Source: Thermodesulfobacteriota bacterium
Lineage (GTDB): Bacteria; Desulfobacterota; QYQD01
Reading direction: 5' to 3'
Length of the DNA: 64,000 bases
Assembly (NCBI GenBank): GCA_031082315.1
Contig: JAVHLC010000011.1
Location: 35,117 to 99,116 of the forward strand
Shown: positions 1-64,000 of the stretch, piece by piece
Layout of the letters: each line of letters opens with the position of its first letter
Position numbering within the stretch: the first letter of the stretch is position 1
The notes under the pieces: generated by a model
Seen by the model: the letters and a program-made list of their open reading frames with translations, nothing else
Told to the model about the DNA's origin: nothing
Databases searched by the model: none
Made by a program: the position numbers and the translations under genes

Positions 1-635
1 GGGAGGATATATACCGTGAAGCGCGGCGGAAAGGGGTGCTGTTCGTCCGCTACGGCCTTGAGAATAAGCCGCTGGTTGAGGAAGTCGATGGCGAACTCAG
101 GGTTACGGTGACTGACCATGTACTGGGGAGGCCGCTGGTCATCAGGCCTGATTTCATCACCCTGATGACCGCCATCATTCCGTCCGGCCACAAAGAACTG
201 GCGAAAGCCTTCAAGGTCCCTACGAACGCGGAGGGATTCTTCTTCGAAGCGCACATGAAGCTGCGCCCGGTGGACTTTGTCACTGAAGGCCTGTTCGTCT
301 GCGGACTGGCACACTACCCTAAACCCATAGATGAAACCATTGCTCAGGCCCAGGCTGTAGCCGCTAGGGCCATGACTATTTTGTCCAAAGATGAGACCAT
401 TGCGGGCGGGATGGTGGCCGAGGTGGACCAGGAGAACTGCGCGGCCTGCCTGACCTGTGTCCGTACCTGTCCTTACCACGTTCCGTTTATTAACCGCCAC
501 GGAGTGTCCGAGATCGATGCTGCGAAATGCCAGGGATGTGGATGTTGCGCATCTGAATGCCCTGCGGGCGCGATAACGCTGCACCACTTTACGGATGAGG
601 AGATTGCGGCGAAGGTGGGGGCCCTGTTTAAATAA
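1..635 (+). CDS. hdrA: Heterodisulfide reductase subunit A-like protein, C-terminal fragment (5' end outside window)
   Basis: Frame is open from the window edge (EDIYREARRKGVLFVRY...). Two C-terminal ferredoxin motifs (CAACLTCVRTCP, CQGCGCCASECP). mvhD follows immediately. Confidence 0.75.
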   Translation, partial: EDIYREARRKGVLFVRYGLENKPLVEEVDGELRVTVTDHVLGRPLVIRPDFITLMTAIIPSGHKELAKAFKVPTNAEGFFFEAHMKLRPVDFVTEGLFVCGLAHYPKPIDETIAQAQAVAARAMTILSKDETIAGGMVAEVDQENCAACLTCVRTCPYHVPFINRHGVSEIDAAKCQGCGCCASECPAGAITLHHFTDEEIAAKVGALFK

Positions 636-677
636 TAAGGGTGGGGAAAAAGGACTAAATAATGAGAGCGCACAGCC

Positions 678-1118
678 ATGTCTGAGAACTTTGAACCACG
701 CATTGTAGCCTTTTGTTGCCAGTATTGTTCGTATTCGGCGGCAGATCTGGCAGGCTCTATGAGGCTTTCCTATCCACCCAATGTAAAGGTGGTGCTCGTC
801 CCGTGTACAGGCCGTGTCGATCCGCTCCATATCCTGAGAACGATTGAGAATGGTGCGGATGGCGTCTGCGTGGCTGGTTGCCTGGAAGGAGACTGTCATT
901 TTCTGGAGGGGAATTTCAAGGCCAAGAAGCGGGTGGCCTACGTGCAGAGAATTCTGAGCGAGGCCGGCGTAGAGGGCGCGCGGGTGAGGATGTTCAATAT
1001 CGCGGCCTCGGATGGGCCGGGTTTTGCTGAGGCCGCCAGGATAATGACCGAGACGATCAGGGCGTTGGGTCCAAACCCCCTGTCGATAAAGACCGAGAAG
1101 ATGTCTGAGGAGTTATAG
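678..1118 (+). CDS. mvhD: Methyl-viologen-reducing hydrogenase delta subunit-like protein
   Basis: IVAFCCQYCSY...LVPCTGRVD...CVAGCLEGDCHF is the MvhD/FlpD Cys pattern. Sits between hdrA and metV. Confidence 0.85.
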   Translation: MSENFEPRIVAFCCQYCSYSAADLAGSMRLSYPPNVKVVLVPCTGRVDPLHILRTIENGADGVCVAGCLEGDCHFLEGNFKAKKRVAYVQRILSEAGVEGARVRMFNIAASDGPGFAEAARIMTETIRALGPNPLSIKTEKMSEEL

Positions 1119-1126
1119 GTGTCATA

Positions 1127-1801
1127 ATGATTATCGCAGAACGGAAGCCGATTAAAGAATTGCTTGAAATGCTTGCCGGGCACGACCGGGTTCTCCTCGT
1201 GGGATGTAAGGGGTGCGTGACCGTGTGTAATGCGGGCGGGGTAAGAGAGGTCGGTGTACTGGCCTCAGCCCTCCGTATCGCCCGGAGGCGGCAGGGGAGA
1301 CCGATCGAGATTGATGAAATGACGCTGGACCGGCAGTGTGAGCCGGAGTTTATCTCCTGGCTGGAGGAACCCTTGCGGGAAAATGGCTATACAGCGGTTA
1401 TGTCTGCGGCCTGCAGTGTAGGACCGCAATACATAGCGGAACGGTTTGACAATGTGGCCGTTATGCCGGCATTGAACACCAAGTTCATCGGGGGAACGCT
1501 TGAGCACGGGGTCTGGGCCGAGTTTTGCCGGGCGTGTGGTAATTGCGGGATACACAATTTTGGAGGCCTATGCCCTATTACCCGGTGTTCCAAGGGACTC
1601 TTACATGGTCCGTGCGCGGGATCGTCGGGGGGTAAATGTGAGGTGCGCCCGGAAGTAGATTGCATATGGCATCTCATTTATACGCGCATGAAGAATCTCG
1701 GCCAGGTCGATAAACTCAAGGCCCTGAAACCGGCCAAGAACTGGTCCGGCTACTGGAGCGGTGGCGTGCGCAGGGTTGTGCGGGAGGACTTAACTCTATG
1801 A
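1127..1801 (+). CDS. metV: Methylenetetrahydrofolate reductase C-terminal-domain protein (MetV-like, Cys-rich)
   Basis: Cys-rich motifs (GCKGCVTVC, CRACGNCG, CPITRC). 4-nt overlap with metF start. Confidence 0.7.
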   Translation: MIIAERKPIKELLEMLAGHDRVLLVGCKGCVTVCNAGGVREVGVLASALRIARRRQGRPIEIDEMTLDRQCEPEFISWLEEPLRENGYTAVMSAACSVGPQYIAERFDNVAVMPALNTKFIGGTLEHGVWAEFCRACGNCGIHNFGGLCPITRCSKGLLHGPCAGSSGGKCEVRPEVDCIWHLIYTRMKNLGQVDKLKALKPAKNWSGYWSGGVRRVVREDLTL

Positions 1802-2724
1802 AGGCAGGAAGCAACCTCGAAAGGCTCTTGAAAAGCGGTCAATTTACGATCACTGCCGAATTTGTCCCGCCCGCGACGGGAGACCGGGGGTTAATTGAAC
1901 GGCAGGCCCGTTACTTTAAAGGTCATGTGGATGCCGTAAGCGTGGCGGACAATATGGGCGCCGTGGTAGGTACGGCGAGCTGTGCGGTATCCAAGGCGCT
2001 CCTGGACCTGGGTCTGGAACCGATCATGTCTTTGGTCACACGTGACCGGAACCGCATCGCCCTGCAAAGTGACCTCTTGGGGGCCTCGCTCCTGGGCATT
2101 CGAAATGTCTTCTGTACCACCGGCGACCATCAGAAATTTGGAGATCACCCTGAGGCCCTGAACGTCTATGATATCGACTCCGTGCAACTCGTGAATGCGG
2201 TGAGAGGACTGTCCGACAGCGGGAAACTGCTGGGAGGGGCGGTGTGTGATAAGGCGGGGTCATTCTTCGTAGGCGCGGCAGCCAACCCGTTCGGTGATCC
2301 GGCCGATCTTATGATCCTCCGCCTGGGTCAAAAAGTGAGGGCTGGAGCGGATTTTATTCAGTCCCAACCTGTTTTTGATCTGGAGAAGTTCGGGCATTGG
2401 GTGCAACTGGCGAGAGAAGAAGGCCTTATTGAAAAGTGCTTCATCCTGGCTACGGTAATGCCGCTTCGGTCGGCGCGTGAAGCGCGGGCAATCAATGAGA
2501 GAAGACGGGGTATCGAGGTCTCTAAAGAAATTATTGCCCGGCTGGAAGGCGTGCCGGAGCCGGAGCAGGCGCGGGAAGGGCTTAGAATCTGTGCCGAGCA
2601 GATTCAGGCCCTCAAAGAGATGAAAGGTGTTCAGGGTGTTCATATCATGAGTGCGGGGCGGGAAGAGGTGATCCCTGAACTAATTAAGGAAAGCGGCCTG
2701 GAGACGGCACGAGCAAGGGACTAG
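1798..2724 (+). CDS. metF: 5,10-methylenetetrahydrofolate reductase
   Basis: 308 aa with a MetF-like TIM-barrel sequence (FTITAEFVPP..., VSVADN, GADFIQSQPVFD). Translationally coupled to metV. Confidence 0.85.
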   Translation: MKAGSNLERLLKSGQFTITAEFVPPATGDRGLIERQARYFKGHVDAVSVADNMGAVVGTASCAVSKALLDLGLEPIMSLVTRDRNRIALQSDLLGASLLGIRNVFCTTGDHQKFGDHPEALNVYDIDSVQLVNAVRGLSDSGKLLGGAVCDKAGSFFVGAAANPFGDPADLMILRLGQKVRAGADFIQSQPVFDLEKFGHWVQLAREEGLIEKCFILATVMPLRSAREARAINERRRGIEVSKEIIARLEGVPEPEQAREGLRICAEQIQALKEMKGVQGVHIMSAGREEVIPELIKESGLETARARD

Positions 2725-2765
2725 CCGTACCGGGAACATTTAGCCGGCGGGAGGATTTTTACCGG

Positions 2766-4016
2766 ATGTCTCAACCAATTGTCATAGGAAAACGTAAATC
2801 CAGATTCAAGGAACTGGCGCAGGCCGCGATCCCTGGAGGGGGCAACCTGGATCTCTGCCTCACTTGCAGTTCTTGTGTCAATGGGTGCCCGGCCTCAGGC
2901 ATCAGCGATATGGACCCCAGGAAGTTCCTGAGGATGGTGCTCCTCGGACTGGACGAAGAGGTTCTCCAGACTCCCTGGATCTGGTGGTGTTCTATGTGCC
3001 AGAGGTGCAGGCGTGCCTGTCCCATGGGCGTGGATATTGGAGCGTTGGTGTTCATGGCCCGTCAGCAATGGTCGCGGGAAAATACACCAAAAGGGATTCA
3101 GAAGTCATGTGACTTGCACCTCGAGTTTGGTAACAGCACGGGAATTCGCAGGGAAGATTGGGTTTCACTTTGTGCGGAGCTGGCTGAGGAGACCAGACAG
3201 CAGGAAGAGGACTGGAAGGATTTGCCGGCTCCCATGGATAAAAAAGGGGCTGGGTATTATCTCAACCAGAACGCCAAAGAACCCACTGTCGAACCTGAGG
3301 AGATGATACCCTTGTGGAAGATACTCCATGAGGTGGGCATTGATTGGACGTATTCATCCGAACAATGGGATGCCGTGAATTACTGTATGTTTTCCGGGGA
3401 TGACCGGGACTGGGAGGCGGTAGTCAGAAGACAGTCCGAAATAGTGAACGACCTGGGCTGTAAGACGCTTATAAATACCGAGTGAGGCCACGCATTTTAC
3501 GCGGTCCAGGCTGGACTGCAGAGATTCAATATCCCTCATAACTGGAAGTTTGAGAGTATAATCACCCTGTACGCCGCATGGATCCGTGATGGCAGTCTCG
3601 TGGTAGATCCGTCATGGAATAAAGAAGGCATTAAAGTGACCTGCCAGGACCCCTGTAACCTGGTACGAAAGGGTCTGGGTGACAGCGTGGCGGATGACCT
3701 GCGTTTTGTCATCAAACATGTGGCAGGCGAAGAGAATTTTGTGGATATGTGGCCGAACAAATCCAATAATTACTGCTGCGGCGGCGGCGGCGGTTATCTC
3801 CAGTCAGGATTTGTCGAGAAACGCCGGGCCTTTGGAAGAATTAAATTTGACCAGATACAGGCCACCGGCGCTGATATCGTGGTGACGCCCTGTCATAATT
3901 GCCGCTCGCAGATAACGGATATAGGCCAGGTGTACGGCGGCAAGTATCAGACTGTACATCTGTGGAGCCTGATCGTTAAGGCGATGGTCCGCAAGTCCAC
4001 GGCAACACCCGGCTAA
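2766..4016 (+). CDS. Fused HdrC/HdrB-like (GlpC-like) Fe-S oxidoreductase, predicted selenoprotein with in-frame UGA at 3483-3485
   Basis: ORFs 2766-3485 and 3600-4016 share a frame, and no other stop lies between 3486 and 3599. N-terminal part has 2x[4Fe-4S] motifs (CLTCSSCVNGCP, CSMCQRCRRACP). C-terminal part has a CCG domain (YCCGGGGG, TPCHNCRSQ). The UGA sits in INTE-U-GHAFYA. Confidence 0.65.
3501..3519 (+). promoter_or_regulatory. Candidate bacterial SECIS hairpin
   Basis: GCGGUCC-AGGCU-GGACUGC: 7-bp stem including one G.U pair. G-containing apical loop lies about 25 nt downstream of the UGA. Confidence 0.45.
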
Positions 4017-4296
4017 ACCTTACTTAGCTCCCATCCAAAAACCATGCCCATCCCATTGTAGGAGCACCTTCCAGGTGCGAACAAATGCCCGTCGCAGCAG
4101 GATGCTGCTCCTACGGCGGCAGGCAGGCCTAATACGGCAAGGGGGATTTTGGGATTTCCGGATGAAAACCGCTTAATTTTCACTTTCCAAAATCTCTTTG
4201 TTCATGTCATAATCAACGGCGATGTCTTAAAGTTAATCTGAATAAGGGTCGAAAAGACTTAGGAGATCGTCTTTTGATGCACAAGGAGGCGCCTTT

Positions 4297-5892
4297 ATGG
4301 CCAAGAAAAGCAGTGAAATCAAAAACGTGTGGATGGTTACACGTGAATACGATGGACTGGCGGGCGCCGGGGGGGTAAAGGACGTATGCAAGCAACTCTC
4401 CCATGCCCTGGCCCGTGCCGGGATTAAGATTACGGTGGTCATGCCGCTTTACGGGATGATGAATAAGGAGAGATTAAATCTGAAGCCGACCTCTTATTCC
4501 TTCAACGTAAGAATGGATTATACCGGTGAAGAGCGGCAGGAAGAGGTGTGTATCTGGAACCTGACGCAGGGCAAGGTCCGGATTTTATTTGTGGATAGCG
4601 CCCGTTTCAGCGAAAAGAAAAGCGTTTATACTTATACTGCCGAGGAAGAGGCGCAGGATCCCAGCCACAAACAGGGCGCAGGCCATTATGACTATTTTGC
4701 CATGAATGTCTTGCTGCAAAAAGCAGCCCTCGAACTGATGATCTATATGGATGAAAGGCCTGAAATCATCCACTGTCAGGACGGGCATACGGCTATTATG
4801 CCGGCCATAATCCGCGAAGTCGATGGATACCGGGCCTATTTTGCAGGGACGGGCGCCCTGGTTACGGTGCATAATGCGGGGGTCGGTTATCACCAAGAGG
4901 TGGGCGACCTGTCTTTTGCCAGGGCTATTACCGGGTTGCCGGGATATGTCATTGAACATTCCTTGCTTCATAATGCCTTTGATCCTTTTATTGCGGCAGC
5001 GCGCTATGCAGTTATAAATACGGTGAGCGAAAACTATGCGCGGGAGCTTCAGGAAACGGAGGCAGATCGTCTTACCGGCTGGCTGGGCCATAGCTTGAAG
5101 TCCAGAGGAATAGTCCTTGAGGGTGTAACGAATGGCATTGACCCGGAGGATTTTGATCCGGAAAAACCGGAGAAGCTGGGTATTCCGGCGGCCTTCAGCC
5201 CATTAAAGGACGATTTTCAGGGCAAAGAAATCTGCAAGAAGACCCTTATCGAGGATATAAACAGGCGTAAGTTTGAGAAAGTAAACGCCATCGGCCGGAT
5301 TGATTATGCGGCAGGCAAACCCCTTTTGACTATGGTGGGCCGGCTGACAGAACAAAAAGGCGTGGACATCCTGGTTCGGGCCTTACAGATGCTGATGCCA
5401 AAAGACAAAGAGTTTCAGGCGCTGATCCTGGGTAGCGGCTCCAGGCATATAGAGAACTCTCTGGCCACCTTGGCCGGCCTGTCGGAGAATAGGGGGCGTA
5501 TGGCGGTTCTCTTTGGTTATGATCCGGTATTGGCCAACCAGATTTATGCGGCAGGGGACTTTTTTGTCATCCCTTCACAATATGAACCCTGTGGACTTAC
5601 CGATTTTATGGCCCAGTTAATGGGTAACGTCCCCATTGTCCATCTGACCGGCGGTCTGGTTAAGGTTATCGACGGGCAGACCGGCTTTGGTTATTCAGAT
5701 CATAACCCGGAAGCCCTGGTTCAAACTATCAGAAAGGCCCTGGCTATTTATCGGGACACCCCGGCAGTTTTACGGCAAATACAGCGTAAGGCCGTGGAAA
5801 CTATAGATAGCCATTATACCTGGGACAGAGTACTGGGTCGCTATAAAAGTCTTTATAAAAAAGCACAGAATATGAGTAAATTAATTGGATAA
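4297..5892 (+). CDS. glgA: Glycogen/starch synthase (ADP-glucose type)
   Basis: 531 aa. N-terminal EYDGLAGAGGVKDV (KxGGL-like motif) and GT1 C-terminal domain (PSQYEPCGLTDF). Confidence 0.9.
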   Translation: MAKKSSEIKNVWMVTREYDGLAGAGGVKDVCKQLSHALARAGIKITVVMPLYGMMNKERLNLKPTSYSFNVRMDYTGEERQEEVCIWNLTQGKVRILFVDSARFSEKKSVYTYTAEEEAQDPSHKQGAGHYDYFAMNVLLQKAALELMIYMDERPEIIHCQDGHTAIMPAIIREVDGYRAYFAGTGALVTVHNAGVGYHQEVGDLSFARAITGLPGYVIEHSLLHNAFDPFIAAARYAVINTVSENYARELQETEADRLTGWLGHSLKSRGIVLEGVTNGIDPEDFDPEKPEKLGIPAAFSPLKDDFQGKEICKKTLIEDINRRKFEKVNAIGRIDYAAGKPLLTMVGRLTEQKGVDILVRALQMLMPKDKEFQALILGSGSRHIENSLATLAGLSENRGRMAVLFGYDPVLANQIYAAGDFFVIPSQYEPCGLTDFMAQLMGNVPIVHLTGGLVKVIDGQTGFGYSDHNPEALVQTIRKALAIYRDTPAVLRQIQRKAVETIDSHYTWDRVLGRYKSLYKKAQNMSKLIG

Positions 5893-6000
5893 CTTTAAGT
5901 AAAATATTAATAGATATTGGGCGTTCAAGGTTCGATTTGTTCGAGTCGTTCGAACATGTCGGACCTTTCAAACGTTTTTTGACCCCCGACCCTCGACTTC

Positions 6001-6789
6001 TTAAGGACTGCTTTTTATAATATCTTTTATAGCCTGCATGCCCTGTTGGACTTCCTTACTGTCCGGGTTAATATCCAGGGCCTTTTGATATGTATCCAGG
6101 GACTTTTCCATCCAGTTTCCTTCCCGATAACTTTCGGCAGCCAGGCAGTAACCTCTTTCCTTCTGACCGGAAAACATCTCCTCAAAAAGCCGGGGTATGG
6201 AATTTATCCCCCAGATCCGGTCAAATTCGGGCTCATTTTCTATTAATAGACGAAGCACAAGGTGGTTATCCGGGTATTTCAGCAAGACTTTATGCAATTG
6301 TCCGGCTGCCCTTAAAAAGAGGCGATTCAGATGGCCCATCGCCAAATTGACCTCTGCGGTTGTTTTTTCAAAAAGTTCCAAATAATCATCCATGCCTTGA
6401 TTTTCTGTAAATTTCTTATGTTGATAGATCATTTTTTCATAAGCCGGTTTATAATGTTGCAATAAGTAAATATTTTCTTTGAGCTTCATGCCCTCGTGGA
6501 AGATAGAGCCAACGAGCCAATCCAGAAGGGCGCACTCGACGTCCATTTGCTCCTCATCGCCCCACACCGCATGACAGAGGTCTTTGAACTGCCACAGGGG
6601 CCCCTTCCGCACCTCGGTGCCGATCCAGTAGTCCATATTTTTAAAGGACATCTCTGCGCTCTCATTATATGTCTTGTATAGTTGTTCAAAAAAATTTAAG
6701 GTTTTTAGAAAGTCACGTATGGCATTTCGGACAAAGATGTCTTTATGTTCTTCAAACCAGTTATTGCGGGCCGACTTCTTATTGGTCAC
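6001..6789 (-). CDS. Hypothetical protein with C-terminal TPR-like repeat
   Basis: 262-aa ORF whose start overlaps the radical SAM gene stop by 4 nt. No recognisable catalytic motif. Confidence 0.5.
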   Translation of the reverse strand: MTNKKSARNNWFEEHKDIFVRNAIRDFLKTLNFFEQLYKTYNESAEMSFKNMDYWIGTEVRKGPLWQFKDLCHAVWGDEEQMDVECALLDWLVGSIFHEGMKLKENIYLLQHYKPAYEKMIYQHKKFTENQGMDDYLELFEKTTAEVNLAMGHLNRLFLRAAGQLHKVLLKYPDNHLVLRLLIENEPEFDRIWGINSIPRLFEEMFSGQKERGYCLAAESYREGNWMEKSLDTYQKALDINPDSKEVQQGMQAIKDIIKSSP

Positions 6790-8594
6790 TCCCTGAGTCC
6801 TCCTTCTCTGACCGCCAGGCTAAGATATTGATCATTTTCTTTCAACATAATACGTTTTTGTACTAATTCATTAAAAAACTTTTGTAAAGACTCCAGCGAG
6901 CAGCCAGGAAATCCCTCTTTTATATCCTTGAGTGATTTTATGGTCGTACAGTAGAGATATACATTGCGGGAGGGACCGTGGAGTCTATGGATTTGAACAC
7001 TACCATCTGATCTTATCTGTCGTATGCTGAGAAACCTGCCCCCATCCCGGTAAGAGAGAAGGGGTTGCGACGGATATTGGTTTCGCAGAAGAAAATAGTC
7101 TTTCCGCCACATTTCCACCTTTTTTGCTACCGGTCTCCATAAGGTATATTGTCGGGATCTATCGCCCCGATGAGCCTGCTGTATTAGTATTAGTCGTGCA
7201 AAGAGTTCCTTTGACAAAAACGATTTATACAGGTGGTGATTGCCTGTCCGTTTAACCCCGAATTCTTTGGCAGTACAAAAGACCGGACTGCCGTAGCCCA
7301 ACCAGAAAGACGCCATTTTTAATGGATAAAAAGGCCATACGAAATCGAGGGCGTCCAGTGTTTCTTTCACTTCAGCCGGTGAGCTGCCAGGAAACATGGT
7401 GATCAGGTTGCCGGATTGAATAATGCCCAGCTCTTCGCAGTGCCTCATGGTCTCTATATTCTGGAGGGCTGTGGTTCCTTTGCCCATTCGTTTTAGCAGA
7501 GAAGAACTTAAGGCCTCGATGCCGATCTGGACCGTTTTCAGCCCGCCTTCGCGCATTAAGGCCAGGGCTTGGGCGGATTGTCCGGCGCGCAGCTCGGCGA
7601 AGATGCCAAGGTCTTTTTCCAATGTGGTGAGGGCGGTAAAAAGCTCCGGCCCCTGATGAGGCGGCAGCGCATTGTCGGTGAAGGCCAGATCAATGGACGG
7701 ATAGCGATCGGTCAGGTCCTTGATCTCCCCTACCATCTGAGGTACAGATTTCTTTCTATAGCTGTGCCATTGGAGGTTAAGGTTACAAAAGCGGCATTTC
7801 CGCCACCAGCAGCCGCGTGAAAACTCTACCGGCAGGACCGGCAGGAATGGAATCCGGGGGGATATATCCTGTAGGAGGTTAAAATAATCCCCATAATCCG
7901 GCGGCGGAAGTGAGCTTAAGGCGTTGATCTCATCATAACTCCCCCCTGATACCATGCCCTGGCTGTTACGGTAAAAGACCCCGGGTCCTGGTTTATCGAC
8001 CTCCCCCTTAAGAAGACGTACAATGGATAAGAGGGGTTTTTCGCCTTCACCGGAGACGACAAAATCTATCTCCGGCAAGCTGGAGAGAATGGCCCGTCCC
8101 ATCTCGCCCGAACAGCTTGAACCGCCGGCTACAATGGTTATCTCTGGAAATCTCGCCTTCAGGGTACGTATGGCGTAGAGTGAAGATGTAAGCTGATTAA
8201 GGCAGATAGAGAAGCCTATTAGGTTGAACTGCCTCCAATCCCTCGACCGTATAAAAGCTTCATGGTGATCGCTGAGTTTAGACTTAAGAGCGGAGAGATC
8301 AAAATGAAGTTTATATTTTTTAGACCTTTTTTGTTTGTTTATTAAGGAATGAATCGATGTATTTTTTTCCGGAAAGAGGAGTGAGGCATAGATAGCCTCG
8401 GTAATCCAGCTATGTTTTGAAATCTCGTGGTAGAGTTCAAAACCGATCTGGGCGGCGACTTCCAGATAAATCGGGTAAGTGGAGATATCGAGGGCATCAT
8501 CCTGCGATGCAAGGTAGGATTTAAGCGCACCGAGTTGTATGGAGGGCCGGTTAAATAGCGGCCAGGGCATGGAAATTAGGGCTATCCGGAACAT
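6786..8594 (-). CDS. B12-binding-domain radical SAM protein (RiPP-maturase-like)
   Basis: N-terminal B12-binding-like region (GFSICLNQL...VAGGSSCSG). Cluster motif is SRGCWWRKCRFCNLN. C-terminal ~90 aa looks like a winged-helix / RRE-type extension. Confidence 0.8.
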   Translation of the reverse strand: MFRIALISMPWPLFNRPSIQLGALKSYLASQDDALDISTYPIYLEVAAQIGFELYHEISKHSWITEAIYASLLFPEKNTSIHSLINKQKRSKKYKLHFDLSALKSKLSDHHEAFIRSRDWRQFNLIGFSICLNQLTSSLYAIRTLKARFPEITIVAGGSSCSGEMGRAILSSLPEIDFVVSGEGEKPLLSIVRLLKGEVDKPGPGVFYRNSQGMVSGGSYDEINALSSLPPPDYGDYFNLLQDISPRIPFLPVLPVEFSRGCWWRKCRFCNLNLQWHSYRKKSVPQMVGEIKDLTDRYPSIDLAFTDNALPPHQGPELFTALTTLEKDLGIFAELRAGQSAQALALMREGGLKTVQIGIEALSSSLLKRMGKGTTALQNIETMRHCEELGIIQSGNLITMFPGSSPAEVKETLDALDFVWPFYPLKMASFWLGYGSPVFCTAKEFGVKRTGNHHLYKSFLSKELFARLILIQQAHRGDRSRQYTLWRPVAKKVEMWRKDYFLLRNQYPSQPLLSYRDGGRFLSIRQIRSDGSVQIHRLHGPSRNVYLYCTTIKSLKDIKEGFPGCSLESLQKFFNELVQKRIMLKENDQYLSLAVREGGLRE

Positions 8595-9130
8595 TTCCTG
8601 TCAGCATGAACATGCATAGCGAGCGCATTCCCCGTTGCTTGCCATCCAGGTCCGACACTGGCGGGCAGCGGGGTTAGCGAGCGAATACGATGCATTTTAC
8701 CTTGCATACGGAGATTCCCCGCAGCTTGCTGCGGGGGGGCTTCAACATGGCTTAACGATAATGAGACCTTCCGGGCGGGGGCCTTTTTGTCCGGCTGTTT
8801 ATAATGCATCCTGTAATCTTCAATGGCCAGCATGAGGCCAAAGGCGATGGCTAAGACCAGAAATATCTTGATGATCCGTGGCCAGGATGGCCTTGTCTTT
8901 TCGATCCAGACAAGGAGTCTAACCAGAAGCCGGGTAAAAATCGCAGCCAGGCCTGAAGACCAGAAAATCTTTATTCCGGTTTCGCACATAGAGCGGCCAA
9001 CGTCTCCGGGGTAATAACGCAGGGCGATGAAAAACCAGCCTAAGGCGCAAACGGCCACAATGATCTTATCCCGTGTAGTCCAGATAGGGTTAAGAGACTC
9101 AGATTTTGTTGCCACTATCCCGTCCTTCAA
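8582..9130 (-). CDS. Small membrane protein; its 3' third is read through repeat R1
   Basis: 3-4 hydrophobic helices in the first ~110 aa. The last ~50 codons (SHVEAPPQQAAGNLRMQGKMHRIRS...) are encoded by the R1 repeat, so the native C-terminus is uncertain. Confidence 0.4.
   Translation of the reverse strand: MKDGIVATKSESLNPIWTTRDKIIVAVCALGWFFIALRYYPGDVGRSMCETGIKIFWSSGLAAIFTRLLVRLLVWIEKTRPSWPRIIKIFLVLAIAFGLMLAIEDYRMHYKQPDKKAPARKVSLSLSHVEAPPQQAAGNLRMQGKMHRIRSLTPLPASVGPGWQATGNALAMHVHADRKCSG
8607..8745 (+). repeat. Repeat family R1, long form (copy a)
   Basis: TGAACATGCATAGCGAGCG...GCATACGGAGATTCCCC-[hairpin]-GCTTCAA. About 90% identical to 41231-41376. Confidence 0.85.
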
Positions 9131-9419
9131 AACCTAACCACAGAGAACACAGAGTTTTTGAAATTTAAAATTTTTTCTCCGTGTTTTCCGTGGTAAAATT
9201 TTTCCTTTTTTCTCTTATTGATCCCTGTAATATTATTGTCATTCCGGGCTTGACCCGGAATCCAGTCTTTTTTCTCTGGATTCCCGCTTTCGAGGGAATG
9301 ACGATAAACGGACATTTATTATGCAGCATTCAATAATTGCTATCTTTTTTTTGATTTCTTGATAAATATTTAGTTTTCTCCGTGCACTCTGTGGTTATTT
9401 TTATAAAACTTTTGTATTT

Positions 9420-9830
9420 TTATAAAGAGAACAACAGGAGGGCTGCCAGAGAGAAGAGTACGCCCAGGGCCTGTTTCAGGGTTAAGGTCTCTTTTAGAAA
9501 TATGGCGCTCAGTAAGAGGGTAATCAGGGGATAAAGGGCGGTCATAGTGACCACCACCGATGCCTTGCCTTTAGCCAGCGCCAGCAGAAAAAAGACCGTA
9601 CCCAGGGCAGCGGCCAGTCCGGCCAGTATGCTAAAGATGATCCCCCGGGTATTTATCTCAGGGCGGAAGTCTATAGATATGAGAACGGAGAAGATTACTA
9701 TAAGGGTCCCAATGGCCTGGTAAATAAACACGCTCCTGGGAGGCAGGTAATTTGTGGCCAGTTTTGGGAAAAAGCCCCATATACCCCATAGGATTAAGCA
9801 AGCGATAGATGGCGAGAACCAGTTATGCAT
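9420..9830 (-). CDS. EamA-like (DMT superfamily) small membrane transporter
   Basis: Four hydrophobic helices of EamA-domain type. Start moved to MHNWFSPS because the upstream part of the tracked ORF is encoded by an intergenic repeat. Confidence 0.6.
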   Translation of the reverse strand: MHNWFSPSIACLILWGIWGFFPKLATNYLPPRSVFIYQAIGTLIVIFSVLISIDFRPEINTRGIIFSILAGLAAALGTVFFLLALAKGKASVVVTMTALYPLITLLLSAIFLKETLTLKQALGVLFSLAALLLFSL

Positions 9831-9863
9831 ATATAGTCGATAGTGAATAGTCGATGGTTGATA

Positions 9864-10046
9864 GCTGAAGGCTGAAAGCTCAAGGCTGAAAGCCTTAAAA
9901 CCAGAGAAACCAAAGAAAACAGAGAAACTACGGACAACGGACCACGGACAATACATACTTACCGGTAAAAAGACTTTGTTACGAAATCGTCAAGGTTGAG
10001 CCTTTAGCCTTGAGCCTTGAGCTTTCAGCCTTCAGCTTTTAGCTTT
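9864..10046. repeat. Long inverted repeat built from GCTGAAGG / GCTGAAAG word repeats
   Basis: Left arm GCTGAAGGCTGAAAGCTCAAGGCT is the perfect reverse complement of 24 nt in the right arm. Spacer is about 110 nt. Confidence 0.8.
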
Positions 10047-10062
10047 TAGCCTCTGGCTCCCC

Positions 10063-11964
10063 TCACGACACCCTCGTGCCTGCCTCTATCTCACCGTCAA
10101 CGGTCAGTACCCGGAGTCCGGAGGCATCCTTGGCAGCCAGTACCATGCCTTCCGACTGGACACCCATCAGCATGGCCGGCTTTAGATTAGCCACGATAAT
10201 AACCTTCTTGCCAATGACCTCTTCCGGTTTATAGAATTCGGCGATACCGGCTACGACTGTACGCTCCCGGTCCGCTAACACCTTTAGTTTTAAAAGTTTT
10301 TTGGACTTCGGAACCGGCTCGGCGGAGATTACTTCCGCCACCCGAAGGTCAGCTTTTTGGAAATCCGGAAAATCTATCATGGCCGTCTCGTTATTCACTT
10401 TAAGATCCCCTTTGGCTGTGTCTTCCGCTATCTTCTTTGTGGTCTCGAGGCGCGGGAAAAGAGGGTCTCCCTTTTTCAGGGTCCGGCCGGGAGAAAATAA
10501 ACCCCAGGTCATGCTGTCTGCATAGGCCGGATGCTCCGTTTCCTGATAGCCCAGGGCCGTCCTCATCTTACCCGCCGTCTCCGGGAGAAACGGTGAAAGC
10601 TGGATAGCAATCACACGGAGCGTTTCCGTAAGGTTATAAAGCACGGTGTGCAGCCGCCCTCTATCTTTTTCATCTTTAGCCAATTCCCAGGGGGCGGTCC
10701 GGACAATATATTTGTTGGCGTGATTAATTACTTCCCATATCTCCGCCAGGGCCTTATGAAAGGCGAACTCTTTTATGTGCCGGCCATAGTGTCCGGAGGC
10801 CTCGAGAGTCCGTTGTTTCAGTATTTCGTCTATCTCTTCGTTGAGTCCCGGTTGCGGAATAACGCCGTTACAGTATTTCTCAAGCATGGTCAGTGCCCGG
10901 CTGAAGAGGTTGCCCAGGTCATTGGCCAGGTCGGAGTTTCGGCGGGCGATGAGGGCCTCTTCACTGAAGGTGGCGTCGAGTCCGAAGACCATTTCCCGCA
11001 GGAGAAAGTAGCGCACCGTATCCACGCCGTAGGTCTCTGATAAATCAAGGGGCCGTATCACGTTCCCCAGGCTCTTGGACATCTTACTTTCATTTATGTT
11101 CCAGTACCCGTGGACATGAAGGCGCTGATAAGGCTGAATCCCGGCGGATTTAAGCATGGTCGGCCAGTAGATGGCATGGGGTTTGAGTATGTCTTTGGCT
11201 ATGATGTGTTCTGCCGCGGGCCAGAACTTCTGAAAATTAGCGCTGTCCGGGTAGCCGAGGCCGGAGATATAGTTTATGAGGGCATCAAACCAGACATAAG
11301 TGACAAACTGGTCATCAAAGGGCAGGGGGATTCCCCATTCCAGGCGTGAGCGCGGCCTGGAGATACAGAGGTCTTCCAGAGGCTCACTTAAAAATGACAG
11401 CGCTTCATTCCGATAGCGCTCCGGCGTGATAAACTCAGGGTGGTTTTTTATATGATCGATCAGCCAGTCCTGATACCGGCTCATACGGAAGAAGTAGTTC
11501 TTTTCCTTGACAAATACCGGCGTCACCTGGTGATCCGGACATTTACCGTCTATCAGCTCCCGTTCCAGATAGAAGCGCTCACACCCCGTACAATAAAGGC
11601 CGCCGTACTCGCCAAAATAGATATCACCTTTCTCATATACCTTATTCAGGATATGCTGAACCGCCCGTATATGGGCCGGGTCTGTGGTACGAATGAACCG
11701 GTCGGTGGCGACATTTAATCTGGGCCAGGTAGAACGGAAGATGCCGCTTATGTGGTCGGCATATTCCTTTGGAGACATCTTACGCCCGGCAGCGGCCTCG
11801 GCCACCTTATCTCCATGTTCATCCGTGCCCGTAAGGAAAAAGGTCTCGTCTCCGGCCAGACGGTGAAAACGTGTGGCCGCGTCAGCAACCAGAGTGGTAT
11901 AGGTATGTCCTATGTGCGGCTCGGCATTCACGTAATAGATGGGCGTGGTTATATAAAAGGTCAT
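10063..11964 (-). CDS. metG: Methionine--tRNA ligase with C-terminal tRNA-binding domain
   Basis: HIGH motif (PHIGHTYT) and KMSKS motif. 633 aa. Confidence 0.95.
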   Translation of the reverse strand: MTFYITTPIYYVNAEPHIGHTYTTLVADAATRFHRLAGDETFFLTGTDEHGDKVAEAAAGRKMSPKEYADHISGIFRSTWPRLNVATDRFIRTTDPAHIRAVQHILNKVYEKGDIYFGEYGGLYCTGCERFYLERELIDGKCPDHQVTPVFVKEKNYFFRMSRYQDWLIDHIKNHPEFITPERYRNEALSFLSEPLEDLCISRPRSRLEWGIPLPFDDQFVTYVWFDALINYISGLGYPDSANFQKFWPAAEHIIAKDILKPHAIYWPTMLKSAGIQPYQRLHVHGYWNINESKMSKSLGNVIRPLDLSETYGVDTVRYFLLREMVFGLDATFSEEALIARRNSDLANDLGNLFSRALTMLEKYCNGVIPQPGLNEEIDEILKQRTLEASGHYGRHIKEFAFHKALAEIWEVINHANKYIVRTAPWELAKDEKDRGRLHTVLYNLTETLRVIAIQLSPFLPETAGKMRTALGYQETEHPAYADSMTWGLFSPGRTLKKGDPLFPRLETTKKIAEDTAKGDLKVNNETAMIDFPDFQKADLRVAEVISAEPVPKSKKLLKLKVLADRERTVVAGIAEFYKPEEVIGKKVIIVANLKPAMLMGVQSEGMVLAAKDASGLRVLTVDGEIEAGTRVS

Positions 11965-12812
11965 GATGCAGGCACCTCATCCTGGGCCTTGCGTCCTTTT
12001 TCCGCCCCGGTTTCTATATCCGCAGGCGAGACTTCCATCTCGCTGCCGTCGGCCAGGGAGACAACTATAGTACTGCGGAGGGTGTTGTGCCTTATGACCC
12101 TTCCCTCACCTTGTTGCGTCTGAACTTTTCTGCCTATTTTAGGCAGGCCTTTCTTAAGTTCAGCATAGGTCTTACATTCATAAGCCAGGCAGCAGAGGAG
12201 GCGGCCACAGGCCCCGGATATCTTGGCGGGATTCAGGGGCAGGTCCTGTTCCTTGGCCATACGGATGGAGATGGGCTCAAATTCGGACAGAAAAGATGCG
12301 CAGCATAACGGAAGACCACAGTGGCCCATACCGCCCAGGAATTTGGCCTCATTTCGCACGCCGATCTGCCTCATTTCTATGCGTGTATGATATTTTTGTA
12401 CCATGGTTTTCACTAATTCCCGGAAGTCAACCCGTCCTTCGGAGGTAAAATAAAAAATTATCTTGCTGCCGTCAAAGAATCTCTCCGTGACTATCAGCTT
12501 CATAGGGAGATTCGTCTTCCGGATTTGTTCCAGACAGAAGTCCCGGGTCTCTTTTTCTTTCAAAAGATTGTCTTTATGCCGGATGATCTCTTCCTCTGTG
12601 GCCAGCCGTTCTACTTTGGGGATTCCCTCCGGCGGGGTCTCCCTTTCTATGCTTAACGGCTGGTCTATAACCATTCCTGGTTCATGACCATGTTCGGTCA
12701 TAACCATAACCGTATCGCCTTTTTTCAGATCAAAAGTGCCGGCGTCAGCATGTATTCCCCGAGTATTATCTCGGAAACGAACCGGGATCAGCTTCACTGT
12801 TTTCTCCATCAA
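11961..12812 (-). CDS. PSP1 domain protein (YaaT/RicT-like)
   Basis: PSP1 C-terminal-type Cys motif (GHCGLPLCCASF...CGRLLCCLAYE). Conserved position downstream of holB. Confidence 0.8.
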   Translation of the reverse strand: MMEKTVKLIPVRFRDNTRGIHADAGTFDLKKGDTVMVMTEHGHEPGMVIDQPLSIERETPPEGIPKVERLATEEEIIRHKDNLLKEKETRDFCLEQIRKTNLPMKLIVTERFFDGSKIIFYFTSEGRVDFRELVKTMVQKYHTRIEMRQIGVRNEAKFLGGMGHCGLPLCCASFLSEFEPISIRMAKEQDLPLNPAKISGACGRLLCCLAYECKTYAELKKGLPKIGRKVQTQQGEGRVIRHNTLRSTIVVSLADGSEMEVSPADIETGAEKGRKAQDEVPAS

Positions 12813-13813
12813 TGGGCTAGCTGCAAAAATAGATTTTCTAATATCAATTGCCGGTTATAATTCCTGGTAACGGCCTGCTCGGCGCTGTGCAGGAGTTCCA
12901 GACCATGTATAATCTCTTTCTCTGTCCATCGCCGGGCGCCTTCAAAAAGGACCTCTCTCAGGTCTTTATTTATGAGGTGTCTCTCATCCAGCCCCTGCCG
13001 TAAGAACAACGAGTCCCGGAGGCAGGTACTGAGCATGGCGATAATCTCCGGGAGCTCCTCTTTCCGTCCGGCCAGGTCTTCGGCCAGGAGCAGCAGGCCT
13101 TGCATGTCCTGCCTGGAAAGAGAGATTAATTGTATGCAGACATCCCGCCGCATCTCCATAAGCGGAGAATCGGCCAGCCTGACGGCCCTGCCCAGGCTGC
13201 CCCCGGAGAGGGAGGCCAGAAGGGCAGCCTGGGCAGGGGGAAACCTGTTATCTCCATAGGAGCAGAGATATTCGCTAATCACCTCCGGCGAGAGAGGGCG
13301 GAAGGGGACGGCCTGGCAACGGGAGACGATGGTGGGCAGAAGTTCATTTATATCCGTAGCCATCAGGATAATAATGGAGGCATCCGGCGGTTCTTCCAGG
13401 GTCTTGAGAAGGCAGTTGGCCGATTCTTTGTTTAACAGATCGGCATTGGTTATTATAACGATGCGGTAACGCCCTTCCAGGGGTTTGTATCTTAACTGCC
13501 TTTGTAAAGACCTTATCTGTTCGATCCTTATAAAGGCCCCGCTTGGTTTGATGACGACAAGGTCCGGATGGGCGCCGCTTTCCATCTTTAGACATGAGCG
13601 GCATTTACCAGCACAGGCCTCGACGCCCTGCGGTGATAGACAATTGAGGGCCCGGGCCAGGGCGCGGGCGGTCTTTTCCTTGCCGATGCCTTCGATCCCG
13701 TAAAAGAGATAGGCGTGGGCCACCTTGCCTCTCTCAAGGGAGTTTTTCAGCAATTTAATGGCCGGCTCCTGTCCCAATATCTCCGCAAACGACATACTAT
13801 TTTTTCCCGGCAT
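12809..13813 (-). CDS. holB: DNA polymerase III subunit delta'
   Basis: HAYLFYGIEGIGK Walker-like motif, Cys zinc module and SRCQ motif. Confidence 0.85.
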   Translation of the reverse strand: MPGKNSMSFAEILGQEPAIKLLKNSLERGKVAHAYLFYGIEGIGKEKTARALARALNCLSPQGVEACAGKCRSCLKMESGAHPDLVVIKPSGAFIRIEQIRSLQRQLRYKPLEGRYRIVIITNADLLNKESANCLLKTLEEPPDASIIILMATDINELLPTIVSRCQAVPFRPLSPEVISEYLCSYGDNRFPPAQAALLASLSGGSLGRAVRLADSPLMEMRRDVCIQLISLSRQDMQGLLLLAEDLAGRKEELPEIIAMLSTCLRDSLFLRQGLDERHLINKDLREVLFEGARRWTEKEIIHGLELLHSAEQAVTRNYNRQLILENLFLQLAH

Positions 13814-14867
13814 TCAATCTGTCTATCAGGCTGTAGGTCTCCCCGGCCGCCGGTTCCCGGACGCCGGTCTTTTCTTTTTCAGACTCCGGCGTTTCTTCAA
13901 GGTCTTCCTCCCCAAAGTAGATATAACGATCCAGGGGGCGGAAAAAACTACTCCAGCGGGCCGAGGGTTCCAAATGCGCCTTCTTAAGGCTTTTTATGGC
14001 GTTGACCTTGGCGTCCAGGTCGTCTAAAAGGTGCAAAACAAAGGCCTCGGCCGTCTTGGGACGCTTCGGCGATCCGGATTCGTATTCCCCGTGATGGCTG
14101 AGGATGAGGTGTTTCAAAAGCATGGCCTTATCCTCGGGAAAGTGGGGTATGGCCTCGATCTTTTCCTGTATCATCTGGGCCCCGATCACCAGATGGCCGA
14201 CCAGGCGACCCTCATCCGTATAATCAAAAAAACTGGACTCCGGCGGATAAGTGAATTCTTTTATCTTACCGATGTCGTGGAGAATGCTTCCGGTGACGAG
14301 GAGGTCTTTGTCAAGTTCCGGATAATTTTTTACTGCGCCGGTTACTAAAGTAGTCACGGATAAGGTGTGTTCCAAGAGGCCGCCCAGATAGGCATGATGC
14401 ATACGTTTGGCCGCGGGAGCCACTCTGAAACGCTGACGAAATTTTTTGTCATTAAAAAAGCCGTTTAATATCAGCATCAAATGAGGATCCCGGACGTTTC
14501 CGGCTAATTCCTTTAATTCCCGCCACATCTCTTCGCTATCTCTGGATGAAGAGGGCAGAAAGGCCGCAGCCTCCACGGCCTCCGGACTGCACGGGGTAAG
14601 GTGTATTATGTTCAACTGGGTCTGGTCACGGTAGGATTCGGCCTGGGCCTCTATAGAGATATAATCCCCTTTTTTAAAAAGGCCGTCCCTTTCCTCGCCC
14701 CTTTCCCAGACGCGGGCCTCTATCTCTCCGGTCTTGTCCGCCAGGGTAATGGCCAGATAAAATGCGCCATTTTTGGTCAAAGCGGAGGTCTTTCCCTTGA
14801 CCAGAAATATCCCGCGCACCGGGTTATTAGGCCGGATATCCTTTATGTAACTACCTTTTTTCTGCAT
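13797..14867 (-). CDS. OB-fold plus HD-domain phosphohydrolase (YhaM-like 3'-5' exoribonuclease family)
   Basis: N-terminal OB-fold region; HD motifs (HHAYLGGLLEH, LHDIGK). Confidence 0.7.
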   Translation of the reverse strand: MQKKGSYIKDIRPNNPVRGIFLVKGKTSALTKNGAFYLAITLADKTGEIEARVWERGEERDGLFKKGDYISIEAQAESYRDQTQLNIIHLTPCSPEAVEAAAFLPSSSRDSEEMWRELKELAGNVRDPHLMLILNGFFNDKKFRQRFRVAPAAKRMHHAYLGGLLEHTLSVTTLVTGAVKNYPELDKDLLVTGSILHDIGKIKEFTYPPESSFFDYTDEGRLVGHLVIGAQMIQEKIEAIPHFPEDKAMLLKHLILSHHGEYESGSPKRPKTAEAFVLHLLDDLDAKVNAIKSLKKAHLEPSARWSSFFRPLDRYIYFGEEDLEETPESEKEKTGVREPAAGETYSLIDRLNAGKK

Positions 14868-14872
14868 ATATT

Positions 14873-17851
14873 CTACCAGCGCAGGGGTCTTTGCCAGGCC
14901 TCTTTGAGCCGGGCTATGGACGCCGATACCACTATATCACCTCTCAGGCCGTTACAAATCAGGATCGGCTCTTCAGTTACCCGGCCTATGCGGGCCAGGG
15001 TTGTACCCTGCATAACAGCGCTAAACGCCTCTTCTCTGTCCGGGTGAACAGTCACCACAAAACGGCTCTGGGATTCGGAAAAGAGGAGGAAGTCATCGCG
15101 TTCTATGTCCTCTTTGGGTACAGAGGCCAGGTCGATATTCATACCCAGCCCGCCGGCGAAGGCCGTTTCCGCCAGGGCCACCCCTAATCCCCCGTCCGAA
15201 CAGTCATGGCAGGAGGCCACCAGTCCTTCACAGATGGCCCCGGTCAGCCTCTCATAGCCAGCCCTTGCGGCTGCGGCATCCACTACAGGGACATTGTTTC
15301 CTATGTAACCGTGCCGGGCGAAGTATTCCGAGCCGCCCAGCTCCGGTTTAGTGAGACCTATGACATATACCAGGTCGCCCGGCTCCTTGGCGTCCATGGT
15401 TTGCACCCGCCGGACATCGTCGATCTTTCCCAAGACAGAAAAGAGCACCGTGGGCGGGATGGATATCTTTGTATTCTCCACGATGTAGTCGTTTTTCATG
15501 CTGTCCTTGCCGGAGATGCACGGCACGCCATAGGCCGTGGTGTAATCGTACAGGGCCTGATTGGCGCGGACCAGTTGGGCCAGTTTGTAGCGGCCGTCCG
15601 GCGTCTTTTCGGATTGAATGGGATCACACCAGCAGAAGTTATCCAGTCCGGCCAGATGCCTGATATCTCCGCCGGAGGCTATGGCGTTGCGTATGGCCTC
15701 ATCAATGGCACAGGCCATCATGTGATAGGTGTCTATATCACTGTAGCGGGGACAGATGCCGTTGGCTACCACAATCCCTTCAAAAGACGAGAGCACCGGC
15801 CTGATGACCGCGGCATCGCTGGGGCCGTCTCCATTTACACCGGAAAGGGGCTTGATAACGCCTCCGCCCTGTACCTCATGATCGTACTGCCGGACCACGT
15901 ATTCTTTACTGCATATATTCAGGCGGCCGAGCATGGTCTCCAGGGTGGAAGTGAGGTCTTCTACCTCCGGAATGTCCGGTTCAGGGTATTTAGGAGGCGT
16001 CCAGACGGCCACCATTTCCATCTGGGGCAGCCCGTTGTGGACAAATTCCATATTCAGGCAGGCTACTGTCTTTCCCTCATAGGTGACCAGGAACTCCCCG
16101 TTGTCATTAAAGCGGCCCAGAACCGTGGCCTCCACGCCCATTTTTTTGGCCAGGGCCAGGAAGGCGTCTTTATTATCCGGGGGCACGGCCAGGGTCATGC
16201 GCTCCTGGGCCTCGGAGAGAAATATCTCCCAGGGGTTAAGGCCGGCATACTTGAGCGGGGCTTTTTCCAGTTGAAGCTCAAAGCCTCCACAGTCCTGGGC
16301 CATTTCGCCTACGGAGGAGGAAAGGCCGCCGGCCCCGTTATCGGTTATGCTCCGGTAAAGACACAGGTCGCGGGCTACCAGGAGAAAATCCGTCATCTTT
16401 TTCTGGGTGATGGGGTCTCCGATCTGCACCGCCGTGGCCGGTGATCCTTCATGCAATTCTTCGGAAGAAAACGTGGCCCCATGTATGCCGTCTTTACCGA
16501 TGCGGCCGCCGGTCATGACGATAAAATCTCCCGGCTCGGCTTTTTTGATATGCGAAGGCCCGCCGCATACCACGGCCGGCATGATGCCGCCTGTCCCGCA
16601 GAATACCAGCGGTTTACCCAGATAGCGTTCATCAAATACGAGGCAGCCGTTTACGGTAGGGATGCCGCTTTTGTTCCCGCCGTGTTCCACGCCTTCCCGC
16701 ACGCCCTCAAAGATGCGTTTGGGGTGGAGGAGCCGGGGGGGCAGGGGCTTATCGTAATCCGGGGGCGCGAAGCAGAAGACATCGGTATTGAAGATGAGTT
16801 TGGCCCCTTTGCCGGTGCCGAAAGGGTCGCGGTTAACCCCGACTATGCCGGTAAGGGCCCCGCCGTAAGGATCAAGGGCCGAGGGACTGTTGTGGGTCTC
16901 AACTTTAAGGGCCAGGCTCCATTCCTCGTTAAATTTGATTACGCCGGCGTTATCACGGAAGACGGAAAGGCAGAAGTCGCTTTCCCCTTTGGCCTCACGG
17001 ATCAGTTGAGTAGATGCCTTTATGTAGGTGTCATAGAGACTGTTTATGGTGACAGTCCGGCCGGTTTCGTCCGTATAGTGGATGCGGCCGTTAAATATCT
17101 TATGCTTGCAGTGCTCGGACCAGCTCTGGGCCAGGCATTCCAGCTCCACATCCGTGACCTTTTCGCCCAGACCGAGACTCCGGCGATGGGCCAGCGCCTC
17201 AGGAGAGGTGATGTAATCCCGAATGACCTTCATTTCAGCAAGGTTAAGGGCCAGTACCCGCTCGCGGCTTATGGCCAGAAGTCTTTCATCACTCACCGCA
17301 AGATCAATCTCCTCAACGGTGGGACGTGTATCGGCGACTACCCTGGGAACAAGAGGCGGCATCCCCGTGGTCTTATCCCATTCAGATCGATCCTTGATGC
17401 GGAAACTCTGGATAAGGGTGTTGGCCAGGAGGCCGGTGGCTATGCGTTCTACGTCTTTCAGGGACAGATCACCGGCGAGGGCATACTGTGTAGAGGTATA
17501 AACCCCTTCGCCCCTGTTCAATTTCCGTCCGATGGCCAGTTCAAGGGATTCCCGGGCTGTTTTCCCCTCATTATCCGTCACACCCGGCCTGAACCCCACC
17601 TCGATAAGCCAATCAAATGCATCGGCCAAGGGGCGGTCAATGGAATACTCCTGGCTGATAGAGTCACAAAAGAGCTGGCCGGCCAATTCTTCTACCAGAG
17701 TGGAGTCAACCCCGGCATCAATCGTAAATACCTTGATAGTCCGCACGGAACGGACGGGGAGGTGGATATCCTCGTTGATCCTCTTTCGGATCTTCTCCCC
17801 AAAGGCATCACGCAGTGATTTTTTGAGCATTACTTCGATGCGGTGAATCAT
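14873..17851 (-). CDS. purL: Phosphoribosylformylglycinamidine synthase, fused PurS-PurL
   Basis: 992 aa. PurS-like N-terminus followed by duplicated AIR-synthase-like PurL domains. Confidence 0.9.
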   Translation of the reverse strand: MIHRIEVMLKKSLRDAFGEKIRKRINEDIHLPVRSVRTIKVFTIDAGVDSTLVEELAGQLFCDSISQEYSIDRPLADAFDWLIEVGFRPGVTDNEGKTARESLELAIGRKLNRGEGVYTSTQYALAGDLSLKDVERIATGLLANTLIQSFRIKDRSEWDKTTGMPPLVPRVVADTRPTVEEIDLAVSDERLLAISRERVLALNLAEMKVIRDYITSPEALAHRRSLGLGEKVTDVELECLAQSWSEHCKHKIFNGRIHYTDETGRTVTINSLYDTYIKASTQLIREAKGESDFCLSVFRDNAGVIKFNEEWSLALKVETHNSPSALDPYGGALTGIVGVNRDPFGTGKGAKLIFNTDVFCFAPPDYDKPLPPRLLHPKRIFEGVREGVEHGGNKSGIPTVNGCLVFDERYLGKPLVFCGTGGIMPAVVCGGPSHIKKAEPGDFIVMTGGRIGKDGIHGATFSSEELHEGSPATAVQIGDPITQKKMTDFLLVARDLCLYRSITDNGAGGLSSSVGEMAQDCGGFELQLEKAPLKYAGLNPWEIFLSEAQERMTLAVPPDNKDAFLALAKKMGVEATVLGRFNDNGEFLVTYEGKTVACLNMEFVHNGLPQMEMVAVWTPPKYPEPDIPEVEDLTSTLETMLGRLNICSKEYVVRQYDHEVQGGGVIKPLSGVNGDGPSDAAVIRPVLSSFEGIVVANGICPRYSDIDTYHMMACAIDEAIRNAIASGGDIRHLAGLDNFCWCDPIQSEKTPDGRYKLAQLVRANQALYDYTTAYGVPCISGKDSMKNDYIVENTKISIPPTVLFSVLGKIDDVRRVQTMDAKEPGDLVYVIGLTKPELGGSEYFARHGYIGNNVPVVDAAAARAGYERLTGAICEGLVASCHDCSDGGLGVALAETAFAGGLGMNIDLASVPKEDIERDDFLLFSESQSRFVVTVHPDREEAFSAVMQGTTLARIGRVTEEPILICNGLRGDIVVSASIARLKEAWQRPLRW

Positions 17852-18078
17852 AGGCGGTAACTATAACAGACTCTATTTTTCTTTTCAAACACTTTCCCTC
17901 GCGCCCGTCTCCCGTCACTTGCGCGGGGCATGGAGGACTGAAACCCCACAACCCCCCCTTTTTGCTTGACGCCACCATCTTTTTTCTCTATGACTATGAA
18001 AAAAGACAGTCGACAGCTAAAATATAATGTTGGGCTAATCATGCCACTGTTGATACAGACACTGCGAGAGGTCCCTAA

Positions 18079-18885
18079 ATGAAAAATTATAAAGCCATAT
18101 TTGACGCTGTTGAGAAAACCCTAGTTGCGATTGGTTCACGAAATGTTCCAAGTGCAACAATTCGAGAACGGCTGGACGTTTTCAAGACTTTTGAGCAAAA
18201 GATCTTTTCGGATGGTGACTATTATGATCTCTTAGTTGCTATTCCTTTCTATGCAGGTATGCGGGCGGATGTTGTCTCCTCGAAACTCCCCACTATTCGC
18301 AGCCACTTTCCAGATTATGAAACAGTATCAGGATACACGGAGAGTAAGGTCAACGAAATTCTTAACGATCCCAGAATGATTAGACATGCAGGTAAAATAT
18401 CAGCGTGCATCAATAACGCACGAGCAGTCAAGGCCATGGTACAGAAGTATGGCTCCTTTCAAAAATATATTGATTCCTTCTCTCCGAGGCAGTCCCTCGA
18501 TAATCTCTTGCGGCTTCGAGCTGTGTTGATGCGTTCACCGTTCTCGCATTTGGGACGAGTTACTTCATACCATTTCCTCACAGACATAGGTATGCCTGTT
18601 CTAAAACCTGACCGCGTTATACAGCGCATCTTTTATAGATTAGGACTGATCCAGAGTGAGAAAGTCACAGACAAGCAACTGACGGAGACGATATTCGAAG
18701 GGCAAGCATTTGCGAAGGCAACCGGACACCCGATACGCTATATTGACGCCGTCTTTGTAGTATATGGGCAAGTCAGCCCTGAGAGTTTTGGCATACGTGA
18801 AGGCATTTGCCTGGCAAAGCGCCCCCGGTGCGAGGTATGTGGAATTCGCTCCTATTGTAATTACGAACCAAAAACGTCACGCTGA
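18079..18885 (+). CDS. HhH-GPD DNA glycosylase: Tag-like core fused to an EndoIII-type 4Fe-4S cluster loop
   Basis: MIRHAGKISACINNARA matches my recollection of E. coli Tag (IIRHRGKIQAIIGNARA). C-terminus has CLAKRPRCEVCGIRSYC, which is C-X6-C-X2-C-X5-C. Confidence 0.65.
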   Translation: MKNYKAIFDAVEKTLVAIGSRNVPSATIRERLDVFKTFEQKIFSDGDYYDLLVAIPFYAGMRADVVSSKLPTIRSHFPDYETVSGYTESKVNEILNDPRMIRHAGKISACINNARAVKAMVQKYGSFQKYIDSFSPRQSLDNLLRLRAVLMRSPFSHLGRVTSYHFLTDIGMPVLKPDRVIQRIFYRLGLIQSEKVTDKQLTETIFEGQAFAKATGHPIRYIDAVFVVYGQVSPESFGIREGICLAKRPRCEVCGIRSYCNYEPKTSR

Positions 18886-18989
18886 GAGGACTTGCTGTAT
18901 CGCATCGATAGGATAGGGGCTAACTATCCGCCTGCAGCCGACGCCAGGTAACGTGGTTGGCTTTTCCCGGAGCGCAGTTTAGGACTTTA

Positions 18990-27646: not shown

Positions 27647-27778
27647 CCCGAACAAATCAATCCAGCCGGGCTGTGCTCTCGCGGAATAAAATCGTTCCCT
27701 CGCGCGCTGATTCGCGCGTCGGGAACAATCCGCTCGAGCAGACAGCCCAAGGGCCGCAGCTCAGATGGGCCGTTGGCT
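27647..27778 (+). other. attC-type site (long, 132 nt)
   Basis: Bounded by CCCGAAC and GTTGGCT. Arms GGGCTGTGCTCTCGCGGAAT and AATCCGCTCGAGCAGACAGCCC pair. Central hairpin GTTCCCTCGCGCG...CGCGCGTCGGGAAC. CCCGAAC is the exact reverse complement of the cassette start GTTCGGG. Confidence 0.7.
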
Positions 27779-27791
27779 GAGAGGGAAAAAG

Positions 27792-27884
27792 ATGGAACAG
27801 TATATCGGTTTGCTGATTTTCCTTGGACTTCTGGTCAGTTGCACATCCCCCGTGAACAAAAGGCGATCGGAGAAAGCAAGATGA
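27792..27884 (+). CDS. Possible 30-aa mini-lipoprotein ORF
   Basis: MEQYIGLLIFLGLLVSCTSPVNKRRSEKAR, with a lipobox-like LVSC. RBS GAGGG lies 6 nt upstream. ATGA overlap with the next ORF. Confidence 0.3.
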   Translation: MEQYIGLLIFLGLLVSCTSPVNKRRSEKAR

Positions 27885-28204
27885 ACGTACTTCAGATTCG
27901 TTGGCAACGTCTCGTGGACGAACGGGGCCAAACATGTGATCGCTGTGGCGCAACCGAAACAGCGATAGAGGATGGGTTCCAAAAGCTAAGGCGTTCCCTG
28001 AAGGAACTGGACATAGACGTCGTTCTCGAGAAAACAGCTCTCAATCCTTCTACGTTTTCCAAGGATCCGCTCCAGTCAAATCGTATCTGGATTGCCGGAA
28101 AGCCGATCGAGCAGTGGCTCTCGGCCACCACTGGCCAGAGCCGATGTTGCTCCACATGCGGAGATTCGGAATGCAGAACTGTCACGGTTGATGGCAATAC
28201 CTAA
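27881..28204 (+). CDS. DUF2703-like small Cys protein
   Basis: MNVLQIRWQRLVDERGQTCDRCGATE...CCSTCGDSECRT. Start chosen at MNVLQ rather than the longer tracked ORF. Confidence 0.65.
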   Translation: MNVLQIRWQRLVDERGQTCDRCGATETAIEDGFQKLRRSLKELDIDVVLEKTALNPSTFSKDPLQSNRIWIAGKPIEQWLSATTGQSRCCSTCGDSECRTVTVDGNT

Positions 28205-28210
28205 GGACTG

Positions 28211-28744
28211 GCGGGACGTTCATGCAGAACGTGCTTGACGAATTGTGAATAAGCAGGACATCCTCTTGAGGCGGACGGCAGTTACTCTATCTCCCGAACC
28301 CCGGAGCTTCGTCACGTTGTGCTGACTTGCCCGGAGACTGGGCCTGGTATGCCGTTTACTCGCCACGTCCTGTGGCTCGCCCTTCGGGCCAGCAAAGCTG
28401 TTCAAGATCGTTCATCCTGACGATTTTGTCTGTTCGTCGGCTCATAGCTTTGCGCTCCGGGTTACCGCTCCCTACGGTCGCTCTCGCCGTTGGCTCGTGG
28501 TCTCCGCTGCGCTTCGAACCCTTCGACGGTCTCTCACGATTCCGCCCTTGCCTTCGGCTGGTACTTCTGCTAACGTATCACTAACTAGGCAGGGTTCACC
28601 CTGTTAAATTCCCCCCAGGGAACCCTATTTAACAGGGTGAACGTACAGGGGGGACTTACACCCCTTAAGCTCACGCCCATGCCGGGCGTACACAACTGCG
28701 TTCACGCGACCTCGTGACCTCGGCGCGTGACCCACATGTTATTA
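28211..28744 (+). other. attC-type site B, interrupted by an intron-like element
   Basis: Without 28218-28693 it reads GCGGGAC-AACTGC-GTTCACGCG-ACCTCGTGACCTCGG-CGCGTGA-CCCACAT-GTTATTA. Confidence 0.6.
28218..28693 (-). mobile_element. ORF-less group II (class C-like) intron-like RNA, copy B
   Basis: About 90% identical to copy A with the same ends. Lacks one ~23-nt hairpin. Shows at least one compensatory U-A to C-G change in a small stem. Confidence 0.6.
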
Positions 28745-28785
28745 TGCTTCTTGATAGTAAGAATTAAGAGGAGGGGAAATAGTAT

Positions 28786-29217
28786 ATGAATTGTTTTATA
28801 ATTATGCCCATTACAACTCCTGAAGAGCTGTTACCCCTCTACAATAATCCCAATCATTTTAAAAATGTGCTTGACTACCTACTCACACCTACGGTCAATG
28901 AAGCAGGAATGGAACCTATTCCACCTAGTTCTGAGGCTTCAGAAATTATTCATGCAGACATTATCTCAAAATTAATATCTGCTGCAATTGTCCTATGTGA
29001 TATATCAACACTTAATGCAAATGTCTTTTTCGAACTAGGAGTTCGTACCTCACTTAATAAGCCTGTTTGTTTGATTAAAGATGATCGCACAAATTCAATA
29101 CCTTTTGATACTGCTCCCATCCATTGCAAGACATATAGAAGCGGTCTGACAATTATGGACCATGCAGAAGATAAAAAAAAGAAATTAAACGCAAAAGGTA
29201 TTTGGAGTAAGCTATGA
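28786..29217 (+). CDS. Nucleoside 2-deoxyribosyltransferase-like / TIR-like Rossmann protein
   Basis: CFIIMPI...AAIVLCDISTLNANVFFELGVRTSLNKPVCLI pattern. AT-rich cassette. Confidence 0.45.
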   Translation: MNCFIIMPITTPEELLPLYNNPNHFKNVLDYLLTPTVNEAGMEPIPPSSEASEIIHADIISKLISAAIVLCDISTLNANVFFELGVRTSLNKPVCLIKDDRTNSIPFDTAPIHCKTYRSGLTIMDHAEDKKKKLNAKGIWSKL

Positions 29218-29450
29218 AAAAATCAAAACAGGCTTTACCGGGATTTGTGGTTTGTATCAATAACATAGATTATCCGGCATCATTAGAACTCCATAAAATT
29301 TATCGTGTGCTTCCAGATGAAGATGCTGCTGCCGAAGGGGATATTCGAATTATTGATGAAAGTGGAGAGGATTATTTATACCCCTCTTCCTATTTCGTTC
29401 ACATCCAAGTTCCTCAAACGGTTGAAGAGTCATTACTTAGGGCGTCATAA
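29214..29450 (+). CDS. Small conserved hypothetical protein (78 aa)
   Basis: ATGA-coupled to the upstream ORF. IRIIDESGEDYLYPSSYF resembles a recurrent small-protein family of unknown function, from memory. Confidence 0.5.
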   Translation: MKKSKQALPGFVVCINNIDYPASLELHKIYRVLPDEDAAAEGDIRIIDESGEDYLYPSSYFVHIQVPQTVEESLLRAS

Positions 29451-29452
29451 TT

Positions 29453-29531
29453 TAAGAACCCGTGCCGAACATCAGCTTGGAGAAGGATGCTCGTTCCGCT
29501 GCGCTTTGGCCCATAGAAAGGGCCGTTGACC
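29453..29531 (+). other. Degenerate terminal attC-like region of array 1
   Basis: TAAGAAC-CCGTG-CCGAACA left half (its reverse complement matches the cassette start GTTATTA 6/7). The right half is poorly palindromic. Candidate R' is GTTGACC at 29525-29531. Confidence 0.35.
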
Positions 29532-29566
29532 GAAGTCTAACCAATTGTTTATAAAGGAGGCTAACA

Positions 29567-31075
29567 ATGAAGGAGGACAAAAAGAGGTTAACCACAGCTT
29601 TCGGTATCCCAGTGGCTGACGACCAGAACAGTCTCACCGCAGGTGAACGTGGGCCTATACTCATGCAGGATATTCATTTGCTGGAGAAACTGGCACACTT
29701 CGACCGTGAGCGTATTCCCGAACGAGTAGTGCACGCAAAAGGAGCGGGGGCGCACGGCTATTTTGAGGTTACTACTGATGTGACCAGGTACACCAAAGCG
29801 AGATTTCTTTCGAAAGTGGGCAAGAGTACCGAGGTCTTCGTACGGTTTTCCACTGTTGGTGGTGAGCGGGGTTCGGCCGATGCTGCACGAGATCCACGCG
29901 GCTTTGCAGTCAAATTCTACACGGAGGAAGGCAATTATGACTTAGTGGGGAACAATACACCCGTATTCTTTATCCGCGATCCGCTCAAGTTTCCTGATTT
30001 CATCCACACCCAAAAGCGGATCCCTGCGAACAATCTACCAGATCCGGACATGTTTTGGGACTTTTTATCCCTGACACCCGAATCCATTCATCAAGTTACA
30101 ATCCTTTTCTCCGACAGGGGAACACCAGGCGCCTATCGGCACATGAACGGCTATAGCAGCCACACGTTCAAGTGGTACAATGACAAGGGGGAATACTTCT
30201 GGGTACAGTACCATTTCAAAACGGATCAGGGCATCAAGAATCTGACCCGGGAGGAAGCGAAGAGAATGTGCGGCGAGGATCCGAATCACGCCACCCGTGA
30301 CCTGTATGAAGCTATCGAACGGGGAGACTATCCTTCCTGGACTCTTGAGATGCAGATTCTGACACCGGAGAAGGCCAAGGATTTTCCTTGGGATATCTTT
30401 GACATCACCAAAGTCTGGCCGCATGGAGAAGTCCCTCCTATCAAGATTGGAAAGCTGGTTCTGAACCGCAACCCGGTTAATTATTTTGCAGAAGTGGAAC
30501 AGGCGGCTTTCTGCCCGGGAAACGTGGTTCCCGGTATCGCCATCTCACCGGATAAGATGCTGCAAGCAAGGGTTTTTTCCTACCATGATACCCACCTTCA
30601 CAGACTTGGCCCCAACTATCACCTGATTCCAGTCAATGCGCCCAAATGTGCCCAGGAAAATAGTTACCAACGTGACGGATTCATGCGTGTTGACACCAAC
30701 GGAGGTGGTGGACCCAACTACTGGCCCAATAGCTTCGGTGGACCAGAGCCGGACCTGACGGCAGGCGAGCCTCCTTTTGAGGTTTCCGGCCAGGCTGGTC
30801 GTTACCCATTCACCTATCCAAATGACGACTTTGTGCAGGCTGGTACCCTTTACCGTAAAGTCATGTCAGACAAAGATCGGGAGCACCTTACCGGGAACAT
30901 TGTGGATCACCTGGCTAAGGCGCAGAAACGCATCCAAATGCGCCAAACCGCCTTGTTCTATAAGGCAGACGAGGAGTACGGCCGACGCGTAGCCGAAGGA
31001 TTAGGTCTCGATGTGAATGAAATCAAGCGATTGGCGGATATGTCTCATGAAGAAAGAGCGAAGGCTACAGAATAG
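29567..31075 (+). CDS. Monofunctional heme catalase
   Basis: [24 protein letters not shown] and [14 protein letters not shown] motifs. 502 aa. Confidence 0.95.
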
Positions 31076-31249
31076 GGAACCTACTCCAATAGTTGAGAAG
31101 TGATTAACGAATAAGCACTGCCCAATAATCGCGTAAGGGCGGGCTTTTCTCCCGCCCTCCCCACGGCACCCCGCAGGCGGGTCCGCACGGGGCGCTTCAC
31201 AGAGCCTATCGGGCCGCAGGCCGGAAATGGCCGCCCGCGGTCAGGACAA

Positions 31250-32497
31250 CTAAAGGGTTCTCGCAAAACTGAGGGCGCTCCTCTGGATGCTGTACTGAAG
31301 CTGTGGCTGGATGAACTCAGTGGAATTTGCCGCAAAGGGGAAGTAGACCAACAGAAATTCCTCCGCCTGAATGTGAATTTCCCCGAGCCTGGGGAAAAGA
31401 CTTTTCTTGTCCATGGCGGTTTGCGCCAACACGACTTTCAGGCCGTCCGCGGCATCGCTCATGGGCAGTGTAATAGGGTATAGCTGGGACTTGGGGAGGT
31501 GTCTTTCGAGATTCTTCGTGGGCTGAGAAAGAGTCATTTGCCGGGCCAGCCTCAGGAAATGTGCGGGTTGAATCTTGAAAGCCGGAGACCAGAAGTAGAA
31601 GTCAAGATTATCCCATTCCTTCCTTATGGCCTTTGGCAGATTAGCAAGCCGCACCAGATCGGCATAGGATTGTAAGCTAAGCCCTTCCACCCTGGATTTT
31701 ATCCTCCAGAACGGCAAGTATATGGCGCTTTCAACATTTCCTTCATCGGAGACGACCCCGAAGTCTATCTTCCTCAGGTCTTGCCCGAAGATCCCCCACA
31801 CAGAATCACAATTGCTGCAATGGAGCGCCCAGCTTTCCCTCTCGCCCGCAAGAGTCCACCCGCAATTGGGACATAAGGTAGGAAGAAACTTTATCCTCCA
31901 AACCGGCCTCTCTTCAAAGGAGAAACGCTCATCGTCGGCCACATTCCCGGCATCCGTCGCAATGGGTCTATCGAGGATCGCGTCATAAATGACATTATTA
32001 TGAATAAAAATCGGGGAGTAAACCAGGCTTCCTACCTCACCGATGAACGCCCGGTGAAACTCGGTGCATGTCTGCGCCAGGTCATCAGCCAACATCTCCG
32101 GCCCGCTCACCCCTGAGAAGAACTGTGCGAATGAGAGATGCGGTCTTAGGAATCTTGCATCCTCCATAGCCTCGGCAAAGCTTAGTTTCAGGGCCTGCGG
32201 CCGGAGCCCGAGGGAGACGGGCAACGATGCGTCATTCAAGGCCAAAAGAGTGGTATCGACTACTCTCTGGCACACCCGGTATGGCTCACAGGAAAAAAGC
32301 ATGCCCCGGAAACGCCAGTACGGCACAAAAATGACATCCTTTCCGGACGATGGGGCAGGGGACAAACAGTATCTGAAATGACCCTGGGGGAGCAGGTATA
32401 ATTTCACCCGACAAAAAGAACAGGAGAAAATCCGGTCAGTCTCCTCCAGGGTAGCAGGGGCACCGCACTGCGGGCATTGGTGTGCGATTTTCAGCAA
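31250..32497 (-). CDS. Internally duplicated zinc-ribbon protein (YdjG-like partner of the SPFH protein)
   Basis: Two repeats, each with CPxCG...CSxC plus (V/L)P(Y/F)WR(F/I). Ends 13 nt from the SPFH gene. Confidence 0.5.
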   Translation of the reverse strand: MLKIAHQCPQCGAPATLEETDRIFSCSFCRVKLYLLPQGHFRYCLSPAPSSGKDVIFVPYWRFRGMLFSCEPYRVCQRVVDTTLLALNDASLPVSLGLRPQALKLSFAEAMEDARFLRPHLSFAQFFSGVSGPEMLADDLAQTCTEFHRAFIGEVGSLVYSPIFIHNNVIYDAILDRPIATDAGNVADDERFSFEERPVWRIKFLPTLCPNCGWTLAGERESWALHCSNCDSVWGIFGQDLRKIDFGVVSDEGNVESAIYLPFWRIKSRVEGLSLQSYADLVRLANLPKAIRKEWDNLDFYFWSPAFKIQPAHFLRLARQMTLSQPTKNLERHLPKSQLYPITLPMSDAADGLKVVLAQTAMDKKSLFPRLGEIHIQAEEFLLVYFPFAANSTEFIQPQLQYSIQRSALSFARTL

Positions 32498-32510
32498 TTC
32501 TTAGGGCTTT

Positions 32511-33674
32511 CTAAAGTTTTTCACCGCACTGATTGCAGTAGATGGAATCGGGCAAATTTTCTGTCTCACAATGACGGCATTTCTGGGGGACAGGCTTTTC
32601 TTCCACCGACCTTCCACAGCGCGGGCAGAACCCGGCGTGGGGAGGCAGGTTTTTGCCGCACCCCGCACACTGCTGGAAAACGAGTAACTGGTGACCGCAG
32701 GAAGGACAGAATTTTGCGTCGCCGGCCACGGAGTTCCGGCAATCAGGACATCTAAAGGCATCCTGCTCCTTTGGGGCCTGTCCGTTTCTCAGAATATCCG
32801 CGAACATGCCTGGCATAATGAAACCGAGACCCATCCCCAGACCCGCTCCTGCCTCGCCTTGTGACGTCGCTGCGCTTTCCATCGCCATGGCCGCTTTCAT
32901 CTTTAACAGTTGGTTCAAGTCGTCGAACACGCCCAGCCGGCTTTTATCGTCTATGGCCTGTTGGACCTCCGGCGGCGGGGTAATAGAATTGATATAAAGG
33001 TCTGAAAGCCCAAGGCCGTAGTGGCTCAAATCCTGCTGCAAACGTCTTTTGAGCCCTTCCGATATGGAATCGTATTGTCCGGGCAGCTTAAGCATAGAAT
33101 CAAGATTCTCTCCCAGGTAATCATTAAAGCGTGAAACGATTACCCGGCTCAGATATTCTTCGATTTCTTCGGTGGTATAAATGTGCTGGGTTCCTACCAG
33201 GGTATTGATAAAAAGGACGGGCTGGATGACCCTGATATTAAAGACCCCGAAGGCCCGGAGGCGAATCAATCCCAACTCGGAATCCTTGAAGGCTACCGGA
33301 TCCCTTGTTCCCCACTTCAGGTTTGGAAAGACCTTCATGTTTACGAAATAGACCTCGGCCCTGAGCGGGCTGGTCAAACCCCAGGGCAGGCTTAGCACCT
33401 TGGTGATGATAGGAATATTACCGGTAGCAAGTGTATGCCGACCGGGCCGAAATGCATCGTAGGCCTTCCCGTTATAGAAGAAAACGGCGGATTGGCTCTC
33501 TCTTACAATGAGTTGGGCTCCATACTTTATTTCTCCGGAGCCCTTCTCGGGAATCCTGTGGACCATTGCCTTGCCGGTTTCGTCAAACCACTCAATAACC
33601 TCTAAAAATATAATGTTGTCTGTCCCCACAGTCGTAATCCTTTCCGTTGCCAGTCTTTTTCTTTCTTTCGTCAT
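32511..33674 (-). CDS. SPFH/Band-7 domain protein with C-terminal triple zinc ribbon (COG4260/YdjI-like)
   Basis: SPFH core, then CPDCRN...CPSCG, CAGCG...CPRCG, CRHCE...CNQCG. Confidence 0.75.
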   Translation of the reverse strand: MTKERKRLATERITTVGTDNIIFLEVIEWFDETGKAMVHRIPEKGSGEIKYGAQLIVRESQSAVFFYNGKAYDAFRPGRHTLATGNIPIITKVLSLPWGLTSPLRAEVYFVNMKVFPNLKWGTRDPVAFKDSELGLIRLRAFGVFNIRVIQPVLFINTLVGTQHIYTTEEIEEYLSRVIVSRFNDYLGENLDSMLKLPGQYDSISEGLKRRLQQDLSHYGLGLSDLYINSITPPPEVQQAIDDKSRLGVFDDLNQLLKMKAAMAMESAATSQGEAGAGLGMGLGFIMPGMFADILRNGQAPKEQDAFRCPDCRNSVAGDAKFCPSCGHQLLVFQQCAGCGKNLPPHAGFCPRCGRSVEEKPVPQKCRHCETENLPDSIYCNQCGEKL

Positions 33675-33940
33675 TATGTCGATGAAGCTTTAACCCGAAG
33701 TTGCGCGGATTAACCCCTTGACCGTCGCCGGGAATCCGTCGATACACCTGGGACACAAAAAGGGGCGGGATGTCCTTAAATCTTTCGCTTTACAGGAATA
33801 CAAGTCTATGATAGGAAGCCCTATGCCTCGTCAGAACAGATTAGACGCCCTTAGAATTTTTCCTATCCGATCAGGAAACGTTTGGCAGCTCACCGGACCT
33901 ATCCCGACTTAATTCCTATCCAGTAAAAAGGAATCAACCC

Positions 33941-34894
33941 TTGAATCGAATACTTAACATCTTCAATCGCCTGTTTGTCCTCTGGATTGTCCTGGCCGGC
34001 GTAGCCGCCTTCTATTTTCCGGCCGTCTTCATCCCATTGAAGAAACACATGGAGCTATTCTTTGCCATAACCATGTTCGGCATCGGAATGGTCTTAAAAC
34101 CCATAGACTTCGTGAATATCTTTAAAAACATCAAGGTAGTGGTTATTGGCACGGCTGCTCAATTTACGATCATGCCGCTATCGGCTTTTTTCGTTGCCAG
34201 GCTTTTTTCATTATCAAAAGAGTTTTCCCTGGGCCTGATTTTGACCGGATCGGCGCCGGGGGCCATGGCCAGTAACGTACTGAGCTATCTCGCCGGTGCC
34301 GATGTCGCCTATTCGGTATCGTTGACCACTGTATCCACCCTCCTAGCGCCGGTCCTTACCCCACTTTTAACCCTGCTCTTAGCCCATACCATACTGGAAA
34401 TCCCCTTTTGGGAGATGTTGGTCAGCGTTTTCAACATGGTGGTTATTCCACTTTTTTTGGGCATAACCGTAAAAGGCATTTTCTCTGGCAAAGTGGAGTA
34501 CCTGTCCAAAGTCTTCCCCGCAATTTCCACCACATTCATAGCCTTTATCTGCGCGCTGGTCGTAGCCCTTAACAAAGAATACCTTATGAAAGTAAACACC
34601 TGGATTTTTATGGCGGCGATTTTGTTGAATCTCTTGGGGCTGTTCTTGGGCTACATGACAGGAAAGACATTCGGTTTTGATATCCTGAAAAAACGGGCCT
34701 TATCCATTGAAGTCGGCATGCAAAATGCCGGTCTGGGCAGCGTGCTGGCCTTAAAACATTTTAATGAGAAAGTGGCCCTGCCCGCGGTCGTTTTTGTTTT
34801 TATCTGCATATTCACCGCCTCCTTTCTGGTGCAAATCTGGTCCAATACGAAAAAGCCAACTATTTCAGTCCCTTTATCTTTTGGACGTTTTTGA
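33941..34894 (+). CDS. Bile acid:sodium symporter (BASS) family transporter
   Basis: 317 aa, about 9-10 TM helices. GSAPGAMASNV and EVGMQNAGLG motifs. Confidence 0.8.
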   Translation: MNRILNIFNRLFVLWIVLAGVAAFYFPAVFIPLKKHMELFFAITMFGIGMVLKPIDFVNIFKNIKVVVIGTAAQFTIMPLSAFFVARLFSLSKEFSLGLILTGSAPGAMASNVLSYLAGADVAYSVSLTTVSTLLAPVLTPLLTLLLAHTILEIPFWEMLVSVFNMVVIPLFLGITVKGIFSGKVEYLSKVFPAISTTFIAFICALVVALNKEYLMKVNTWIFMAAILLNLLGLFLGYMTGKTFGFDILKKRALSIEVGMQNAGLGSVLALKHFNEKVALPAVVFVFICIFTASFLVQIWSNTKKPTISVPLSFGRF

Positions 34895-35840
34895 GGAGCC
34901 AGTTCTGGGTAAAGAGGTGTTCTCTATTAAGGCCCAGGTGAAGCCTGAGCTGATCTTTGATCTCGCCATCAGGGACCAGGGAGATAAGCCTTTCGTACCT
35001 GGCAATCAGGGTTTCTTCGGCCGGGATGAGAGCTTCCAGGACAGAAAGCCGGTCTTCCCCTGGATAGACAGAAGGCATGGGGTTTTTACTGATTTCTACT
35101 CCGTTTGCATCCTTTTTGGCATTTTCGATCTGAATTACATCTCCCCATTTGATTAAGGTGCCGGAGTTTTTATCCCAGTGCCTCATGTGATCGATGGAGT
35201 TTTTAAAGAGGCGCTGACTGAGATCCTGGTGCTCACTGAAAAGAAACACGTACTTTAAGTAGCGGTGCGTGAGTTCATTTTCCAGGCGCATGATTTCATG
35301 GAGAAGCTGTACTTCTTCCCGGTTGATATTTTCCGGGTTTGATGGGTAGCAGGGGGCATCTTCAGCTCCCTGCGCCTTCAGGGCGTCCATCATGGCCGCA
35401 AACTGGTTCGAGTGGCGCACCTCATCATAAGAGATATTCAGGACCATGTTCTGAATCTTGGGAAAAGCGCCCTCGGAAAACTCTGCCGACTGGTAGAGGT
35501 TCGTAACCAGGTCTTCCGTCATTTTGTCTCTTTTAAGGTTATCCATAATTCGAGGGTAGCGCATGACCTCATCGGTTTTAAAAGAGGGAACCCCTCCCAT
35601 CTGGGCAATAATGACGGCAAGCTGAAGGGAATGGTACATCTCATCGATGCCGATTTGAATCATCTGGGCGCGGACATCAGTTCTATTCTTCATGATGGGG
35701 TCTTCATAGAAAAACTTGCCCTTCGGCATGGAGTAGGCATGGATCGTATATTCAAAGCTTACGGCCCATTCGTGCTCCAGGGCGATGTTCAAAAGCCTTA
35801 AGGCGTCTTCCTTGGTCTCCACTTTTTGAATTTTGTCCAT
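34860..35840 (-). CDS. Ferritin-like domain protein
   Basis: LNIALEHEWAVSFEYTIHAY and IDEMYHSLQL resemble di-iron ferritin-like helices. A second related half follows. Confidence 0.55.
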   Translation of the reverse strand: MDKIQKVETKEDALRLLNIALEHEWAVSFEYTIHAYSMPKGKFFYEDPIMKNRTDVRAQMIQIGIDEMYHSLQLAVIIAQMGGVPSFKTDEVMRYPRIMDNLKRDKMTEDLVTNLYQSAEFSEGAFPKIQNMVLNISYDEVRHSNQFAAMMDALKAQGAEDAPCYPSNPENINREEVQLLHEIMRLENELTHRYLKYVFLFSEHQDLSQRLFKNSIDHMRHWDKNSGTLIKWGDVIQIENAKKDANGVEISKNPMPSVYPGEDRLSVLEALIPAEETLIARYERLISLVPDGEIKDQLRLHLGLNREHLFTQNWLLKNVQKIKGLK

Positions 35841-36096
35841 AGGCCCTCCAGCATATCTTTTTTATTGTAACATTTAAGCACATTACCTGCCTTTTGACAA
35901 CTGCGATCCGGACTATCTAATAAGTATATCTATCCCTACCTATGCGATAAGAACCGGGGAAATTGACTTTATTCAACCTGTTGTGCTAATCTCCCGAAGA
36001 CTTTTACATTGGTCATTAGTCACCGGCCAATAACGAATAACTGGTTTCCATCCGAAAACCCCGGTTTTCTGGATGGAGCGGGAAGGCTTTATAAAA

Positions 36097-37488
36097 ATGC
36101 CGGCTTACGAGAGAACTAACTTTAAAAGCCTGCTGAAGGCCATAGCAAAGGGCGAGGTAGCGCCTGTTTATCTCCTGTGGGGTGAACGGTATCTCTACCA
36201 GTCGGCCTATGAAGAGCTTATTGCCGCCCTCCTTCCTGAAAAAAACCGCGGCACCAACCTCCGGGTGATAGACGGGGCTAATGAAGACGTCTATCGTCTG
36301 GTAGAGGAATTGCAGACCCTGCCCCTTTTCCCCGGGAGGCAGGTTTTTGTGGTAAAGGACACCCGTCTCTTTCATTCCAAAAGTACGGCCGACCCGCTTC
36401 TGGCTAAAAGCCGTGAGTACTTTATAAAAGGCGACCTTCAGGCGGCGGCTCGGAGCCTCGTGCAGGCCATTTCCTCATCCGGTCTGGCCATTGAGGATGT
36501 CAGGGACGGGGGATGGGAGAAGATACCGGATAGTACCTGGGAAAAGATATTCAGCGCCCCAAAGAGTGGGGAGGATATTAACTGGCTGAATGAAGTGACT
36601 AACTTCGCCATACAGGCCGGGCAGGAAGAATCGGCCCCCGCCGGAGGTGGAGGGGATATTCTGGAAGAGACCCTGGCCAAAGGCATACCGGCTTCCAACC
36701 ATCTGATCTTGCTTACAGATACTGTGGACAGACGCAAATCTCTCTACCGGCTGATAGAAAAGATGGGTGTGGTTGTGAGCTTCGCGGTCGATAAAGGAAT
36801 TACCGCCGCGGCAAAACGCAGTCAGGATACGGTGCTCAAGGACCTGATGAAGGATATACTCACACGCCATGGAAAGGCCATGGAGCCGCGCGCAGCATCC
36901 GATCTTATCGAAAGGATAGGTTTTAATCCGGCTTCCCTGGCCGCCGCATTAGAAAAACTGGTCAGTTACAGCGGTGAAAGAAAGACCATCACCCTGAAAG
37001 ATATTGACGCGGTAGTGAAACGGGAAAGGGAAGAGCCGATTTATGAACTGACCGGGGCATTCGGTGACCGGGATGCCGAGAAGGCCCTTTCTTCCCTGGG
37101 TCTGCTCCTTGACCAGGGTTATGTGCCGCTCCAGATACTGGCTGCCCTCATCAGACAGATTCGCCGCCTTCTCCTGGCCAGGTGGGCGTTGGATACGAGT
37201 CTGGATTTTTTGGGAAAAGGGGATGTCACGTATCAAGGCATTCAGCAGGGACTGCCGGGGCTTAAGAAAGAAGGAAAGATACCTAAGGAGCTGGAAAAAC
37301 TTTCACCGTACCCGCTTTTCTTGCTTTTAAAACAGGCCAGGGGGTTTCAAATTGAGCACCTTGTTCAGTGTATGTCCGAACTCCTTAGGGTCGATATGGC
37401 CCTCAAATCCGGCGGGGTAGCGCCTAAACTTTTGCTGGAAGACTTGATCCTGAAATGCCTGGTTTTTCATCCTGAGACTGCCGGTTGA
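36097..37488 (+). CDS. holA: DNA polymerase III subunit delta (with internal insertion)
   Basis: N-terminal PVYLLWGERYL and C-terminal delta-subunit domain. Start moved to MPAYER because the tracked start lies inside a repeat. Confidence 0.7.
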   Translation: MPAYERTNFKSLLKAIAKGEVAPVYLLWGERYLYQSAYEELIAALLPEKNRGTNLRVIDGANEDVYRLVEELQTLPLFPGRQVFVVKDTRLFHSKSTADPLLAKSREYFIKGDLQAAARSLVQAISSSGLAIEDVRDGGWEKIPDSTWEKIFSAPKSGEDINWLNEVTNFAIQAGQEESAPAGGGGDILEETLAKGIPASNHLILLTDTVDRRKSLYRLIEKMGVVVSFAVDKGITAAAKRSQDTVLKDLMKDILTRHGKAMEPRAASDLIERIGFNPASLAAALEKLVSYSGERKTITLKDIDAVVKREREEPIYELTGAFGDRDAEKALSSLGLLLDQGYVPLQILAALIRQIRRLLLARWALDTSLDFLGKGDVTYQGIQQGLPGLKKEGKIPKELEKLSPYPLFLLLKQARGFQIEHLVQCMSELLRVDMALKSGGVAPKLLLEDLILKCLVFHPETAG

Positions 37489-37504
37489 TCTGCCAAATAA
37501 AAAG

Positions 37505-37530
37505 CCCCGGAGGGGTTCCGCCCTCCGGGG
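37505..37530. terminator. Strong GC hairpin, probable terminator (better U-tract on the minus strand)
   Basis: CCCCGGAGGG-GTTCCG-CCCTCCGGGG, a 10-bp perfect stem. Plus-strand A-tract upstream gives the T-tract for minus-strand transcripts. Confidence 0.55.
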
Positions 37531-37920
37531 GTTCGGGGTTAGGTAGTTAGGTTGACCGACCACCTTATCTTTTTGTCTATCCCGGAATGCCGTTTAGAGC
37601 TGTCGAGCTCGAAGTGCTCTCTTTTTAAGTTTTGCCATCCATTACCGGGCATCTGCCGCAGATGAGGATCGCTTTTACTTTTTTAGTTATTAGACTCGGC
37701 CGACGCTCAAATCACGCACAACCCAGGAAGCTGTATATTATGGTTTTCTTATCGGCGGCATAGTCCGGTGACTTTAATTAAAATTTAATCCACATATAAA
37801 TATACGTAACTTCAATTAAATAATTACAATACTAAATGTAATGCATTATGTATTTCTGTTTGGGTCATCACTTTCAGCGGTCATTTCACCTGAGCCGGGC
37901 TGATGATTATCAAACAGTGG

Positions 37921-38409
37921 CTACCGGGCACATTCCGAAGGATCGCCTTTGATCTTGGCCAGGGCATGGGGGAGAGCAGGCAGGAGGGTGGTTAGATTTT
38001 CACGGGCGCCTTTCGGGCTGCCCGGCAGATTAATAATCAGGGTCTCTTTCCTTATCCCGGCTAAGGCCCGTGAGAGCATGGCATGCGGCGTTTTTTGCAG
38101 GCTGGCGGCGCGCATGGCCTCGGCTATGCCCGGGACTTCCCGTTCAATAACCATGGCCGTGGCCTCCGGAGTCACATCTCGCGGGGAAAGTCCTGTACCG
38201 CCTGTGGTCACGATCATATCTGCTTTTCCCACATCTACCAAGCGCACTAAGGTATTGACAATAACGGTTAGATCATCAGGGATGATGGTATAGGCGGCGA
38301 TACGGTAACCGGCCTTACTTAATATCTTTTTCAGTTCCGTGCCGCTCAGATCCTCCCGTTTTCCCTCGGACCCCTTATCGCTTATAGTGACTATGGCTGC
38401 TGTGTACAT
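37921..38409 (-). CDS. MogA/MoaB-family molybdenum cofactor biosynthesis protein
   Basis: 162 aa. TISDKGS...TTGGTGLSPRDVTPEA motifs. Confidence 0.85.
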   Translation of the reverse strand: MYTAAIVTISDKGSEGKREDLSGTELKKILSKAGYRIAAYTIIPDDLTVIVNTLVRLVDVGKADMIVTTGGTGLSPRDVTPEATAMVIEREVPGIAEAMRAASLQKTPHAMLSRALAGIRKETLIINLPGSPKGARENLTTLLPALPHALAKIKGDPSECAR

Positions 38410-38464
38410 AGGTTTTTTAAGTTATGCGCCGCCCCAGGTCGACCGAAGGCTGGAGGCAGACTGG

Positions 38465-39091
38465 TTAATGTTTTTTTTGACCGAGCAGGCGCAGGGCCTG
38501 TGAAGAAATAGTCTTCAGGACATCCTTGCTCTTGGCTATATCTCGCAAATCTGCCTCGCGCAGGAGCGGCAGCAACCTTATGGCCAGCATAAGCGGCGTC
38601 TTCGGGTTCTTAACCAGCTCTACCTTAACCGGATAGACCTTCAGCCACTTGCGTTCAGTGGCCAGATGCCGGATAACGCCTTCGTCCATAGTGCGCATCT
38701 TGGCTATCTGGACTGCCTCGGCATCGGTAAGACGCGCATTCTGTACCACGGCTCCCTGGACCATCTTGTTCCCGTCGCGGATGAGGATGCCCCGGGACTC
38801 TTTGTCGCCGGTCATGGCCAGCTTGATCTTTTCGGCGACGTTCATCCGGGCTATCTTCTGGGATAGGGACTGGCTTTCTTTATCCGGTTCTTCGTTGGTC
38901 AATACCAAAATTCCCCGTAATCGTTCACCGTTGACCGTAAGAACCTGAAAAGCGTCTTTTTGGCAAAGAGTCACGGTGATCGCGTATTCCGTTTCGGCCT
39001 CCAGTCCCTGGTCCAAAAGACCAGGAACCAGAGTACAAGAGCCAAATATCCCCTGAAAAGCGCAAGGAACGTCTTTTCGGTGAACGGTCAA
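38465..39091 (-). CDS. Hypothetical protein
   Basis: 208-aa ORF downstream of the EF-G paralogue. Helical-repeat-like C-terminus. No diagnostic motif recognised. Confidence 0.4.
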   Translation of the reverse strand: MTVHRKDVPCAFQGIFGSCTLVPGLLDQGLEAETEYAITVTLCQKDAFQVLTVNGERLRGILVLTNEEPDKESQSLSQKIARMNVAEKIKLAMTGDKESRGILIRDGNKMVQGAVVQNARLTDAEAVQIAKMRTMDEGVIRHLATERKWLKVYPVKVELVKNPKTPLMLAIRLLPLLREADLRDIAKSKDVLKTISSQALRLLGQKKH

Positions 39092-39127
39092 CAGTGAACG
39101 GTGGACGGTTACAATTTCCCCTGATCT

Positions 39128-41212
39128 CTAAGCCTCGCCTTCCTTTTTACCCGCAGCGACAATCTTTTCAGTCAGGTGAGCCGGAACTTCTTCGTAGTGC
39201 AAGAATTCCATGCTGAATGTGCCGCGTCCGGCAGTCATCGAGGTGAGCTCGGAGGCGTAACGCAGCACCTCGACCATGGGCACATGGGCCAGGATGGCCT
39301 GCACCCCGGATCGTGTCTCTACCCCTATTACCTTTCCCCGGCGGCTGTTTATGTCCCCGATAACATCACCCATGCAGTCGTCCGGGACCAGAACAGTCAT
39401 AGACATGATCGGTTCCAGCAAGATAGGCATAGCCTCCAGCATGCCTTTCTTGAAGCACTGGATGGCTGCAATCTTGAAGGCTGTCTCCGATGAATCAACC
39501 TCATGCGACTTACCGTCATAAAATCTGACTTTAACGCCCACGACCGGATAGCCGGCCAAAGGGCCTGCCTGCATAGCTTCCTGAATGCCCTTTTCCACTG
39601 CAGGAACAAAATTGCGGGGTACATTCATTCCGGTCAGGGCATTTTCAAACTCAAAGCTGCCCCCCTGGGGCAGGGGACTGATATCAAAGTGAACCTCGGC
39701 AAACTGCCCGGCCCCGCCGGTCTGTTTCTTATGCCGATAGACAACACCCTGTTTGGTTTTTTTGATGGCCTCTTTATAAGGGACCTTGGGCAGGGTAAGG
39801 TTGACGTCAACATTGTATTTTCTTTTTAACTTTTCTGCGACAACCTCGATATGGATTTGTCCCATGCCGGAAAGAATGGTTTCCCTGGTCGCCTCATTAC
39901 GGGTAACCAGGATGGCATTGTCTTCTTCTTTGAGTTTCCCCAGGGCCGCGGATATCTTCTCTTCATCGGCCTTGGTTTTTGGTTTTAAGGCGTAGGAAAT
40001 AACCGGCTGCGGCGGTTGCAGGGCCTCAATGATGACCGGCGATCCTTCAGTACAGAGGGTGTCACCGGTCACGGTGTCCCTTAATTTAGCGACTGCGACC
40101 AATTCTCCCGGTCCCACACCTTCAACGGATTTTTGTGCCTTACCTTCCAGGGACAGAAGCTGGCCGATACGCTCTGTGGTCTGCTTGTTTGAGTTGTAGA
40201 GGGTGGTGTCCGGTTTCAGTGTGCCGGAGTAAATGCGCAAGATAGAGAGCCGTCCGGCATACGGATCAGACAGGGTCTTGAAGACCAGAGCCGCCAACGA
40301 CGCATCGGGAACGGGAGCTATTTCGACCGGTTCCTTGGTCTTGGCATTTAAGGCCATTTTTGCTCCCTTATCCAGAGGTGAAGGAAGATATTGATTGACG
40401 GCCTCCATAAGGGTGGTGACACCGATATTGCGTGTAGCTGAGCCACAGCATATCAGGACAAATCGTCCCGCAGTCATACCGCCGGCCAGGCCTTTTTCTA
40501 TTTCGGCCACCGTCAGGGTTCCTTCCTCCAGAAATTTTTCCACCAGGGCGTCGTCTGCCTCCGCAGCGTATTCCTGGAGATTTTCCCGGTGTTTTTTAAC
40601 AGAATCTTTCATGTCTTCGGGGATAGGACATTCCTTGTACTGGCCGCTTTGATCGCCGGCAAATACAAAGGCCTTTTCATTTATGAGGTCCACCACCCCG
40701 GTGAACTTATCTTCTGCGCCAATAGGGAGTTGAACGGGCACGCAGCGGGCGTTGAGGGTGGTGGAAATGCTATCTAATGTCCTGTAAAAATCCGCCCTTT
40801 CCCGGTCCATTTTATTAATGAAAATAATACGGGGCAGATGGAACTCCCCAGCCAGATTCCATATCTTCAGGGTTAAGGGTTTGGCCCCGTCAATGGCATC
40901 GATTACGAATACGGCGCTGTCTGCCACCTGCAGGGACATCCTGGTATCATTGAGGAAATTATCATCACCCGGGGTATCGATAAAATGGATCGTATGTTTT
41001 TGCCACGTATAATGATTAAAGGCCGAGTTTATAGTAATCTTTCTTTTGATTTCTTCCGGTTCGTAGTCCAGAATTGAGGTGCCGTCATCTACCCGGCCCA
41101 GACGGTTTGTCCGTCCCGATGCAAAAAGTATTGCCTCGGCCAGGGATGTTTTGCCTGCGCCGCTATGAGCGAGCAAGGCTATATTGCGAACCTTGTCTAA
41201 CTGAATACCCAT
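39128..41212 (-). CDS. Elongation factor G family GTPase (EF-G paralogue)
   Basis: AHSGAGKTS (G1), DTPGDDNF (G3), NKMD (G4). 694 aa. Confidence 0.9.
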   Translation of the reverse strand: MGIQLDKVRNIALLAHSGAGKTSLAEAILFASGRTNRLGRVDDGTSILDYEPEEIKRKITINSAFNHYTWQKHTIHFIDTPGDDNFLNDTRMSLQVADSAVFVIDAIDGAKPLTLKIWNLAGEFHLPRIIFINKMDRERADFYRTLDSISTTLNARCVPVQLPIGAEDKFTGVVDLINEKAFVFAGDQSGQYKECPIPEDMKDSVKKHRENLQEYAAEADDALVEKFLEEGTLTVAEIEKGLAGGMTAGRFVLICCGSATRNIGVTTLMEAVNQYLPSPLDKGAKMALNAKTKEPVEIAPVPDASLAALVFKTLSDPYAGRLSILRIYSGTLKPDTTLYNSNKQTTERIGQLLSLEGKAQKSVEGVGPGELVAVAKLRDTVTGDTLCTEGSPVIIEALQPPQPVISYALKPKTKADEEKISAALGKLKEEDNAILVTRNEATRETILSGMGQIHIEVVAEKLKRKYNVDVNLTLPKVPYKEAIKKTKQGVVYRHKKQTGGAGQFAEVHFDISPLPQGGSFEFENALTGMNVPRNFVPAVEKGIQEAMQAGPLAGYPVVGVKVRFYDGKSHEVDSSETAFKIAAIQCFKKGMLEAMPILLEPIMSMTVLVPDDCMGDVIGDINSRRGKVIGVETRSGVQAILAHVPMVEVLRYASELTSMTAGRGTFSMEFLHYEEVPAHLTEKIVAAGKKEGEA

Positions 41213-41230
41213 GTCTTCCCCTTTCTAAAC

Positions 41231-41376
41231 TGAACATGCATAGCGAGCGCATTCCCCGCTGCTTGCCATCCAGGTCCGACCCTGGCGGGCGGCGGGGTTA
41301 GCGAGCGAATACTATGCTTTTTACCTTACATACGGAGATTCCCTGTCCGCCGCAGGCGAACTGCGGGGAGCTTCAA
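41231..41376 (+). repeat. Repeat family R1, long form (copy c)
   Basis: Same architecture as 8607-8745. The terminal hairpin sequence differs (CCGCAG-GCGAA-CTGCGG). Confidence 0.85.
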
Positions 41377-41552
41377 TCTTTATTCACAAGTTTTTGCAAA
41401 ATATCGACTTAAAATTTTAAAGTCAAGCCTTAATTGTAATAGTTCACCGCAGAGTGCGCAGAGAACGCCTCTGCCTGCCCGCCTTGCCTTGGATGCTTGA
41501 GTCCGGTGATTAAGGTTTTTCTTTTTTGTGTCGATATAGTTGGCGTAGCTTG

Positions 41553-41720
41553 TTGCCATCCGGCCACGGGCCGAAAGCCCCGGTTTTCCGGATGGAACGG
41601 TCAGCAGTCGGCTATCAGCGTTCAGCTTAAGATGATGTTGTTTGTCTTATTTTTTTGCTGACGGCTGAAAGCTGATCGCTGAGGGCTTTCATCCGGAAAC
41701 GGTAGTTTCCGGATGAAAAC
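41553..41720. repeat. Repeat family R3: ~170-bp nested palindromic element
   Basis: TTTTCCGGATGGA...CAGCAGTCGGCTATCAGCGTTCAGC...GCTGACGGCTGAAAGCTGATCGCTG...CCGGAAACGGTAGTTTCCGGATGAAAAC. Related copies at 56546 and 62181. Confidence 0.8.
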
Positions 41721-41746
41721 TAACTCAAGCGGAGGATTGGCTAAAG

Positions 41747-42829
41747 ATGGCCCAGATTGACGCCTTTTTTAAATTGATGCATGAGCAGGGCGCCTCGGAC
41801 CTGCATCTTATATCCGGATCTCAACCTATCTTGCGTATTCGGGGTGAGATGGAACGGGTCAAATATAAGATCATGGAAAACGACGAACTCAAGGCCATGC
41901 TCTATGAGATCACCCCGGAGGACAAGATCAAGATATTTGAGGAGACCGGCGATCTTGATTTCGGTCATGAGATCCCGGGATTAGCCAGATATCGCGCCAA
42001 TTTTTTCATGCAGAAATACGGCATAGGGGCGGTTTTCAGAGAGATACCGAACGATATCCTGTCGGCCGAACAATTGGGCCTGCCGGCGGTGGTTAAGAAC
42101 CTGGCTACGCTCCCTAAGGGTATGATATTGGTGACCGGCCCTACCGGCAGCGGTAAATCAACGACACTGGCCGCGATTGTTGATCACGCCAATGCGACCC
42201 GCAAGGATCATATTATCACGGTTGAAGACCCTATCGAGTTTGTGCACAAGAGCAAAGGCTGTATTGTAAACCATCGTGAGGTAGGAACGCATACAAAGTC
42301 TTTTGCCGCGGCCCTCAGGGCCAGCTTGCGTGAAGACCCGGACATTATCCTGGTCGGTGAGCTGCGTGATCTGGAGACTATCGCTCTGGCCATGGAGGCG
42401 GCTATGACCGGCCATCTGGTCTTTGCCACGTTACATACATTGAATGCCTCCAAGACCGTGGACCGCATGATTGAAATCTTCCCGGCCAACCAGCAGCCCC
42501 AGGTGCGCTCTACTCTGGCTGATGCCTTGCGGGCCGTGGTCTCACAGACCATGTTCAAGCGCGTGGACATTAAAGGCAGGTGCGTGGCCCTGGAAATATT
42601 GATTGCCACACCTGCAGTGCGCAACCTCATCCGTGAGGGGAAAACCTATCAGATCCCATCTGCCATGCAGACCGGTAAAAAATACGGCATGCAGACCCTG
42701 GACGATGCCATTATGGAACTCCTGCAGAAAGGGTGGATCGATGCCACTGAGGCGTATAACAAGAGTATCAACAAAGAAAAATTTACCCAATTTTTAAAGA
42801 AGCCGCCGGAAGATTTCACGGAGGTATAA
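41747..42829 (+). CDS. pilT: Type IV pilus retraction ATPase PilT
   Basis: GPTGSGKSTT Walker A, Asp/His boxes, 360 aa. RBS GGAGG. Confidence 0.9.
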   Translation: MAQIDAFFKLMHEQGASDLHLISGSQPILRIRGEMERVKYKIMENDELKAMLYEITPEDKIKIFEETGDLDFGHEIPGLARYRANFFMQKYGIGAVFREIPNDILSAEQLGLPAVVKNLATLPKGMILVTGPTGSGKSTTLAAIVDHANATRKDHIITVEDPIEFVHKSKGCIVNHREVGTHTKSFAAALRASLREDPDIILVGELRDLETIALAMEAAMTGHLVFATLHTLNASKTVDRMIEIFPANQQPQVRSTLADALRAVVSQTMFKRVDIKGRCVALEILIATPAVRNLIREGKTYQIPSAMQTGKKYGMQTLDDAIMELLQKGWIDATEAYNKSINKEKFTQFLKKPPEDFTEV

Positions 42830-42832
42830 AAA

Positions 42833-44011
42833 TTGTCTATAAATAAGGCTGACATCGATCATATCATAACCCGGATGCTGGAATCTCAGGAGAGCATCTC
42901 CGATCTCAACGTAACTGTGGGGCGGCCATTTCAGGTAGTTTCATCGGGCCGTCTGGTTCCGGTATCCCTGGATTCGCCCATTGAGCAGATTACGCCTTAT
43001 CAGGCAGAGACATTTGCCCTTCACCTGATGGCTTCGGATGCAAGGTTGCTCAAGGCCCTGGTTCGGGAAGGTTCCTGTGATTTTTCCTATCAGCTTCCCG
43101 GCCGGGCGCGTTTCAGGGTAAACGTCTTTCAGCAAAAGGGTTATTACTCTACCGTGATGCGGAAACTGAGCACCCATATCCCGACCGTTAAGGAACTTGA
43201 GCTTCCCGAATCTTTTTATAAAATGGCCAGGGAAAAAAATGGGATAATTCTCTTCACCGGCGCCACGGGCACCGGTAAATCGACCTCTCTTGCGGCCATC
43301 CTCAATGAGATAAATGAGGCGGAGCCGCTGCACGTTATCACCCTGGAAGACCCGATAGAGTTTGTTCATGCCCATAGGAAGGCCACATTTAACCAGAGGG
43401 AGCTGGGCGCGGATTTCGACAGCTTTGCCCACGGGCTTCGTGCCGCCCTCAGGCAGGCCCCGAATGTAATCCTGGTGGGCGAGATGCGCGACCGCGAAAC
43501 CATAGAGATCGGTCTGAGCGCCGCGGAGACAGGTCATCTGGTGTTTTCCACCCTGCATACGGTAGATGCCGGTCAGACCGTCAACCGTATTATAGGCATG
43601 TTTAGTAAGGATGAAGAACAGCAGATCCGCATACGCCTCGCTGATACCACACGCTGGGTGGTCTGCCAGAAACTCCTGCCCAAAGTGGGCGGGGGGAGAG
43701 TGGCTGTCTTCGAGGTCATGAACAACAACGTGCGGATCAAAGACTCTATTTTGAACGGCGAGTCGGAAGGAAAGACATTTTACGAGATCATAGACAGCGG
43801 TGAGGCATTCAACATGCAGACCTTCGATAAAGATATCCTTCGTTCTTACGAGCGAGGCCTGATTACGGAAGAAACTGCCCTGGCTTATGCCTCACACCGT
43901 GCGGTGGTCAGCCGGGGCATAGACCAGCTCAAGGCCCAGAAAGGTGAAAAGACCTCCGATATCGAGGGGTTGAAGCTGGACGGGAATTATGGCAAGGAAC
44001 ACAGGAGGTAA
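42833..44011 (+). CDS. PilT/PilU-family ATPase
   Basis: GATGTGKSTS Walker A. PilT-like core with a C-terminal extension. Confidence 0.8.
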   Translation: MSINKADIDHIITRMLESQESISDLNVTVGRPFQVVSSGRLVPVSLDSPIEQITPYQAETFALHLMASDARLLKALVREGSCDFSYQLPGRARFRVNVFQQKGYYSTVMRKLSTHIPTVKELELPESFYKMAREKNGIILFTGATGTGKSTSLAAILNEINEAEPLHVITLEDPIEFVHAHRKATFNQRELGADFDSFAHGLRAALRQAPNVILVGEMRDRETIEIGLSAAETGHLVFSTLHTVDAGQTVNRIIGMFSKDEEQQIRIRLADTTRWVVCQKLLPKVGGGRVAVFEVMNNNVRIKDSILNGESEGKTFYEIIDSGEAFNMQTFDKDILRSYERGLITEETALAYASHRAVVSRGIDQLKAQKGEKTSDIEGLKLDGNYGKEHRR

Positions 44012-44020
44012 ATCTTAAAT

Positions 44021-44644
44021 ATGGAAATCTCATGCCCTGGATGTCAGAAGCGCTTTCTTGTTCCGGATGAAAAGTTACCGGCGAACACCAAAGTCGTCCT
44101 TACCTGCCCGGATTGCAAAGGTAAGATTCCTATAGATACGAGGGGAAAAAGTGAAGAGCCCGGCCCTTTGCCGGATACCGATCAGGATGTCGCCATTGAA
44201 TTCTTCGAAGAAGGGACGAAGACAGGGCTGGTTTGTGTGCCGGATGAGTCTATGAAGGAGGGCGTTGTTCGTGTCCTGGAGGAGTTTGACTACAAAACGA
44301 GTGCGGCCGATGACCTGCGGACCTTTTATGCCAAGGTACGTTATAATCATTATGGCGTGATAGTCGTAAGTGAAAAATCCGCGGAAGGAGGGACGGGAAA
44401 CAATCCCATTTTAAGGTATCTGGAGCGCCTGCCTATATCTGTACGGCGCAATATCTTTTTATTTCTCATTTCCGCTCAGCACAGGACACTGGATACGTTA
44501 ATGGCCTTCTCCCTCTCTGTAGATGCCATTATCAATGAAAAGGACCTGGGCGAAATGCGGGAGATTTTGCAAAAGTCGCTGTCCCAGCATGAGCATTTCT
44601 ACAAGGTATTTAAGGATTGCCTGAGGGCTGAAGGCCGGATTTAA
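44021..44644 (+). CDS. MJ0042-type zinc-ribbon protein
   Basis: MEISCPGCQKRFLVPDEKLP...LTCPDCKGKIPI N-terminus. Remainder unassigned. Confidence 0.55.
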   Translation: MEISCPGCQKRFLVPDEKLPANTKVVLTCPDCKGKIPIDTRGKSEEPGPLPDTDQDVAIEFFEEGTKTGLVCVPDESMKEGVVRVLEEFDYKTSAADDLRTFYAKVRYNHYGVIVVSEKSAEGGTGNNPILRYLERLPISVRRNIFLFLISAQHRTLDTLMAFSLSVDAIINEKDLGEMREILQKSLSQHEHFYKVFKDCLRAEGRI

Positions 44645-44737
44645 AGGTAACACCGCGTAGCCGGGACATTTACTAAACCCCCGCCATCTGATCGAAATCT
44701 CTTGATTTTCCCCCTTAGCTATGTTTATTTTTTGCCT

Positions 44738-45112
44738 ATGATTCAGTACGAATTGGCCGAGGACATTGGTGCATCAATAAAAGGCATTATTCATAAACTA
44801 CAAATGACCCATGTGGATGAATCCAGGCTGGTTTGTATAAGGAGCAAATACTCTAACAGCAAGAGGGTAATTGCCCGCTGCCACGGTCTTTCCAGAATCA
44901 TGCAATTAGCCCTCAACCAGAGGCCTCATTATGTTATCGAGGTTATTTCTGAAAGGTTTGATAAGCTCAGCAAAGAAGAGCAGATTAAGGTTCTTATCCA
45001 CGAACTCATGCATATTCCTCATTCCTTTGGAGGCGGGTTCAGAGTCCACAAGCCGTATGTGACTCAGAAGAAGGTTGAGAGGATGTACAGAAAGTTTGTA
45101 CGGGTCGGATAA
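44738..45112 (+). CDS. Small putative metallopeptidase (HExxH; COG4900/SprT-like)
   Basis: HELMHIPHSFGGGF motif. Start moved to MIQYEL (ATG) from a TTG. Confidence 0.55.
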   Translation: MIQYELAEDIGASIKGIIHKLQMTHVDESRLVCIRSKYSNSKRVIARCHGLSRIMQLALNQRPHYVIEVISERFDKLSKEEQIKVLIHELMHIPHSFGGGFRVHKPYVTQKKVERMYRKFVRVG

Positions 45113-45113
45113 G

Positions 45114-45174
45114 CTTGCCATGCATACGGAGATTCCCCGTCCGTCCTCCGCCTGCGGCGGACGGGAAGCTTCAA
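45114..45174 (+). repeat. Repeat family R1, 3' part only (copy d)
   Basis: GCATACGGAGATTCCCC-[CCCGTCCG...CGGACGGG hairpin]-AAGCTTCAA. Abuts the stop codon of the metallopeptidase gene. Confidence 0.75.
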
Positions 45175-45256
45175 ATTTTCCACTGTGCCGCCGCCAAATA
45201 ATAAATTGCCATAATTACGTCGAGTCGACATAACATCGATAATTACAATAAAAAGC

Positions 45257-45400
45257 AGACCTCCGGATTTTATGCTATCGTCTTATGTAATTGATATTTA
45301 ATTGCATTTCATTTTATTGTACTGTTTGCCAAATTGTAGTATCATCGCTTTTATCTGCGAGTTTTGATGAAAAAATCGAGTCGATATAATATATAATGTT
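45257..45400 (+). promoter_or_regulatory. Conserved array leader, copy 2
   Basis: See copy 1. Similarity ends at GTT (45398-45400), the first bases of cassette heptamer GTTAAGT. Confidence 0.6.
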
Positions 45401-45426
45401 AAGTTTCTCAAGATAAGAGACCCATT

Positions 45427-45774
45427 ATGGAAGTCATATTGAGTATTATTGGTTCAGCATTATTCTCGTGGCTAATTACCAGTATCTATTTTAGGAAAAG
45501 CCTTAAGCAACAGTCGAAGGAAGCTGAAAAAGAGATTTCGCAGCTTTTAAAGTCTTTTGAGAACATACAAAAAGAAAAAAATGAAAGAGTCTTGTATCAA
45601 CATCGTTTAGAGGAATCTATTCAAGAGTACCGTAAAACTGGCACACCTGTGCGAGTTATAGACACTTATGATAATATGTCCGAAGAAGAGAAAGCCAATC
45701 TGTATGATGCTGTCATGTTAAGAGAGAAGGGCAGACTGGGTAAATCTAATAAATATAGAAATAAAAAAACTTAA
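45427..45774 (+). CDS. Cassette ORF: N-terminal TM helix plus coiled-coil protein
   Basis: 115 aa, AT-rich. Its stop codon lies inside attC R'' ACTTAAC. Confidence 0.5.
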   Translation: MEVILSIIGSALFSWLITSIYFRKSLKQQSKEAEKEISQLLKSFENIQKEKNERVLYQHRLEESIQEYRKTGTPVRVIDTYDNMSEEEKANLYDAVMLREKGRLGKSNKYRNKKT

Positions 45775-45832
45775 CATCCTGCTGCAAGGGATGGCGCAAA
45801 AAACCGCGCCACCCTTGAGCAGAGCGTTAGGC
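45769..45832 (+). other. attC-type site (64 nt)
   Basis: ACTTAAC-ATCCT-GCTGCAAGGG-ATGGCGC-AAAAAAC-CGCGCCA-CCCTTGAGCAGAGC-GTTAGGC. R'' is the exact reverse complement of the cassette start GTTAAGT. Confidence 0.8.
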
Positions 45833-45848
45833 GCGTGAGGAAAAATTT

Positions 45849-46232
45849 ATGAACACAAAAAGTACTAAACGCACAGCCCGTGCTTACGTTATCGAGGCCA
45901 CTGTCGCGATACTGCTTTGTTACTTCTTACTCGGAGGTTCTGATTGGAGTCCTGCGCTCTGGGCGGTGTTCACTGTCCTTGCCATTTGGATCGTGGTAAT
46001 GAATGTGCGCCGCGATGCTGGCGTAGAGAGTGCCGTAGCATACGATCGCTGGAAGTTGCAGGTAGCATTACTAATGGTTCTCGGCGTTCTCGGTGCGTCT
46101 ATATGGAGGAGCTCATCATGGCTTTTTATATTGAGCTTGGTCTTGGGAGCAATTTGGGTCAGCGATTTGCGTGCCCACCAGGACACATATAAACGAAAGG
46201 CTGTTCAAGAGGGAAATGATGTTGCCCCTTGA
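45849..46232 (+). CDS. Cassette ORF: 4-TM membrane protein
   Basis: 127 aa with four hydrophobic segments. Starts 17 nt after R'. Confidence 0.5.
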   Translation: MNTKSTKRTARAYVIEATVAILLCYFLLGGSDWSPALWAVFTVLAIWIVVMNVRRDAGVESAVAYDRWKLQVALLMVLGVLGASIWRSSSWLFILSLVLGAIWVSDLRAHQDTYKRKAVQEGNDVAP

Positions 46233-46254
46233 CATTAGACAAAATGAAAAATTG

Positions 46255-46313
46255 GCCTAACCATTCATTCCAACCGCCCGCTTAACAGCGGCGGCGGAAT
46301 TCAACCGTTATGC
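46255..46313 (+). other. attC-type site (59 nt)
   Basis: GCCTAAC-CATTC-ATTCCAA-CCGCCCGC-TTAACA-GCGGCGG-CGGAATTCAACC-GTTATGC. R'' is the exact reverse complement of the cassette start GTTAGGC. Confidence 0.8.
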
Positions 46314-46339
46314 GGAAGCGATGAACGGGATGTTTCGCT

Positions 46340-46924
46340 ATGACTATTAAAACCAAAGCGGAAATTGTTTTCGAGGAATTCTGCAACTCAAACAGCATTG
46401 GATGGGAGAAGATAAAAGAGGGCGAAAGCCGCGCTCCAGATTACGAAATCTATCTCGGTGGCGAGCTGGTATTCGTAGAAATCAAGCAAATTGATAAAGA
46501 CGAAAACTTTGGCATCGAGTCTTGCTCTAGAACGGTGGGGTCACATATAAGACGAAGAATACAGAGTGCCAGGAAGCAGGTACAGGCAGGTTCTAACGAA
46601 GGTGCTCCGTCCGTGTTGTTGGTGTACAACAATCTCGATCCGTGGCAAATGTTTGGTACAGAACAACATGATTTTATCGACGCGATGTACGGAGAGAGAA
46701 CCGTGGTGTTAGATACAGACACAAATGCGATCACAGACTCCTTTCAAGGAGGGAATCGATCCTTAGAGGAAAACAAGAATACGTCTTTTAGCGCGGTGGG
46801 ACTGCTATATAAAAAGGAAGATTGTGCCGGAGTTCATATTTACGAAAATGTTTTCGCTAAGAATCCGCTGGAGTTTTCAAAGGTCCCGAATTGCATTGAA
46901 GTCACTCGAATCGAGATAGAGTGA
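46340..46924 (+). CDS. Cassette ORF: predicted PD-(D/E)xK nuclease-fold protein
   Basis: APDYEIYLGGELVFVEIKQI fits the PD...(D/E)xK pattern. 194 aa. Confidence 0.5.
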   Translation: MTIKTKAEIVFEEFCNSNSIGWEKIKEGESRAPDYEIYLGGELVFVEIKQIDKDENFGIESCSRTVGSHIRRRIQSARKQVQAGSNEGAPSVLLVYNNLDPWQMFGTEQHDFIDAMYGERTVVLDTDTNAITDSFQGGNRSLEENKNTSFSAVGLLYKKEDCAGVHIYENVFAKNPLEFSKVPNCIEVTRIEIE

Positions 46925-46931
46925 AAATTCC

Positions 46932-46960
46932 GCATAACAAGTTGTCCGAGCCGACGCCGC
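46932..46960 (+). other. Truncated attC (left half only)
   Basis: GCATAAC-AAGTT-GTCCGAG-CCGACGCCGC, then unrelated sequence. R'' is the exact reverse complement of the cassette start GTTATGC. Confidence 0.65.
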
Positions 46961-47234
46961 AAAAACCAGCCCCGTAGGGTGGGCTTTGCCCACCGAAACC
47001 CCTGGACACCGGGGTTCACCGGTGTGACGACTTTTGCAAGAGTCTCGGAGGAATAAACCTCGGGTCTTTGTCCGCAGTCCGCCACGACATCATCCAAGAA
47101 ATGGCCCGGGTCATCGAGATTCTAGTGTCGCTTCCAGGCCTATCCCAGGCATGCTCCCCTTAGACAAAAAATAGCATGTTAACATTATGCAGGTATTATT
47201 TGACAAATAGTTTAACTTAATGTGAATTAACGGC

Positions 47235-47366
47235 ATGACTAAGCCAAGAGAGATCTATGAAAAAATCATGCCGTATTTCGATTCTCTGGAGGCGATTATT
47301 ATTACCGGCATGCGGAGAACCGGAAAGACCACGCTTCTCCATCTGGTCTTTGACCAGATAAAGGCC
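47235..47366 (+). pseudogene. 5' stub of an AAA-ATPase (DUF4143-type) gene
   Basis: MTKPREIYEKIMPYFDSLEAIIITGMRRTGKTTLLHLVFDQIK (Walker A). The rest of the tracked ORF is antisense to oppF-like coding sequence. Confidence 0.55.
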
Positions 47367-48332
47367 TTACCGGATATGGCAGGAGAGCCACTGCCTCTGG
47401 CCGGCTTCGTGCCAGAGGGGTTTATCCGTCGTACAGATGTCCTTTCGGTACGGACAGCGGGGGTGAAAGGGACAGCCTGATGGAATATTTAAGGGGCTGG
47501 GAGGGTCTCCCTCTAAAACTATACGCTTTTGACGGCGGGTAGGGTCAGGAGAAGGGGCGGCCGCCAAGAGGGCCTCGGTATAGGGGTGGTGGGGTACCTG
47601 TCCGAGGAGATTTTTGTCTATTATTTCCACGATCTTTCCGAGATACATGACGGCGATGCGGGTGCTCAGATAATGTACGACCTGAAGGTCATGGGCGATA
47701 AAGAGATAGGTAAGGTTGAATTTGTTCTTGAGGTCGAGAAGGAGATTGATTACCTGGGCCTGTATCGAGACGTCCAGGGAAGAGACCGCTTCGTCCGCCA
47801 CGATGAATTCCGGATTCAGGGCTAAGGCGCGGGCGATACCGATCCTCTGCCTTTGTCCGCCGCTGAATTCATGCGGATAACGATATATCTGATCTTCACC
47901 AATACCTACTTCCCTAAGTATATGGGTAACTTTTTCGACCAGTTCTGTCCTGCCGGGGCAGAGCTTATGGATTATGAACGGTTCGGCCACAATATCGAAT
48001 ATGTTTCGGCGTGGATTAAGCGACGAGTAGGGATCCTGGAATATGATCTGCATATCCCTGCGCAAATTCCGCATCTGTCTATGGGATAGCGATGTGATAT
48101 CCCGGCCTTTATAAAAGACCTGGCCTGAGGCAGGTTCCTCCAGTTTCAGTATGAGGCGGCCTAATGTGGATTTGCCGCAGCCGCTTTCACCCACCAACCC
48201 TAATATCTCGCCCGGCATGATGGTAAGGTTAACGCCGGCCACGGCCTGTAAGACGTGGTCTTTCCCGCCCCAGAAGCTGCTCCGCACCTGATAATGTTTA
48301 AATAGGTCTTTGACTTCAACCACTGGGTTCAT
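47367..48332 (-). CDS. Oligopeptide/dipeptide-type ABC transporter ATP-binding protein (OppF/DppF-like)
   Basis: GESGCGKST Walker A, LSGGQRQR signature, C-terminal oligopeptide-type extension. ATGA overlap with the upstream gene. Confidence 0.85.
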
Positions 48333-49318
48333 GGCCGGTCTGCCTTTAAAAAGCACCGCACGAAGTGTCCTTTTTCTACCTCAAGAAGTTGTGGTTCGGT
48401 GCTGAGACATTCTTTATGCGCTTCTTTACAGCGGTTCTGAAAGGTGCAGCCTCCGGGCAGGGCGGAAAGCGAGGGGACCGTGCCGGGTATGGGCGTAAGG
48501 CGGCGTAAGGGTTCTTTATTCAATGAAATGTGCGGCAGGGAGGCCAGGAGCCCCCTGGTATAGGGATGGAGCGGCCGGGAAAAGAGGTTATCGACACCGG
48601 CCTCTTCAACTATGCGTCCGGCGTACATGACGATAACCCTTTGGCCTACCTCGGCCACCACGCCGAGATTGTGGGTAATCAAAAGGAGGGCCATGCCGGT
48701 TTTCTTTTTGATCTCGGCGAGCAGATCCAGTATCTGGGCCTGGATGGTGACGTCCAGGGCCGTGGTCGGTTCATCGGCAATTATGAGGTCCGGCCGGCAG
48801 GCCAGGGCCATGGCGATCATAACCCTTTGTCTTAGTCCGCCGCTCAGTTGGTGGGGGTAATGCCTTATCCGTTCGGCAGGGGAGGGGACGCCGACCAGGC
48901 CGAGGAGTTCAACGGCTTTTTGTTCGGCCTGATGACGCGTCATCTTTTCATGTACGAGTATGGTCTCTGTGATCTGGTCGCCTATGGTGAAGACCGGATT
49001 GAGCGCGGTCATCGGCTCCTGAAAGACCATGGAAATCCGCCGGCCCCGGAGGCGGCGCAGGTCTTTCTCTTCCAGTTTCATAATATCCCGGCCGTCGAAC
49101 AGGATTGAACCGGAGACTATCCTGCCGGGAGGGTCCGGGATGAGCCTCAATATGGACAGGGCCGTGACGCTCTTACCACAGCCGGACTCACCTACGACGC
49201 AGACAGTTTCGCCCTTTTCCACAGTGAAGCTTACGCCATCAACCGCCTTTAAGGTGCCTTCTTCGGTGTAAAAATATGTCTTTAAGTCCTGGACGGAAAG
49301 TAGTGGCTGGGGTGTCAT
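48329..49318 (-). CDS. Oligopeptide/dipeptide-type ABC transporter ATP-binding protein (OppD/DppD-like)
   Basis: GESGCGKSV Walker A and LSGGLRQR signature. Confidence 0.85.
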
Positions 49319-49524
49319 GCGTGGTACTCATTCGAAAAAAAACAACCGTTTCCGGCTGGGAGTTCTCCGCAATCAGCAAGTAGCTGTTGGAGATAGAATC
49401 CAGAATTCAGGAGTCAGAATACAAAAGAGCTGAAAGCTGAGCGCTGATGGCTGACTGCCGACTAGATTATAATAAAACAAAGATTGTTTCAAGGGAATGT
49501 TTGCCGTATAATACGTCTCTGGAT

Positions 49525-51201
49525 ATGAAAACGCCGGCAAAGATATGGGAAATCAGCGGCCGCATGCTCCTGGTCTGGGGGGTTCTTGCCCTCATATCTT
49601 GTCCGGCCTGTTCCCGGCCGGAAGACAGCGGTAAATCCCTGGAACGTCCGGCAGCAGCCGGACCGCCCTGCTATGGCGACACCCTGATCACCGGGTCTAT
49701 CGGCGAGCCTTCAAACTTAATTCCGATCCTTGCTTCCGATAGTTCTTCTCATGAGGTGGCCGGCCTCATATACAACGGCCTCGTGAAATATGACAAAGAC
49801 CTGAAGCTGGTGGGTGATCTGGCCGAATCGTTTAAGGTCTCAAAATCCGGGTTGGTCATTACCTTTCATCTGCGAAAGGGGGTAAGGTGGCATGACGGTC
49901 AACCTTTTACCGCCGCAGACGTCTTATTTACCTATAAGACTATGGTCGATCCACATACTCCAACCGCCTATGCCGAAGACTTCCTGCAGGTGGAAAGGGC
50001 GGAGGCGACGGACCCTTATACCTTCCGGGTTACCTATAAAAAGCCCTTTGCCCCGGCCCTGGCCAGTTGGGGTATTTCTATTCTGCCCGGACATCTTCTG
50101 GAGGGAAGGGATATCATGAAGAGCCCTCTGGCGCGCCATCCCGTCGGCACAGGCCCCTTTATCTTCAAGGAATGGAAGGCCGGGGAAAAGGTGGTCCTCA
50201 CCTATAACCCTGATTACTTTGAGGGCCGTCCCTATATCGATCGGTATATCTACCGGATTATCCCCGATTCCGCCACCATGTTTATGGAGCTTAAGGCCGG
50301 AGGTATAGATAACATGGGCCTTAGCCCACTTCAATATGCCCGGCAGACCGAGTATCGAAAGTTTAAAGAGAACTTTAACAAGTACCGCTATCCGGCCTTT
50401 GCCTATACCTATCTGGGTTTTAATCTCGAAGATGAAAAGTTCAGGGACAGGCGGGTGAGGCAGGCCATTTCCTATGCCATCAATCGCGGAGAGCTTATCG
50501 AAGGGGTCCTCCTCGGTCTGGGGCAGGAGGCCACAGGTCCGTATAAACCCGGCACCTGGGCCTGTAATCCCAATGTAAAGCAATATCCCTATAACCCCGT
50601 CAAGGCGCGGGAACTTCTACAAGAAGCGGGGTGGCGGGATACGAATGGTGACGGCATATTGGACAAGGGTGGGATACCATTTCGTTTCACCATCATTACC
50701 AATCAGGGGAATGATACCCGTGCCCGGACGGCAGAGATCATCCAGCGCCGGCTGAAAGAGGTCGGCATTGATGTTAAGATCCGGATTATTGAATGGGCGG
50801 CCTTTATCAAGGAATTTATTGAGAAAAAGGCATTTGAGGCCACCATTCTGGGATGGACAATAAGCCAGGACCCCGATATATACGACGTCTGGCACTCTTC
50901 CAAGACAAGACCCGGCGAGTTAAACTTCATCTCTTATAGAAATACAGAGGTAGATGCCTTGCTGGAAAAGGGCAGGCGCACTTTTGACCAAGAGGAACGC
51001 AGAAAGATTTACTGGCGTATTCAGGAGATACTGGCCGAGGAAGCGCCTTATGTGTTTCTCTATGTCCCGGACGCCCTTCCCGTGGTTCAGGCCCGGGTTA
51101 AGGGCATTGAACCCGCTGCCGCGGGTATAACCTATAACCTGATTAAGTGGTATGTGCCAAAGACGGAGCAGAGATATAAAATGAATGATAGTAACCGTTG
51201 A
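49525..51201 (+). CDS. ABC transporter substrate-binding lipoprotein, family 5 (OppA/DppA-like)
   Basis: Lipobox LALISC. SBP_bac_5-type sequence. Start moved to MKTPAK because upstream codons lie in a repeat. Confidence 0.8.
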   Translation: MKTPAKIWEISGRMLLVWGVLALISCPACSRPEDSGKSLERPAAAGPPCYGDTLITGSIGEPSNLIPILASDSSSHEVAGLIYNGLVKYDKDLKLVGDLAESFKVSKSGLVITFHLRKGVRWHDGQPFTAADVLFTYKTMVDPHTPTAYAEDFLQVERAEATDPYTFRVTYKKPFAPALASWGISILPGHLLEGRDIMKSPLARHPVGTGPFIFKEWKAGEKVVLTYNPDYFEGRPYIDRYIYRIIPDSATMFMELKAGGIDNMGLSPLQYARQTEYRKFKENFNKYRYPAFAYTYLGFNLEDEKFRDRRVRQAISYAINRGELIEGVLLGLGQEATGPYKPGTWACNPNVKQYPYNPVKARELLQEAGWRDTNGDGILDKGGIPFRFTIITNQGNDTRARTAEIIQRRLKEVGIDVKIRIIEWAAFIKEFIEKKAFEATILGWTISQDPDIYDVWHSSKTRPGELNFISYRNTEVDALLEKGRRTFDQEERRKIYWRIQEILAEEAPYVFLYVPDALPVVQARVKGIEPAAAGITYNLIKWYVPKTEQRYKMNDSNR

Positions 51202-51278
51202 CCGTTGACCGTTCACCGAAGAAGACGTTTTTCTCCCTTTTCACGGGCAACGGTGAACTGATAACGGTGAACGGTTAC
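51191..51278. repeat. Inverted repeat built from ACCGTTGACCGTT words
   Basis: GTAACCGTTGACCGTTGACCGTTCACCG pairs with CGGTGAACTGATAACGGTGAACGGTTAC. Contains the SBP stop codon. A related word repeat lies at 39085-39120. Confidence 0.75.
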
Positions 51279-51318
51279 AAATGATGGCGCATGGCTCATA
51301 GCCGATAGCTCATAAATA

Positions 51319-52293
51319 ATGGCTACTTATATCCTGAAAAGATTATTTCTAATGATCCCAATCTTTCTGGGGATAACCGTGATCTCCTTTGCCGTCCTGC
51401 ATCTTGCCCCTGGTGCGCCCACGGAGATGCAGACCATGATGCAGCCCAAGGTCTCTCTGGAGGCCCGGGCCCGCCTCAACGCCATCTACGGCCTGGATAA
51501 GCCCCTCCCTATACAGTATTTTGACTGGCTGAAGAGGCTGGTGCGATTTGACTTTGGCCGGTCTTTTTCGTCTGACAACCGGCCGGTACAGGAGAAGATC
51601 ATGGAGAGGTTGCCGGTTACCCTCTTTATTAACATCCTCTCTCTGGTTCTTATCTTAGTTGTGGCCATACCCATCGGGATACTCTCGGCGGTTCACCGGT
51701 ATTCTCTTTTTGACAAGGCCACCACGCTTTTTGTCTTTATAGGGTTTGCCGCTCCGACCTTCTGGCTGGCGCTGCTTTTGATGCTCGTTTTTGGCGTACA
51801 TCTGGACTGGCTGCCTATATCCGGTATCAAGTCCCTGAACTATGAATACCTTGGTTTCTGGGGTAAAACGGTTGACTTGGGCAGGCATCTCATTCTCCCG
51901 GTCCTGCTTTCGGCGTTCGGCGGGTTAGCCGGCCTTTCGCGCTATATGCGGTCCAACATGCTGGAGGTAATACGGCAGGATTATATCCTTACGGCCAGGG
52001 CTAAAGGCCTGCCTGAACGGGTGGTTATCTATAAACACGCCCTGCGCAATGCCTTGCTTCCGGTGGTGACTGTTCTGGGCTTGTCTATCCCCGGCCTCAT
52101 CGGCGGCAGCGTCATCTTTGAATCGATATTTGCCATTCCAGGCATGGGACAGCTATTTTACGGGGCGGTCATGGCCAGAGACTATCCGGTAGTCATGGGT
52201 GAGCTGGTCATCGGAGCGGTTCTGACTCTTATTGGCAACCTGGTAGCGGATATCTCTTATGCCCTGGTTGATCCACGGATACGGGTGCGATAA
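51319..52293 (+). CDS. ABC transporter permease (OppB/DppB-like)
   Basis: 324 aa, 6 TM helices, EAA-type loop ([10 protein letters not shown]). Confidence 0.85.
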
Positions 52294-52296
52294 GTA

Positions 52297-53151
52297 ATGA
52301 CAAGGGCCTTAGTTAAAGAATTCTGGCAGCGCTTCAGACGTCATCGCCTGGGGTTAATAGGGGCGGGGGTTGTATGGCTTCTTTTTATCGTTTCTCTGGC
52401 GGCCCCTGTACTTTCTCCCTACGATCCAAGCTATATTGATATCAAATCTATCATGGAACCACCCGGTTATGAACATCTCCTTGGCACTGATCAGTTGGGC
52501 CGCGATGTCCTCAGCCGGATTATATGGGGAGGGCGCATCTCCCTTATGGTAGGGTTTGTAGCCGTGGGTATCGCTATGGTTATCGGTGTCTTTTTAGGGG
52601 CTATGGCCGGTTACTACGGCGGTTATGTGGATACGGTTATTATGCGTTTTGTGGATATCATGCTCTGTTTCCCGACGTTTTTTTTGATCCTGGCGGTCGT
52701 GGCCTTGCTTGAGCCCAGTATCTGGAATATCATGGTGGTCATCGGGGCAACGGGGTGGATGGGAATGGCCCGTTTGATTAGGGCGGAGATACTGTCCATA
52801 AAGGAGAGGGACTATGTCCTGGCGGCCCGGGCCTTAGGAGCCAGCCATACCCGTATAATATGGAGGCATATTATACCGAATGCCATGGCTCCGGTACTGG
52901 TCGCTGCCACTCTGGGCGTAGCTGCGGCCATACTGACCGAATCTGCCCTGAGTTTTTTGGGTATTGGTGTCCAGCCGCCCACGCCGAGTTGGGGTAATAT
53001 CCTTACCGCGGGCAAGGACAGTATTGAAGTAGCCTGGTGGCTTTCTTTTTATCCGGGTATGGCTATACTTATTACTGTGCTTGGCTATAACCTCCTTGGT
53101 GAAGGTATAAGAGATGCTATCGATCCACGACTGAGGGAAGGAAGAGGATGA
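52297..53151 (+). CDS. ABC transporter permease (OppC/DppC-like)
   Basis: 284 aa. N-terminal OppC-type region and YVLAARALGAS loop. Confidence 0.85.
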   Translation: MTRALVKEFWQRFRRHRLGLIGAGVVWLLFIVSLAAPVLSPYDPSYIDIKSIMEPPGYEHLLGTDQLGRDVLSRIIWGGRISLMVGFVAVGIAMVIGVFLGAMAGYYGGYVDTVIMRFVDIMLCFPTFFLILAVVALLEPSIWNIMVVIGATGWMGMARLIRAEILSIKERDYVLAARALGASHTRIIWRHIIPNAMAPVLVAATLGVAAAILTESALSFLGIGVQPPTPSWGNILTAGKDSIEVAWWLSFYPGMAILITVLGYNLLGEGIRDAIDPRLREGRG

Positions 53152-56114
53152 TAAGAAAGGGTTGTGTCCTCCTAATCTGGTTTTTCCTGATGGGGGTTGC
53201 GGATGTAACGGCAGCCGACAAGGTGTCGGGTAATAAGACCGCTTCTCCGCCTGCGGTCCCCGGCACAAGAATAATTATGAAACAGGAAGATGCGCCGCGA
53301 TGGAAAAGCAAATGGGATCTGGCGCGTAAATTTACCCGTCAGAAGAAATATGACGTAGCCCTGGTTCTGTACAGGGAAGTATTGGAGATCAAGCCTAACC
53401 TGGATGACGCCCGTTTTGAGATGGCCCAGATATTGAGATATATGGGGAAAGATACAGAGGCCATAGAGGCCCTGGAGATTTTTTTAGAGTCAAAGCCTGA
53501 CCGCACCGATGCCATGCTTCCTCTGGCCGAACTTTTGGCTGCCCACGAGAATGAAAAAAGGGCCGTCAAACTTTACGAACAGATACTTTTAAAGGAATCC
53601 GCGAATTTTTCCGCCTTGAAGGGTCTGGGAGAGGCTTATCTTAAGCTAAAAAGCTATTCAGAGGCATCTAATTATCTACTTAAGGCATTGAGTTTAAACC
53701 CCCGAGACGTGGATCTGATTTATAAGATGGCTATCTGTCTGGATAACCTGGGAAAATACGGCGAAGCCGTAGCCTATTACCAAAGGCTGATCGGCCTTAA
53801 AGGCAACGACCCGGTTTTTATTCACCGTTATGTGGACTCTCTTATAAGCGCTGGTCGTGAGACAGAGGCCATAGATGTGCTTGCCGGATTTCTGAAAACT
53901 TATCCGGATAATCTGGCGGGCCATGATAAGATTGCCCAGCTTTATCTTAAGAAAGAGAAGAAGAAAGAGGCGCTGCCTCATCTGAAAGAGGCGCTGGCCA
54001 AAAATCGAAATGACAGTAAGCTCCTTTTTAAGATAGGGCAGATTGAAAGTGAACTCGGGCTTTACAAGGATGCCGCAGTCAGCCTCCAGGCCCTGTTAAA
54101 GATTGAACCGAAACACAGAGAGGGGATGGTTGTACTTGCTCAAGCCCTTTCTGCCGGCGGACAATACCCGGCAGCTATAGAACAGTATAAGACCTACCTG
54201 TCCCTTGCCCCAAAGGACGAAGAGGCCCTTAAAGAACTGGCCGGGATTTACCTGAAGACCAAAGAATATACAGAGGCCTCTGCCATATATGAGAAACTAA
54301 GCCAGGAGTACCCCCAAAAAACAGGCCTTAAAATTGATCTGGCTGATATATGGCTGAAAATGGGTGAACAGGAAAAGGCCCTTAAGCCCCTTGAGGATGT
54401 TTTATCCCTGGAGCCTAAGAATAAAGAGGCCCTGGTGAAGAGGGCCACAATACTACAGACATTGGGTAGGATAGGTGAGGCCACCCGGGCCTGGCAGACG
54501 GCGATTGAGGTTTATCCTGAACTGACATCGGCAAAGCTGGCCTTGTCCCATCTCCTTATTGAACAGGCCCGGACGGTTGCCGCCCAAAAATTATTTCGCT
54601 CTGTTCTGGCAGATGATGGTAAGAACCTAGAGGCACTGAAAGGACTGGCAAAAACAAATGAGAGGAGGGGTGAGCTGGATTTAGCCCTGGATGCATATAA
54701 AAAGATACTGTCTGCCTATCCCGATGATAAGGATGCAAAGTTCGGTCTGGCCCGCACTTACGAGGGCCTGAAGGATTATGAAGAGGCCGGTAAGTGTTAT
54801 GCCCGTCTGTTGGCCGAAAATCCCGACTCCCAGGAGGTCCTGCTTGGCCTCGCTCGTCTGGCAAGGCTCTCCGGTAACTACTATAAGAGTCGGACGATGT
54901 ATTCAGACATTTTAAAACGCTGTCCTGACCTTGAAGCCGCCTGCGGCGGACTGGCAGAGCTTTACATTGATGAAGGACGTGCGGATTATGTCCGGGCGGA
55001 ATATCGGAAGATGATCTTAAAAGATCCGGGTTCGGCGGCGGGGGTTCGAGGCCTGGCCCTTCTCCATCTGAGAGATAATGAGTACAAAGCGGCTGAGGAA
55101 CTTCTAAGGAGTTATCTTGCCTCTCACAGCGGCAGCGACGGGGATCATCTTCTACTGGCTCGAATACTCATGGGGCGCAAAAAATGGGACGAGGCCGCGG
55201 GTATTTATCAATCAATGTTTAGCAGGGGCGATACGGCCGGAGAGGCGCGGACCGGGCTGGCCGAAAATTACTATAGAAGCGAACGATTTCCGCAGGCCGT
55301 GGCCGTTTATAATGCGGCGTTACAGGAAAGGCCATACTCAGCGCTGGCATTAACCGGACTCAGAAAATCTCTGGTCGAAACCGGGGACGGCATATATTTT
55401 GAGACTATTGGCCTGGAGATCGAAGGGCTATGCCGGCGCCGTCCTGATATCTTTTGGAATGATGATTTCTTTAAAAGTGAACTCCTTGACTGGCCGGAGA
55501 AGGTGGCCCTGTACCAAGGGATCAAAGAGAACAATCCCGAACACTTCCTGGCCGGATGGTTCTTGGCCCAGGCCCTGGAGCATGTGGATGTGGATAGAGC
55601 ACTGAAGGAATATGAAGACTGGGTGGAGAAATATTCGGATAATGAGGGGGGGGTGCTCAAGCTGGCCCGGCTTTACGCCCGGAAGTTTGCCTTTTCTAAG
55701 GCCCTGGCCCGGTATGATAAGCTCCTGGCCATCGATCCCAATAATGCCCTTTACCAGGGCGAAAAGATACAACTGTTTTTTGATTGGGGGCGTGGCGATG
55801 AGGCCTTGGTCCTTTTGAAAACGCTCCTTATCCCTCATGTCGATGACGTAATTGAAGAGAAGCTTAAACAACTAGCGGAGAACGAAGAGGACCAGGAGAT
55901 AAAGGATAAGCTGGTTCGCTTTCTTTCCAAAAGACCTAAGGGCTCTGTCTATTGGTTGTATGAAAAAATTTCCCGCGAGATTGAAAAGAAAAGGTTCCCG
56001 CAAAAACTCCTCCTCGGCATGGAGCGAGTCCGCCTGGACCTGTATGGAGATTACCTGATTCAAAAAAAAGCGCACGATAAAGGGAGGATCTTCAGCATTA
56101 TTCCCCGGAGGTAG
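53148..56114 (+). CDS. Large secreted TPR-repeat protein
   Basis: 988 aa. Signal-peptide-like N-terminus and more than 15 TPR-like repeats. 4-nt overlap with the permease gene. Confidence 0.7.
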   Translation: MIRKGCVLLIWFFLMGVADVTAADKVSGNKTASPPAVPGTRIIMKQEDAPRWKSKWDLARKFTRQKKYDVALVLYREVLEIKPNLDDARFEMAQILRYMGKDTEAIEALEIFLESKPDRTDAMLPLAELLAAHENEKRAVKLYEQILLKESANFSALKGLGEAYLKLKSYSEASNYLLKALSLNPRDVDLIYKMAICLDNLGKYGEAVAYYQRLIGLKGNDPVFIHRYVDSLISAGRETEAIDVLAGFLKTYPDNLAGHDKIAQLYLKKEKKKEALPHLKEALAKNRNDSKLLFKIGQIESELGLYKDAAVSLQALLKIEPKHREGMVVLAQALSAGGQYPAAIEQYKTYLSLAPKDEEALKELAGIYLKTKEYTEASAIYEKLSQEYPQKTGLKIDLADIWLKMGEQEKALKPLEDVLSLEPKNKEALVKRATILQTLGRIGEATRAWQTAIEVYPELTSAKLALSHLLIEQARTVAAQKLFRSVLADDGKNLEALKGLAKTNERRGELDLALDAYKKILSAYPDDKDAKFGLARTYEGLKDYEEAGKCYARLLAENPDSQEVLLGLARLARLSGNYYKSRTMYSDILKRCPDLEAACGGLAELYIDEGRADYVRAEYRKMILKDPGSAAGVRGLALLHLRDNEYKAAEELLRSYLASHSGSDGDHLLLARILMGRKKWDEAAGIYQSMFSRGDTAGEARTGLAENYYRSERFPQAVAVYNAALQERPYSALALTGLRKSLVETGDGIYFETIGLEIEGLCRRRPDIFWNDDFFKSELLDWPEKVALYQGIKENNPEHFLAGWFLAQALEHVDVDRALKEYEDWVEKYSDNEGGVLKLARLYARKFAFSKALARYDKLLAIDPNNALYQGEKIQLFFDWGRGDEALVLLKTLLIPHVDDVIEEKLKQLAENEEDQEIKDKLVRFLSKRPKGSVYWLYEKISREIEKKRFPQKLLLGMERVRLDLYGDYLIQKKAHDKGRIFSIIPRR

Positions 56115-56545
56115 AGATTGCCGGGGTCACATCTCCATATGTTATTACTGTTCCTACGTGTGTAGGGATGACCGCAAAACGATAAGTACATAAACTTGAT
56201 CAATTCGTAAAAAAGCCCTCTCACCGCTGAGCACGCAGAGCCCGCAGAGAAAACATGTAACCTATTCAATATGTTATCTCGGCGTTCTCGGCGGCCTCTG
56301 CGGTAATTTTGACTTTTTATAAAATCATCAAACTTGACAGGAACTGTTTTGGGGTACATTATTAGGGTGGTAATGAAATGGAGACGACATGGAAGATGTG
56401 CTGATTATAATACTGGTCATAGCCTTTTTTGTGGCGCTGTTTAAGTGGGTAGTGCCTCGCCTAAAGCCGCCAACCTCCTTCGGTTGTCCTACCTGAGCAA
56501 CCAAAAAACCTCACTCTGCGGGCCGCAGAAATAAGAAATGAATTG

Positions 56546-56692
56546 GTTTTCATCCGGAAAACCAAGTTTTCCGGATGGAGCAGTCAGCACTCAGCTATCA
56601 GCATTCAGCTTAACATAATGTTTGTCCTACTCTTTTGCTGACAGCTGATGGCTGAAAGCGTGAAGCCGGAAACAGTAGTTTCCGGATGAAAA
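56546..56692. repeat. Repeat family R3 copy
   Basis: GTTTTCATCCGGAAAACC...CAGCACTCAGCTATCAGCATTCAGC...GCTGACAGCTGATGGCTGAAAGCG...CCGGAAACAGTAGTTTCCGGATGAAAAC. Confidence 0.8.
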
Positions 56693-56727
56693 CTGGATTG
56701 ATTTTTAGCAGGGCAGGACGGGACGAA

Positions 56728-58509
56728 ATGGCTGGTTATTGGAAGAAGCTTCTTAGGATAAATCTTACCAGTGGGAAAACCGAGACAGAAGAGATACCTG
56801 AGGAGATTATCACCAAATACCTTGGCGCCAAGGGTATCGGAGCCTACTACTTTATAAAAGGCCTTAAAAAGGGCATCGACCCCCTTTCTCCTGAAAACAG
56901 GATTGTCCTGGCTACAGGGCCTTTTCAGGGTACGGAAATTCTATCCAGTGGCCGTTTCGCGGTTATTACCAAGTCTCCCCTTACCGGCATATTTCTGGAT
57001 AGCTATAGCGGGGGGCTGTTTGGCCCCGGTCTCAAATACTGCGGTTTTGATCTGGCGATTATCGAAGGCAAAACAAAAAAGCCTGTATATATCTGCATAA
57101 CCAATGGGCGGGCCCAGATAAAGGATGCTGCGCATCTATGGGGAAGGACCACGGCTGAAACAGAAAAGATCATAAGGTCAGCGGAAGGCGAGGATACGAA
57201 GGTAGTTTCCATAGGCGTGGCCGGAGAAAACGGGGCGCTTTTCTCCTGTCTGATCAGTGACAGGCGCCGCGCCGCGGGCCGGGGGGGAGCAGGGGCGGTC
57301 TTTGGGGCGAAGAACCTTAAGGCCGTAGCGGTAAACGGTACGCTGGCTATCCCGGTTCATGATGCTAAAAAGATAAAGGAATTAAATCGAAGGGCTGTGC
57401 AGGCCGTGGCACAGAGGCGTAAAGATAACGCCGGCCTTTATCTTTACGGTACCTCATCAGTATTGGAATATTCCCACAGGAAAGACCGCTTACCGGTCCT
57501 CAATTTTCAAAAAGGTGAGTGGGAATACTATGAGGGACTGGATGGGGAGACCATCCATCGGGAGAATAAGGTTAAATTCAACCCCTGTTGTCCCTGTCCG
57601 ATTGCCTGTGGCGGTATTCTTACCTCTCAAGGTAAAGACCGGCCGGAGTATGAGACCCTGGCCATGCTGGGGGCAAACTGCGGCCTGAAAAGATATGAGA
57701 CCGTGATTAAGGCCAATGAGCTATGTGATCTTTACGGCCTGGATACGATTTCGACCGGCAATGTCATCGCCTTTGCCATGGAATGTTCGGAAAAAGGGAT
57801 AATAAAAGAAAAGATCAAGTTCGGCGATGAAACGAGGCTTTTGTCGTTGATTGAGGAGATTGCTTATCGCAGGGGCATAGGCGGGCAGTTGGGCTTGGGC
57901 GCCAAAAGATTAGCCGGGATGTGGGGACACGGTTCTCGTGATTTTGCCATGCATGTGAAAGGTCTTGAGATGCCGGCCTGGAATACACGGGGACAGTTAG
58001 GCCAGGGGCTGGCCTATATGACCGCTGATATCGGGGCCAGCCACTTACGCGATGGCCTTGCGGAGCATAGTCCACCTAATAAACCGGCCATGGAGGTTGT
58101 CAAGGAGCTGGTGGAGGCCCAAAACGAGACTACCGCCAGAGATAACTACATAATATGTGCTTTTGCCCTGTACACTGTCTCACACGAGATGTGCCTTGAT
58201 TATTTTAAGGCGGCAACGGGTTTGGGATTAAATAAAGAGAAGATTCAGGAGATAGGCAATCGGATATTCACCCTTATTCGAAGCGTTAATTGCGGGGAGG
58301 GGATAACGCGCAAGGACGATAGCCTCCCGGCCAGGGCCATGAATGAACCCCTGCCTTCTGGAGTGGCCAAAGGCTGTAAGGCGTTTGTTAGTGAGGAAGA
58401 TAAAGAGCAGTGTCTGAATAGATACTATGAACTGCGCGACTGGGACAATAATGGTATTCCCAAAAAGGAGACACTTGAGAAATTAGGGATAGAGAGACTG
58501 ACCCGGTGA
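56728..58509 (+). CDS. aor: Aldehyde:ferredoxin oxidoreductase family (tungstopterin) enzyme
   Basis: AOR N-terminal and central domains with a Cys cluster region (CCPCPIACGG). Start set at MAGYWKKLLRINLT because the tracked ATG lies inside repeat R3. Confidence 0.8.
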   Translation: MAGYWKKLLRINLTSGKTETEEIPEEIITKYLGAKGIGAYYFIKGLKKGIDPLSPENRIVLATGPFQGTEILSSGRFAVITKSPLTGIFLDSYSGGLFGPGLKYCGFDLAIIEGKTKKPVYICITNGRAQIKDAAHLWGRTTAETEKIIRSAEGEDTKVVSIGVAGENGALFSCLISDRRRAAGRGGAGAVFGAKNLKAVAVNGTLAIPVHDAKKIKELNRRAVQAVAQRRKDNAGLYLYGTSSVLEYSHRKDRLPVLNFQKGEWEYYEGLDGETIHRENKVKFNPCCPCPIACGGILTSQGKDRPEYETLAMLGANCGLKRYETVIKANELCDLYGLDTISTGNVIAFAMECSEKGIIKEKIKFGDETRLLSLIEEIAYRRGIGGQLGLGAKRLAGMWGHGSRDFAMHVKGLEMPAWNTRGQLGQGLAYMTADIGASHLRDGLAEHSPPNKPAMEVVKELVEAQNETTARDNYIICAFALYTVSHEMCLDYFKAATGLGLNKEKIQEIGNRIFTLIRSVNCGEGITRKDDSLPARAMNEPLPSGVAKGCKAFVSEEDKEQCLNRYYELRDWDNNGIPKKETLEKLGIERLTR

Positions 58510-58511
58510 GA

Positions 58512-59252
58512 TCACGATATTTTTTTAAAGAACTTTTTTCGCCTGATTCCTGCCAGACCAACCAAACCGGAGCCGACGAGAAGCATCGTAGCGGGTTCAG
58601 GAACCGGAGGATTTCCACCACCTGTATCTCCATCTCCGATCCAGCCACTTCCATCAGTGTCTATGCCTGGGGAATTTGGATCATCAATGCCCTGGACATG
58701 GGCTGCTGATCTATAGCTACCGTTGCCGCCTCCTGGAGCACTATAAAAATTGAAGGATGAAGCGGTAAGTCCTGGGATACCTGAAATTACGTAAACCGAA
58801 TAATCATCCTCACCGAATCGAGTAGATACGCTTGCTGTATCAAAAGAGAATTTGATATCAAAATACCCGTCTCCATCTGCCTTAAAGGCGTTACTTCCGG
58901 TCAAAAACGAGGTTGCCTGGACGCTAGAGTAATATGTATCGTAAGTAAAGGTTAAGGAAGTGACAGCAAGATTGGGATCTAGATTGAGATACCAATCACT
59001 TACAAATTCTGATCCAGTCAGATTCGTAGCCTCCATCTTCAATACAACCGTACCATCAGTGTTATCTATAAAAGTCGCAGTGAGCCATGGAGTGAATGGG
59101 GAAGAAGGAGCCTGTGCGCCGGAGAACTCGGTATCAAGTCCAATCGTCAATGGCAGCGCCAGGACAGGTATCGGAGATAAAGCTAAACTCACCAGCGCAA
59201 CGGGAACCATCCATACGAATATAAAAAAACTTTTTAAAGTTTTCATCCTCAT
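58512..59252 (-). CDS. PEP-CTERM sorting-domain protein
   Basis: Signal peptide. C-terminal VPEPATMLLVGSGLVGLAGIRRKK. Confidence 0.75.
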   Translation of the reverse strand: MRMKTLKSFFIFVWMVPVALVSLALSPIPVLALPLTIGLDTEFSGAQAPSSPFTPWLTATFIDNTDGTVVLKMEATNLTGSEFVSDWYLNLDPNLAVTSLTFTYDTYYSSVQATSFLTGSNAFKADGDGYFDIKFSFDTASVSTRFGEDDYSVYVISGIPGLTASSFNFYSAPGGGNGSYRSAAHVQGIDDPNSPGIDTDGSGWIGDGDTGGGNPPVPEPATMLLVGSGLVGLAGIRRKKFFKKIS

Positions 59253-59299
59253 TTCTCTCCGTCAATATAAGCCCTTTATGATAGCTTATTCCAAGAAAA

Positions 59300-59314
59300 G
59301 CAAATCTTATGCCA
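59300..59314 (-). promoter_or_regulatory. Sigma-54 (-24/-12) promoter candidate
   Basis: Minus strand reads TGGCAT-AAGAT-TTGCT, with correct GG/GC spacing. It ends 48 nt upstream of the ATG at 59252. Confidence 0.6.
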
Positions 59315-59461
59315 TAGTTTTAACTTATTGTTTTTATAACATATGCTTAAATGAGTCTTTATAAAAAGTGGAAAAAGTTTACCACTTAAGGAGAAAAGTT
59401 TTTCTTCTTTTAGTAATTTATTTTCACCTTGTTTATGTACTGTGAGGTTTAACTTAGTAAA

Positions 59462-60280
59462 TTAGGAGCGATGAGTTGTCCATTTTCTTATTACGAGGCC
59501 AATCAAGCCGCTGGCTAAGAGAAGTATGGCTGAAGGCTCGGGGATCGTTACATCTGGAGGATCGAGAGGTTGGATAAACGTGGCGTATCCCACTCCCCAC
59601 GGGTTACCAAGTTCAAGAAATGGTTTCCATACAAGGGTTTCATCTTCGTTCCAGGTAGTATACAGTCCATAGCAAAAATTATCCGGGTCGTATCCCAATA
59701 CCGGTACGAAGTGGTCCGTACCCCCGTTGCCGTCAGTATCGACCAGGAACATCAGAGGCCGTCCGGCATCGATTTCAGCAATCAAACTGTCCCATGTGGA
59801 ATTGCTATTATATGGCTCGTACCAGGCATCAAAAGTATATCCACGATAGTCGGCGAATCCGGTAAAAGCGTCGTCAGCGAAAGACTGGTAACTCCAACCG
59901 TAGCCAAGAGGATCTTCCGAGGTATGAAAGAAGTCAGCGACACTGGTGTCGGGCGGTTCAGGTAAATCGGAATTATCCGGCGTCGGATCATACTTTTCAT
60001 TGTGTGCCGGACTGGAAATATGGTCTTGGACATTCGCGGTTAGACAGACGCTATCCCATCCGCTGGCATCAAATAAATTGTCATAGCCGTGGAGGTCCCA
60101 GTAGCCGATAACAGAGGCGGCGGCAGTAGGCCCACAGCCGTGGTACCAATTGTAGGCCGGGACATTTGAGAGAGTCACCGGTAAGGCAGCAGCAGGAGGT
60201 ATATTCATCAGCCATAATGCCGCTGTTTCTACCAGAAAGAAGCTTATCGTTATAAGTAAAAACTTACGAATGAATAACAT
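59462..60280 (-). CDS. PEP-CTERM protein with C39-like/papain-like cysteine peptidase domain
   Basis: NWYHGCGPTAAASVIGYWD motif. C-terminal IPEPSAILLLASGLIGLVIRKW. Confidence 0.65.
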   Translation of the reverse strand: MLFIRKFLLITISFFLVETAALWLMNIPPAAALPVTLSNVPAYNWYHGCGPTAAASVIGYWDLHGYDNLFDASGWDSVCLTANVQDHISSPAHNEKYDPTPDNSDLPEPPDTSVADFFHTSEDPLGYGWSYQSFADDAFTGFADYRGYTFDAWYEPYNSNSTWDSLIAEIDAGRPLMFLVDTDGNGGTDHFVPVLGYDPDNFCYGLYTTWNEDETLVWKPFLELGNPWGVGYATFIQPLDPPDVTIPEPSAILLLASGLIGLVIRKWTTHRS

Positions 60281-60530
60281 CCTTCCCTCCCTGGATTGGA
60301 TACCTCTATTATATCGGTTTAGACGAGAAGTTTGTTAATAAAGGAGGTATCCCTTCCTGTGACGATTGGGATATCTTATAGCACAGTGGGTTTGTGGATG
60401 CAAGAATTGATCGACGGCATCATAAGGGTTTGAAAGATGCGATGGAAGATATGTGACTAGGCCCGCGGCTGAGATGAAAAAACCTTACTTAGAACCACAG
60501 GATAGCAGCGTCAAATATTATATTGGCCCC

Positions 60531-61292
60531 CTATTTCTTTTTAGAAAATTTTTTTCTGCCGAAAGCGGCCAAGCCTATCAGCCCGGAGCCCAAAAGGGCC
60601 ATGGTAGCCGGTTCAGGAACCGGAGTGCCACCTCCCGTAAACCTTTCATAGACTACATCGTTGGAACAATTCACGGTCCAGCTGATAATGAAGTCATCTG
60701 AACCAAGGTATATTGGGTAATCTGAGAAGTCAAAAAAAGAGGTGACTTCAGTGCCTGTTGCCCCGGGGATTTGCCAACCTGAAAAATGGGTGGTTTGTGC
60801 AGTAGTGGAGGTGCCTACATTAATCGCAATTGGGTGACTGTCCCTGATATAGTAACCAGACCAAGTACCTGTATTGTCATTACCCGAAAGTATATAGGAT
60901 GAGTCATTATTACCCTTTATCGAGGAAAGATTAATAGAGAAAAGACCGTAATCGCCTGCTGTTTTTTGCCCATTTGTCTTCACCAGATAGTTCCAGGTAT
61001 TATCCGCTCCAATATCAATAAAAAGGTCACTCGGTTTCAACACATTCCAAATACTCAGATAATTATCTGCCTTATAATTAAAGCAAATGTTTTCAAGATA
61101 ACCATTACTTGATATAGATACCTTACCTCCGGTAAAACTTGGTATTCCAATGGTGTCCTTATAGTCATCAGCCGTTCCATTGTTCCATGTAGGCCAATAG
61201 TAAGAAGTATCGCTAAAGGGAATCTCTATCGCAACAGCCTGTGACGAGACAAAAATAATCAATAAAACAAGCAAAGCCAACCGCTTTTTCAT
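60531..61292 (-). CDS. PEP-CTERM sorting-domain protein
   Basis: Start at MKKRLALLVLL with RBS AGGAGA. C-terminal VPEPATMALLGSGLIGLAAFGRKK. Confidence 0.75.
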   Translation of the reverse strand: MKKRLALLVLLIIFVSSQAVAIEIPFSDTSYYWPTWNNGTADDYKDTIGIPSFTGGKVSISSNGYLENICFNYKADNYLSIWNVLKPSDLFIDIGADNTWNYLVKTNGQKTAGDYGLFSINLSSIKGNNDSSYILSGNDNTGTWSGYYIRDSHPIAINVGTSTTAQTTHFSGWQIPGATGTEVTSFFDFSDYPIYLGSDDFIISWTVNCSNDVVYERFTGGGTPVPEPATMALLGSGLIGLAAFGRKKFSKKK

Positions 61293-61378
61293 ACTGTTCT
61301 CCTGAGATGTAATGCAATGCCCACATGCCATATGGCAAGGGTAATTGTTACTAGCACTTTTTGCTCAAACAAAAAATA

Positions 61379-61393
61379 GCAACTTTTATGCCA
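61379..61393 (-). promoter_or_regulatory. Sigma-54 (-24/-12) promoter candidate
   Basis: Minus strand reads TGGCAT-AAAAG-TTGCT, about 87 nt upstream of the ATG at 61292. An 11-bp perfect IR (GTGGAAATGAA-N17-TTCATTTCCAC) lies further upstream at 61491-61529. Confidence 0.55.
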
Positions 61394-61588
61394 ACGTATT
61401 TAAAATGACCCCGGAATATAATAAATATAATGTTGTCAATTAGTTATAATAAATGGGAAAATCTGGTACAGGCCGTCAATCAATTAAGAAGTGGAAATGA
61501 AATACCAATTGTGAGAACTTCATTTCCACTGTGTGTAAAACTTTTCACATTTTTACAGGTATTGACCCAAAATTAGGAAAAAGGGGGT

Positions 61589-62173
61589 TCAATTTTCTAC
61601 AATTACATAGGGTGCTATTTCTTTTAGTTTCTTTTCCCCGATCCCCTCGACATTCATAAGATCAGCAATGTCTTTGTACGGTCCATTTTGTTCGCGGAAG
61701 ATAATGATGCGCCGGGCAAGTTGCGGCCCGATGCCGGGGATTAGTTCCAGATTCTGTTCCGTGGCCGTGTTTAAAGGCATTGATATGTCCAGGAGAAGGC
61801 GTTCGGGATTGGTCATGGGGATAATTTTAATCTCATTTGTCCCCTCCGGTTTAGGGGTAACCAGAAGCTTTGTACCGGTAGGCACTTTCTGTGACAGGAG
61901 GACAGGGGAGTGCGAGGGATTTCGTTTCAACCCGCCGGCCCTTTCAATTACTTCTTTGACTGATGGTTGTAAGTAGAAAGTGTAGAGGCCGGGGGATCGT
62001 ACTCCACCCATGACTCGGACGTATTTTAGACCCTGGGTGGGAAATGACTCTGTAGGTGAGGCTGACCCGGGAGTTCTGCCATAAGAGAGGTAAAGACAGA
62101 CACCGAGCAGGACGACGGCTAGTAAGAGGACGGCCTGTTGCTCGTATCTGGTCATGATTATTGGGGGTTTCAT
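61589..62173 (-). CDS. comEA: ComEA-like DNA-binding protein (SLBB plus tandem helix-hairpin-helix)
   Basis: N-terminal TM helix. C-terminal LELIPGIGPQLARRII...VEGIGEKKLKEI. Confidence 0.8.
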   Translation of the reverse strand: MKPPIIMTRYEQQAVLLLAVVLLGVCLYLSYGRTPGSASPTESFPTQGLKYVRVMGGVRSPGLYTFYLQPSVKEVIERAGGLKRNPSHSPVLLSQKVPTGTKLLVTPKPEGTNEIKIIPMTNPERLLLDISMPLNTATEQNLELIPGIGPQLARRIIIFREQNGPYKDIADLMNVEGIGEKKLKEIAPYVIVEN

Positions 62174-62180
62174 TATATGG

Positions 62181-62300
62181 CGGTCAGCTATCAGCGCTCA
62201 GCGTTCAGCTTAAGATGCTGGTTGTCTTGATTTTTTGCTGAGAGCTGACGGCTGATGGCTGAAAGCGTGAATCCGGAAACGGTAGTTTCCGGATGAACAC
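62181..62300. repeat. Repeat family R3 copy (lacks left outer arm)
   Basis: GGTCAGCTATCAGCGCTCAGCGTTCAGC...GCTGAGAGCTGACGGCTGATGGCTGAAAGCG...CCGGAAACGGTAGTTTCCGGATGAACAC. Confidence 0.8.
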
Positions 62301-62303
62301 TAA

Positions 62304-63893
62304 TTAATTTAACCCCTTTTTCTTTTTGCTGTCTTTAAGGAGCTTATAATTAATGCCATCCACGAGGGCCTGCCAACTGGCCTCGATGATGTCTGTGGAA
62401 ACGCCCACCGTGCCCCAGGTATCTTCCCTGTCGCTGCTTTCGATAAGCACTCTCACCCGGGCGCCGGTGCCGGTCTTATCAGGGATGACGCGTACCTTAT
62501 AGTCATCGAGGTGAATTTCCTTGAGTTCCGGATAAAACTTTTCCAGGGCCTTACGGATGGCATTGTCCAGGGCGTTTACCGGCCCATTGCCGATGGCGGC
62601 CGTATGCTCGACCTTCCCGCCGACTCCAAGCATGATGGTTGCTTCCGCCTGCGCCTCATCGTCTTCTTTTGATTTCTGGTCAATGACTCGGAACCCAAGA
62701 AGATCGAAATATTTTTTCTGCGTACCGAGGGCCCTTTGCATCAAGAGTTCAAAGGAGGCCTCGGCTCCTTCAAACTGATATCCCTGATTTTCCAGTTCCT
62801 TGAGTTGCTTCAATATCTCCAGTACAACCGGATCACGACTTTCGAGGTCCAGGCCGTACCGCATAGCCTTATGGAGGATATTGCTCTTTCCGGAGAGGTC
62901 GGATATAAGTATCCGCTGTATATTTCCCACCTTTTCCGGACGGATGTGTTCATAGGTCTCCGGATTTCTCTGCACGGCGCTTACGTGGATGCCTCCCTTG
63001 TGAGCAAAGGCGCTGGCCCCTACATAGGGTTGATATTTGTTGTGGGGCAGGTTGGCAATTTCCGTTATAAACCGCGATATCTCACTGAGCCTGGTGAGCT
63101 GCTCATCTGTGATGCATGGTATCTTCATTTTCAGCATCAGGGTGGGAACGATCGTACACAGGTTGGCGTTCCCGCAGCGTTCACCATAGCCGTTCATCGT
63201 CCCCTGTACCTGAGAAGCCCCCAGCTCCGCGGCAACCAGGGAATTAGCCACCGCCAATCCGCTATCGTTGTGGGTATGAATGCCAAAGGAGACATTTTTA
63301 AATTCTTTTTTTACTTTATTAATGATCTTGGCCACTTCCTGGGGCAGCGTCCCGCCATTGGTATCACAGAGGACAAGGCAGTCCACACCGGCAGAGACGG
63401 CCTGCCTCAGCGTGGCCAGGGCATAATCCGGCTGGGCCTTAAATCCGTCAAAGAAATGTTCGGCATCGTAAAAAAGCTTCTTCACATGGGGACGGAGATA
63501 AGCCACGGAGTCACGGATTATCTCCAGGTTGCGCTCCAGGCTGATACGGAGGGCATCACGGACGTGGACATCCCAGGTCTTGCCAAAGATAGTAATAACC
63601 TCTGTCTGTGCCTCTACAAGGGCGCGCAGGTTAACATCTTGTTCCGGTGTGTTACGCGGATTATGGGTGCTGCCAAAGGCCGTAATCCTGGCCGAGGAAA
63701 GGGCGTAATTTCTTATTTCCTTAAAGAACTGTACGTCCTTGGGGTTTGACCCGGGCCACCCACCCTCGATATAGTGGATACCTAATTCATCGAGCTTTAG
63801 AGAAATCCGTACCTTGTCTTCGACCGAAACGTTAAAATCTTCGGCCTGGGTGCCGTCTCTTAATGTAGTATCATAGATTTCCATACGTCGCAT
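62304..63893 (-). CDS. cimA: Citramalate synthase (2-isopropylmalate synthase family)
   Basis: [17 protein letters not shown]...[13 protein letters not shown]-terminus, typical of the CimA clade. C-terminal LeuA-dimer domain. 529 aa. Confidence 0.75.
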
Positions 63894-64000
63894 TCTTGAT
63901 ACCTCTTAAAAATTCGAATTTCGAAATTCGAATCAGTTTAGCTGGTTGAAAAAGTATTCTTAAATCCCTCCCAACCTCCCTTTTTCAAAGGGAGGAGAAA

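Follow-up and report, generated by a model that had tools for sequence, protein, structure and literature searches.

The window (the whole 64-kb stretch of DNA that was analysed) carries at positions 36-4016 the one-strand cluster hdrA-mvhD-metV-metF-hdrD, all genes being read on the + strand and the putative selenocysteine (Sec) gene coming last. The cluster opens with the 3′ part of an hdrA-like gene (36-635, +), whose start lies outside the window and which was recognized by partial matches to the NCBIfam HdrA2/HdrA models and by Pfam Fer4; its counterpart in the relative L001 codes for 1020 aa according to the gene table. It is followed by mvhD (FlpD) in its Cys form (678-1118, +; PF02662, full length, E = 5e-48), by a metV-like gene coding for a protein with the C-terminal domain of methylenetetrahydrofolate reductase (MTHFR) (1127-1801, +; PF12225, E = 7e-34), and by metF, coding for methylenetetrahydrofolate reductase (1798-2724, +; PF02219, E = 9e-36). 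The gene order of the cluster is identical in L001 and in a second relative, L002.

The last gene spans 2766-4016 (+) as a single frame of 416 sense codons. A Shine-Dalgarno-like GGAGG (2750-2754, +), read directly from the sequence, stands 11 nt upstream of ATG 2766, and the terminal stop is TAA 4014-4016. The ORF and stop scan found only one internal stop, the TGA at 3483-3485 (+), which is codon 240 and separates ORFs 2766-3485 and 3600-4016; both are in the same frame and the 114 nt between them (3486-3599) are stop-free, exactly as the original prediction had described. Translation across the TGA gives ...LINTE-U-GHAFYAVQAG.... We consider it very probable, from the sequence comparisons presented below, that 2766-4016 is one complete selenoprotein gene whose product is a 416-residue cytoplasmic HdrD-like Fe-S protein (an HdrC+HdrB fusion), and that the UGA specifies selenocysteine U240 in the motif NTE-U-GH. 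The assignment of U240 draws on the Cys column of the homologues, the recurrence of the TGA and the UGH motif of the family.

The contiguous ferredoxin-plus-CCG product expected from read-through was recovered by Pfam as a Fer4 dicluster domain and a CCG domain. The former is an HdrC-like ferredoxin domain (2847-3035, +) with two CxxCxxCxxxC motifs, identified with Pfam Fer4_17, Fer4_8 and Fer4_9 and with PDB HdrC chains, to which the N-terminal 105 residues align with E-values of 1e-14 to 1e-18. All eight of its cysteines (C31, C34, C37, C41 and C75, C78, C81, C85) are invariant. The NCBIfam HdrC equivalog gave a score of 54 against a cut-off of 160, which indicates a homologous domain and not an HdrC orthologue. 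Further downstream, a canonical CCG domain (3636-3914, +; Pfam PF02754, E = 1e-11; HdrB alignment) with five invariant cysteines (C297, C337, C338, C376 and C379) constitutes the presumed non-cubane [4Fe-4S] site. HdrB reportedly contains two CX(31-39)CCX(35-36)CXXC motifs, and each of them carries a non-cubane [4Fe-4S] cluster. An HdrB-type CCG protein with two complete motifs was rejected here, as the second motif is complete and the first CCG-like domain is degenerate, retaining only three of the five Cys positions (C115, C207 and U240), so that it could not bind a second canonical non-cubane cluster. Profile search against HdrB aligned the second CCG domain only, and the region of U240 gave a very weak local alignment (domain i-Evalue of about 400) with the N-terminal CxxC of HdrB (TEC-NGC segment). 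This very weak alignment, along with spacing arguments, suggests that U240 may stand where the degenerate first CCG-like domain would have the first Cys of its CxxC element. Analogy with HdrB and DsrK makes it probable that the Sec is located at or beside a thiol/disulfide-reducing Fe-S active site. The AF2 model had a pLDDT of 89.6.

Protein searches returned full-length homologues of 405-440 aa with E-values down to 1e-243, the closest Cys homologue presenting 82% identity. The TGA column is an invariant Cys in 119/119 full-length homologues (motif NTE-C-GH), and the E-C-G-H motif around it is invariant as well, which favours the claim that the UGA stands where a redox Cys would be plausible. 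A D. phosphitoxidans protein (P0023), although named "oxidoreductase, selenocysteine-containing", was unusable as a Sec reference because its stored sequence carries Cys at the Sec column. The TGA forms were searched in species-representative genomes with the DNA pattern GGNTGY-N12-AAYACNGARTGAGGNCAY, for which our calculation, assuming equal base frequencies, gives about 4 matches by chance. The same in-frame TGA was present in at least 120 genome stretches, the majority of them from Desulfobacterota; cultured carriers of the Sec form include Desulfoluna limicola ASN36, Desulfoluna spongiiphila AA1 and Desulfopila aestuarii DSM 18488. Among the matches listed, both halves of the protein were detected by tblastn in 121 of 122 Sec-form loci, and a stop occurred within the 38 codons following the TGA in 1 of about 120 Sec forms.

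The cluster of closest relatives, defined at 90% identity or more, comprises 20 members, all called as 239 aa (two of them being shorter fragments), which is the length expected from a TGA at the same place. This TGA was verified at the DNA level in the two members examined, L001 and L002, which come from independent assemblies. The window and L001 differ at 56 nt, and 43 of these changes hit third codon positions (19/25 upstream of the TGA and 24/31 downstream), a distribution which points to purifying selection persisting downstream of the TGA. Homologues ending naturally at this position would have spoken for two separate genes; the apparent ends turned out to be gene calls cut at the TGA, and homology continues beyond it in frame.

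Within the coding sequence, a candidate bacterial SECIS hairpin occupies 3501-3519 (+), on the evidence of folding and covariation, with a stem formed by 3501-3508 and 3512-3519 and the loop G3509-G3510-C3511. It starts at the 16th nucleotide after the UGA, 15 nt lying in between. The original prediction had placed a hairpin of 7 bp with an AGGCU loop at these positions; the element and its position hold, but the energy model favours 8 bp and a GGC triloop for the same element, A3508-U3512 closing the loop. The bSECIS criteria quoted in PMC13188914 are an apical loop of 3-9 nt, an upper stem of 4-16 bp, a G within the first two nucleotides of the loop, a distance of 16-37 nt from UGA to loop and a minimum free energy of -7.5 kcal/mol or below, and the 3501-3519 hairpin falls within all of these limits. 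In particular, the distance from UGA to loop is 23 nt (22 nt in the pentaloop reading A-GGC-U, with 7 bp), in agreement with the bacterial spacing that had been predicted, and the A-GGC-U reading of the loop agrees with N1-G-[G|U]-N-N2. Judged on the single sequence, the hairpin is weakly above chance: the 27-nt local fold has an energy of -12.5 kcal/mol (z = -2.9) matched by 5/200 shuffles, and the 63-nt fold gives z = -1.4, 20/200 shuffles folding equally well. The single-sequence fold being insufficient, the significance of the hairpin comes from its comparison with relatives. No Rfam SECIS match was obtained, either over the whole window at the gathering threshold or over 3400-3650 at E<=10; this is uninformative and not contrary evidence, as a curated model for such coding-region hairpins may not exist.

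Among the matches listed, 118/120 Sec forms have 7-8 of the 8 pairs formed, while 113 Cys forms mostly have 2-4. Local folding energies differ accordingly, with -11.4±1.7 kcal/mol in the Sec forms vs -4.2±2.6 kcal/mol in the Cys forms (Mann-Whitney p of about 1e-35), and the hairpin is gone from the closest Cys homologue (82% identity; -4.4 kcal/mol). Still among the matches listed, the hairpin keeps one register in practically all Sec forms, and over 121 Sec forms 95.5% of the stem cells are paired and compensatory changes affecting both sides are found at 5/8 pairs. Slid registers are only 15-43% paired, and the covariation score was reached by 0/500 shuffles. The closing pair covaries between G-C, U-A and A-U in the Sec forms, its two bases being the second base of an Arg, Leu or Gln codon and the wobble position of the following one; the SECIS dictates the protein sequence, a Trp of the Cys forms becoming Arg, Leu or Gln in the Sec forms. 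Also, in the Sec forms among the matches listed, the loop invariably opens with G and has G or U as its second base. This alignment indicates that the hairpin is conserved, covarying and specific to the TGA forms.

We propose that the mRNA hairpin 3501-3519, with its G-G-N apical loop, would be bound by SelB.GTP.Sec-tRNA(Sec) during translation, and that SelB would place Sec at UGA 3483-3485 instead of release factor 2 acting there. The ribosome would then proceed via GHAFYAVQAGLQ... to the canonical CCG domain, and U240 would stand in for the invariant Cys, together with the invariant C115 and C207, opposite the complete five-Cys CCG motif. SelB-dependent decoding in the source organism and a catalytic role of the Sec are predictions made from these sequences. 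Within the 64-kb window, ARAGORN detected no tRNA-Sec (0 tRNAs of any kind) and Pfam analysis of about 40 ORFs detected no selA, selB or selD; two candidates for SelB and SelD, a 694-aa GTPase and a 992-aa AIRS protein, proved to be EF-G and PurL, respectively. No second selenoprotein gene was found in the 64-kb window. The other TGA-joined ORF pairs that were checked, at 16442, 25141, 36477 and 62670, lie antisense to longer ORFs with which they overlap; these and the remaining pairs were taken not to be selenoprotein genes.

Low-level read-through of UGA, and insertion of Cys at Sec codons under selenium scarcity, are known in other systems. The UGA could therefore be read without selenium, by a near-cognate Trp or Cys tRNA or by Cys-tRNA(Sec) under selenium limitation, yielding the Cys or Trp form, with a hairpin merely slowing termination, and the window without visible Sec machinery would suit this explanation. 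We nevertheless regard it as very unlikely, as the loop sequence, stem length and spacing of the hairpin all fit the SelB-type consensus, and the Sec forms occur in lineages known as selenoprotein-rich. Nor is there any sign of a reassigned genetic code, which was also rejected, TGA being the stop of 13/34 confident genes in the 64-kb window. Slightly less probable still is a genuine stop. The locus would then yield an HdrC-like protein of 239 aa and, by a restart at GTG 3600, a CCG protein of 138 aa, in the manner of separate HdrC and HdrB subunits. Methanogen HdrC and HdrB are indeed separate subunits, and two genes are called in the automatic annotation of the relatives (GenBank). However, the residues directly after the TGA, where the 114-nt gap encodes GHAFYAVQAGLQRFNIPHNWKFESIITLYA..., match every full-length homologue residue for residue, and the gap shows third-position-biased substitution. 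The break also interrupts a domain at one of the invariant Cys positions, away from the HdrC/HdrB boundary near residue 105. GTG 3600 has no Shine-Dalgarno-like motif comparable to that of ATG 2766, no terminator or promoter was found within 3486-3599, and the covarying, TGA-form-specific hairpin would be left unexplained. Finally, a pseudogene with a nonsense mutation, or an assembly or sequencing error changing TGC/TGT into TGA in a Cys gene, needs only one base change but is hardly credible, since the TGA is present in the independent assemblies of L001 and L002, can be deduced from the 239-aa gene calls in the rest of the cluster and recurs in at least 120 other genome stretches, purifying selection acts downstream, and the SECIS accompanies TGA and not TGY.

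The selenoprotein reading, preferred over these explanations, agrees with earlier descriptions of Sec-containing Hdr-related and GlpC-like oxidoreductases. A deltaproteobacterial Fe-S oxidoreductase-like (GlpC) selenoprotein adjoining hdrA and frhD was reported in 2006 (PMC1794560), a GlpC-like Fe-S oxidoreductase is tabulated with the Sec motif UGH (PMC13188914), and a Sec-containing HdrD (hdrD4) is described in Desulfobacterium autotrophicum HRM2 (PMC2702500). The window protein resembles the published GlpC-type selenoprotein (reference sequence WP_174406253.1), to which it is likened by description, in its U-G-H motif, its ferredoxin + CCG architecture, its deltaproteobacterial/Desulfobacterota distribution, its hdrA and FlpD-family (frhD/mvhD) neighbours, and in having Cys homologues that outnumber the Sec forms. 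In contrast, the published operon is glpC-hdrA-frhD-frhG-frhA and hydrogenase-linked, whereas the window cluster has metV and metF instead, and no hydrogenase subunits, including frhG and frhA, were found in the 64-kb window or in the extra 7 kb available upstream in L001. The HdrCB/GlpC-like identity that had been suggested thus stands for its ferredoxin/CCG, HdrD-like part, but not as a true GlpC: TIGR03379 (cut-off 280) and NF008369 (cut-off 278) scored 47 and 57 bits, respectively, on the ferredoxin part only, so that "GlpC" is a label only. No glpA or glpB lies near the Sec gene in the window or in the L001 gene table. Like hdrD4 as presented in PMC2702500, the window protein is a soluble, Sec-containing fusion of HdrC and HdrB domains without membrane segments, and D. 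autotrophicum is described there as a Wood-Ljungdahl sulfate reducer; by this analogy the two may belong to the same family.

Other relatives are known from structures. Compared with methanogen HdrC/HdrB (PDB 5ODC, 8RVU, 7BKB), the C-terminal CCG domain aligns with the second CCG domain of HdrB, and the fold search recovers HdrB with a TM of about 0.45 on the query and 0.6 on the target. Unlike these subunits, the window protein is one fused chain; HdrB is no selenoprotein, and CoM/CoB metabolism is absent from these bacteria. The best structural match was Mycobacterium smegmatis EtfD (PDB 9OJN; TMq 0.68, E = 2e-12), which differs in being membrane-anchored and about 1000 aa long. EtfD, DsrK, HmcF, TmcB and the window protein are all HdrD-like, with ferredoxin and CCG domains. 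Among the NCBIfam models, HmcF, TmcB and DsrK match best, but were rejected as identities with scores of 193 vs 750, 184 vs 735 and 135 vs 400 (cut-offs), and no hmc, tmc or dsr (dsrMJOP) neighbours were found in the window or in the L001 gene table.

A MetFV-HdrABC-MvhD methylene-tetrahydrofolate (THF) reductase complex has reportedly been found in Moorella thermoacetica. The window resembles it in assembling metF, metV, hdrA, mvhD and an HdrC+HdrB module in one cluster, and differs from it in that HdrC and HdrB are fused and contain Sec, HdrA is of a long form (1020 aa in L001), and the hdrA of L001 is preceded by glutamate-synthase-like genes. As it closes the hdrA-mvhD-metV-metF-hdrD cluster, the hdrD-like gene most likely supplies the equivalent of HdrCB to a Wood-Ljungdahl methylene-tetrahydrofolate reductase complex of the MetFV-HdrA-MvhD type, of which its product would be a physical member. 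MetF adjoins the Sec form in 32/122 loci among the matches listed vs the Cys form in 1/120, the Cys-form loci representing a broader metagenome sample than the Sec-form loci. More speculatively, and with considerable doubt on our part, Wood-Ljungdahl Desulfobacterota could possess a methylene-THF reductase/oxidase of the MetFV-HdrA-MvhD kind that depends on selenium, with the Sec form as its dedicated subunit for thiol/disulfide chemistry; U240, C115 and C207 would form a Sec/Cys redox site that faces a single non-cubane cluster. If so, a disulfide-type co-substrate would be indicated, for example DsrC or a low-molecular-weight disulfide, and this partner could prove to be the second electron acceptor or donor long sought for Hdr-linked MTHFRs.

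This selenoprotein family has been described since the mid-2000s, and the window gene corrects an annotation and is no discovery. The gene and its SECIS alignment leave the current understanding of selenocysteine decoding unchanged, and the family gains a very clean, covariation-supported SECIS alignment. As anticipated for standard gene callers, the GenBank records of the closest relatives carry two genes, one of 239 aa named "4Fe-4S dicluster domain-containing protein" and another for the CCG protein, and the same mis-split probably affects more than 100 Desulfobacterota species.

The ORFs at 2766-3485 and 3600-4016 (+) share a frame, and between the ATG at 2766 and the TAA at 4014-4016 a single stop intervenes, the TGA at 3483-3485, after which the next 114 nt are open; direct reading of the sequence bore out the original prediction on these points. 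Read through, the product counts 416 residues (...DLGCKTLINTE-U-GHAFYAVQAGLQRF...), with the TGA at position 240 (U240). A GGAGG motif is located 11 nt 5' of ATG 2766 on the + strand, no motif comparable to it was found 5' of GTG 3600, and scanning the gap between the two ORFs revealed neither a promoter-like nor a terminator-like site. Reassignment of the TGA codon is excluded, because TGA serves as ordinary stop codon for 13 of the 34 confident genes in the window.

A homologue search with the read-through protein as query returned 1161 proteins at E <= 1e-10. Nearly all of the best 120 were full length (405-440 aa), and in the 119 full-length sequences aligned from this set the TGA column was always occupied by Cys (119/119), within an invariant E-C-G-H. 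The single exception among the best 120, P0029, is 239 aa long and 98% identical to the N-terminal ORF of the window. It stands for a 20-member cluster whose near-identical sequences come from different MAGs and read sets and are called at 239 aa throughout save two shorter fragments, as expected from a stop at the same position. Its contigs, L001 and L002, carry the identical TGA, the same neighbours and a separate downstream CCG "gene"; gene callers do split this gene, as had been anticipated. Of the 1251 nt, 56 differ between window and L001. Third codon positions account for 43 of these, and the bias is the same upstream (19/25) and downstream (24/31) of the TGA; therefore both parts are translated in this frame. 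We also observed that P0023 (EMS81429.1, Desulfotignum phosphitoxidans), although named 'oxidoreductase, selenocysteine-containing', is stored without any U and with Cys at the Sec column; either it took its name from a Sec paralogue, or the collection replaced U by C.

The spread of the TGA form was assessed by scanning genome_contigs (one genome per species) for GGNTGY-N12-AAYACNGARTGAGGNCAY, which encodes G-C-x4-N-T-E-TGA-G-H. By our estimate, chance alone would produce this pattern about 4 times in 596 Gb on both strands, assuming equal base frequencies. The pattern matched at least 120 stretches. Among the matches listed, the majority were Desulfobacterales, Desulfobacteraceae, Desulfobulbaceae, Desulfovibrionaceae or Desulfarculaceae, with also Thermodesulfatator, a SAR324 MAG and a Dissulfurispiraceae MAG; isolates among them were Desulfoluna limicola ASN36, Desulfoluna spongiiphila AA1, Desulfopila aestuarii DSM 18488 and Desulfopila sp. 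IMCC35006. Wherever the contig permits, the frame is open on both sides of the TGA in all matched stretches and continues as GH[EVIA]x[FY][AS]V..., and both halves of the window protein were found by tblastn in 121/122 Sec-form loci. Homologues thus do not end naturally at the UGA, and the TGA is accordingly an old, conserved trait of a large clade and not a lesion. Some genomes hold two Sec-form paralogues (L015 and L063 on contig CAJXSL010000002.1; L058 and L070 in one MAG, QZJS01), and at least two sequence subtypes follow Sec, GHELFAVRAGL... and GHVTFSVLAGL...

Downstream of the UGA, positions 3501-3519 (+) fold into a hairpin of 8 bp with a GGC triloop (-12.5 kcal/mol), the same element as the 7 bp with an AGGCU loop first described. 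Taken alone it has z = -2.9, with 5/200 shuffles folding as well; within a 63-nt stretch it does not reach significance by itself (z = -1.4). In 120 unique Sec-form sequences the register is identical, nt 19-37 from the U of UGA, and 7 or 8 of the 8 stem pairs form in 118. The alignment of the Sec-form hairpin region (121 sequences) showed standard pairs in 95.5% of cells and both-side changes at 5/8 pairs; its covariation score was reached by 0/500 column shuffles, and pairing fell to 15-43% when the 3' partner was displaced by 1-3 nt. By comparison, 113 unique Cys-form sequences, obtained from metagenome_contigs with TGY replacing TGA in the same pattern, mostly formed 2-4 of 8 pairs, and local folding energies were -11.4±1.7 kcal/mol for Sec forms vs -4.2±2.6 for Cys forms (Mann-Whitney p ~1e-35). 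P0001, the closest Cys homologue of the window protein (82% identity), has GUC UAU GCC GGU CUG where the hairpin would lie, and its fold reaches no more than -4.4 kcal/mol. In the bacterial SECIS model quoted in PMC13188914, the apical loop has 3-9 nt and the upper stem 4-16 bp, G occurs in the first two positions of the loop (N1-G-[G|U]-N-N2), UGA and loop are 16-37 nt apart, and the MFE is <= -7.5 kcal/mol; the window hairpin lies within all four limits (A-G-G-C-U, 22-23 nt, -12.5), and across Sec forms the first loop base is G throughout and the second G or U. The proposal of a SECIS-like element is supported.

Third-codon positions within the stem are nearly frozen (entropy 0-0.35 bits vs 1.30 outside). 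At the closing pair, 72 sequences have G-C, 38 U-A, 3 A-U and 6 G-U; its two sides, the middle base of an Arg/Leu/Gln codon (CGG/CUG/CAG) and the wobble base of the codon after it, covary. As judged from these alignments, the putative SECIS constrains the protein sequence, the middle base of the codon 8 past Sec pairing with the wobble base of its neighbour. Eight positions past Sec, the Sec forms encode Arg, Leu or Gln by CGG, CUG or CAG (window 3504-3512, codons 247-249, vs L003-L242); at this place most Cys forms looked at have Trp (V/M/L-W).

No tRNA, selA, selB or selD was found in the 64-kb window, and no further candidate selenoprotein gene; Sec decoding is therefore inferred from cis-elements and relatives. 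The Cys column, the conserved TGA, the covarying SECIS and the UGH family all support it, and UGA 3483-3485 is very probably read as Sec in this organism. "Fe-S oxidoreductase (GlpC)" is one of 25 bacterial selenoprotein families (Zhang et al., 2006; PMC1794560), and its Sec motif in a 2026 review, UGH (PMC13188914), is exactly that of the window protein. Also, the genome paper on Desulfobacterium autotrophicum HRM2 describes a Sec-containing hdrD4 and complete sel machinery (PMC2702500). Such Hdr-related or GlpC-like selenoproteins were thus already described, as the original prediction stated, and gene 2766-4016 belongs to a known family; the sole difference from the published operon, a modest one, is the metF-linked context. 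The recoding and annotation call is solid and its SECIS covariation record unusually clean, and it will not surprise a specialist.

Pfam places a two-cluster ferredoxin domain at residues 28-90 and a CCG domain at 291-383. Residues 9-105 align with HdrC chains of solved heterodisulfide reductases (family profile, E 4e-18), and residues 268-412 with the second CCG domain of HdrB (E 1e-7). The closest NCBIfam families, HmcF, TmcB and DsrK, all score far under their cut-offs, and GlpC membership was rejected at 47 bits against a cut-off of 280, the ferredoxin part alone being matched. The protein is therefore HdrD-like, an HdrC and HdrB fusion; the HdrCB part of the proposed identity held, and "GlpC" is a historical label without membership. 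An AlphaFold2 model of P0001 (mean pLDDT 89.6) best matched Mycobacterium smegmatis EtfD (9OJN, TMq 0.68), followed by HdrB chains and LutA. Invariant Cys positions comprise eight ferredoxin Cys, C115, C207 and the U240 column, and the complete CCG set C297, C337, C338, C376 and C379. The spacing C207-x32-U240 parallels C337-x38-C376, and NTE-C falls, in a very weak alignment, on the TEC-NGC segment of the first CCG domain of HdrB. U240 would accordingly occupy the first-Cys place of CxxC in a degenerate first CCG domain, opposite the sole intact non-cubane cluster site.

The genes upstream, all on the same strand, are an hdrA-like gene (3' end, 36-635), mvhD (678-1118), a metV-like gene (1127-1801) and metF (1798-2724). 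The MetFV-HdrABC-MvhD methylene-THF reductase is known from Moorella; the gene set is equal, except that in the window HdrC and HdrB are fused and carry Sec. MetF adjoins the Sec form in 32/122 loci, although most loci span <= 8 kb, and the Cys form in 1/120 control loci, a contrast which is only suggestive because the Cys controls were drawn from a broader taxonomic sample. In the close relative L001, whose positions 1-7867 lie upstream, beyond the left end of the window, the hdrA-like gene encodes 1020 aa. Glutamate-synthase-like genes (Glu_synthase, GXGXG domains) precede it, an arrangement reminiscent of 'HdrL', the fusions of heterodisulfide reductase and glutamate synthase reported for D. 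autotrophicum. Directly downstream of P0001 in a Latescibacterota MAG (L243, 5850-6626, -), a 258-aa AIRS/AIRS_C protein might by eye be a relative of SelD (selenophosphate synthetase); with stops ahead of its called start, this gene call may be incomplete.

Elsewhere in the window, 28276-28357 (-) matched the Rfam group II intron D1-D4-3 (35.1 bits vs a gathering score of 32) amid short ORFs without Pfam match, and may be an intron fragment, as only model positions 59-145 of 170 are spanned. The ORF at 19049-20056 (+), with an IS200-like Y1 transposase domain and a DnaA C-terminal helix-turn-helix, resembles an element of the REP-associated type or the IS200 family. A full-length haem catalase is encoded at 29567-31075 (+; Pfam Catalase, E 8e-200), although the genome otherwise has the appearance of a strict anaerobe, a Thermodesulfobacteriota member of Wood-Ljungdahl type. 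The aldehyde:ferredoxin oxidoreductase gene (56686-58509, +), of the tungsten-enzyme family, stays open for 69 codons beyond its TGA; this was treated as a chance opening and not as a Sec codon, because the Pfam domain is already matched in full ahead of the stop. Next to this gene, the opposite strand (58512-61331, -) encodes two PEP-CTERM proteins together with a C39-like peptidase.

Follow-up and report, generated by a model that had tools for sequence, protein, structure and literature searches.

PoyC and PoyB of polytheonamide biosynthesis and BotRMT1-3 of bottromycin biosynthesis are class B radical SAM enzymes, like the enzyme described here, and they methylate ribosomal peptides at unactivated sp3 carbons (PMC5682303). 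Their genes belong to defined clusters that include NHLP-type or bottromycin precursors, and neither kind of precursor was found in the DNA analysed here. Methylation is not the only chemistry of cobalamin-dependent radical SAM enzymes: OxsB carries out a ring contraction and BchE a cyclisation, which counts against assuming a methylase from enzyme class. Nor are secreted peptides the only targets. The glutamine C-methyltransferase MgmA/QCMT is one of the B12 radical SAM enzymes that modify methyl-coenzyme M reductase (MCR). These are cobalamin-dependent enzymes that methylate a residue of a housekeeping protein, and they give an example of the way in which stand-alone members of the class can function. 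The NCBIfam family TIGR03975 (rSAM_ocin_1) is named 'RiPP maturation radical SAM C-methyltransferase' and has a curated cut-off of 281.85 bits.

In this work we analysed one such gene within a 64-kb stretch of DNA from a Thermodesulfobacteriota bacterium, referred to below as the window (Table 1). Our main reading, to which we assign a probability of roughly 0.6, is that the gene is an orphan, stand-alone member of TIGR03975 encoding a cobalamin-dependent (class B) radical SAM enzyme that probably acts on a peptide by the mechanism proposed below.

Table 1. Features of the radical SAM locus and its flanks (window positions)
Feature	Position	Strand	Remarks
GlgA-like GT5 glycogen synthase	4297-5892	+	Convergent with f262; context, outside the radical SAM enzyme's function
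f262, 262-aa uncharacterised family	6001-6789	-	One C-terminal TPR at 6055-6156
Cobalamin-dependent radical SAM enzyme, TIGR03975 family	6786-8594	-	602 aa; NCBIfam and AlphaFold2/Foldseek
Predicted C-terminal winged-helix, RRE-like domain, residues ~511-596	6807-7064	-	b1b2b3-a1a2a3-b4b5; predicted structure
Radical SAM core, residues ~252-420	7335-7841	-	Pfam PF04055
[4Fe-4S] motif C262-WWRK-C267-RF-C270 (CX4CX2C)	7785-7811	-	Alignment A1
N-terminal Rossmann-type cobalamin-binding domain, residues ~1-240	7875-8594	-	Pfam sub-threshold and model
Small 3-TM membrane protein ORF, 182 aa	8582-9130	-	Overlaps radical SAM gene start by 13 nt
R1 repeat, 135 nt	8615-8749	.	In-frame insertion, 3' end of membrane ORF; read against L001
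Second insertion, ~285 nt, hairpin-bearing	9131-9415	.	Between EamA gene and membrane ORF
Half-size EamA (DMT) transporter	9420-9956	-	First gene of the run EamA, membrane ORF, radical SAM, f262

The family assignment is clear. The protein scores 348.5 bits on TIGR03975 and covers model positions 1-606 of 606, so that the HMM search suggested by the initial annotation ended in a full-length match to a RiPP-named family and not in a non-RiPP assignment. The database contains an identical copy (P0001) as well as an NCBI protein, 89% identical, that bears the TIGR03975 family name. The window protein belongs to a clade of about 40 clusters at 50% identity, mainly from Thermodesulfobacteriota, whose members are 39-47% identical to it. 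We considered whether this clade is peripheral to TIGR03975 and rejected the idea, since distant members score alike: ten relatives, sampled over identities as low as 29%, reach 316-405 bits. The enzyme is an ordinary member of an already known family.

The B12-binding and radical SAM layout that had been read from the sequence is borne out by both profiles and fold. Pfam Radical_SAM (PF04055) matches residues 256-415 (E 8.8e-16) and B12-binding (PF02310) matches residues 111-189 at E 6.6e-6, which is below its cut-off. In the AlphaFold2 model (pLDDT 87) the N-terminal domain has alternating strands and helices. The top Foldseek matches are OxsB, TsrM, TokK, CysS and MgmA, over 540-650 alignment columns, and those to OxsB, TsrM, TokK and CysS span both domains.

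The best solved match is OxsB of oxetanocin A biosynthesis (PDB 5UL2-5UL4; sequence E 2e-10, Foldseek E 6e-17). The two enzymes have the same overall fold and the same cluster spacing, with an identity of 15-16% over the structural alignment and a sequence match that covers residues 179-294 and 351-398. However, OxsB is longer (744 aa against 602 aa), contracts a nucleotide ring and, unlike the window enzyme, has no C-terminal winged helix. That the closest solved relative is not a methylase counts against reading the window enzyme as one. OxsB also has an extra N-terminal domain and an HD-domain partner, OxsA. At 602 aa the window protein lacks such an added domain, and no OxsA-like HD partner adjoins its gene, where the flanks are the membrane ORF and f262; the nearest HD-domain gene (13797-14867) lies 5 kb off in an unrelated housekeeping run. 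On the MgmA/QCMT model (TIGR04014) the window protein scores 50 bits against a cut-off of 360, and the C-terminal region differs.

The initial annotation singled out the four residues between the first two cluster cysteines. This spacing is real, but it is not peculiar to the gene; it is a signature of the whole of TIGR03975 and of OxsB. The motif aligns to CDYSRCTFC of OxsB, which is documented as CX4CX2C (PMC9204698), and SRGCWWxxCxFC is common to bacterial, archaeal and cluster-embedded TIGR03975 members. C262, C267 and C270 are the sole invariant cysteines in a 22-sequence alignment (A1), so the proposed triad is the conserved one and no other emerged. Nine of the 22 homologues carry a 9-aa insert that turns the motif into CX13CX2C. 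PoyC and BotRMT, reported as CX7CX2C (PMC5682303), share with the window enzyme a non-canonical, lengthened gap between the first two cysteines, here compared by published description; the lengths differ, with CX4CX2C in the window and CX13CX2C in some clade members.

The last ~90 aa are confidently modelled as a winged helix (beta3-alpha3-beta2), and the tail stretch quoted by the initial annotation as RRE-like, residues 546-596, falls inside it. The modelled domain fits leader-bound RREs at 1.8-2.1 A, and its elements run beta-beta-beta-alpha-alpha-alpha, as is typical of RREs. It superposes on lasso-peptide leader-binding domains, and likewise on generic winged-helix regulators, and its profile gave noise alone against PDB sequences, with no sequence-level RRE match. 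An RRE-like tail is upheld at the level of the predicted fold. Other TIGR03975 members have the tail as well, including one from Anoxybacter (L171) that is embedded in a cluster, and the window's clade has residues of its own, IRQ and HRL, in tail strands 2 and 3.

Could the winged helix be structural, or bind nucleic acid, in an enzyme that acts on a lipid, cofactor, sugar or nucleoside and to which the RiPP name has been over-extended? We consider this unlikely. The strand and helix order of the tail and its fit to leader-bound RREs speak against it, as does the presence of the same tail domain and cluster motif in the cluster-embedded L171. Furthermore, among the immediate neighbours of the enzyme in 70 loci there is no recurrent gene of a lipid or cofactor pathway.

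For the preferred reading, of a stand-alone enzyme that acts on a peptide, we base the chemistry on characterised relatives of the same class such as PoyC, for which a methylation mechanism has been described (PMC5682303). A [4Fe-4S] cluster held by C262, C267 and C270 in the radical SAM barrel would, when reduced, cleave SAM to give a 5'-deoxyadenosyl radical. This radical would take a hydrogen from a peptide residue at an unactivated sp3 carbon, methylcobalamin would give its methyl group to the resulting substrate radical, and a second SAM would re-methylate cob(I)alamin. The C-terminal winged helix may hold the peptide or protein by a recognition segment. The substrate itself would be encoded outside the locus, and it would be either the product of a peptide gene at another genomic site or a conserved cellular protein. 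Both the peptide substrate and the methyl transfer are what we infer.

The genomic context is where the window departs from known RiPP systems. The 59 intergenic ORFs of at least 40 aa in the whole window, compared with NCBIfam, include no NHLP, Nif11 or other precursor; their matches are toxin-antitoxin proteins and one ORF that hits several Fe-S/heterodisulfide-reductase-type models. This family-model search was limited to ORFs of at least 40 aa and would miss a 30-aa precursor like the one at L171. Across 80 related loci no small ORF is conserved beside the radical SAM gene between lineages. Those found nearby are lineage-specific Zn-ribbon-like or DUF3795 ORFs, each in at most six loci. 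The earlier statement that no precursor-like ORF is visible thus holds in the window for ORFs of at least 40 aa, and the 80 loci have no conserved one.

Larger genes give the same picture. When neighbours of any size were clustered by BLAST over 84 radical SAM loci, the most frequent family reached 12 of the 84. The immediate neighbours in 70 loci fall into 94 Pfam families, none of them RiPP-related, and about 80 related loci show no recurrent RiPP protease, exporter or second maturase. The genes beside relatives of the enzyme are instead lineage-specific housekeeping genes, e.g. LolA, S1, GlnRS, DnaJ/TerB and WbqC. The neighbourhood analysis suggested by the initial annotation thus shows housekeeping neighbours that differ by lineage, with neither conserved non-RiPP neighbours nor recurrent RiPP genes.

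A positive control is the Anoxybacter locus L171, where a distant member of the family lies in a typical RiPP cluster. Like other TIGR03975 members, this protein has the three-part architecture, the SRGCWWxxCxFCNLN motif and the winged-helix tail of the window protein. Around it lie ABC exporters, three further radical SAM genes, two TldD/PmbA genes and a 30-aa ORF. In contrast, the window gene has no adjoining precursor, protease, exporter or additional maturase. The association with RiPP genes on which the name of TIGR03975 is based was found neither here nor at the 84 sampled loci of the clade.

These data bear directly on the idea that this is a classical RiPP locus, with a flanking precursor so short or so novel that it escapes recognition, and with EamA as the exporter. 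The TIGR03975 label does name a RiPP maturase, the plausible precursor of L171 has only 30 aa and lies below the 40-aa HMM filter, in two lineages the gene before the radical SAM gene is an EamA gene, and in one it codes for an M48 peptidase. However, between the two lineages the EamA genes are related at the Pfam level at most, the M48 gene is lineage-specific and no small adjoining ORF is conserved across the 80 loci. In the syntenic locus L001, which is uninterrupted, the four genes overlap or sit 25 nt apart and therefore leave no space for a precursor, while the intergenic DNA added in the window consists of repeat insertions. In addition, published work regards antiSMASH hits as likely false positives when TIGR03975 is their sole basis. 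We regard a classical RiPP locus as very improbable. As for the RiPP-maturase reading of the initial annotation, the enzyme class and the RiPP-named family stand, but the locus is unlike a biosynthetic cluster and its surroundings are housekeeping. Because the radical SAM gene stands alone in about 80 related loci, 'RiPP maturase' is here a label taken from the family.

The immediate downstream neighbour, f262, raises a further alternative, that it is a dedicated partner or substrate of the enzyme and that the two genes form a functional unit. The overlapping, TPR-tailed 262-aa protein that the initial annotation described is present in every detail. The start and stop codons of the two genes overlap in GTGA, which implies translational coupling. 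TPR_2 is matched by 19 of 22 family members, as a single C-terminal motif of a kind that serves protein interaction, and the core has the invariant residues H73, D90, W91, H98, E99, K104 and E105, a His/Asp/Glu constellation. Profile searches of PDB and Pfam gave nothing besides this TPR, and an hhalign comparison with the archaeal downstream protein gave no match.

The radical SAM gene lies 5' of f262 in 16 of 85 family loci, always on the same strand with a gap below 65 nt, and in the f262 tree these 16 come from two deep branches. Between the branches f262 is 31-38% identical and the radical SAM protein 40-45%. This pairing is the sole part of the four-gene run that recurs beyond the window's lineage. 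Against a functional unit, f262 adjoins just four of 84 radical SAM loci, and f262 more often follows glgA (36/85) and, in at least one locus (L156), purD, inside carbohydrate or purine operons and without a radical SAM gene nearby. The radical SAM family is also recovered far more often: it was found in at least 591 species genomes, while f262 gave 48 protein clusters and 403 metagenome stretches. One locus (L002) has the radical SAM gene without f262. Another (L090) keeps an intact 264-aa f262 beside an in-frame 126-aa remnant of the radical SAM gene, in which residues 1-72 are joined to 549-601. This shows f262 without a working enzyme, yet it also places the two side by side, so it cuts both ways. 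Taken together, we find a dedicated partnership rather improbable, slightly more so than a non-peptide substrate. The gene convergent with f262 in the window is itself GlgA-like (Pfam Glyco_transf_5 E 2.8e-35; TIGR02095 280 bits, below the cut-off), and elsewhere no gene is found upstream of f262 family members more often than glgA.

What might the enzyme modify? One tentative suggestion, which we hold as possible rather than likely, is that the clade has no part in making natural products and is a housekeeping post-translational modifier whose RRE-like tail, with IRQ and HRL, recognises one conserved cellular protein that is then C-methylated. In this suggestion f262 would be the ancestral partner, because it follows the radical SAM gene in two deep lineages. 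Such a role would be analogous to that of the B12 radical SAM enzymes that act on methyl-coenzyme M reductase. If a conserved cellular protein is indeed modified, this would be a bacterial counterpart to B12 radical SAM modifications that are mainly known from the MCR of methanogens.

The locus is also of importance for genome mining, since the tools score any hit to TIGR03975 as a RiPP-like cluster. The window and about 80 related loci show that a large clade of these hits, drawn mainly from Thermodesulfobacteriota, is made up of genes that stand alone among housekeeping genes, and further evidence should be required before they are counted as biosynthetic clusters.

The genes on either side of the enzyme were described by the initial annotation as coupled unknown genes. 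The overlaps on both sides are real, including that with the small membrane protein. However, they do not amount to a conserved cassette, as the membrane protein does not occur beyond the lineage of the window (L006, L090, L091 and L093, plus the syntenic L001) and f262 is more often linked to glgA than to the radical SAM gene. The order of EamA, membrane ORF, radical SAM and f262 is the same in L001 and L090. In four other loci (L039, L050, L114 and L148) full-size EamA genes precede the radical SAM gene, but they are unrelated to that of the window, in which Pfam EamA matches residues 52-177 (E 5.6e-17). A conserved cassette of EamA, radical SAM and f262 was considered and rejected as a general trait: the two EamA groups have no homology detectable by jackhmmer, and an M48 peptidase takes the place elsewhere. 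An Rfam scan of the operon found no riboswitch or other RNA, and a promoter and terminator scan stayed at background level.

At this locus the window differs from L001 by insertions. The membrane ORF is 80% identical over 126 aa to a 132-aa gene of L001, the start of which corresponds to a GTG at 9115 in the window. As had been noticed at the outset, the 3' end of this gene has been rewritten by an R1 repeat: the insertion is in frame, is missing from L001, lengthens the C-terminal tail by 45 aa and ends 21 nt 5' of the radical SAM ATG. A DNA alignment shows the second block as extra sequence in the window, where L001 has 25 nt from EamA to the membrane gene. Further R1 copies lie at 41231-41377 (95%) and 24474-24552 in the window.

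The B12-dependent radical SAM enzyme of this locus (here the rSAM protein) adds one more member to an established family that already carries an annotation. It scores 348.5 bits against TIGR03975, the NCBIfam model "RiPP maturation radical SAM C-methyltransferase" (cut-off 281.85), over model positions 1-606 of 606, and the runner-up NCBIfam families (Sden_1168, BchE, HpnJ, ApyD, PhpK, MgmA and HpnR) reach only 47-68 bits. The architecture is that of a class B enzyme, with Pfam matches to Radical_SAM (residues 256-415) and, below threshold, to B12-binding (residues 111-189). An AlphaFold2 model built with 22 homologues (pLDDT 87, pTM 0.84) finds its best PDB matches among the cobalamin-dependent radical SAM enzymes OxsB, TsrM, TokK, CysS and MgmA, over 540-650 columns. 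Public databases already hold the same protein, and one at NCBI with 89% identity carries the TIGR03975 name. Searched exhaustively, a set of 1.84 billion cluster representatives yielded 2132 relatives at E <= 1e-30. Some 40 of the representatives share 39-47% identity with the window's protein, after which identity drops to 31-37%. Ten of the relatives were sampled, and each scored above the TIGR03975 cut-off, in a similar range.

The initial annotation had pointed to a CX4CX2C cluster motif, and it read this correctly: when 22 sequences are aligned, no cysteines other than C262, C267 and C270 are invariant, and these three lie in the block SRGC-WWxK-C-xF-CNLN. In nine of these sequences a 9-residue insert after WWxx turns the spacing into CX13CX2C. 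The CX4CX2C spacing is nevertheless a family trait with structural precedent, and is not special to this gene, because the block aligns onto CDYSRCTFC of OxsB (phmmer) and SRGCWWxxCxFC recurs in distantly related Firmicutes and Thermoplasmatota proteins of TIGR03975. Another lengthened spacing, CX7CX2C, has been reported for PoyC and the bottromycin methyltransferases (PMC5682303), and differs from the one seen here.

The same can be said of the C-terminal tail, which had been likened to a RiPP leader-recognition element (RRE), a winged helix. Whether modelled within the full protein or as a domain on its own (pLDDT 88.6), residues 511-596 form three strands followed by three helices and a hairpin, which supports the resemblance at the level of the predicted fold; peptide binding is putative. 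RRE fusions at the C-terminus have been described for proteusin enzymes (RRE-Finder, PMC7470986). A sequence profile of the domain gave no match in the PDB. The domain is kept throughout the TIGR03975 family, so the tail, like the unusual cysteine motif, is a family trait, and conserved IRQ and HRL residues in strands 2 and 3 are peculiar to the window's clade.

Three overlapping genes make up the locus, and their coordinates and lengths were confirmed in all details, as was the repeat-driven rewriting of the membrane gene's 3' end. The GTG start of f262, an uncharacterised TPR-tailed protein, overlaps the rSAM TGA stop as GTGA and has a ribosome-binding site, GAAGGAGGA, close upstream; the membrane ORF overlaps the rSAM ATG by 13 nt. 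Among syntenic records the closest, L001, comes from a Thermodesulfobacteriota MAG with an rSAM protein of 89% identity; it encodes MetG, EamA, a 132-aa protein, the rSAM protein and a 262-aa protein on a single strand, followed by a convergent glgA, with spacings of 25 nt or negative from EamA through the 262-aa gene. Two insertions set the window apart from it.

Features of the locus, in window coordinates
Feature	Position	Strand	Length	Remarks
rSAM gene	6786-8594	minus	602 aa
f262 ORF	6001-6789	minus	262 aa
Small membrane ORF	8582-9130	minus	182 aa
Insertion 1 (repeat)	8615-8749		135 nt	in frame, 3' end of small membrane ORF; absent in L001
Insertion 2	9131-9415		~285 nt	between EamA gene and membrane ORF; relative to L001

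The first insertion lengthens the membrane protein by 45 aa and stops 21 nt before the rSAM start codon. It belongs to a repeat with a unit of about 135-150 nt and an internal GC-rich hairpin, present in at least three copies in the window (the others at 41231-41377 and 24474-24552). The second carries the hairpin ATTCCGGGCTTGACCCGGAAT. This insertion wholly contains a 62-aa ORF at 9127-9315 (...WIPGQARNDN...), to which nothing in L001 corresponds.

Is this a RiPP locus? The interpretation of the enzyme as a RiPP maturase is partly supported: the family assignment stands, but the locus is not recognisable as a biosynthetic cluster. No precursor-like ORF had been seen in the flanks, and across the whole 64-kb window no intergenic ORF of at least 40 aa matches NHLP, Nif11 or another precursor model; a precursor concealed in the flanks is very improbable. 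We compared 84 loci, namely 80 out of at least 591 matches in species-representative genomes, the window and three taken earlier. BLAST clustering of all neighbours gave no family in more than 12 of them, and those that recur are LolA, Asp/Glu racemase, GlnRS, ribosomal protein S1, WbqC, TerB-DnaJ and MOSC proteins. The immediate flanks at 70 loci hold 94 Pfam families, led by LolA (12), DnaJ (10), TerB (9), WbqC (8) and S1 (7), and none of the 94 is typical of RiPP clusters. Small ORFs conserved across lineages beside the rSAM gene were likewise not found; Zn-ribbon-like proteins and DUF3795 proteins were each present in no more than six loci. In four Desulfurivibrionaceae loci (L037, L069, L071 and L076) the rSAM gene adjoins cobU (cobinamide kinase), the sole neighbour with an obvious tie to the cobalamin cofactor.

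A positive control is provided by Anoxybacter fermentans (CP016379, L171:1-11419), where a TIGR03975 member 34% identical to the window's lies with two ABC exporters, three further radical SAM genes (one with a SPASM domain), two TldD/PmbA genes and, in the gap upstream of the radical SAM genes, a 30-aa ORF, MKKFDILEEPVLENMEFEADIKIADGGVIC (ending ...ADGGVIC). This textbook RiPP-style cluster appears to be an uncharacterised RiPP system. Archaeal members from Thermoplasmatota (L172:5891-9994 and L173:5866-10115) are stand-alone. TIGR03975 thus holds both cluster-embedded and stand-alone members, and the 84-locus comparison places the window's clade, unlike the Anoxybacter member, among the latter. 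A published analysis left out antiSMASH calls resting on TIGR03975 as likely false positives. That the substrate is no peptide, with the RiPP name over-extended, we consider unlikely; the RRE-like tail kept across the family points the other way. Both archaeal loci also have a divergent double AsnC-type HTH regulator upstream and, downstream, a conserved 319-356-aa protein with the motif FDVLVDDLADN (DDxxD-like), which falls into no Pfam family and is not related to f262.

The neighbours offer a lead. The small membrane protein is restricted to the window's own lineage. The f262 family is small and uncharacterised (48 clusters), with a strongly conserved core, GTE..KGPLWQLKDLCH ... DWLVGSIFHE.MKLKENIYLL, and a single C-terminal TPR. 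Its invariant residues (H73, D90, H98, E99, K104 and E105) suggest that f262 is an enzyme, of uncharacterised function and specific to this bacterial group. Across loci L086-L170 the family occurs within central-metabolism operons: glgA-f262-gap, purH-purD-f262-purE-tsaC-tkt (with purD upstream, L156) and FBPase-M48-rSAM-f262. Of 85 family loci, 36 have a glgA-like GT5 gene and 16 the rSAM gene immediately upstream in the same orientation; purD-sized ORFs (425-439 aa) precede f262 in some ten more. A neighbour-joining tree has three clades that match these arrangements, and the rSAM-linked class forms two deep branches, between which identity amounts to 31-38% for f262 and 40-45% for the rSAM protein.

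The rSAM-f262 association is thus real and old, and is the most promising pointer to a partner. It cannot hold throughout, because only four of the 84 rSAM loci have an adjacent f262, L002 has rSAM beside glgA without f262, L090 retains f262 beside an rSAM remnant, and the rSAM family turns up much more often than f262. We judge it unlikely that f262 is a dedicated partner or substrate of the enzyme. The remnant (L090:5624-6004; the f262 of this MAG shares 61% identity with that of the window) is an in-frame 126-aa ORF joining residues 1-72 to 549-601, flanked by intact EamA, membrane and f262 genes, and was produced by gene loss or by an error of assembly. FBPase and M48 peptidase genes, in some loci joined by one for a full-size EamA transporter, lie upstream in the second rSAM-f262 lineage. 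A conserved EamA-rSAM-f262 cassette was rejected, since jackhmmer from that transporter did not detect the window's half-size EamA.

Our preferred reading, with a probability of about 0.6, is that the enzyme acts as a TIGR03975 class B methylase on the product of a gene located elsewhere; we cannot decide between a peptide precursor supplied in trans and a conserved cellular protein. Family membership, class B architecture and the invariant cluster triad are demonstrated; by analogy with characterised class B methylases (PMC5682303), the winged-helix tail would dock the substrate, reductive SAM cleavage at the [4Fe-4S] cluster would yield a 5'-deoxyadenosyl radical that takes a hydrogen off an sp3 carbon, and the substrate radical would receive a methyl from methylcobalamin, to be re-methylated by a second SAM. 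What is the role of a conserved stand-alone, RRE-bearing B12 radical SAM enzyme in a clade mainly from Thermodesulfobacteriota? And why has it been paired repeatedly with f262? Both points are of some interest.

The window holds further repeats. AGCTGA-rich elements (GCTGAAAGCTGA...) at 9863-9893/10007-10050, 41571-41723, 56554-56696 and 62154-62303 form inverted pairs around gene ends or starts, including between EamA and MetG, and are a second dispersed repeat family of this genome. Two copies of a block of some 500 nt (26417-26919 and 28216-28695, 92-96% identity) stand 1.8 kb from each other, one of them overlapping a match to group II intron D1-D4 in Rfam (28276-28357, minus strand, 35 bits). 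Small ORFs at 20683-21306 form a toxin-antitoxin pair, and another small ORF pair is at 20234-20542; the window's small ORFs as a set match the HigA antitoxin (E 3e-29) and, more weakly, the toxin models Txe/YoeB and YafQ (NCBIfam).

Follow-up and report, generated by a model that had tools for sequence, protein, structure and literature searches.

The window, by which we mean the whole 64-kb stretch of DNA analysed here, carries four copies of a short repeat, R1, all on the + strand, alignable over a common frame and present at the coordinates given for them in an earlier note: copy a at 8607-8745, copy b at 24464-24551, copy c at 41231-41376 and copy d at 45114-45174. The 19-mer TGAACATGCATAGCGAGCG occurs three times in the window against 0.01 occurrences expected by chance, and the 16-mer GCATACGGAGATTCCC occurs four times at three or fewer mismatches against 0.72 expected. 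Copy a sits within an ORF on the minus strand (8582-9130), where it forms a 135-nt in-frame insertion nine codons before the stop. It had been credited with extending this ORF by about 50 codons and with making it overlap the start of a radical SAM gene; the extension is real, at 45 codons, but the overlap is independent of the repeat, because the ORF ends at the same TAG after removal of copy a in silico. Copy c lies between divergent EF-G and PilT-like genes, and copy d starts 6 nt after the TAA of the ORF at 44702-45112, adjoining a stop codon as had been noticed before.

Copies b and d precede a common 150-nt promoter-like cassette with a sigma-70-like element (TTGATG-16-TATAAT, 24691-24718), and the same cassette follows an R1 copy at another locus, L076. 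These downstream segments had been described as integron-type leaders; we found nothing integron-like there, and they are better called a promoter-like cassette. To the left of copy b stands a duplicated piece from the 3' end of the ORF at 33941-34894. Compared with L076, where a full short form of the repeat stands before the homologous right flank, copy d has a replaced left side; thus both copies lie at rearrangement points. An integron attC site was rejected as an identity for R1: the ends of the repeat are CATGC... and ...GCTTCAA (TTGAAGC... on the other strand), neither of which fits the GTTRRRY core, and no integrase was found among the window ORFs scanned. A group II intron 3' end, suggested by the domain V-like minus-strand sequence CCGTATGC, was rejected because folding gives no domain V (Rfam intron matches do occur elsewhere in the window, at 26477-26558 and 28276-28357), and a CRISPR or tandem array was rejected for want of periodicity.

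The long form reads, in order, the flanking TGAA, CATGCATAGCGAGCG-CATT, hairpin 1, TTAGCGAGCG AATACGATGCATTTTACCTTGCATACGGA-GATT, hairpin 2 and AG-CT-TCAA. It has two similar hairpins on the same strand, CATT-CCCCGCTGCTTGCAGCGGGG and GATT-CCCCGCAGCTTGCTGCGGGG, and its left and right ends are homologous in the same orientation (TGCATA...GAG...ATT-CCCCGC[T/A]GCTTGC[A/T]GCGGGG). In copy a the element proper (8611-8745, + strand, 135 nt) is preceded by TGAA at 8607-8610, which empty-site comparisons place outside the element, as flanking target and left cleavage site (TAM). There follow a 19-nt left spacer, CATGCATAGCGAGCGCATT (8611-8629), with the spacing of IS608 (PMC3201880), whose last four nucleotides are the putative left guide CATT (8626-8629), and the left subterminal hairpin in a 44-nt extended variant (8630-8673; 15-bp stem, -13.2 kcal/mol as DNA). 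The putative right guide GATT (8713-8716), complementary to TCAA under the IS608 rule, stands directly 5' of the foot of the right subterminal hairpin CCCCGCAG-CTTG-CTGCGGGG (8717-8736), which is identical to the family consensus, and the right tail GGGCTTCAA (8737-8745; consensus AGCTTCAA) ends in the right cleavage motif TCAA. The AG of the tail is mutated in copy a and likewise in its ortholog at locus L082.

Copy c is also a long form (element proper 41235-41376, + strand, 142 nt), with target TGAA at 41231-41234, guide CATT at 41250-41253, a 44-nt left hairpin at 41254-41297, guide GATT at 41337-41340, a 28-nt right hairpin at 41341-41368 and the tail AGCTTCAA at 41369-41376. Copy b is a short form of 84 nt (element proper 24468-24551, + strand) without the left hairpin; it has target TGAA at 24464-24467, guide GATT at 24512-24515, a right hairpin of 28 nt with a 3-nt bulge at 24516-24543 and the tail AGCTTCAA at 24544-24551. 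Long and short forms differ by one module, as had been proposed, and the module that copy b lacks corresponds exactly to the stretch bounded by two TAGCGAGCG repeats. Copy d (45119-45174, + strand) is a 56-nt remnant without TGAA on its left, in which CATGCATA, the element's first 8 nt, is joined directly to CGGAGATT of the right-hand 48 nt; its guide GATT (45131-45134), right hairpin (45135-45166, 32 nt) and tail AGCTTCAA (45167-45174) are all in place.

The boundaries of R1 were set by comparing filled with empty sites. We joined the flanks of each copy and sought uninterrupted matches, which gave nine usable comparisons; these set either one species against another or, where R1 had entered an unrelated repeat, one copy of that repeat against another. 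Eight of them agree: without R1 the site reads TGAA followed directly by the flank, and with R1 it reads TGAA, then the element from CATGCATAGCG to GGGGAGCTTCAA, then the flank, with nothing duplicated or lost; in the ninth the junction is off by 1-2 nt. Since the empty sites contain TGAA, the TGAA that headed the conserved frame of the earlier note is flanking target and not part of the element. The look for target-site signatures which that note had recommended thus proved decisive, showing exact insertion 3' of TGAA without duplication. The same preference is seen across the family: in the 104 complete copies among the matches listed from the census described below, the base before GAAC (-1) is T in 101, the GAA is invariant, position -2 is T in 63 and the first base after the element (+1) is T in 87, with base composition near even further out from the junctions. 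TGAA stands to the left of 98 of these 104 copies and TTGAA to the left of 59. The target of R1 is therefore (T)TGAA^T, the caret marking the point of insertion, and the element ends in TTCAA; it has no real terminal inverted repeat, the 5-bp match of TTGAA with TTCAA being one of target with element end.

This layout is that of IS608 (ISHp608) of Helicobacter pylori, a member of the IS200/IS605 family whose insertion 3' of TTAC neither adds nor removes DNA (PMC3201880, PMC5934647). In IS608, 19 nt separate the left cleavage site from the left hairpin foot 3' of it, the right spacing is 10 nt, and the right hairpin is followed by AG, four nucleotides and TCAA (PMC3201880). The sites of IS608 are read not by protein but by the four bases 5' of the hairpin feet (AAAG and GAAT), through the left pairs T-4:A+17 and T-3:A+16 and the right pairs T-4:A-34 and C-3:G-35; by this rule, guide positions 1 and 2 pair with cleavage-site positions -3 and -4, respectively, while A-2 stays unpaired and A-10 and G-9, just 3' of the right hairpin, form base triples (PMC3201880, PMC5934647). 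R1 likewise inserts 3' of a specific tetranucleotide without duplication, has 19 nt between left junction and left hairpin foot (20 nt in two subfamilies), and has a right end made of guide, hairpin, AG, a short linker and TCAA. Its guides are complementary to the cleavage tetranucleotide at -4, -3 and -1, with A at -2: under the IS608 rule, TGAA with CATT gives T:A, G:C, an unpaired A and A:T on the left, and TCAA with GATT gives T:A, C:G, an unpaired A and A:T on the right. The A:T pair between -1 and guide position 4 appears to fit the rule as we read it from the published sequences. The two ends compensate each other, the cleavage site having G on the left and C on the right where the guides have C and G, respectively. 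Because the register was set independently by the empty sites and the hairpin feet, complementarity at three positions at both ends would be expected by chance only about once in 4,000 trials.

The likeness to IS608 is drawn from the layout. Unlike IS608, R1 has neither tnpA nor tnpB; its target is (T)TGAA in place of TTAC, its guides are CATT and GATT in place of AAAG and GAAT, its right linker is 2 nt long in place of 4 and its right spacing 8 nt in place of 10. As a rule its hairpins have a perfect stem, a CTTG loop and a distal part of variable length, and the common one, a perfect 8-bp stem, is without the extrahelical base used by IS608 TnpA.

The abundance and range of R1 were taken from one pattern scan of species-representative genomes, with CATACGGAGATTCC-N15-45-GCTTCAA. 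This census returned at least 120 loci with at least 133 matches, three of which are chance matches in unrelated taxa, and leaves at least 130 copies in at least 11 assemblies, mainly Thermodesulfobacteriota MAGs. The search pattern fixes GATT and TCAA, so that their conservation among the retrieved copies is partly by construction; the features of the left end (TGAA, the 19-nt spacing and CATT) lie outside the pattern and are not built in. Nine of the assemblies among the matches listed are labelled Thermodesulfobacteriota, Desulfobulbaceae, Desulfovibrionales or Deltaproteobacteria/Proteobacteria, and the other two are single contigs in MAGs labelled Dehalococcoidales and Pseudomonadota. With at least 37 copies in one MAG, at least 30 in another and four in the 64 kb of the window, R1 is very abundant in a group of uncultured sulfate-reducer-like bacteria. 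Copies confined to the window, the outcome that the earlier note had named as counting against its family, are thus not what was found. The MAG SpSt-1152 (DSAQ01) is collinear with window positions 4286-8777 at 94% identity and carries the ortholog of copy a (L082); the window is therefore derived from a close relative of this organism. Within a genome, copies of the common form, 113 nt long, average 91-95% identity. Among the matches listed, 59 parsed elements comprise left end, hairpin module, core and right end and 23 are without the hairpin module; none has two hairpin modules and none exceeds about 190 nt.

BLAST of plasmid records added a relative, about 75% identical, in three replicons of Ca. 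Manganitrophus (Nitrospirota). TGAA, the 19-nt spacing, both guides (CATT and GATT) and AGCTTCAA are conserved in it. Sequence divergence is seen in its spacer, its middle region and its left hairpin, whose changed arms still pair. The presence of R1 in both Thermodesulfobacteriota and Nitrospirota points to horizontal spread. A scan of IMG/VR viral contigs found one divergent copy on one contig.

The hairpins had first attracted attention by differing in every copy while always pairing, from which selection on structure had been proposed. For the four copies of the window the description holds, all their terminal hairpins being different and all folding as single-stranded DNA (z = -2.0 to -2.9; -3.7 for the whole R1 consensus). 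Family-wide it does not: among the matches listed, about half of the right hairpins are the same 20-nt CCCCGCAGCTTGCTGCGGGG or single-base variants of it, and the others fall into discrete classes of 27-28, 32, 35-36 and 44 nt, which are extended or bulged hairpins on the common CCCC/GGGG foot. A single transposase might have difficulty in tolerating such variability in the distal part. In 47 distinct 20-nt hairpins, 92% of the cells pair, but two-sided changes are found at only one of the eight base pairs (A-T 18, T-A 16, G-C 4), the remaining seven showing one-sided changes or mismatches only; compensatory substitution is thus confined to one base pair, and there is no broad covariation. Of 115 hairpins, 104 retain CTTG as the loop and four have the inverted CAAG, and on the top strand G.T mismatches (39) exceed A.C (18) by about 2:1. 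At three loci (L080, L088 and L099) one hairpin arm has been rewritten as the perfect complement of the other, as template switching within palindromes would bring about at the DNA level. The hairpins are indeed maintained as hairpins, but this fits the subterminal DNA hairpins of a transposon better than an RNA: the data fit a protein that recognises the foot, guide and tail on a single DNA strand and accepts variation in the distal part, and they do not call for an RNA under selection.

We read R1 as a family of gene-less, non-autonomous elements of the IS200/IS605 type, similar to PATEs (palindrome-associated transposable elements), and give this reading a probability of about 0.75. Several observations weigh against it: no transposase gene was found in the sequence searched, the short forms occur at many sites, the common hairpin has no extrahelical base, the distal part of the hairpin is highly variable, the right spacing is 8 nt and the strand bias described below is weak. 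What had appeared as a variable hairpin is then most likely a DNA hairpin gripped by a single-strand transposase, and not a new RNA. In the mechanism we envisage, a Y1 HUH transposase (TnpA) encoded elsewhere would bind both subterminal hairpins on the top (+) strand of single-stranded DNA, and the four nucleotides 5' of each foot would serve as DNA guides, CATT with the flanking TGAA and GATT with the terminal TCAA, positioning cleavage. The top strand would be excised as a circle, the donor would be resealed exactly, and the circle would re-insert 3' of another (T)TGAA; such movement may be going on in present-day genomes. The right-end hairpin would be transposase-binding, its foot and flanks fixed and its distal part free to lengthen.

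Gene-less IS200/IS605 derivatives that are mobilised in trans, as PATEs are, form a described class (PMC10055086). R1 resembles PATEs and the ISGst mini-elements of Geobacillus stearothermophilus in being gene-less, in having IS200/IS605-type ends and many copies, and in its presumed mobilisation in trans (PMC10055086); it differs from PATEs in its hosts and its sequences, and in that neither parent IS nor transposase was found for it. Many PATEs are said to encode omega-RNA, for which R1, at 110-143 nt, is short. ISDra2 of Deinococcus radiodurans also has a target beginning with TTGA, TTGAT^G (PMC5934647) compared with TTGAA^T for R1; this likeness is drawn from the target, and ISDra2, unlike R1, is autonomous (tnpA and tnpB).

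The search for a transposase and an autonomous parent covered the window, the R1 loci and related records. Pfam scanning of 20 window ORFs found no Y1 transposase or TnpB, and a scan of about 870 kb of R1 loci for the HUH...Y motif found no Y1 gene. Searches by tblastn, with an IS200 TnpA sequence as the query, found no TnpA in the same ~870 kb or in 187 kb of Ca. Manganitrophus plasmids, whose annotation lists only an IS3-family transposase and an unspecified partner 'transposase'. In the 870 kb of loci, no left end is separated from its right end by more than about 200 nt, and a right-left junction, as expected of a tandem or a circle, is absent from the R1 loci examined. JGI metagenomes were scanned for a right end preceded by foreign sequence, and the one match was an ordinary R1, not a parent. 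Nothing relevant was found in the literature on TTGAA with IS605 or TnpB, or on the sequence of the element itself.

The closest alternative in enzymology would make R1 a REP/REPIN-like extragenic palindrome, spread by a domesticated RAYT (a Y1 relative) without being a transposon with true left and right ends. The enzyme class is the same as in our preferred reading, and the main difference is the mode by which copies spread. In its favour, R1 consists of GC-rich palindromes between genes, numbering hundreds per genome, that carry a short conserved motif 5' of the foot and have no linked transposase, and one R1 locus (L016) does hold an inverted pair of right-end-like arms. That pair is the only one, however; the two hairpins of R1 are otherwise direct and not inverted, and its copies are units with distinct left and right ends, inserted precisely 3' of TGAA, whose geometry reproduces an IS608-type element. 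The guides are CATT and GATT and not GTAG, the motif typical of REPs, and no Y1 gene was seen near R1 copies in the ~870 kb of loci. We consider this alternative unlikely. REP/BIME sequences with RAYT, and the BOX elements of Streptococcus pneumoniae, are abundant intergenic GC-rich palindromes of modular build with an optional middle module, and R1 is like them in being intergenic, GC-rich, palindromic and modular, with an optional middle module; it is unlike them in its defined ends, its sequence-specific insertion site, its direct hairpins and the lack of multi-module arrays among the copies seen. Another alternative is a conventional MITE, mobilised by a DDE transposase, in which TTGAA/TTCAA would be terminal inverted repeats of 5 bp and AA a 2-bp duplication. 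It draws on the fact that TTGAA on the left and TTCAA on the right are reverse complements, and on the AA at the junction, which is ambiguous in the empty-site alignments, so that a 2-bp AA duplication is compatible with the sequence alone. The left TTGAA is already present in the empty sites, however, and therefore belongs to the target and not to the element, and no duplicated flank was seen. Beyond those 5 nt the ends are without inverted similarity, 5 bp is very short for a transposase-binding inverted repeat, and the interior holds two direct hairpins with guide-like tetranucleotides. Of the readings considered, we find the MITE the least probable by our estimate, and very improbable.

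The alternative nearest to the earlier note is that R1 is a structured RNA module (an sRNA, a terminator or attenuator, or an mRNA-stabilising 3' hairpin) selected at the RNA level. The strength of the hairpins, with the consensus z-score of -3.7 obtained as DNA, the conserved loop of CUUG type, the excess of G.T over A.C mismatches on one strand and the position of copy d beside a stop codon are all in keeping with it, and several copies lie just after gene ends, at a median distance of 54.5 nt where the genes on both sides run with the element. Among the matches listed, 101 of 104 copies lie between approximate ORF calls, but with no preference for one gene orientation: 32 copies have both neighbouring genes in their own direction and 21 have both in the opposite one, in addition to 18 between divergent and 13 between convergent genes. 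No T-run follows the hairpin, the tail being AGCTTCAA, and no terminator-like site was called at copy b; nor was there an Rfam match at the gathering threshold or at E <= 10. The sRNA, terminator and attenuator roles raised before thus find no footing in gene orientation, U-tract or Rfam, and an RNA role accounts for neither the TGAA target, nor the precise empty sites, nor the complementarity of guides and cleavage sites. We regard selection at the RNA level as having a slim chance of being the explanation of R1, and individual copies may have a secondary RNA effect.

Copies of R1 have also changed after insertion. About 30% of copies are short forms without the left hairpin, and these are nevertheless found at many different sites. 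Thirteen pairs of copies from different genomes share both flanks, and six of the 13 differ in form: long as opposed to short, another right hairpin class, or another middle subtype. Rare mutations common to copy a and its L082 ortholog (AG replaced by GGG in the tail, and CGTTGC in a hairpin arm) mark them as the same insertion, yet the left hairpin is the 20-nt form in the ortholog and 44 nt long in copy a, the difference being a 24-nt loop block; R1 elements therefore change in place. The short form probably arose, to judge from its sequence, by deletion between the two TAGCGAGCG repeats around the hairpin. For copy d we rejected a 5'-truncated retroelement copy, as the first 8 nt of the element are kept; this retention points to an internal deletion between the TGAA^CATGCATA and TTGCATA repeats, by which copy d and L090, a remnant of the same type, were probably both produced. 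The short forms and the copy-d remnant are probably immobile. Re-insertion after precise excision, or gene conversion, could contribute to the change in place.

A more unusual possibility, to which we give only a slight chance, is that transcripts running from the right end of R1 into the flank act as omega-RNA-like guides for a TnpB or IscB encoded elsewhere, or that the hairpins are lengthened stepwise by an undescribed templated process acting on hairpins to which transposase is bound. If the guide version were true, the nuclease would cut the resealed empty site (TTGAA plus flank) and the element would be restored or replaced, which would explain the different R1 variants at the same site across species in six of the 13 cross-genome pairs.

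Read as an IS200/IS605-type derivative, R1 ceases to be an unexplained repeat and can be annotated, with exact boundaries, as a mobile element abundant in a poorly studied lineage. Elements of this kind break assemblies, lengthen ORFs spuriously, as copy a does, and, as at copies b and d, mark points of recombination. With its TTGAA target and TTCAA terminus, the family also supplies a naturally occurring set of left and right ends for studies of guide-directed single-strand transposition, useful too to anyone seeking the cognate TnpA or TnpB. The element is unsurprising in principle and opens no new kind of biology.

The single-strand mechanism of ISDra2 is tied to the lagging-strand template (PMC5027513). 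For R1, 78 of 130 copies have their top strand on whichever strand is locally richer in G (binomial P = 0.036, with noisy 8-kb GC skew and with orthologs counted repeatedly), and genes are co-oriented for 56% of coding bases in the same analysis. The bias is in the direction predicted for the lagging-strand template, and the signal is weak. Within the window, where GC skew on the + strand is positive, all four R1 copies are on the + strand, and the minus strand holds the majority of TTGAA sites (98 of 164).

Comparison of loci carrying R1, the gene-less repeat that we read as a non-autonomous IS200/IS605-type element, revealed that in six of the 13 cross-genome locus pairs (which include L015/L063, L030/L088, L007/L010 and L077/L103) the R1 variant at a shared genomic site differs from one species to the other. 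The variants differed in being long or short (with or without the left hairpin), in right hairpin class and in middle subtype. Such differences could arise by re-insertion after precise excision, by gene conversion or by deletion in place.

In the window, R1 copy b adjoins on its left an 81-nt segment (24380-24460) that duplicates, at 89% identity, the 3' end of ORF 33941-34894 (34778-34858). Because this homology stops 3 nt short of the TGAA target, copy b marks a rearrangement junction. A 125-150-nt leader is shared, at 88-97% identity, by window positions 24578-24728 and 45251-45400, L076 3310-3460 and L124 ~100-160, and it recurs beside R1 copies in other genomes. It carries a sigma-70-like promoter (TTGATG-16-TATAAT at window 24691-24718), and the genes downstream are small and unrelated: one a trypsin-like ORF of 239 aa, the other an ORF of 115 aa without a family. 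The leader looks like a portable promoter module rather than an integron feature.

At L110 2337-3600, in a MAG labelled Pseudomonadota, an insertion sequence bearing helix-turn-helix and integrase-core-like ORFs interrupts an R1 copy, of which the right 60 nt alone are still adjacent. The sole REPIN-like arrangement that we saw was at L016 ~5110-5196, where two right-end-like arms TTGAAGCTCCCCGCGGC ... GCCGCAGGGAGCTTCAA are inverted about a 50-nt spacer. A divergent R1 relative, present as a single copy on an IMG/VR contig (L125 7402-7520), has the left guide AAAT, not CATT, and the flank TTTAGAA.

A second dispersed repeat family, in the window, consists of GCTGAnn heptamer runs followed by the palindrome CATCCGGAAACGGTAGTTTCCGGATG (41571-41723, 56554-56696 and 62154-62303), with heptamer arrays at 9859-9893, 9996-10052 and 49429-49454; such runs also flank R1 in other genomes (L015, L023 and L097). 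A third family, AT-rich and found in related genomes, has the motifs GAAATCCGAA / TTCGGATTTCG (L116 1619-1905, L029 2647-2867, L038 267-435 and L109 507-669). R1 has repeatedly inserted into this family, at an internal TTTGAAT, and several of the empty sites (R1-free counterparts of filled sites) come from family members that R1 does not occupy.

Two further duplications lie in the window. A segment of ~500 nt occurs twice, 1.8 kb apart (26417-26919 and 28216-28695; 92-96% identity), and on the minus strand both copies match the group II intron D1-D4 model RF02001, at 28276-28357 above the threshold of 32 bits (35.1 bits) and at 26477-26558 with 30.5 bits. No reverse-transcriptase ORF was seen with these two segments; between them are a DUF2703 gene (27773-28204) and an ORF (26988-27644) with no Pfam match. 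The other duplication is a 93-nt stretch (58517-58609 and 60533-60625; 72% identity) found at the ends of neighbouring minus-strand ORFs 58512-59252 and 60531-61331; the two ORFs probably are paralogues that have a terminal segment in common.

Follow-up and report, generated by a model that had tools for sequence, protein, structure and literature searches.

A 2.7 kb accessory island, extending from a Zn-ribbon gene to oppF, lies among the core genes of a Thermodesulfobacteriota chromosome that is represented by a metagenome-assembled genome (MAG). We analysed this island within a 64 kb stretch of DNA, referred to below as the window. The island houses an array (Array 2) of three co-oriented, promoterless cassettes, which are preceded by a leader that is AT-rich and about 200 nt long. 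The genes upstream of the array encode pilT-like ATPases, the Zn-ribbon protein and a metallopeptidase, and those downstream belong to the opp transporter. In a more distant relative (L018), oppF is found 60 nt from the Zn-ribbon gene, an arrangement that represents the empty site. A blastn comparison of the 2.7 kb island with plasmid and phage collections returned no match. The features of the locus are listed below.

45113-45190, + strand: REP-like element, a G+C-rich hairpin (CATGCATACGGAGATTCCCCGTCCG...CGGACGGGAAGCTTCAA) between the metallopeptidase gene and the leader
45191-45397, + strand: AT-rich conserved leader, a putative attI-like platform; last bases ...ATATAAT|GTT
45398-45404, + strand: crossover box GTTAAGT, R′-type, G|TT, at the joint of leader and cassette 1
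45399-45826, + strand: cassette 1; ORF1 45427-45774, 115 aa, N-terminal hydrophobic segment, no Pfam family, 37% G+C
45769-45832, + strand: attC1, 64 nt; R″ ACTTAAC 45769-45775, R′ GTTAGGC 45826-45832
45827-46307, + strand: cassette 2; ORF2 45849-46232, 127 aa, hydrophobic, no Pfam family, 49% G+C
46255-46313, + strand: attC2, 59 nt; R″ GCCTAAC 46255-46261, R′ GTTATGC 46307-46313
46308-46967, + strand: cassette 3, truncated at its 3′ end; ORF3 46340-46924, 194 aa, 45% G+C
46932-46967, + strand: 5′ half of attC3; R″ GCATAAC 46932-46938, spacer AAGTT, L″ GTCCGAGCCGACGCCGC, loop AAAAACC; the L′/R′ half is missing
46968-47046, + strand: REP-like hairpins (AGCCCCGTAGGGTGGGC...GCCCACC, CTGGACACCGGGGTTCACCGGTGTGACGAC) at the distal boundary of the variable region
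47235-47366, + strand: N-terminal stub of an AAA_14/DUF4143 ATPase gene; the Pfam AAA_14 match covers residues 19-41 only
47367-48356, minus strand: oppF, the 3′ end of which adjoins the ATPase stub

An initial annotation of this DNA had placed the crossover box, a 64-nt and a 59-nt site and the final GCATAAC at these same positions. It had also described the distal end of the array as eroded, and comparison with related loci bears this description out in each of its elements: the half attC, the hairpins and the stub. Of the two distal hairpin types, the first occurs twice in the related locus L019, on either side of an intact ATPase gene (389 aa), and the second is present in L004, a metagenome contig. 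The homology of the window to L019 begins at 46968. Relative to L019, a deletion of about 1.2 kb reaches from the stub to the 3′ end of oppF, and positions 1336-2535 of L019 have no counterpart in the window. The stub and the AAA_14 ATPase gene upstream of the leader in L004 are different genes (36% identity over 25 aa). Because the sequence comes from a MAG, misassembly could account for the junctions at repeats, namely 46967/46968 and the ATPase deletion. The REP-like element at the opposite end, 45113-45190, has related copies at 8605, 24465 and 41229 of the window as well as in L004; it is missing from the orthologous loci L001-L003 and is therefore not part of the leader proper.

attC sites and cassettes

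To locate attC sites, we used a covariance model (R1) trained solely on 10 class 1 attC sites from plasmid records, from which the arr-3 and dfrA27 sites had been left out owing to their misalignment by MAFFT. The search was run unfiltered on both strands of the window (128 kb in total). With this home-made model, which has a shortened calibration and differs from the attC model of IntegronFinder, the best match in the window is attC1 (31 bits, E 6e-6, full length; 10.5 bits on the minus strand) and the second best is attC2 (30.6 bits, E 8e-6, full length). Matches ranked third to fifth all fall in a second array of the window (Array 1), and nothing else in the window scores below E 1. The covariance check proposed in the initial annotation thus returns the two complete sites, both on the + strand and less than 4 kb apart, as its two top matches. 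Rfam searches within Array 2, at both gathering and E-value thresholds, found nothing relevant.

Array 1 also contains repeats that are situated on the bottom strand of attC, between the gene and the attC body and opposite to cassette transcription, as is characteristic of group IIC-attC introns. These repeats match Rfam RF02001 on the minus strand (35.1 and 30.5 bits), and their 5′ end is 84-87% identical to an ltrA-carrying group II intron located in a class 1 integron attC (L016). The geometry agrees with that of published group IIC-attC introns (PMC3001079); the copies in Array 1 carry no intron-encoded protein.

Both complete sites of Array 2 display R″ and R′ boxes, an unpaired spacer between the R and L boxes, an L″/L′ stem and extrahelical bases confined to one arm, which set the orientation of the site. 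The bottom-strand DNA fold of attC1 has a predicted energy of −18.5 kcal/mol (z −4.9), with an extrahelical T and C on the 3′ arm, 6 bp apart; that of attC2 has a z of −3.4, with an extrahelical G and T on the same arm. The two bases are 5-6 bp apart in the two folds, and known attC sites folded for comparison show the same pattern. The bounding motif RYYYAAC...GTTRRRY that had been ascribed to all sites holds strictly for attC1, the only site that a strict regular expression recovers. The boxes GTTATGC and GCATAAC of attC2 and attC3 are one base off this consensus, and the attC sites of the blaVIM-2 and arr-3 cassettes depart from it by one base in the same manner. A relaxed scan for AAC...GTT hairpins was swamped by REPs and coding hairpins and was abandoned in favour of the covariance model.

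The third site breaks off at 46967/46968, and a search for its missing partner arm across the window found none. Its L″ matches that of the class 1 integron aadB attC at 16 of 17 positions, and an intact homologue is present in L021 (6657-6745, 27.9 bits; attC length given as 87 nt). With the 3′ half of its attC missing, cassette 3 would no longer be excisable alone and would effectively be fixed. A half attC terminates both Array 1 and Array 2.

In all three cassettes, the reverse complement of the opening heptamer matches, at 7/7 positions, the R″ that closes the same cassette, as had been pointed out in the initial annotation. With AAC/GTT held fixed, such a match is expected by chance at 1/256 per cassette, or about 6e-8 for the three together. 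Within the window, 3.8% of the GTTNNNN sites are followed by their reverse complement at a distance of 300-800 nt. Tandem duplication, which could in principle have generated these matches, is ruled out as their source, for the cassettes have no long direct repeats in common.

ORF1, ORF2 and ORF3 start 22, 16 and 26 nt past R′, respectively, and one stop codon, the TAA of ORF1, is contained in the R″ box ACTTAAC, as anticipated. The ORF3 protein is 100% identical to NCBI protein RDU59_10735 from a Thermodesulfobacteriota MAG. As the locus tags of ORF1 and ORF3 run consecutively, ORF2 appears to have no annotation in the source record. PADLOC gave nothing convincing for the three cassettes, and a sequence profile of ORF3 had no match in the PDB. 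The AlphaFold model of ORF3 (pLDDT 82.6) shows only weak matches to PD-(D/E)xK nuclease folds, none at E <= 0.001. In Desulfobaccales, members of the ORF3 family constitute a fixed gene within a cobalamin operon.

Two of the cassettes are found as discrete, G|TT-bounded units in other contexts. Cassette 3 recurs in L021, where the encoded protein is 89% identical and the GTTATGC and 5′UTR start, the R″ and the L″ are the same, and it is also cassette-borne in L024. Cassette 1 recurs at another locus of another genome (L023), with an ORF that is 87% identical and with the same GTTAAGT, 5′UTR and R″.

These observations bear on whether the locus is related to integrons at all. The genome is rich in REP-like hairpins and hairpins commonly follow genes, so the palindromes could be regarded as terminators or REP elements placed after three unrelated small genes, the heptamers being coincidental. 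However, the hairpins have no T-tracts and a terminator scan finds none on the + strand; the full heptamer complementarity occurs three times over; a model built from clinical attC sites only selects both sites, with their exact ends and strand, from 128 kb; and the same cassettes possess the same G|TT ends in other genomes. The R1 matches and the recurrence of cassettes 3 and 1 effectively refute this explanation, which we consider scarcely credible. The segment 45191-46967 is very probably a genuine integron-type gene cassette array that lacks a local integrase, i.e. by definition a CALIN, a cluster of attC sites lacking integron-integrase (Cury et al. 2016, PMC4889954; IntegronFinder 2.0, PMC9024848).

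A conserved leader at the cassette junction

The leader contains the direct repeats TCGAGTCGACATAACAT (45220-45236) and TCGAGTCGATATAATAT (45376-45392), which conform to the pattern TCGAGTCGA(Y)ATAA(Y), and a 35-nt core, TTTTATTGTACTGTTTGCCAAATTGTAGTATCATC. The G+C content of the leader core is 29%. Two σ70-like hexamers, TTGATG (45364-45369) and TATAAT (45385-45390), are separated by a spacer of 15 nt in Array 2 and of 16 nt in the other copies. This promoter assignment is a consensus match only: a consensus scan reported a different weak site, and promoter-like sites were not enriched over shuffled sequences.

The leader of Array 2 is 90-92% identical to that of Array 1 (24578-24725) and to those of L001-L005. 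It is present at three chromosomal sites, namely Array 2, Array 1 (24500-24725), which is 20 kb away in the same window, and L004. Across the copies, identity is 91% over the 100 nt that precede the GTT and 55% beyond it, where 53% is expected at random. The homology breaks exactly at the GTT over six junctions with five different cassettes. Four related genomes with flanks that are 94-97% identical carry the same leader at the same site, followed by four different first cassettes. The hypothesis that these ORFs are fixed syntenic genes of the lineage, which would have undermined the initial annotation, fails on this point, as relatives carry either other cassettes behind the same leader or the empty site. 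The leader is much better conserved than adjoining neutral intergenic DNA. In the L004 copy the GTT is absent at the junction and an attC-bearing gene pair is located upstream of the leader; this arrangement is left unexplained by a simple insertion model.

Judging from these sequence comparisons, the leader end ...ATATAAT|GTT probably behaves as an attI-type insertion point. A fixed G|TT that follows a conserved non-coding segment with promoter-like hexamers facing the cassettes, together with an equal attC architecture, draws a parallel to complete integrons of class 1. The leader, however, bears no sequence similarity to attI1 and has no obvious L/R inverted core.

Two other accounts of the leader have to be considered. 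In the first, it would be ordinary AT-rich intergenic DNA in which a GTT was used by chance, as in the off-target attG insertions described in a preprint (bioRxiv 10.1101/2022.09.11.507474), according to which integrases can insert cassettes at non-att genomic GTT. The resemblance extends to the joining of cassettes to non-integron DNA at GTT with no integrase nearby, and intI, the defining context of attI, is indeed not adjacent to the leader. In Array 2, however, the target is no one-off genomic site but a conserved module that is repeated and has received cassettes many times. The same sequence of about 200 nt heads both arrays of the window and recurs at a third site elsewhere, one GTT has taken up at least five different cassettes in independent events, and the conservation of the leader is far above that of its neutral surroundings. 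Chance use of an intergenic GTT is thus improbable.

In the second account, the leader and array would have been moved or copied as a unit by some other system, for instance a REP-associated one or homologous recombination between REPs, and the leader would have no attI function. In the window and in L004, the leader is directly adjoined by REP-like elements, and a Y1_Tnp (IS200-like) gene with a DnaA-type helix-turn-helix (HTH) is present at 19049-20056. Such copying, however, can yield neither a base-precise break of homology at the GTT nor differing cassettes at one site, and the orthologous leaders of L001-L003 are devoid of REPs. We regard this mode of transfer as very unlikely, and an attI-type insertion point as the preferred interpretation of the leader.

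Source of the integrase and role of the array

Consistent with the initial annotation, which had reported no tyrosine recombinase in the 64 kb, a Pfam search of 50 ORFs of the window found no PF00589, and tblastn with IntI1 against the window and L001-L005 produced nothing better than E 2.7; the probe was confirmed to be 100% identical to plasmid IntI1. No intI is present beside the array, as judged from 45 kb upstream and 17 kb downstream, and no integrase gene adjoins the leader in the window or in any of the six leader-bearing loci. The array thus differs from a complete integron, in which intI is adjacent. The choice that had been put forward between a CALIN-type array and an integron with its integrase elsewhere is supported by the attC model, the folds and the loci of relatives, and the integrase that serves the array is probably encoded elsewhere in the genome.

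Taken alone, the array is an unremarkable representative of a known type of element. In RefSeq, CALINs and complete integrons are about equally common (PMC9024848). Array 2 resembles other CALINs in having at least two attC sites on one strand with single promoterless ORFs between them, in the absence of intI within 4 kb (here, within 64 kb), and in its small size, chromosomal setting and cassette genes without known function. It is set apart from them by the conserved non-coding leader, which ends at the crossover GTT and recurs at other chromosomal sites, and by a turnover of cassettes among sister strains that is visible at an integrase-less site. The studies cited for CALINs (PMC4889954, PMC9024848) did not include their attI sites, as the attI sequences of most integrons are not known. 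With sedentary chromosomal integrons such as the Vibrio superintegron, the array shares a chromosomal location, cassettes of unknown function and indications of an attC family specific to the lineage (attC1, the attC of L001 and the half site that ends Array 1). In contrast to the tens to hundreds of cassettes of the superintegron, it contains only three, with two and a half attC sites where a large array has more than 19; its presence in the clade is not universal, as L018 is empty, and no integrase is adjacent.

It is conceivable that the array is a fossil: the decaying remains of an integron that no longer has its integrase anywhere in the genome, with cassettes that are now ordinary fixed genes and strain differences that either are older than the loss or stem from homologous exchange. 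The truncation of the last attC, the 1.2 kb deletion in the neighbouring ATPase gene and the lack of an integrase in the flanking DNA are in keeping with this idea, and an origin by degradation of integrons has been suggested for CALINs (PMC9024848, PMC4889954). Yet four first cassettes behind the same integrase-less leader, within flanks that are nearly identical, point to repeated recent events at the site; attC1 and attC2 retain an intact structure, with scores as good as those of clinical attC sites; and the leader is conserved at three sites. We therefore hold a fossil to be rather unlikely and infer that integrase activity is supplied in trans.

The following model of an array served in trans can be proposed. 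An integron integrase encoded elsewhere would fold the bottom strand of the attC site of a circular cassette, and the folded attC would be recombined with the double-stranded leader at G|TT. New cassettes would be integrated at the array head and released through recombination of attC with attC or of the leader with attC, and transcription would proceed from a σ70-type promoter within the leader. A deletion ending at a REP hairpin would have removed the 3′ half of the attC of the last cassette. Cassettes could also be exchanged between strains by homologous recombination, with the leader and the REP/ATPase flank serving as arms.

We advance, tentatively, the possibility that this lineage has a dispersed integron, in which a leader composed of attI and a promoter was copied to at least three core-gene sites (two of them in this 64 kb), each seeding a mini-array, and a single distant integrase loads and unloads all of them. 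The activity and insertion sites of CALINs are little understood because attI sequences are known for a few classes only. The locus represents a natural experiment in this regard, as it combines an integrase-less site, a recognisable leader, at least four first cassettes in near-identical strains and an empty relative; it is usable for the definition of an environmental attI and for testing the trans-activity of integrases on CALINs. Since both arrays end in a half attC, it could furthermore reveal how arrays become fixed. If the integron of this lineage is indeed dispersed, these CALINs would be working satellites, not wreckage, and would provide natural material with which to define an environmental attI.

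Cassette boundaries and attC sites of Array 2

The AT-rich non-coding leader of Array 2, an integron-type cassette array, ends in ...TCGAGTCGATATAATATATAAT|GTTAAGT with the GTT at 45398. The window sequence at 44800-47600 and the ORF list agree with the initial annotation in every coordinate that it gave for this array.

Features of Array 2 (ORFs from the ORF list)
45427-45774, + strand, ORF1 of cassette 1
45769-45832, + strand, attC1, imperfect palindrome ACTTAAC...GTTAGGC after ORF1
45849-46232, + strand, ORF2 of cassette 2
46255-46313, + strand, attC2, imperfect palindrome GCCTAAC...GTTATGC after ORF2
46340-46924, + strand, ORF3 of cassette 3
46932-46967, + strand, attC3, GCATAAC-AAGTT-GTCCGAGCCGACGCCGC-AAAAACC after ORF3, broken off at this point

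As had been claimed from the sequence, opening heptamer and closing box are exact reverse complements of each other in all three cassettes; with AAC/GTT fixed, the chance of such a match is 1/256 per cassette. Tandem duplication as the source of these matches is ruled out because the cassettes share no direct repeats. None of the three ORFs belongs to a Pfam or PADLOC family, and the AlphaFold model of the ORF3 protein gave only weak matches to the PD-(D/E)xK fold. The source record numbers ORF1 and ORF3 consecutively (RDU59_10730 and RDU59_10735), so that ORF2, a putative gene with a hydrophobic product, apparently went unannotated there.

As Rfam contains nothing for the Array 2 region, we built an attC covariance model (R1). 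An IntI1 query, checked to be 100% identical to the plasmid-borne protein, was used to retrieve class 1 integrons from plasmids, and ten attC sites extracted from these were aligned with the textbook attC structure imposed. In a search of the whole window on both strands with filters off, the two best matches were attC1 (45769-45832, + strand, 31 bits, E 6e-6) and attC2 (46255-46313, + strand, 30.6 bits, E 8e-6), both at full length and ending exactly where the initial annotation places them. Matches 3-5 all fall in Array 1, the second leader-headed array of the window (25409-25486, 26916-26971 and 27722-27778), and beyond these five neither strand of the window gave a match below E 1. The reverse strand of attC1 scored only 10.5 bits compared to 31 bits on the + strand, which shows that an orientation signal is present. 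The signal is also directly visible when the bottom strands are folded as DNA: the 3′ arm of attC1 and attC2 carries two extrahelical bases at a distance of 5-6 bp, and the spacer that separates the R box from the L box is unpaired, as is also the case for the attC sites of aadA, aadB, blaVIM-2 and aac(6′)-Ib. Covariance modeling and folding, both suggested as checks by the initial annotation, support its attC assignments.

The leader and cassette turnover

A second copy of the ~150-200 nt that directly precede the GTT of Array 2 lies at 24578-24725, at the head of Array 1 (24500-29500). A leader pattern search led to one GTDB genome contig (L001, MAG SpSt-1152), and a leader 24-mer search led to four metagenome contigs. 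L001, L002, L003 and L005 represent the chromosomal site of Array 2 itself at 94-97% nucleotide identity, with its pilT-like genes, Zn-ribbon gene and metallopeptidase gene, while L004 is a third, unrelated site with the leader. The first cassette differs in each of L001-L003 and the window (L005 duplicates L001), which demonstrates cassette turnover at this site; after ...ATATAAT, the orthologous loci read GTTGTAT, GTTAGGC and GTTAGAC. Across six leader junctions, the left 100 nt are 91% identical and the right 100 nt 55%, the random level being 53%. As identity is high to the left of the GTT and random to its right, and the cassettes differ from strain to strain, the leader appears, at the level of sequence, to behave as an attI-type platform, with conservation as far as the crossover and variation after it. 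Directly before the GTT it carries TTGATG-15/16 nt-TATAAT, a consensus match only.

In a more distant relative (L018, ~77% identity), 60 nt separate oppF from the Zn-ribbon gene, and the site lacks the metallopeptidase gene, the leader, the array and the ATPase gene. The metallopeptidase gene (PF18894, ‘putative phage metallopeptidase’, 44702-45112), located directly upstream of the leader and kept together with it in L001-L003 and L005, belongs to this accessory island.

At the unrelated site (L004, 11300-12200), the leader is preceded by an AAA_14/DUF4143 ATPase gene and by two small ORFs, a putative BrnT/BrnA-like toxin-antitoxin pair. A good attC (11781-11843, 28 bits) is found upstream of this leader, and the junction reads ...ATATAAT|CGGTGAAC, without a GTT. 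A simple attI model leaves this arrangement unexplained.

Mobile cassettes and array ends

The ORF3 product has a 100%-identical match in a Thermodesulfobacteriota MAG, RDU59_10735, and an 89%-identical copy is found in L021 (GCA_041643215.1). The L021 cassette opens with the same GTTATGC and 5′UTR as that of the window and likewise closes with GCATAAC-AAGTT-GTCCGAGCCGACG, but its attC is complete (87 nt, 27.9 bits). By comparison with this intact homologue, the third Array 2 site is a true half attC, as originally proposed. The ORF3 family is also cassette-borne in L024 and is a fixed gene within a cobalamin operon in Desulfobaccales. An 87% homologue of cassette 1, with the same GTTAAGT start and ACTTAAC end, occurs in L023, where the attC body (33.7 bits) and the upstream region differ. 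The cassettes of Array 2 are mobile units.

In L023 (GCA_964435205.1), the cassette 1 homologue resides at another locus (6925-7820), the oppF/Zn-ribbon site of this genome being empty. It is preceded by a different non-coding region ending in ...GAATAACTT|GTTAAGT, and the 7 kb upstream contain no integrase. The attC sites of L024 are at 7872, 10594 and 11968. Such small arrays without an integrase, set among core genes, may be common in this clade.

At the distal end, homology to a 95% relative (L019) starts at 46968, the exact break point of attC3; its first element is a REP-like hairpin, copies of which flank an intact AAA_14/DUF4143 ATPase gene (389 aa) on either side in L019. About 45 codons of this gene are left in the window, followed by a 1.2 kb deletion up to the end of oppF; the missing attC3 arm was not found anywhere in the window. 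The eroded end noted initially (half attC, REP-like hairpins and ATPase stub next to oppF) is seen here, although in a MAG source misassembly could account for the junctions at the attC3 break and the ATPase deletion.

Features of Array 1 and REP-like repeats
24578-24725, leader, followed by GTTCGGC
24752-25471, ORF, trypsin-like, weak LmuA-type PADLOC match
25504-26385, ORF
26421-26920, − strand, group II intron copy (Rfam RF02001, 30.5/35.1 bits across both copies)
26988-27644, ORF
27773-28204, ORF, DUF2703
28211-28700, − strand, group II intron copy (RF02001, as for the other copy)
28786-29217, ORF, weak TIR-like match
8605-8679, 24465-24550, 41229-41303, 45118-45190; 46968-47046, REP-like repeats

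The last site of either array is a 5′ half attC, truncated close to the hairpin apex (46932-46967 and ~29466-29496), and that of Array 1 (GCCGAACATCAGCTTGGAGAAGGATGCTCG) agrees with the L001 attC arm in 19 of 22 positions. The two arrays may have been terminated in a common way, for example by a deletion that began at the hairpin.

The two intron copies (~500 nt each, mutually 89% identical, without a reverse-transcriptase ORF) each lie between a cassette ORF and its attC body and are oriented against cassette transcription. At the 5′ end they share 84-87% identity with the intron that carries ltrA and sits in a class 1 integron attC (L016), and they look like ORF-less group IIC-attC introns. 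The REP-like hairpins form two families (GAACATGCATAGCGAGCG...CCCCG-hairpin versus CCCGTAGGGTGGGC...GCCCACC), one adjoining the leaders and the other marking the distal boundary of Array 2. A REP-associated transposase could be encoded at 19049-20056, by a Y1_Tnp (IS200-like) gene with a DnaA-type HTH.

Integrase and proposed mechanism

Pfam analysis of 50 ORFs spanning the window identified housekeeping genes (among them metG, purL, glnS, the opp genes and a catalase gene) but no gene for a tyrosine recombinase, and tblastn with IntI1 gave no match, which upholds the reported absence of such an enzyme from the 64 kb. The loci carrying the leader have no integrase within up to 12 kb upstream. 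The initial reading as an integron-type cassette array was correct, and Array 2 is a CALIN (cluster of attC sites lacking an integron-integrase) by the published definition (PMC4889954); RefSeq holds 2961 CALINs compared to 2760 complete integrons (PMC9024848). The main rival explanation is that the genome has lost its integrase and that Array 2 survives as a fossil; the turnover of cassettes among strains that are 94-97% identical makes this less likely.

As the most likely mechanism, we infer that an integrase encoded elsewhere would act in trans, recombining the leader at G|TT with attC sites folded from the bottom strand, so that cassettes would enter at the array head and exit by attC × attC recombination. 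Cassette expression would be driven from a putative leader promoter, and cassette 3 would now be locked in place. Elements of this kind are well known; what deserves follow-up is that the attI-like leader is repeated and that cassettes are seen to turn over at a site that lacks an integrase.
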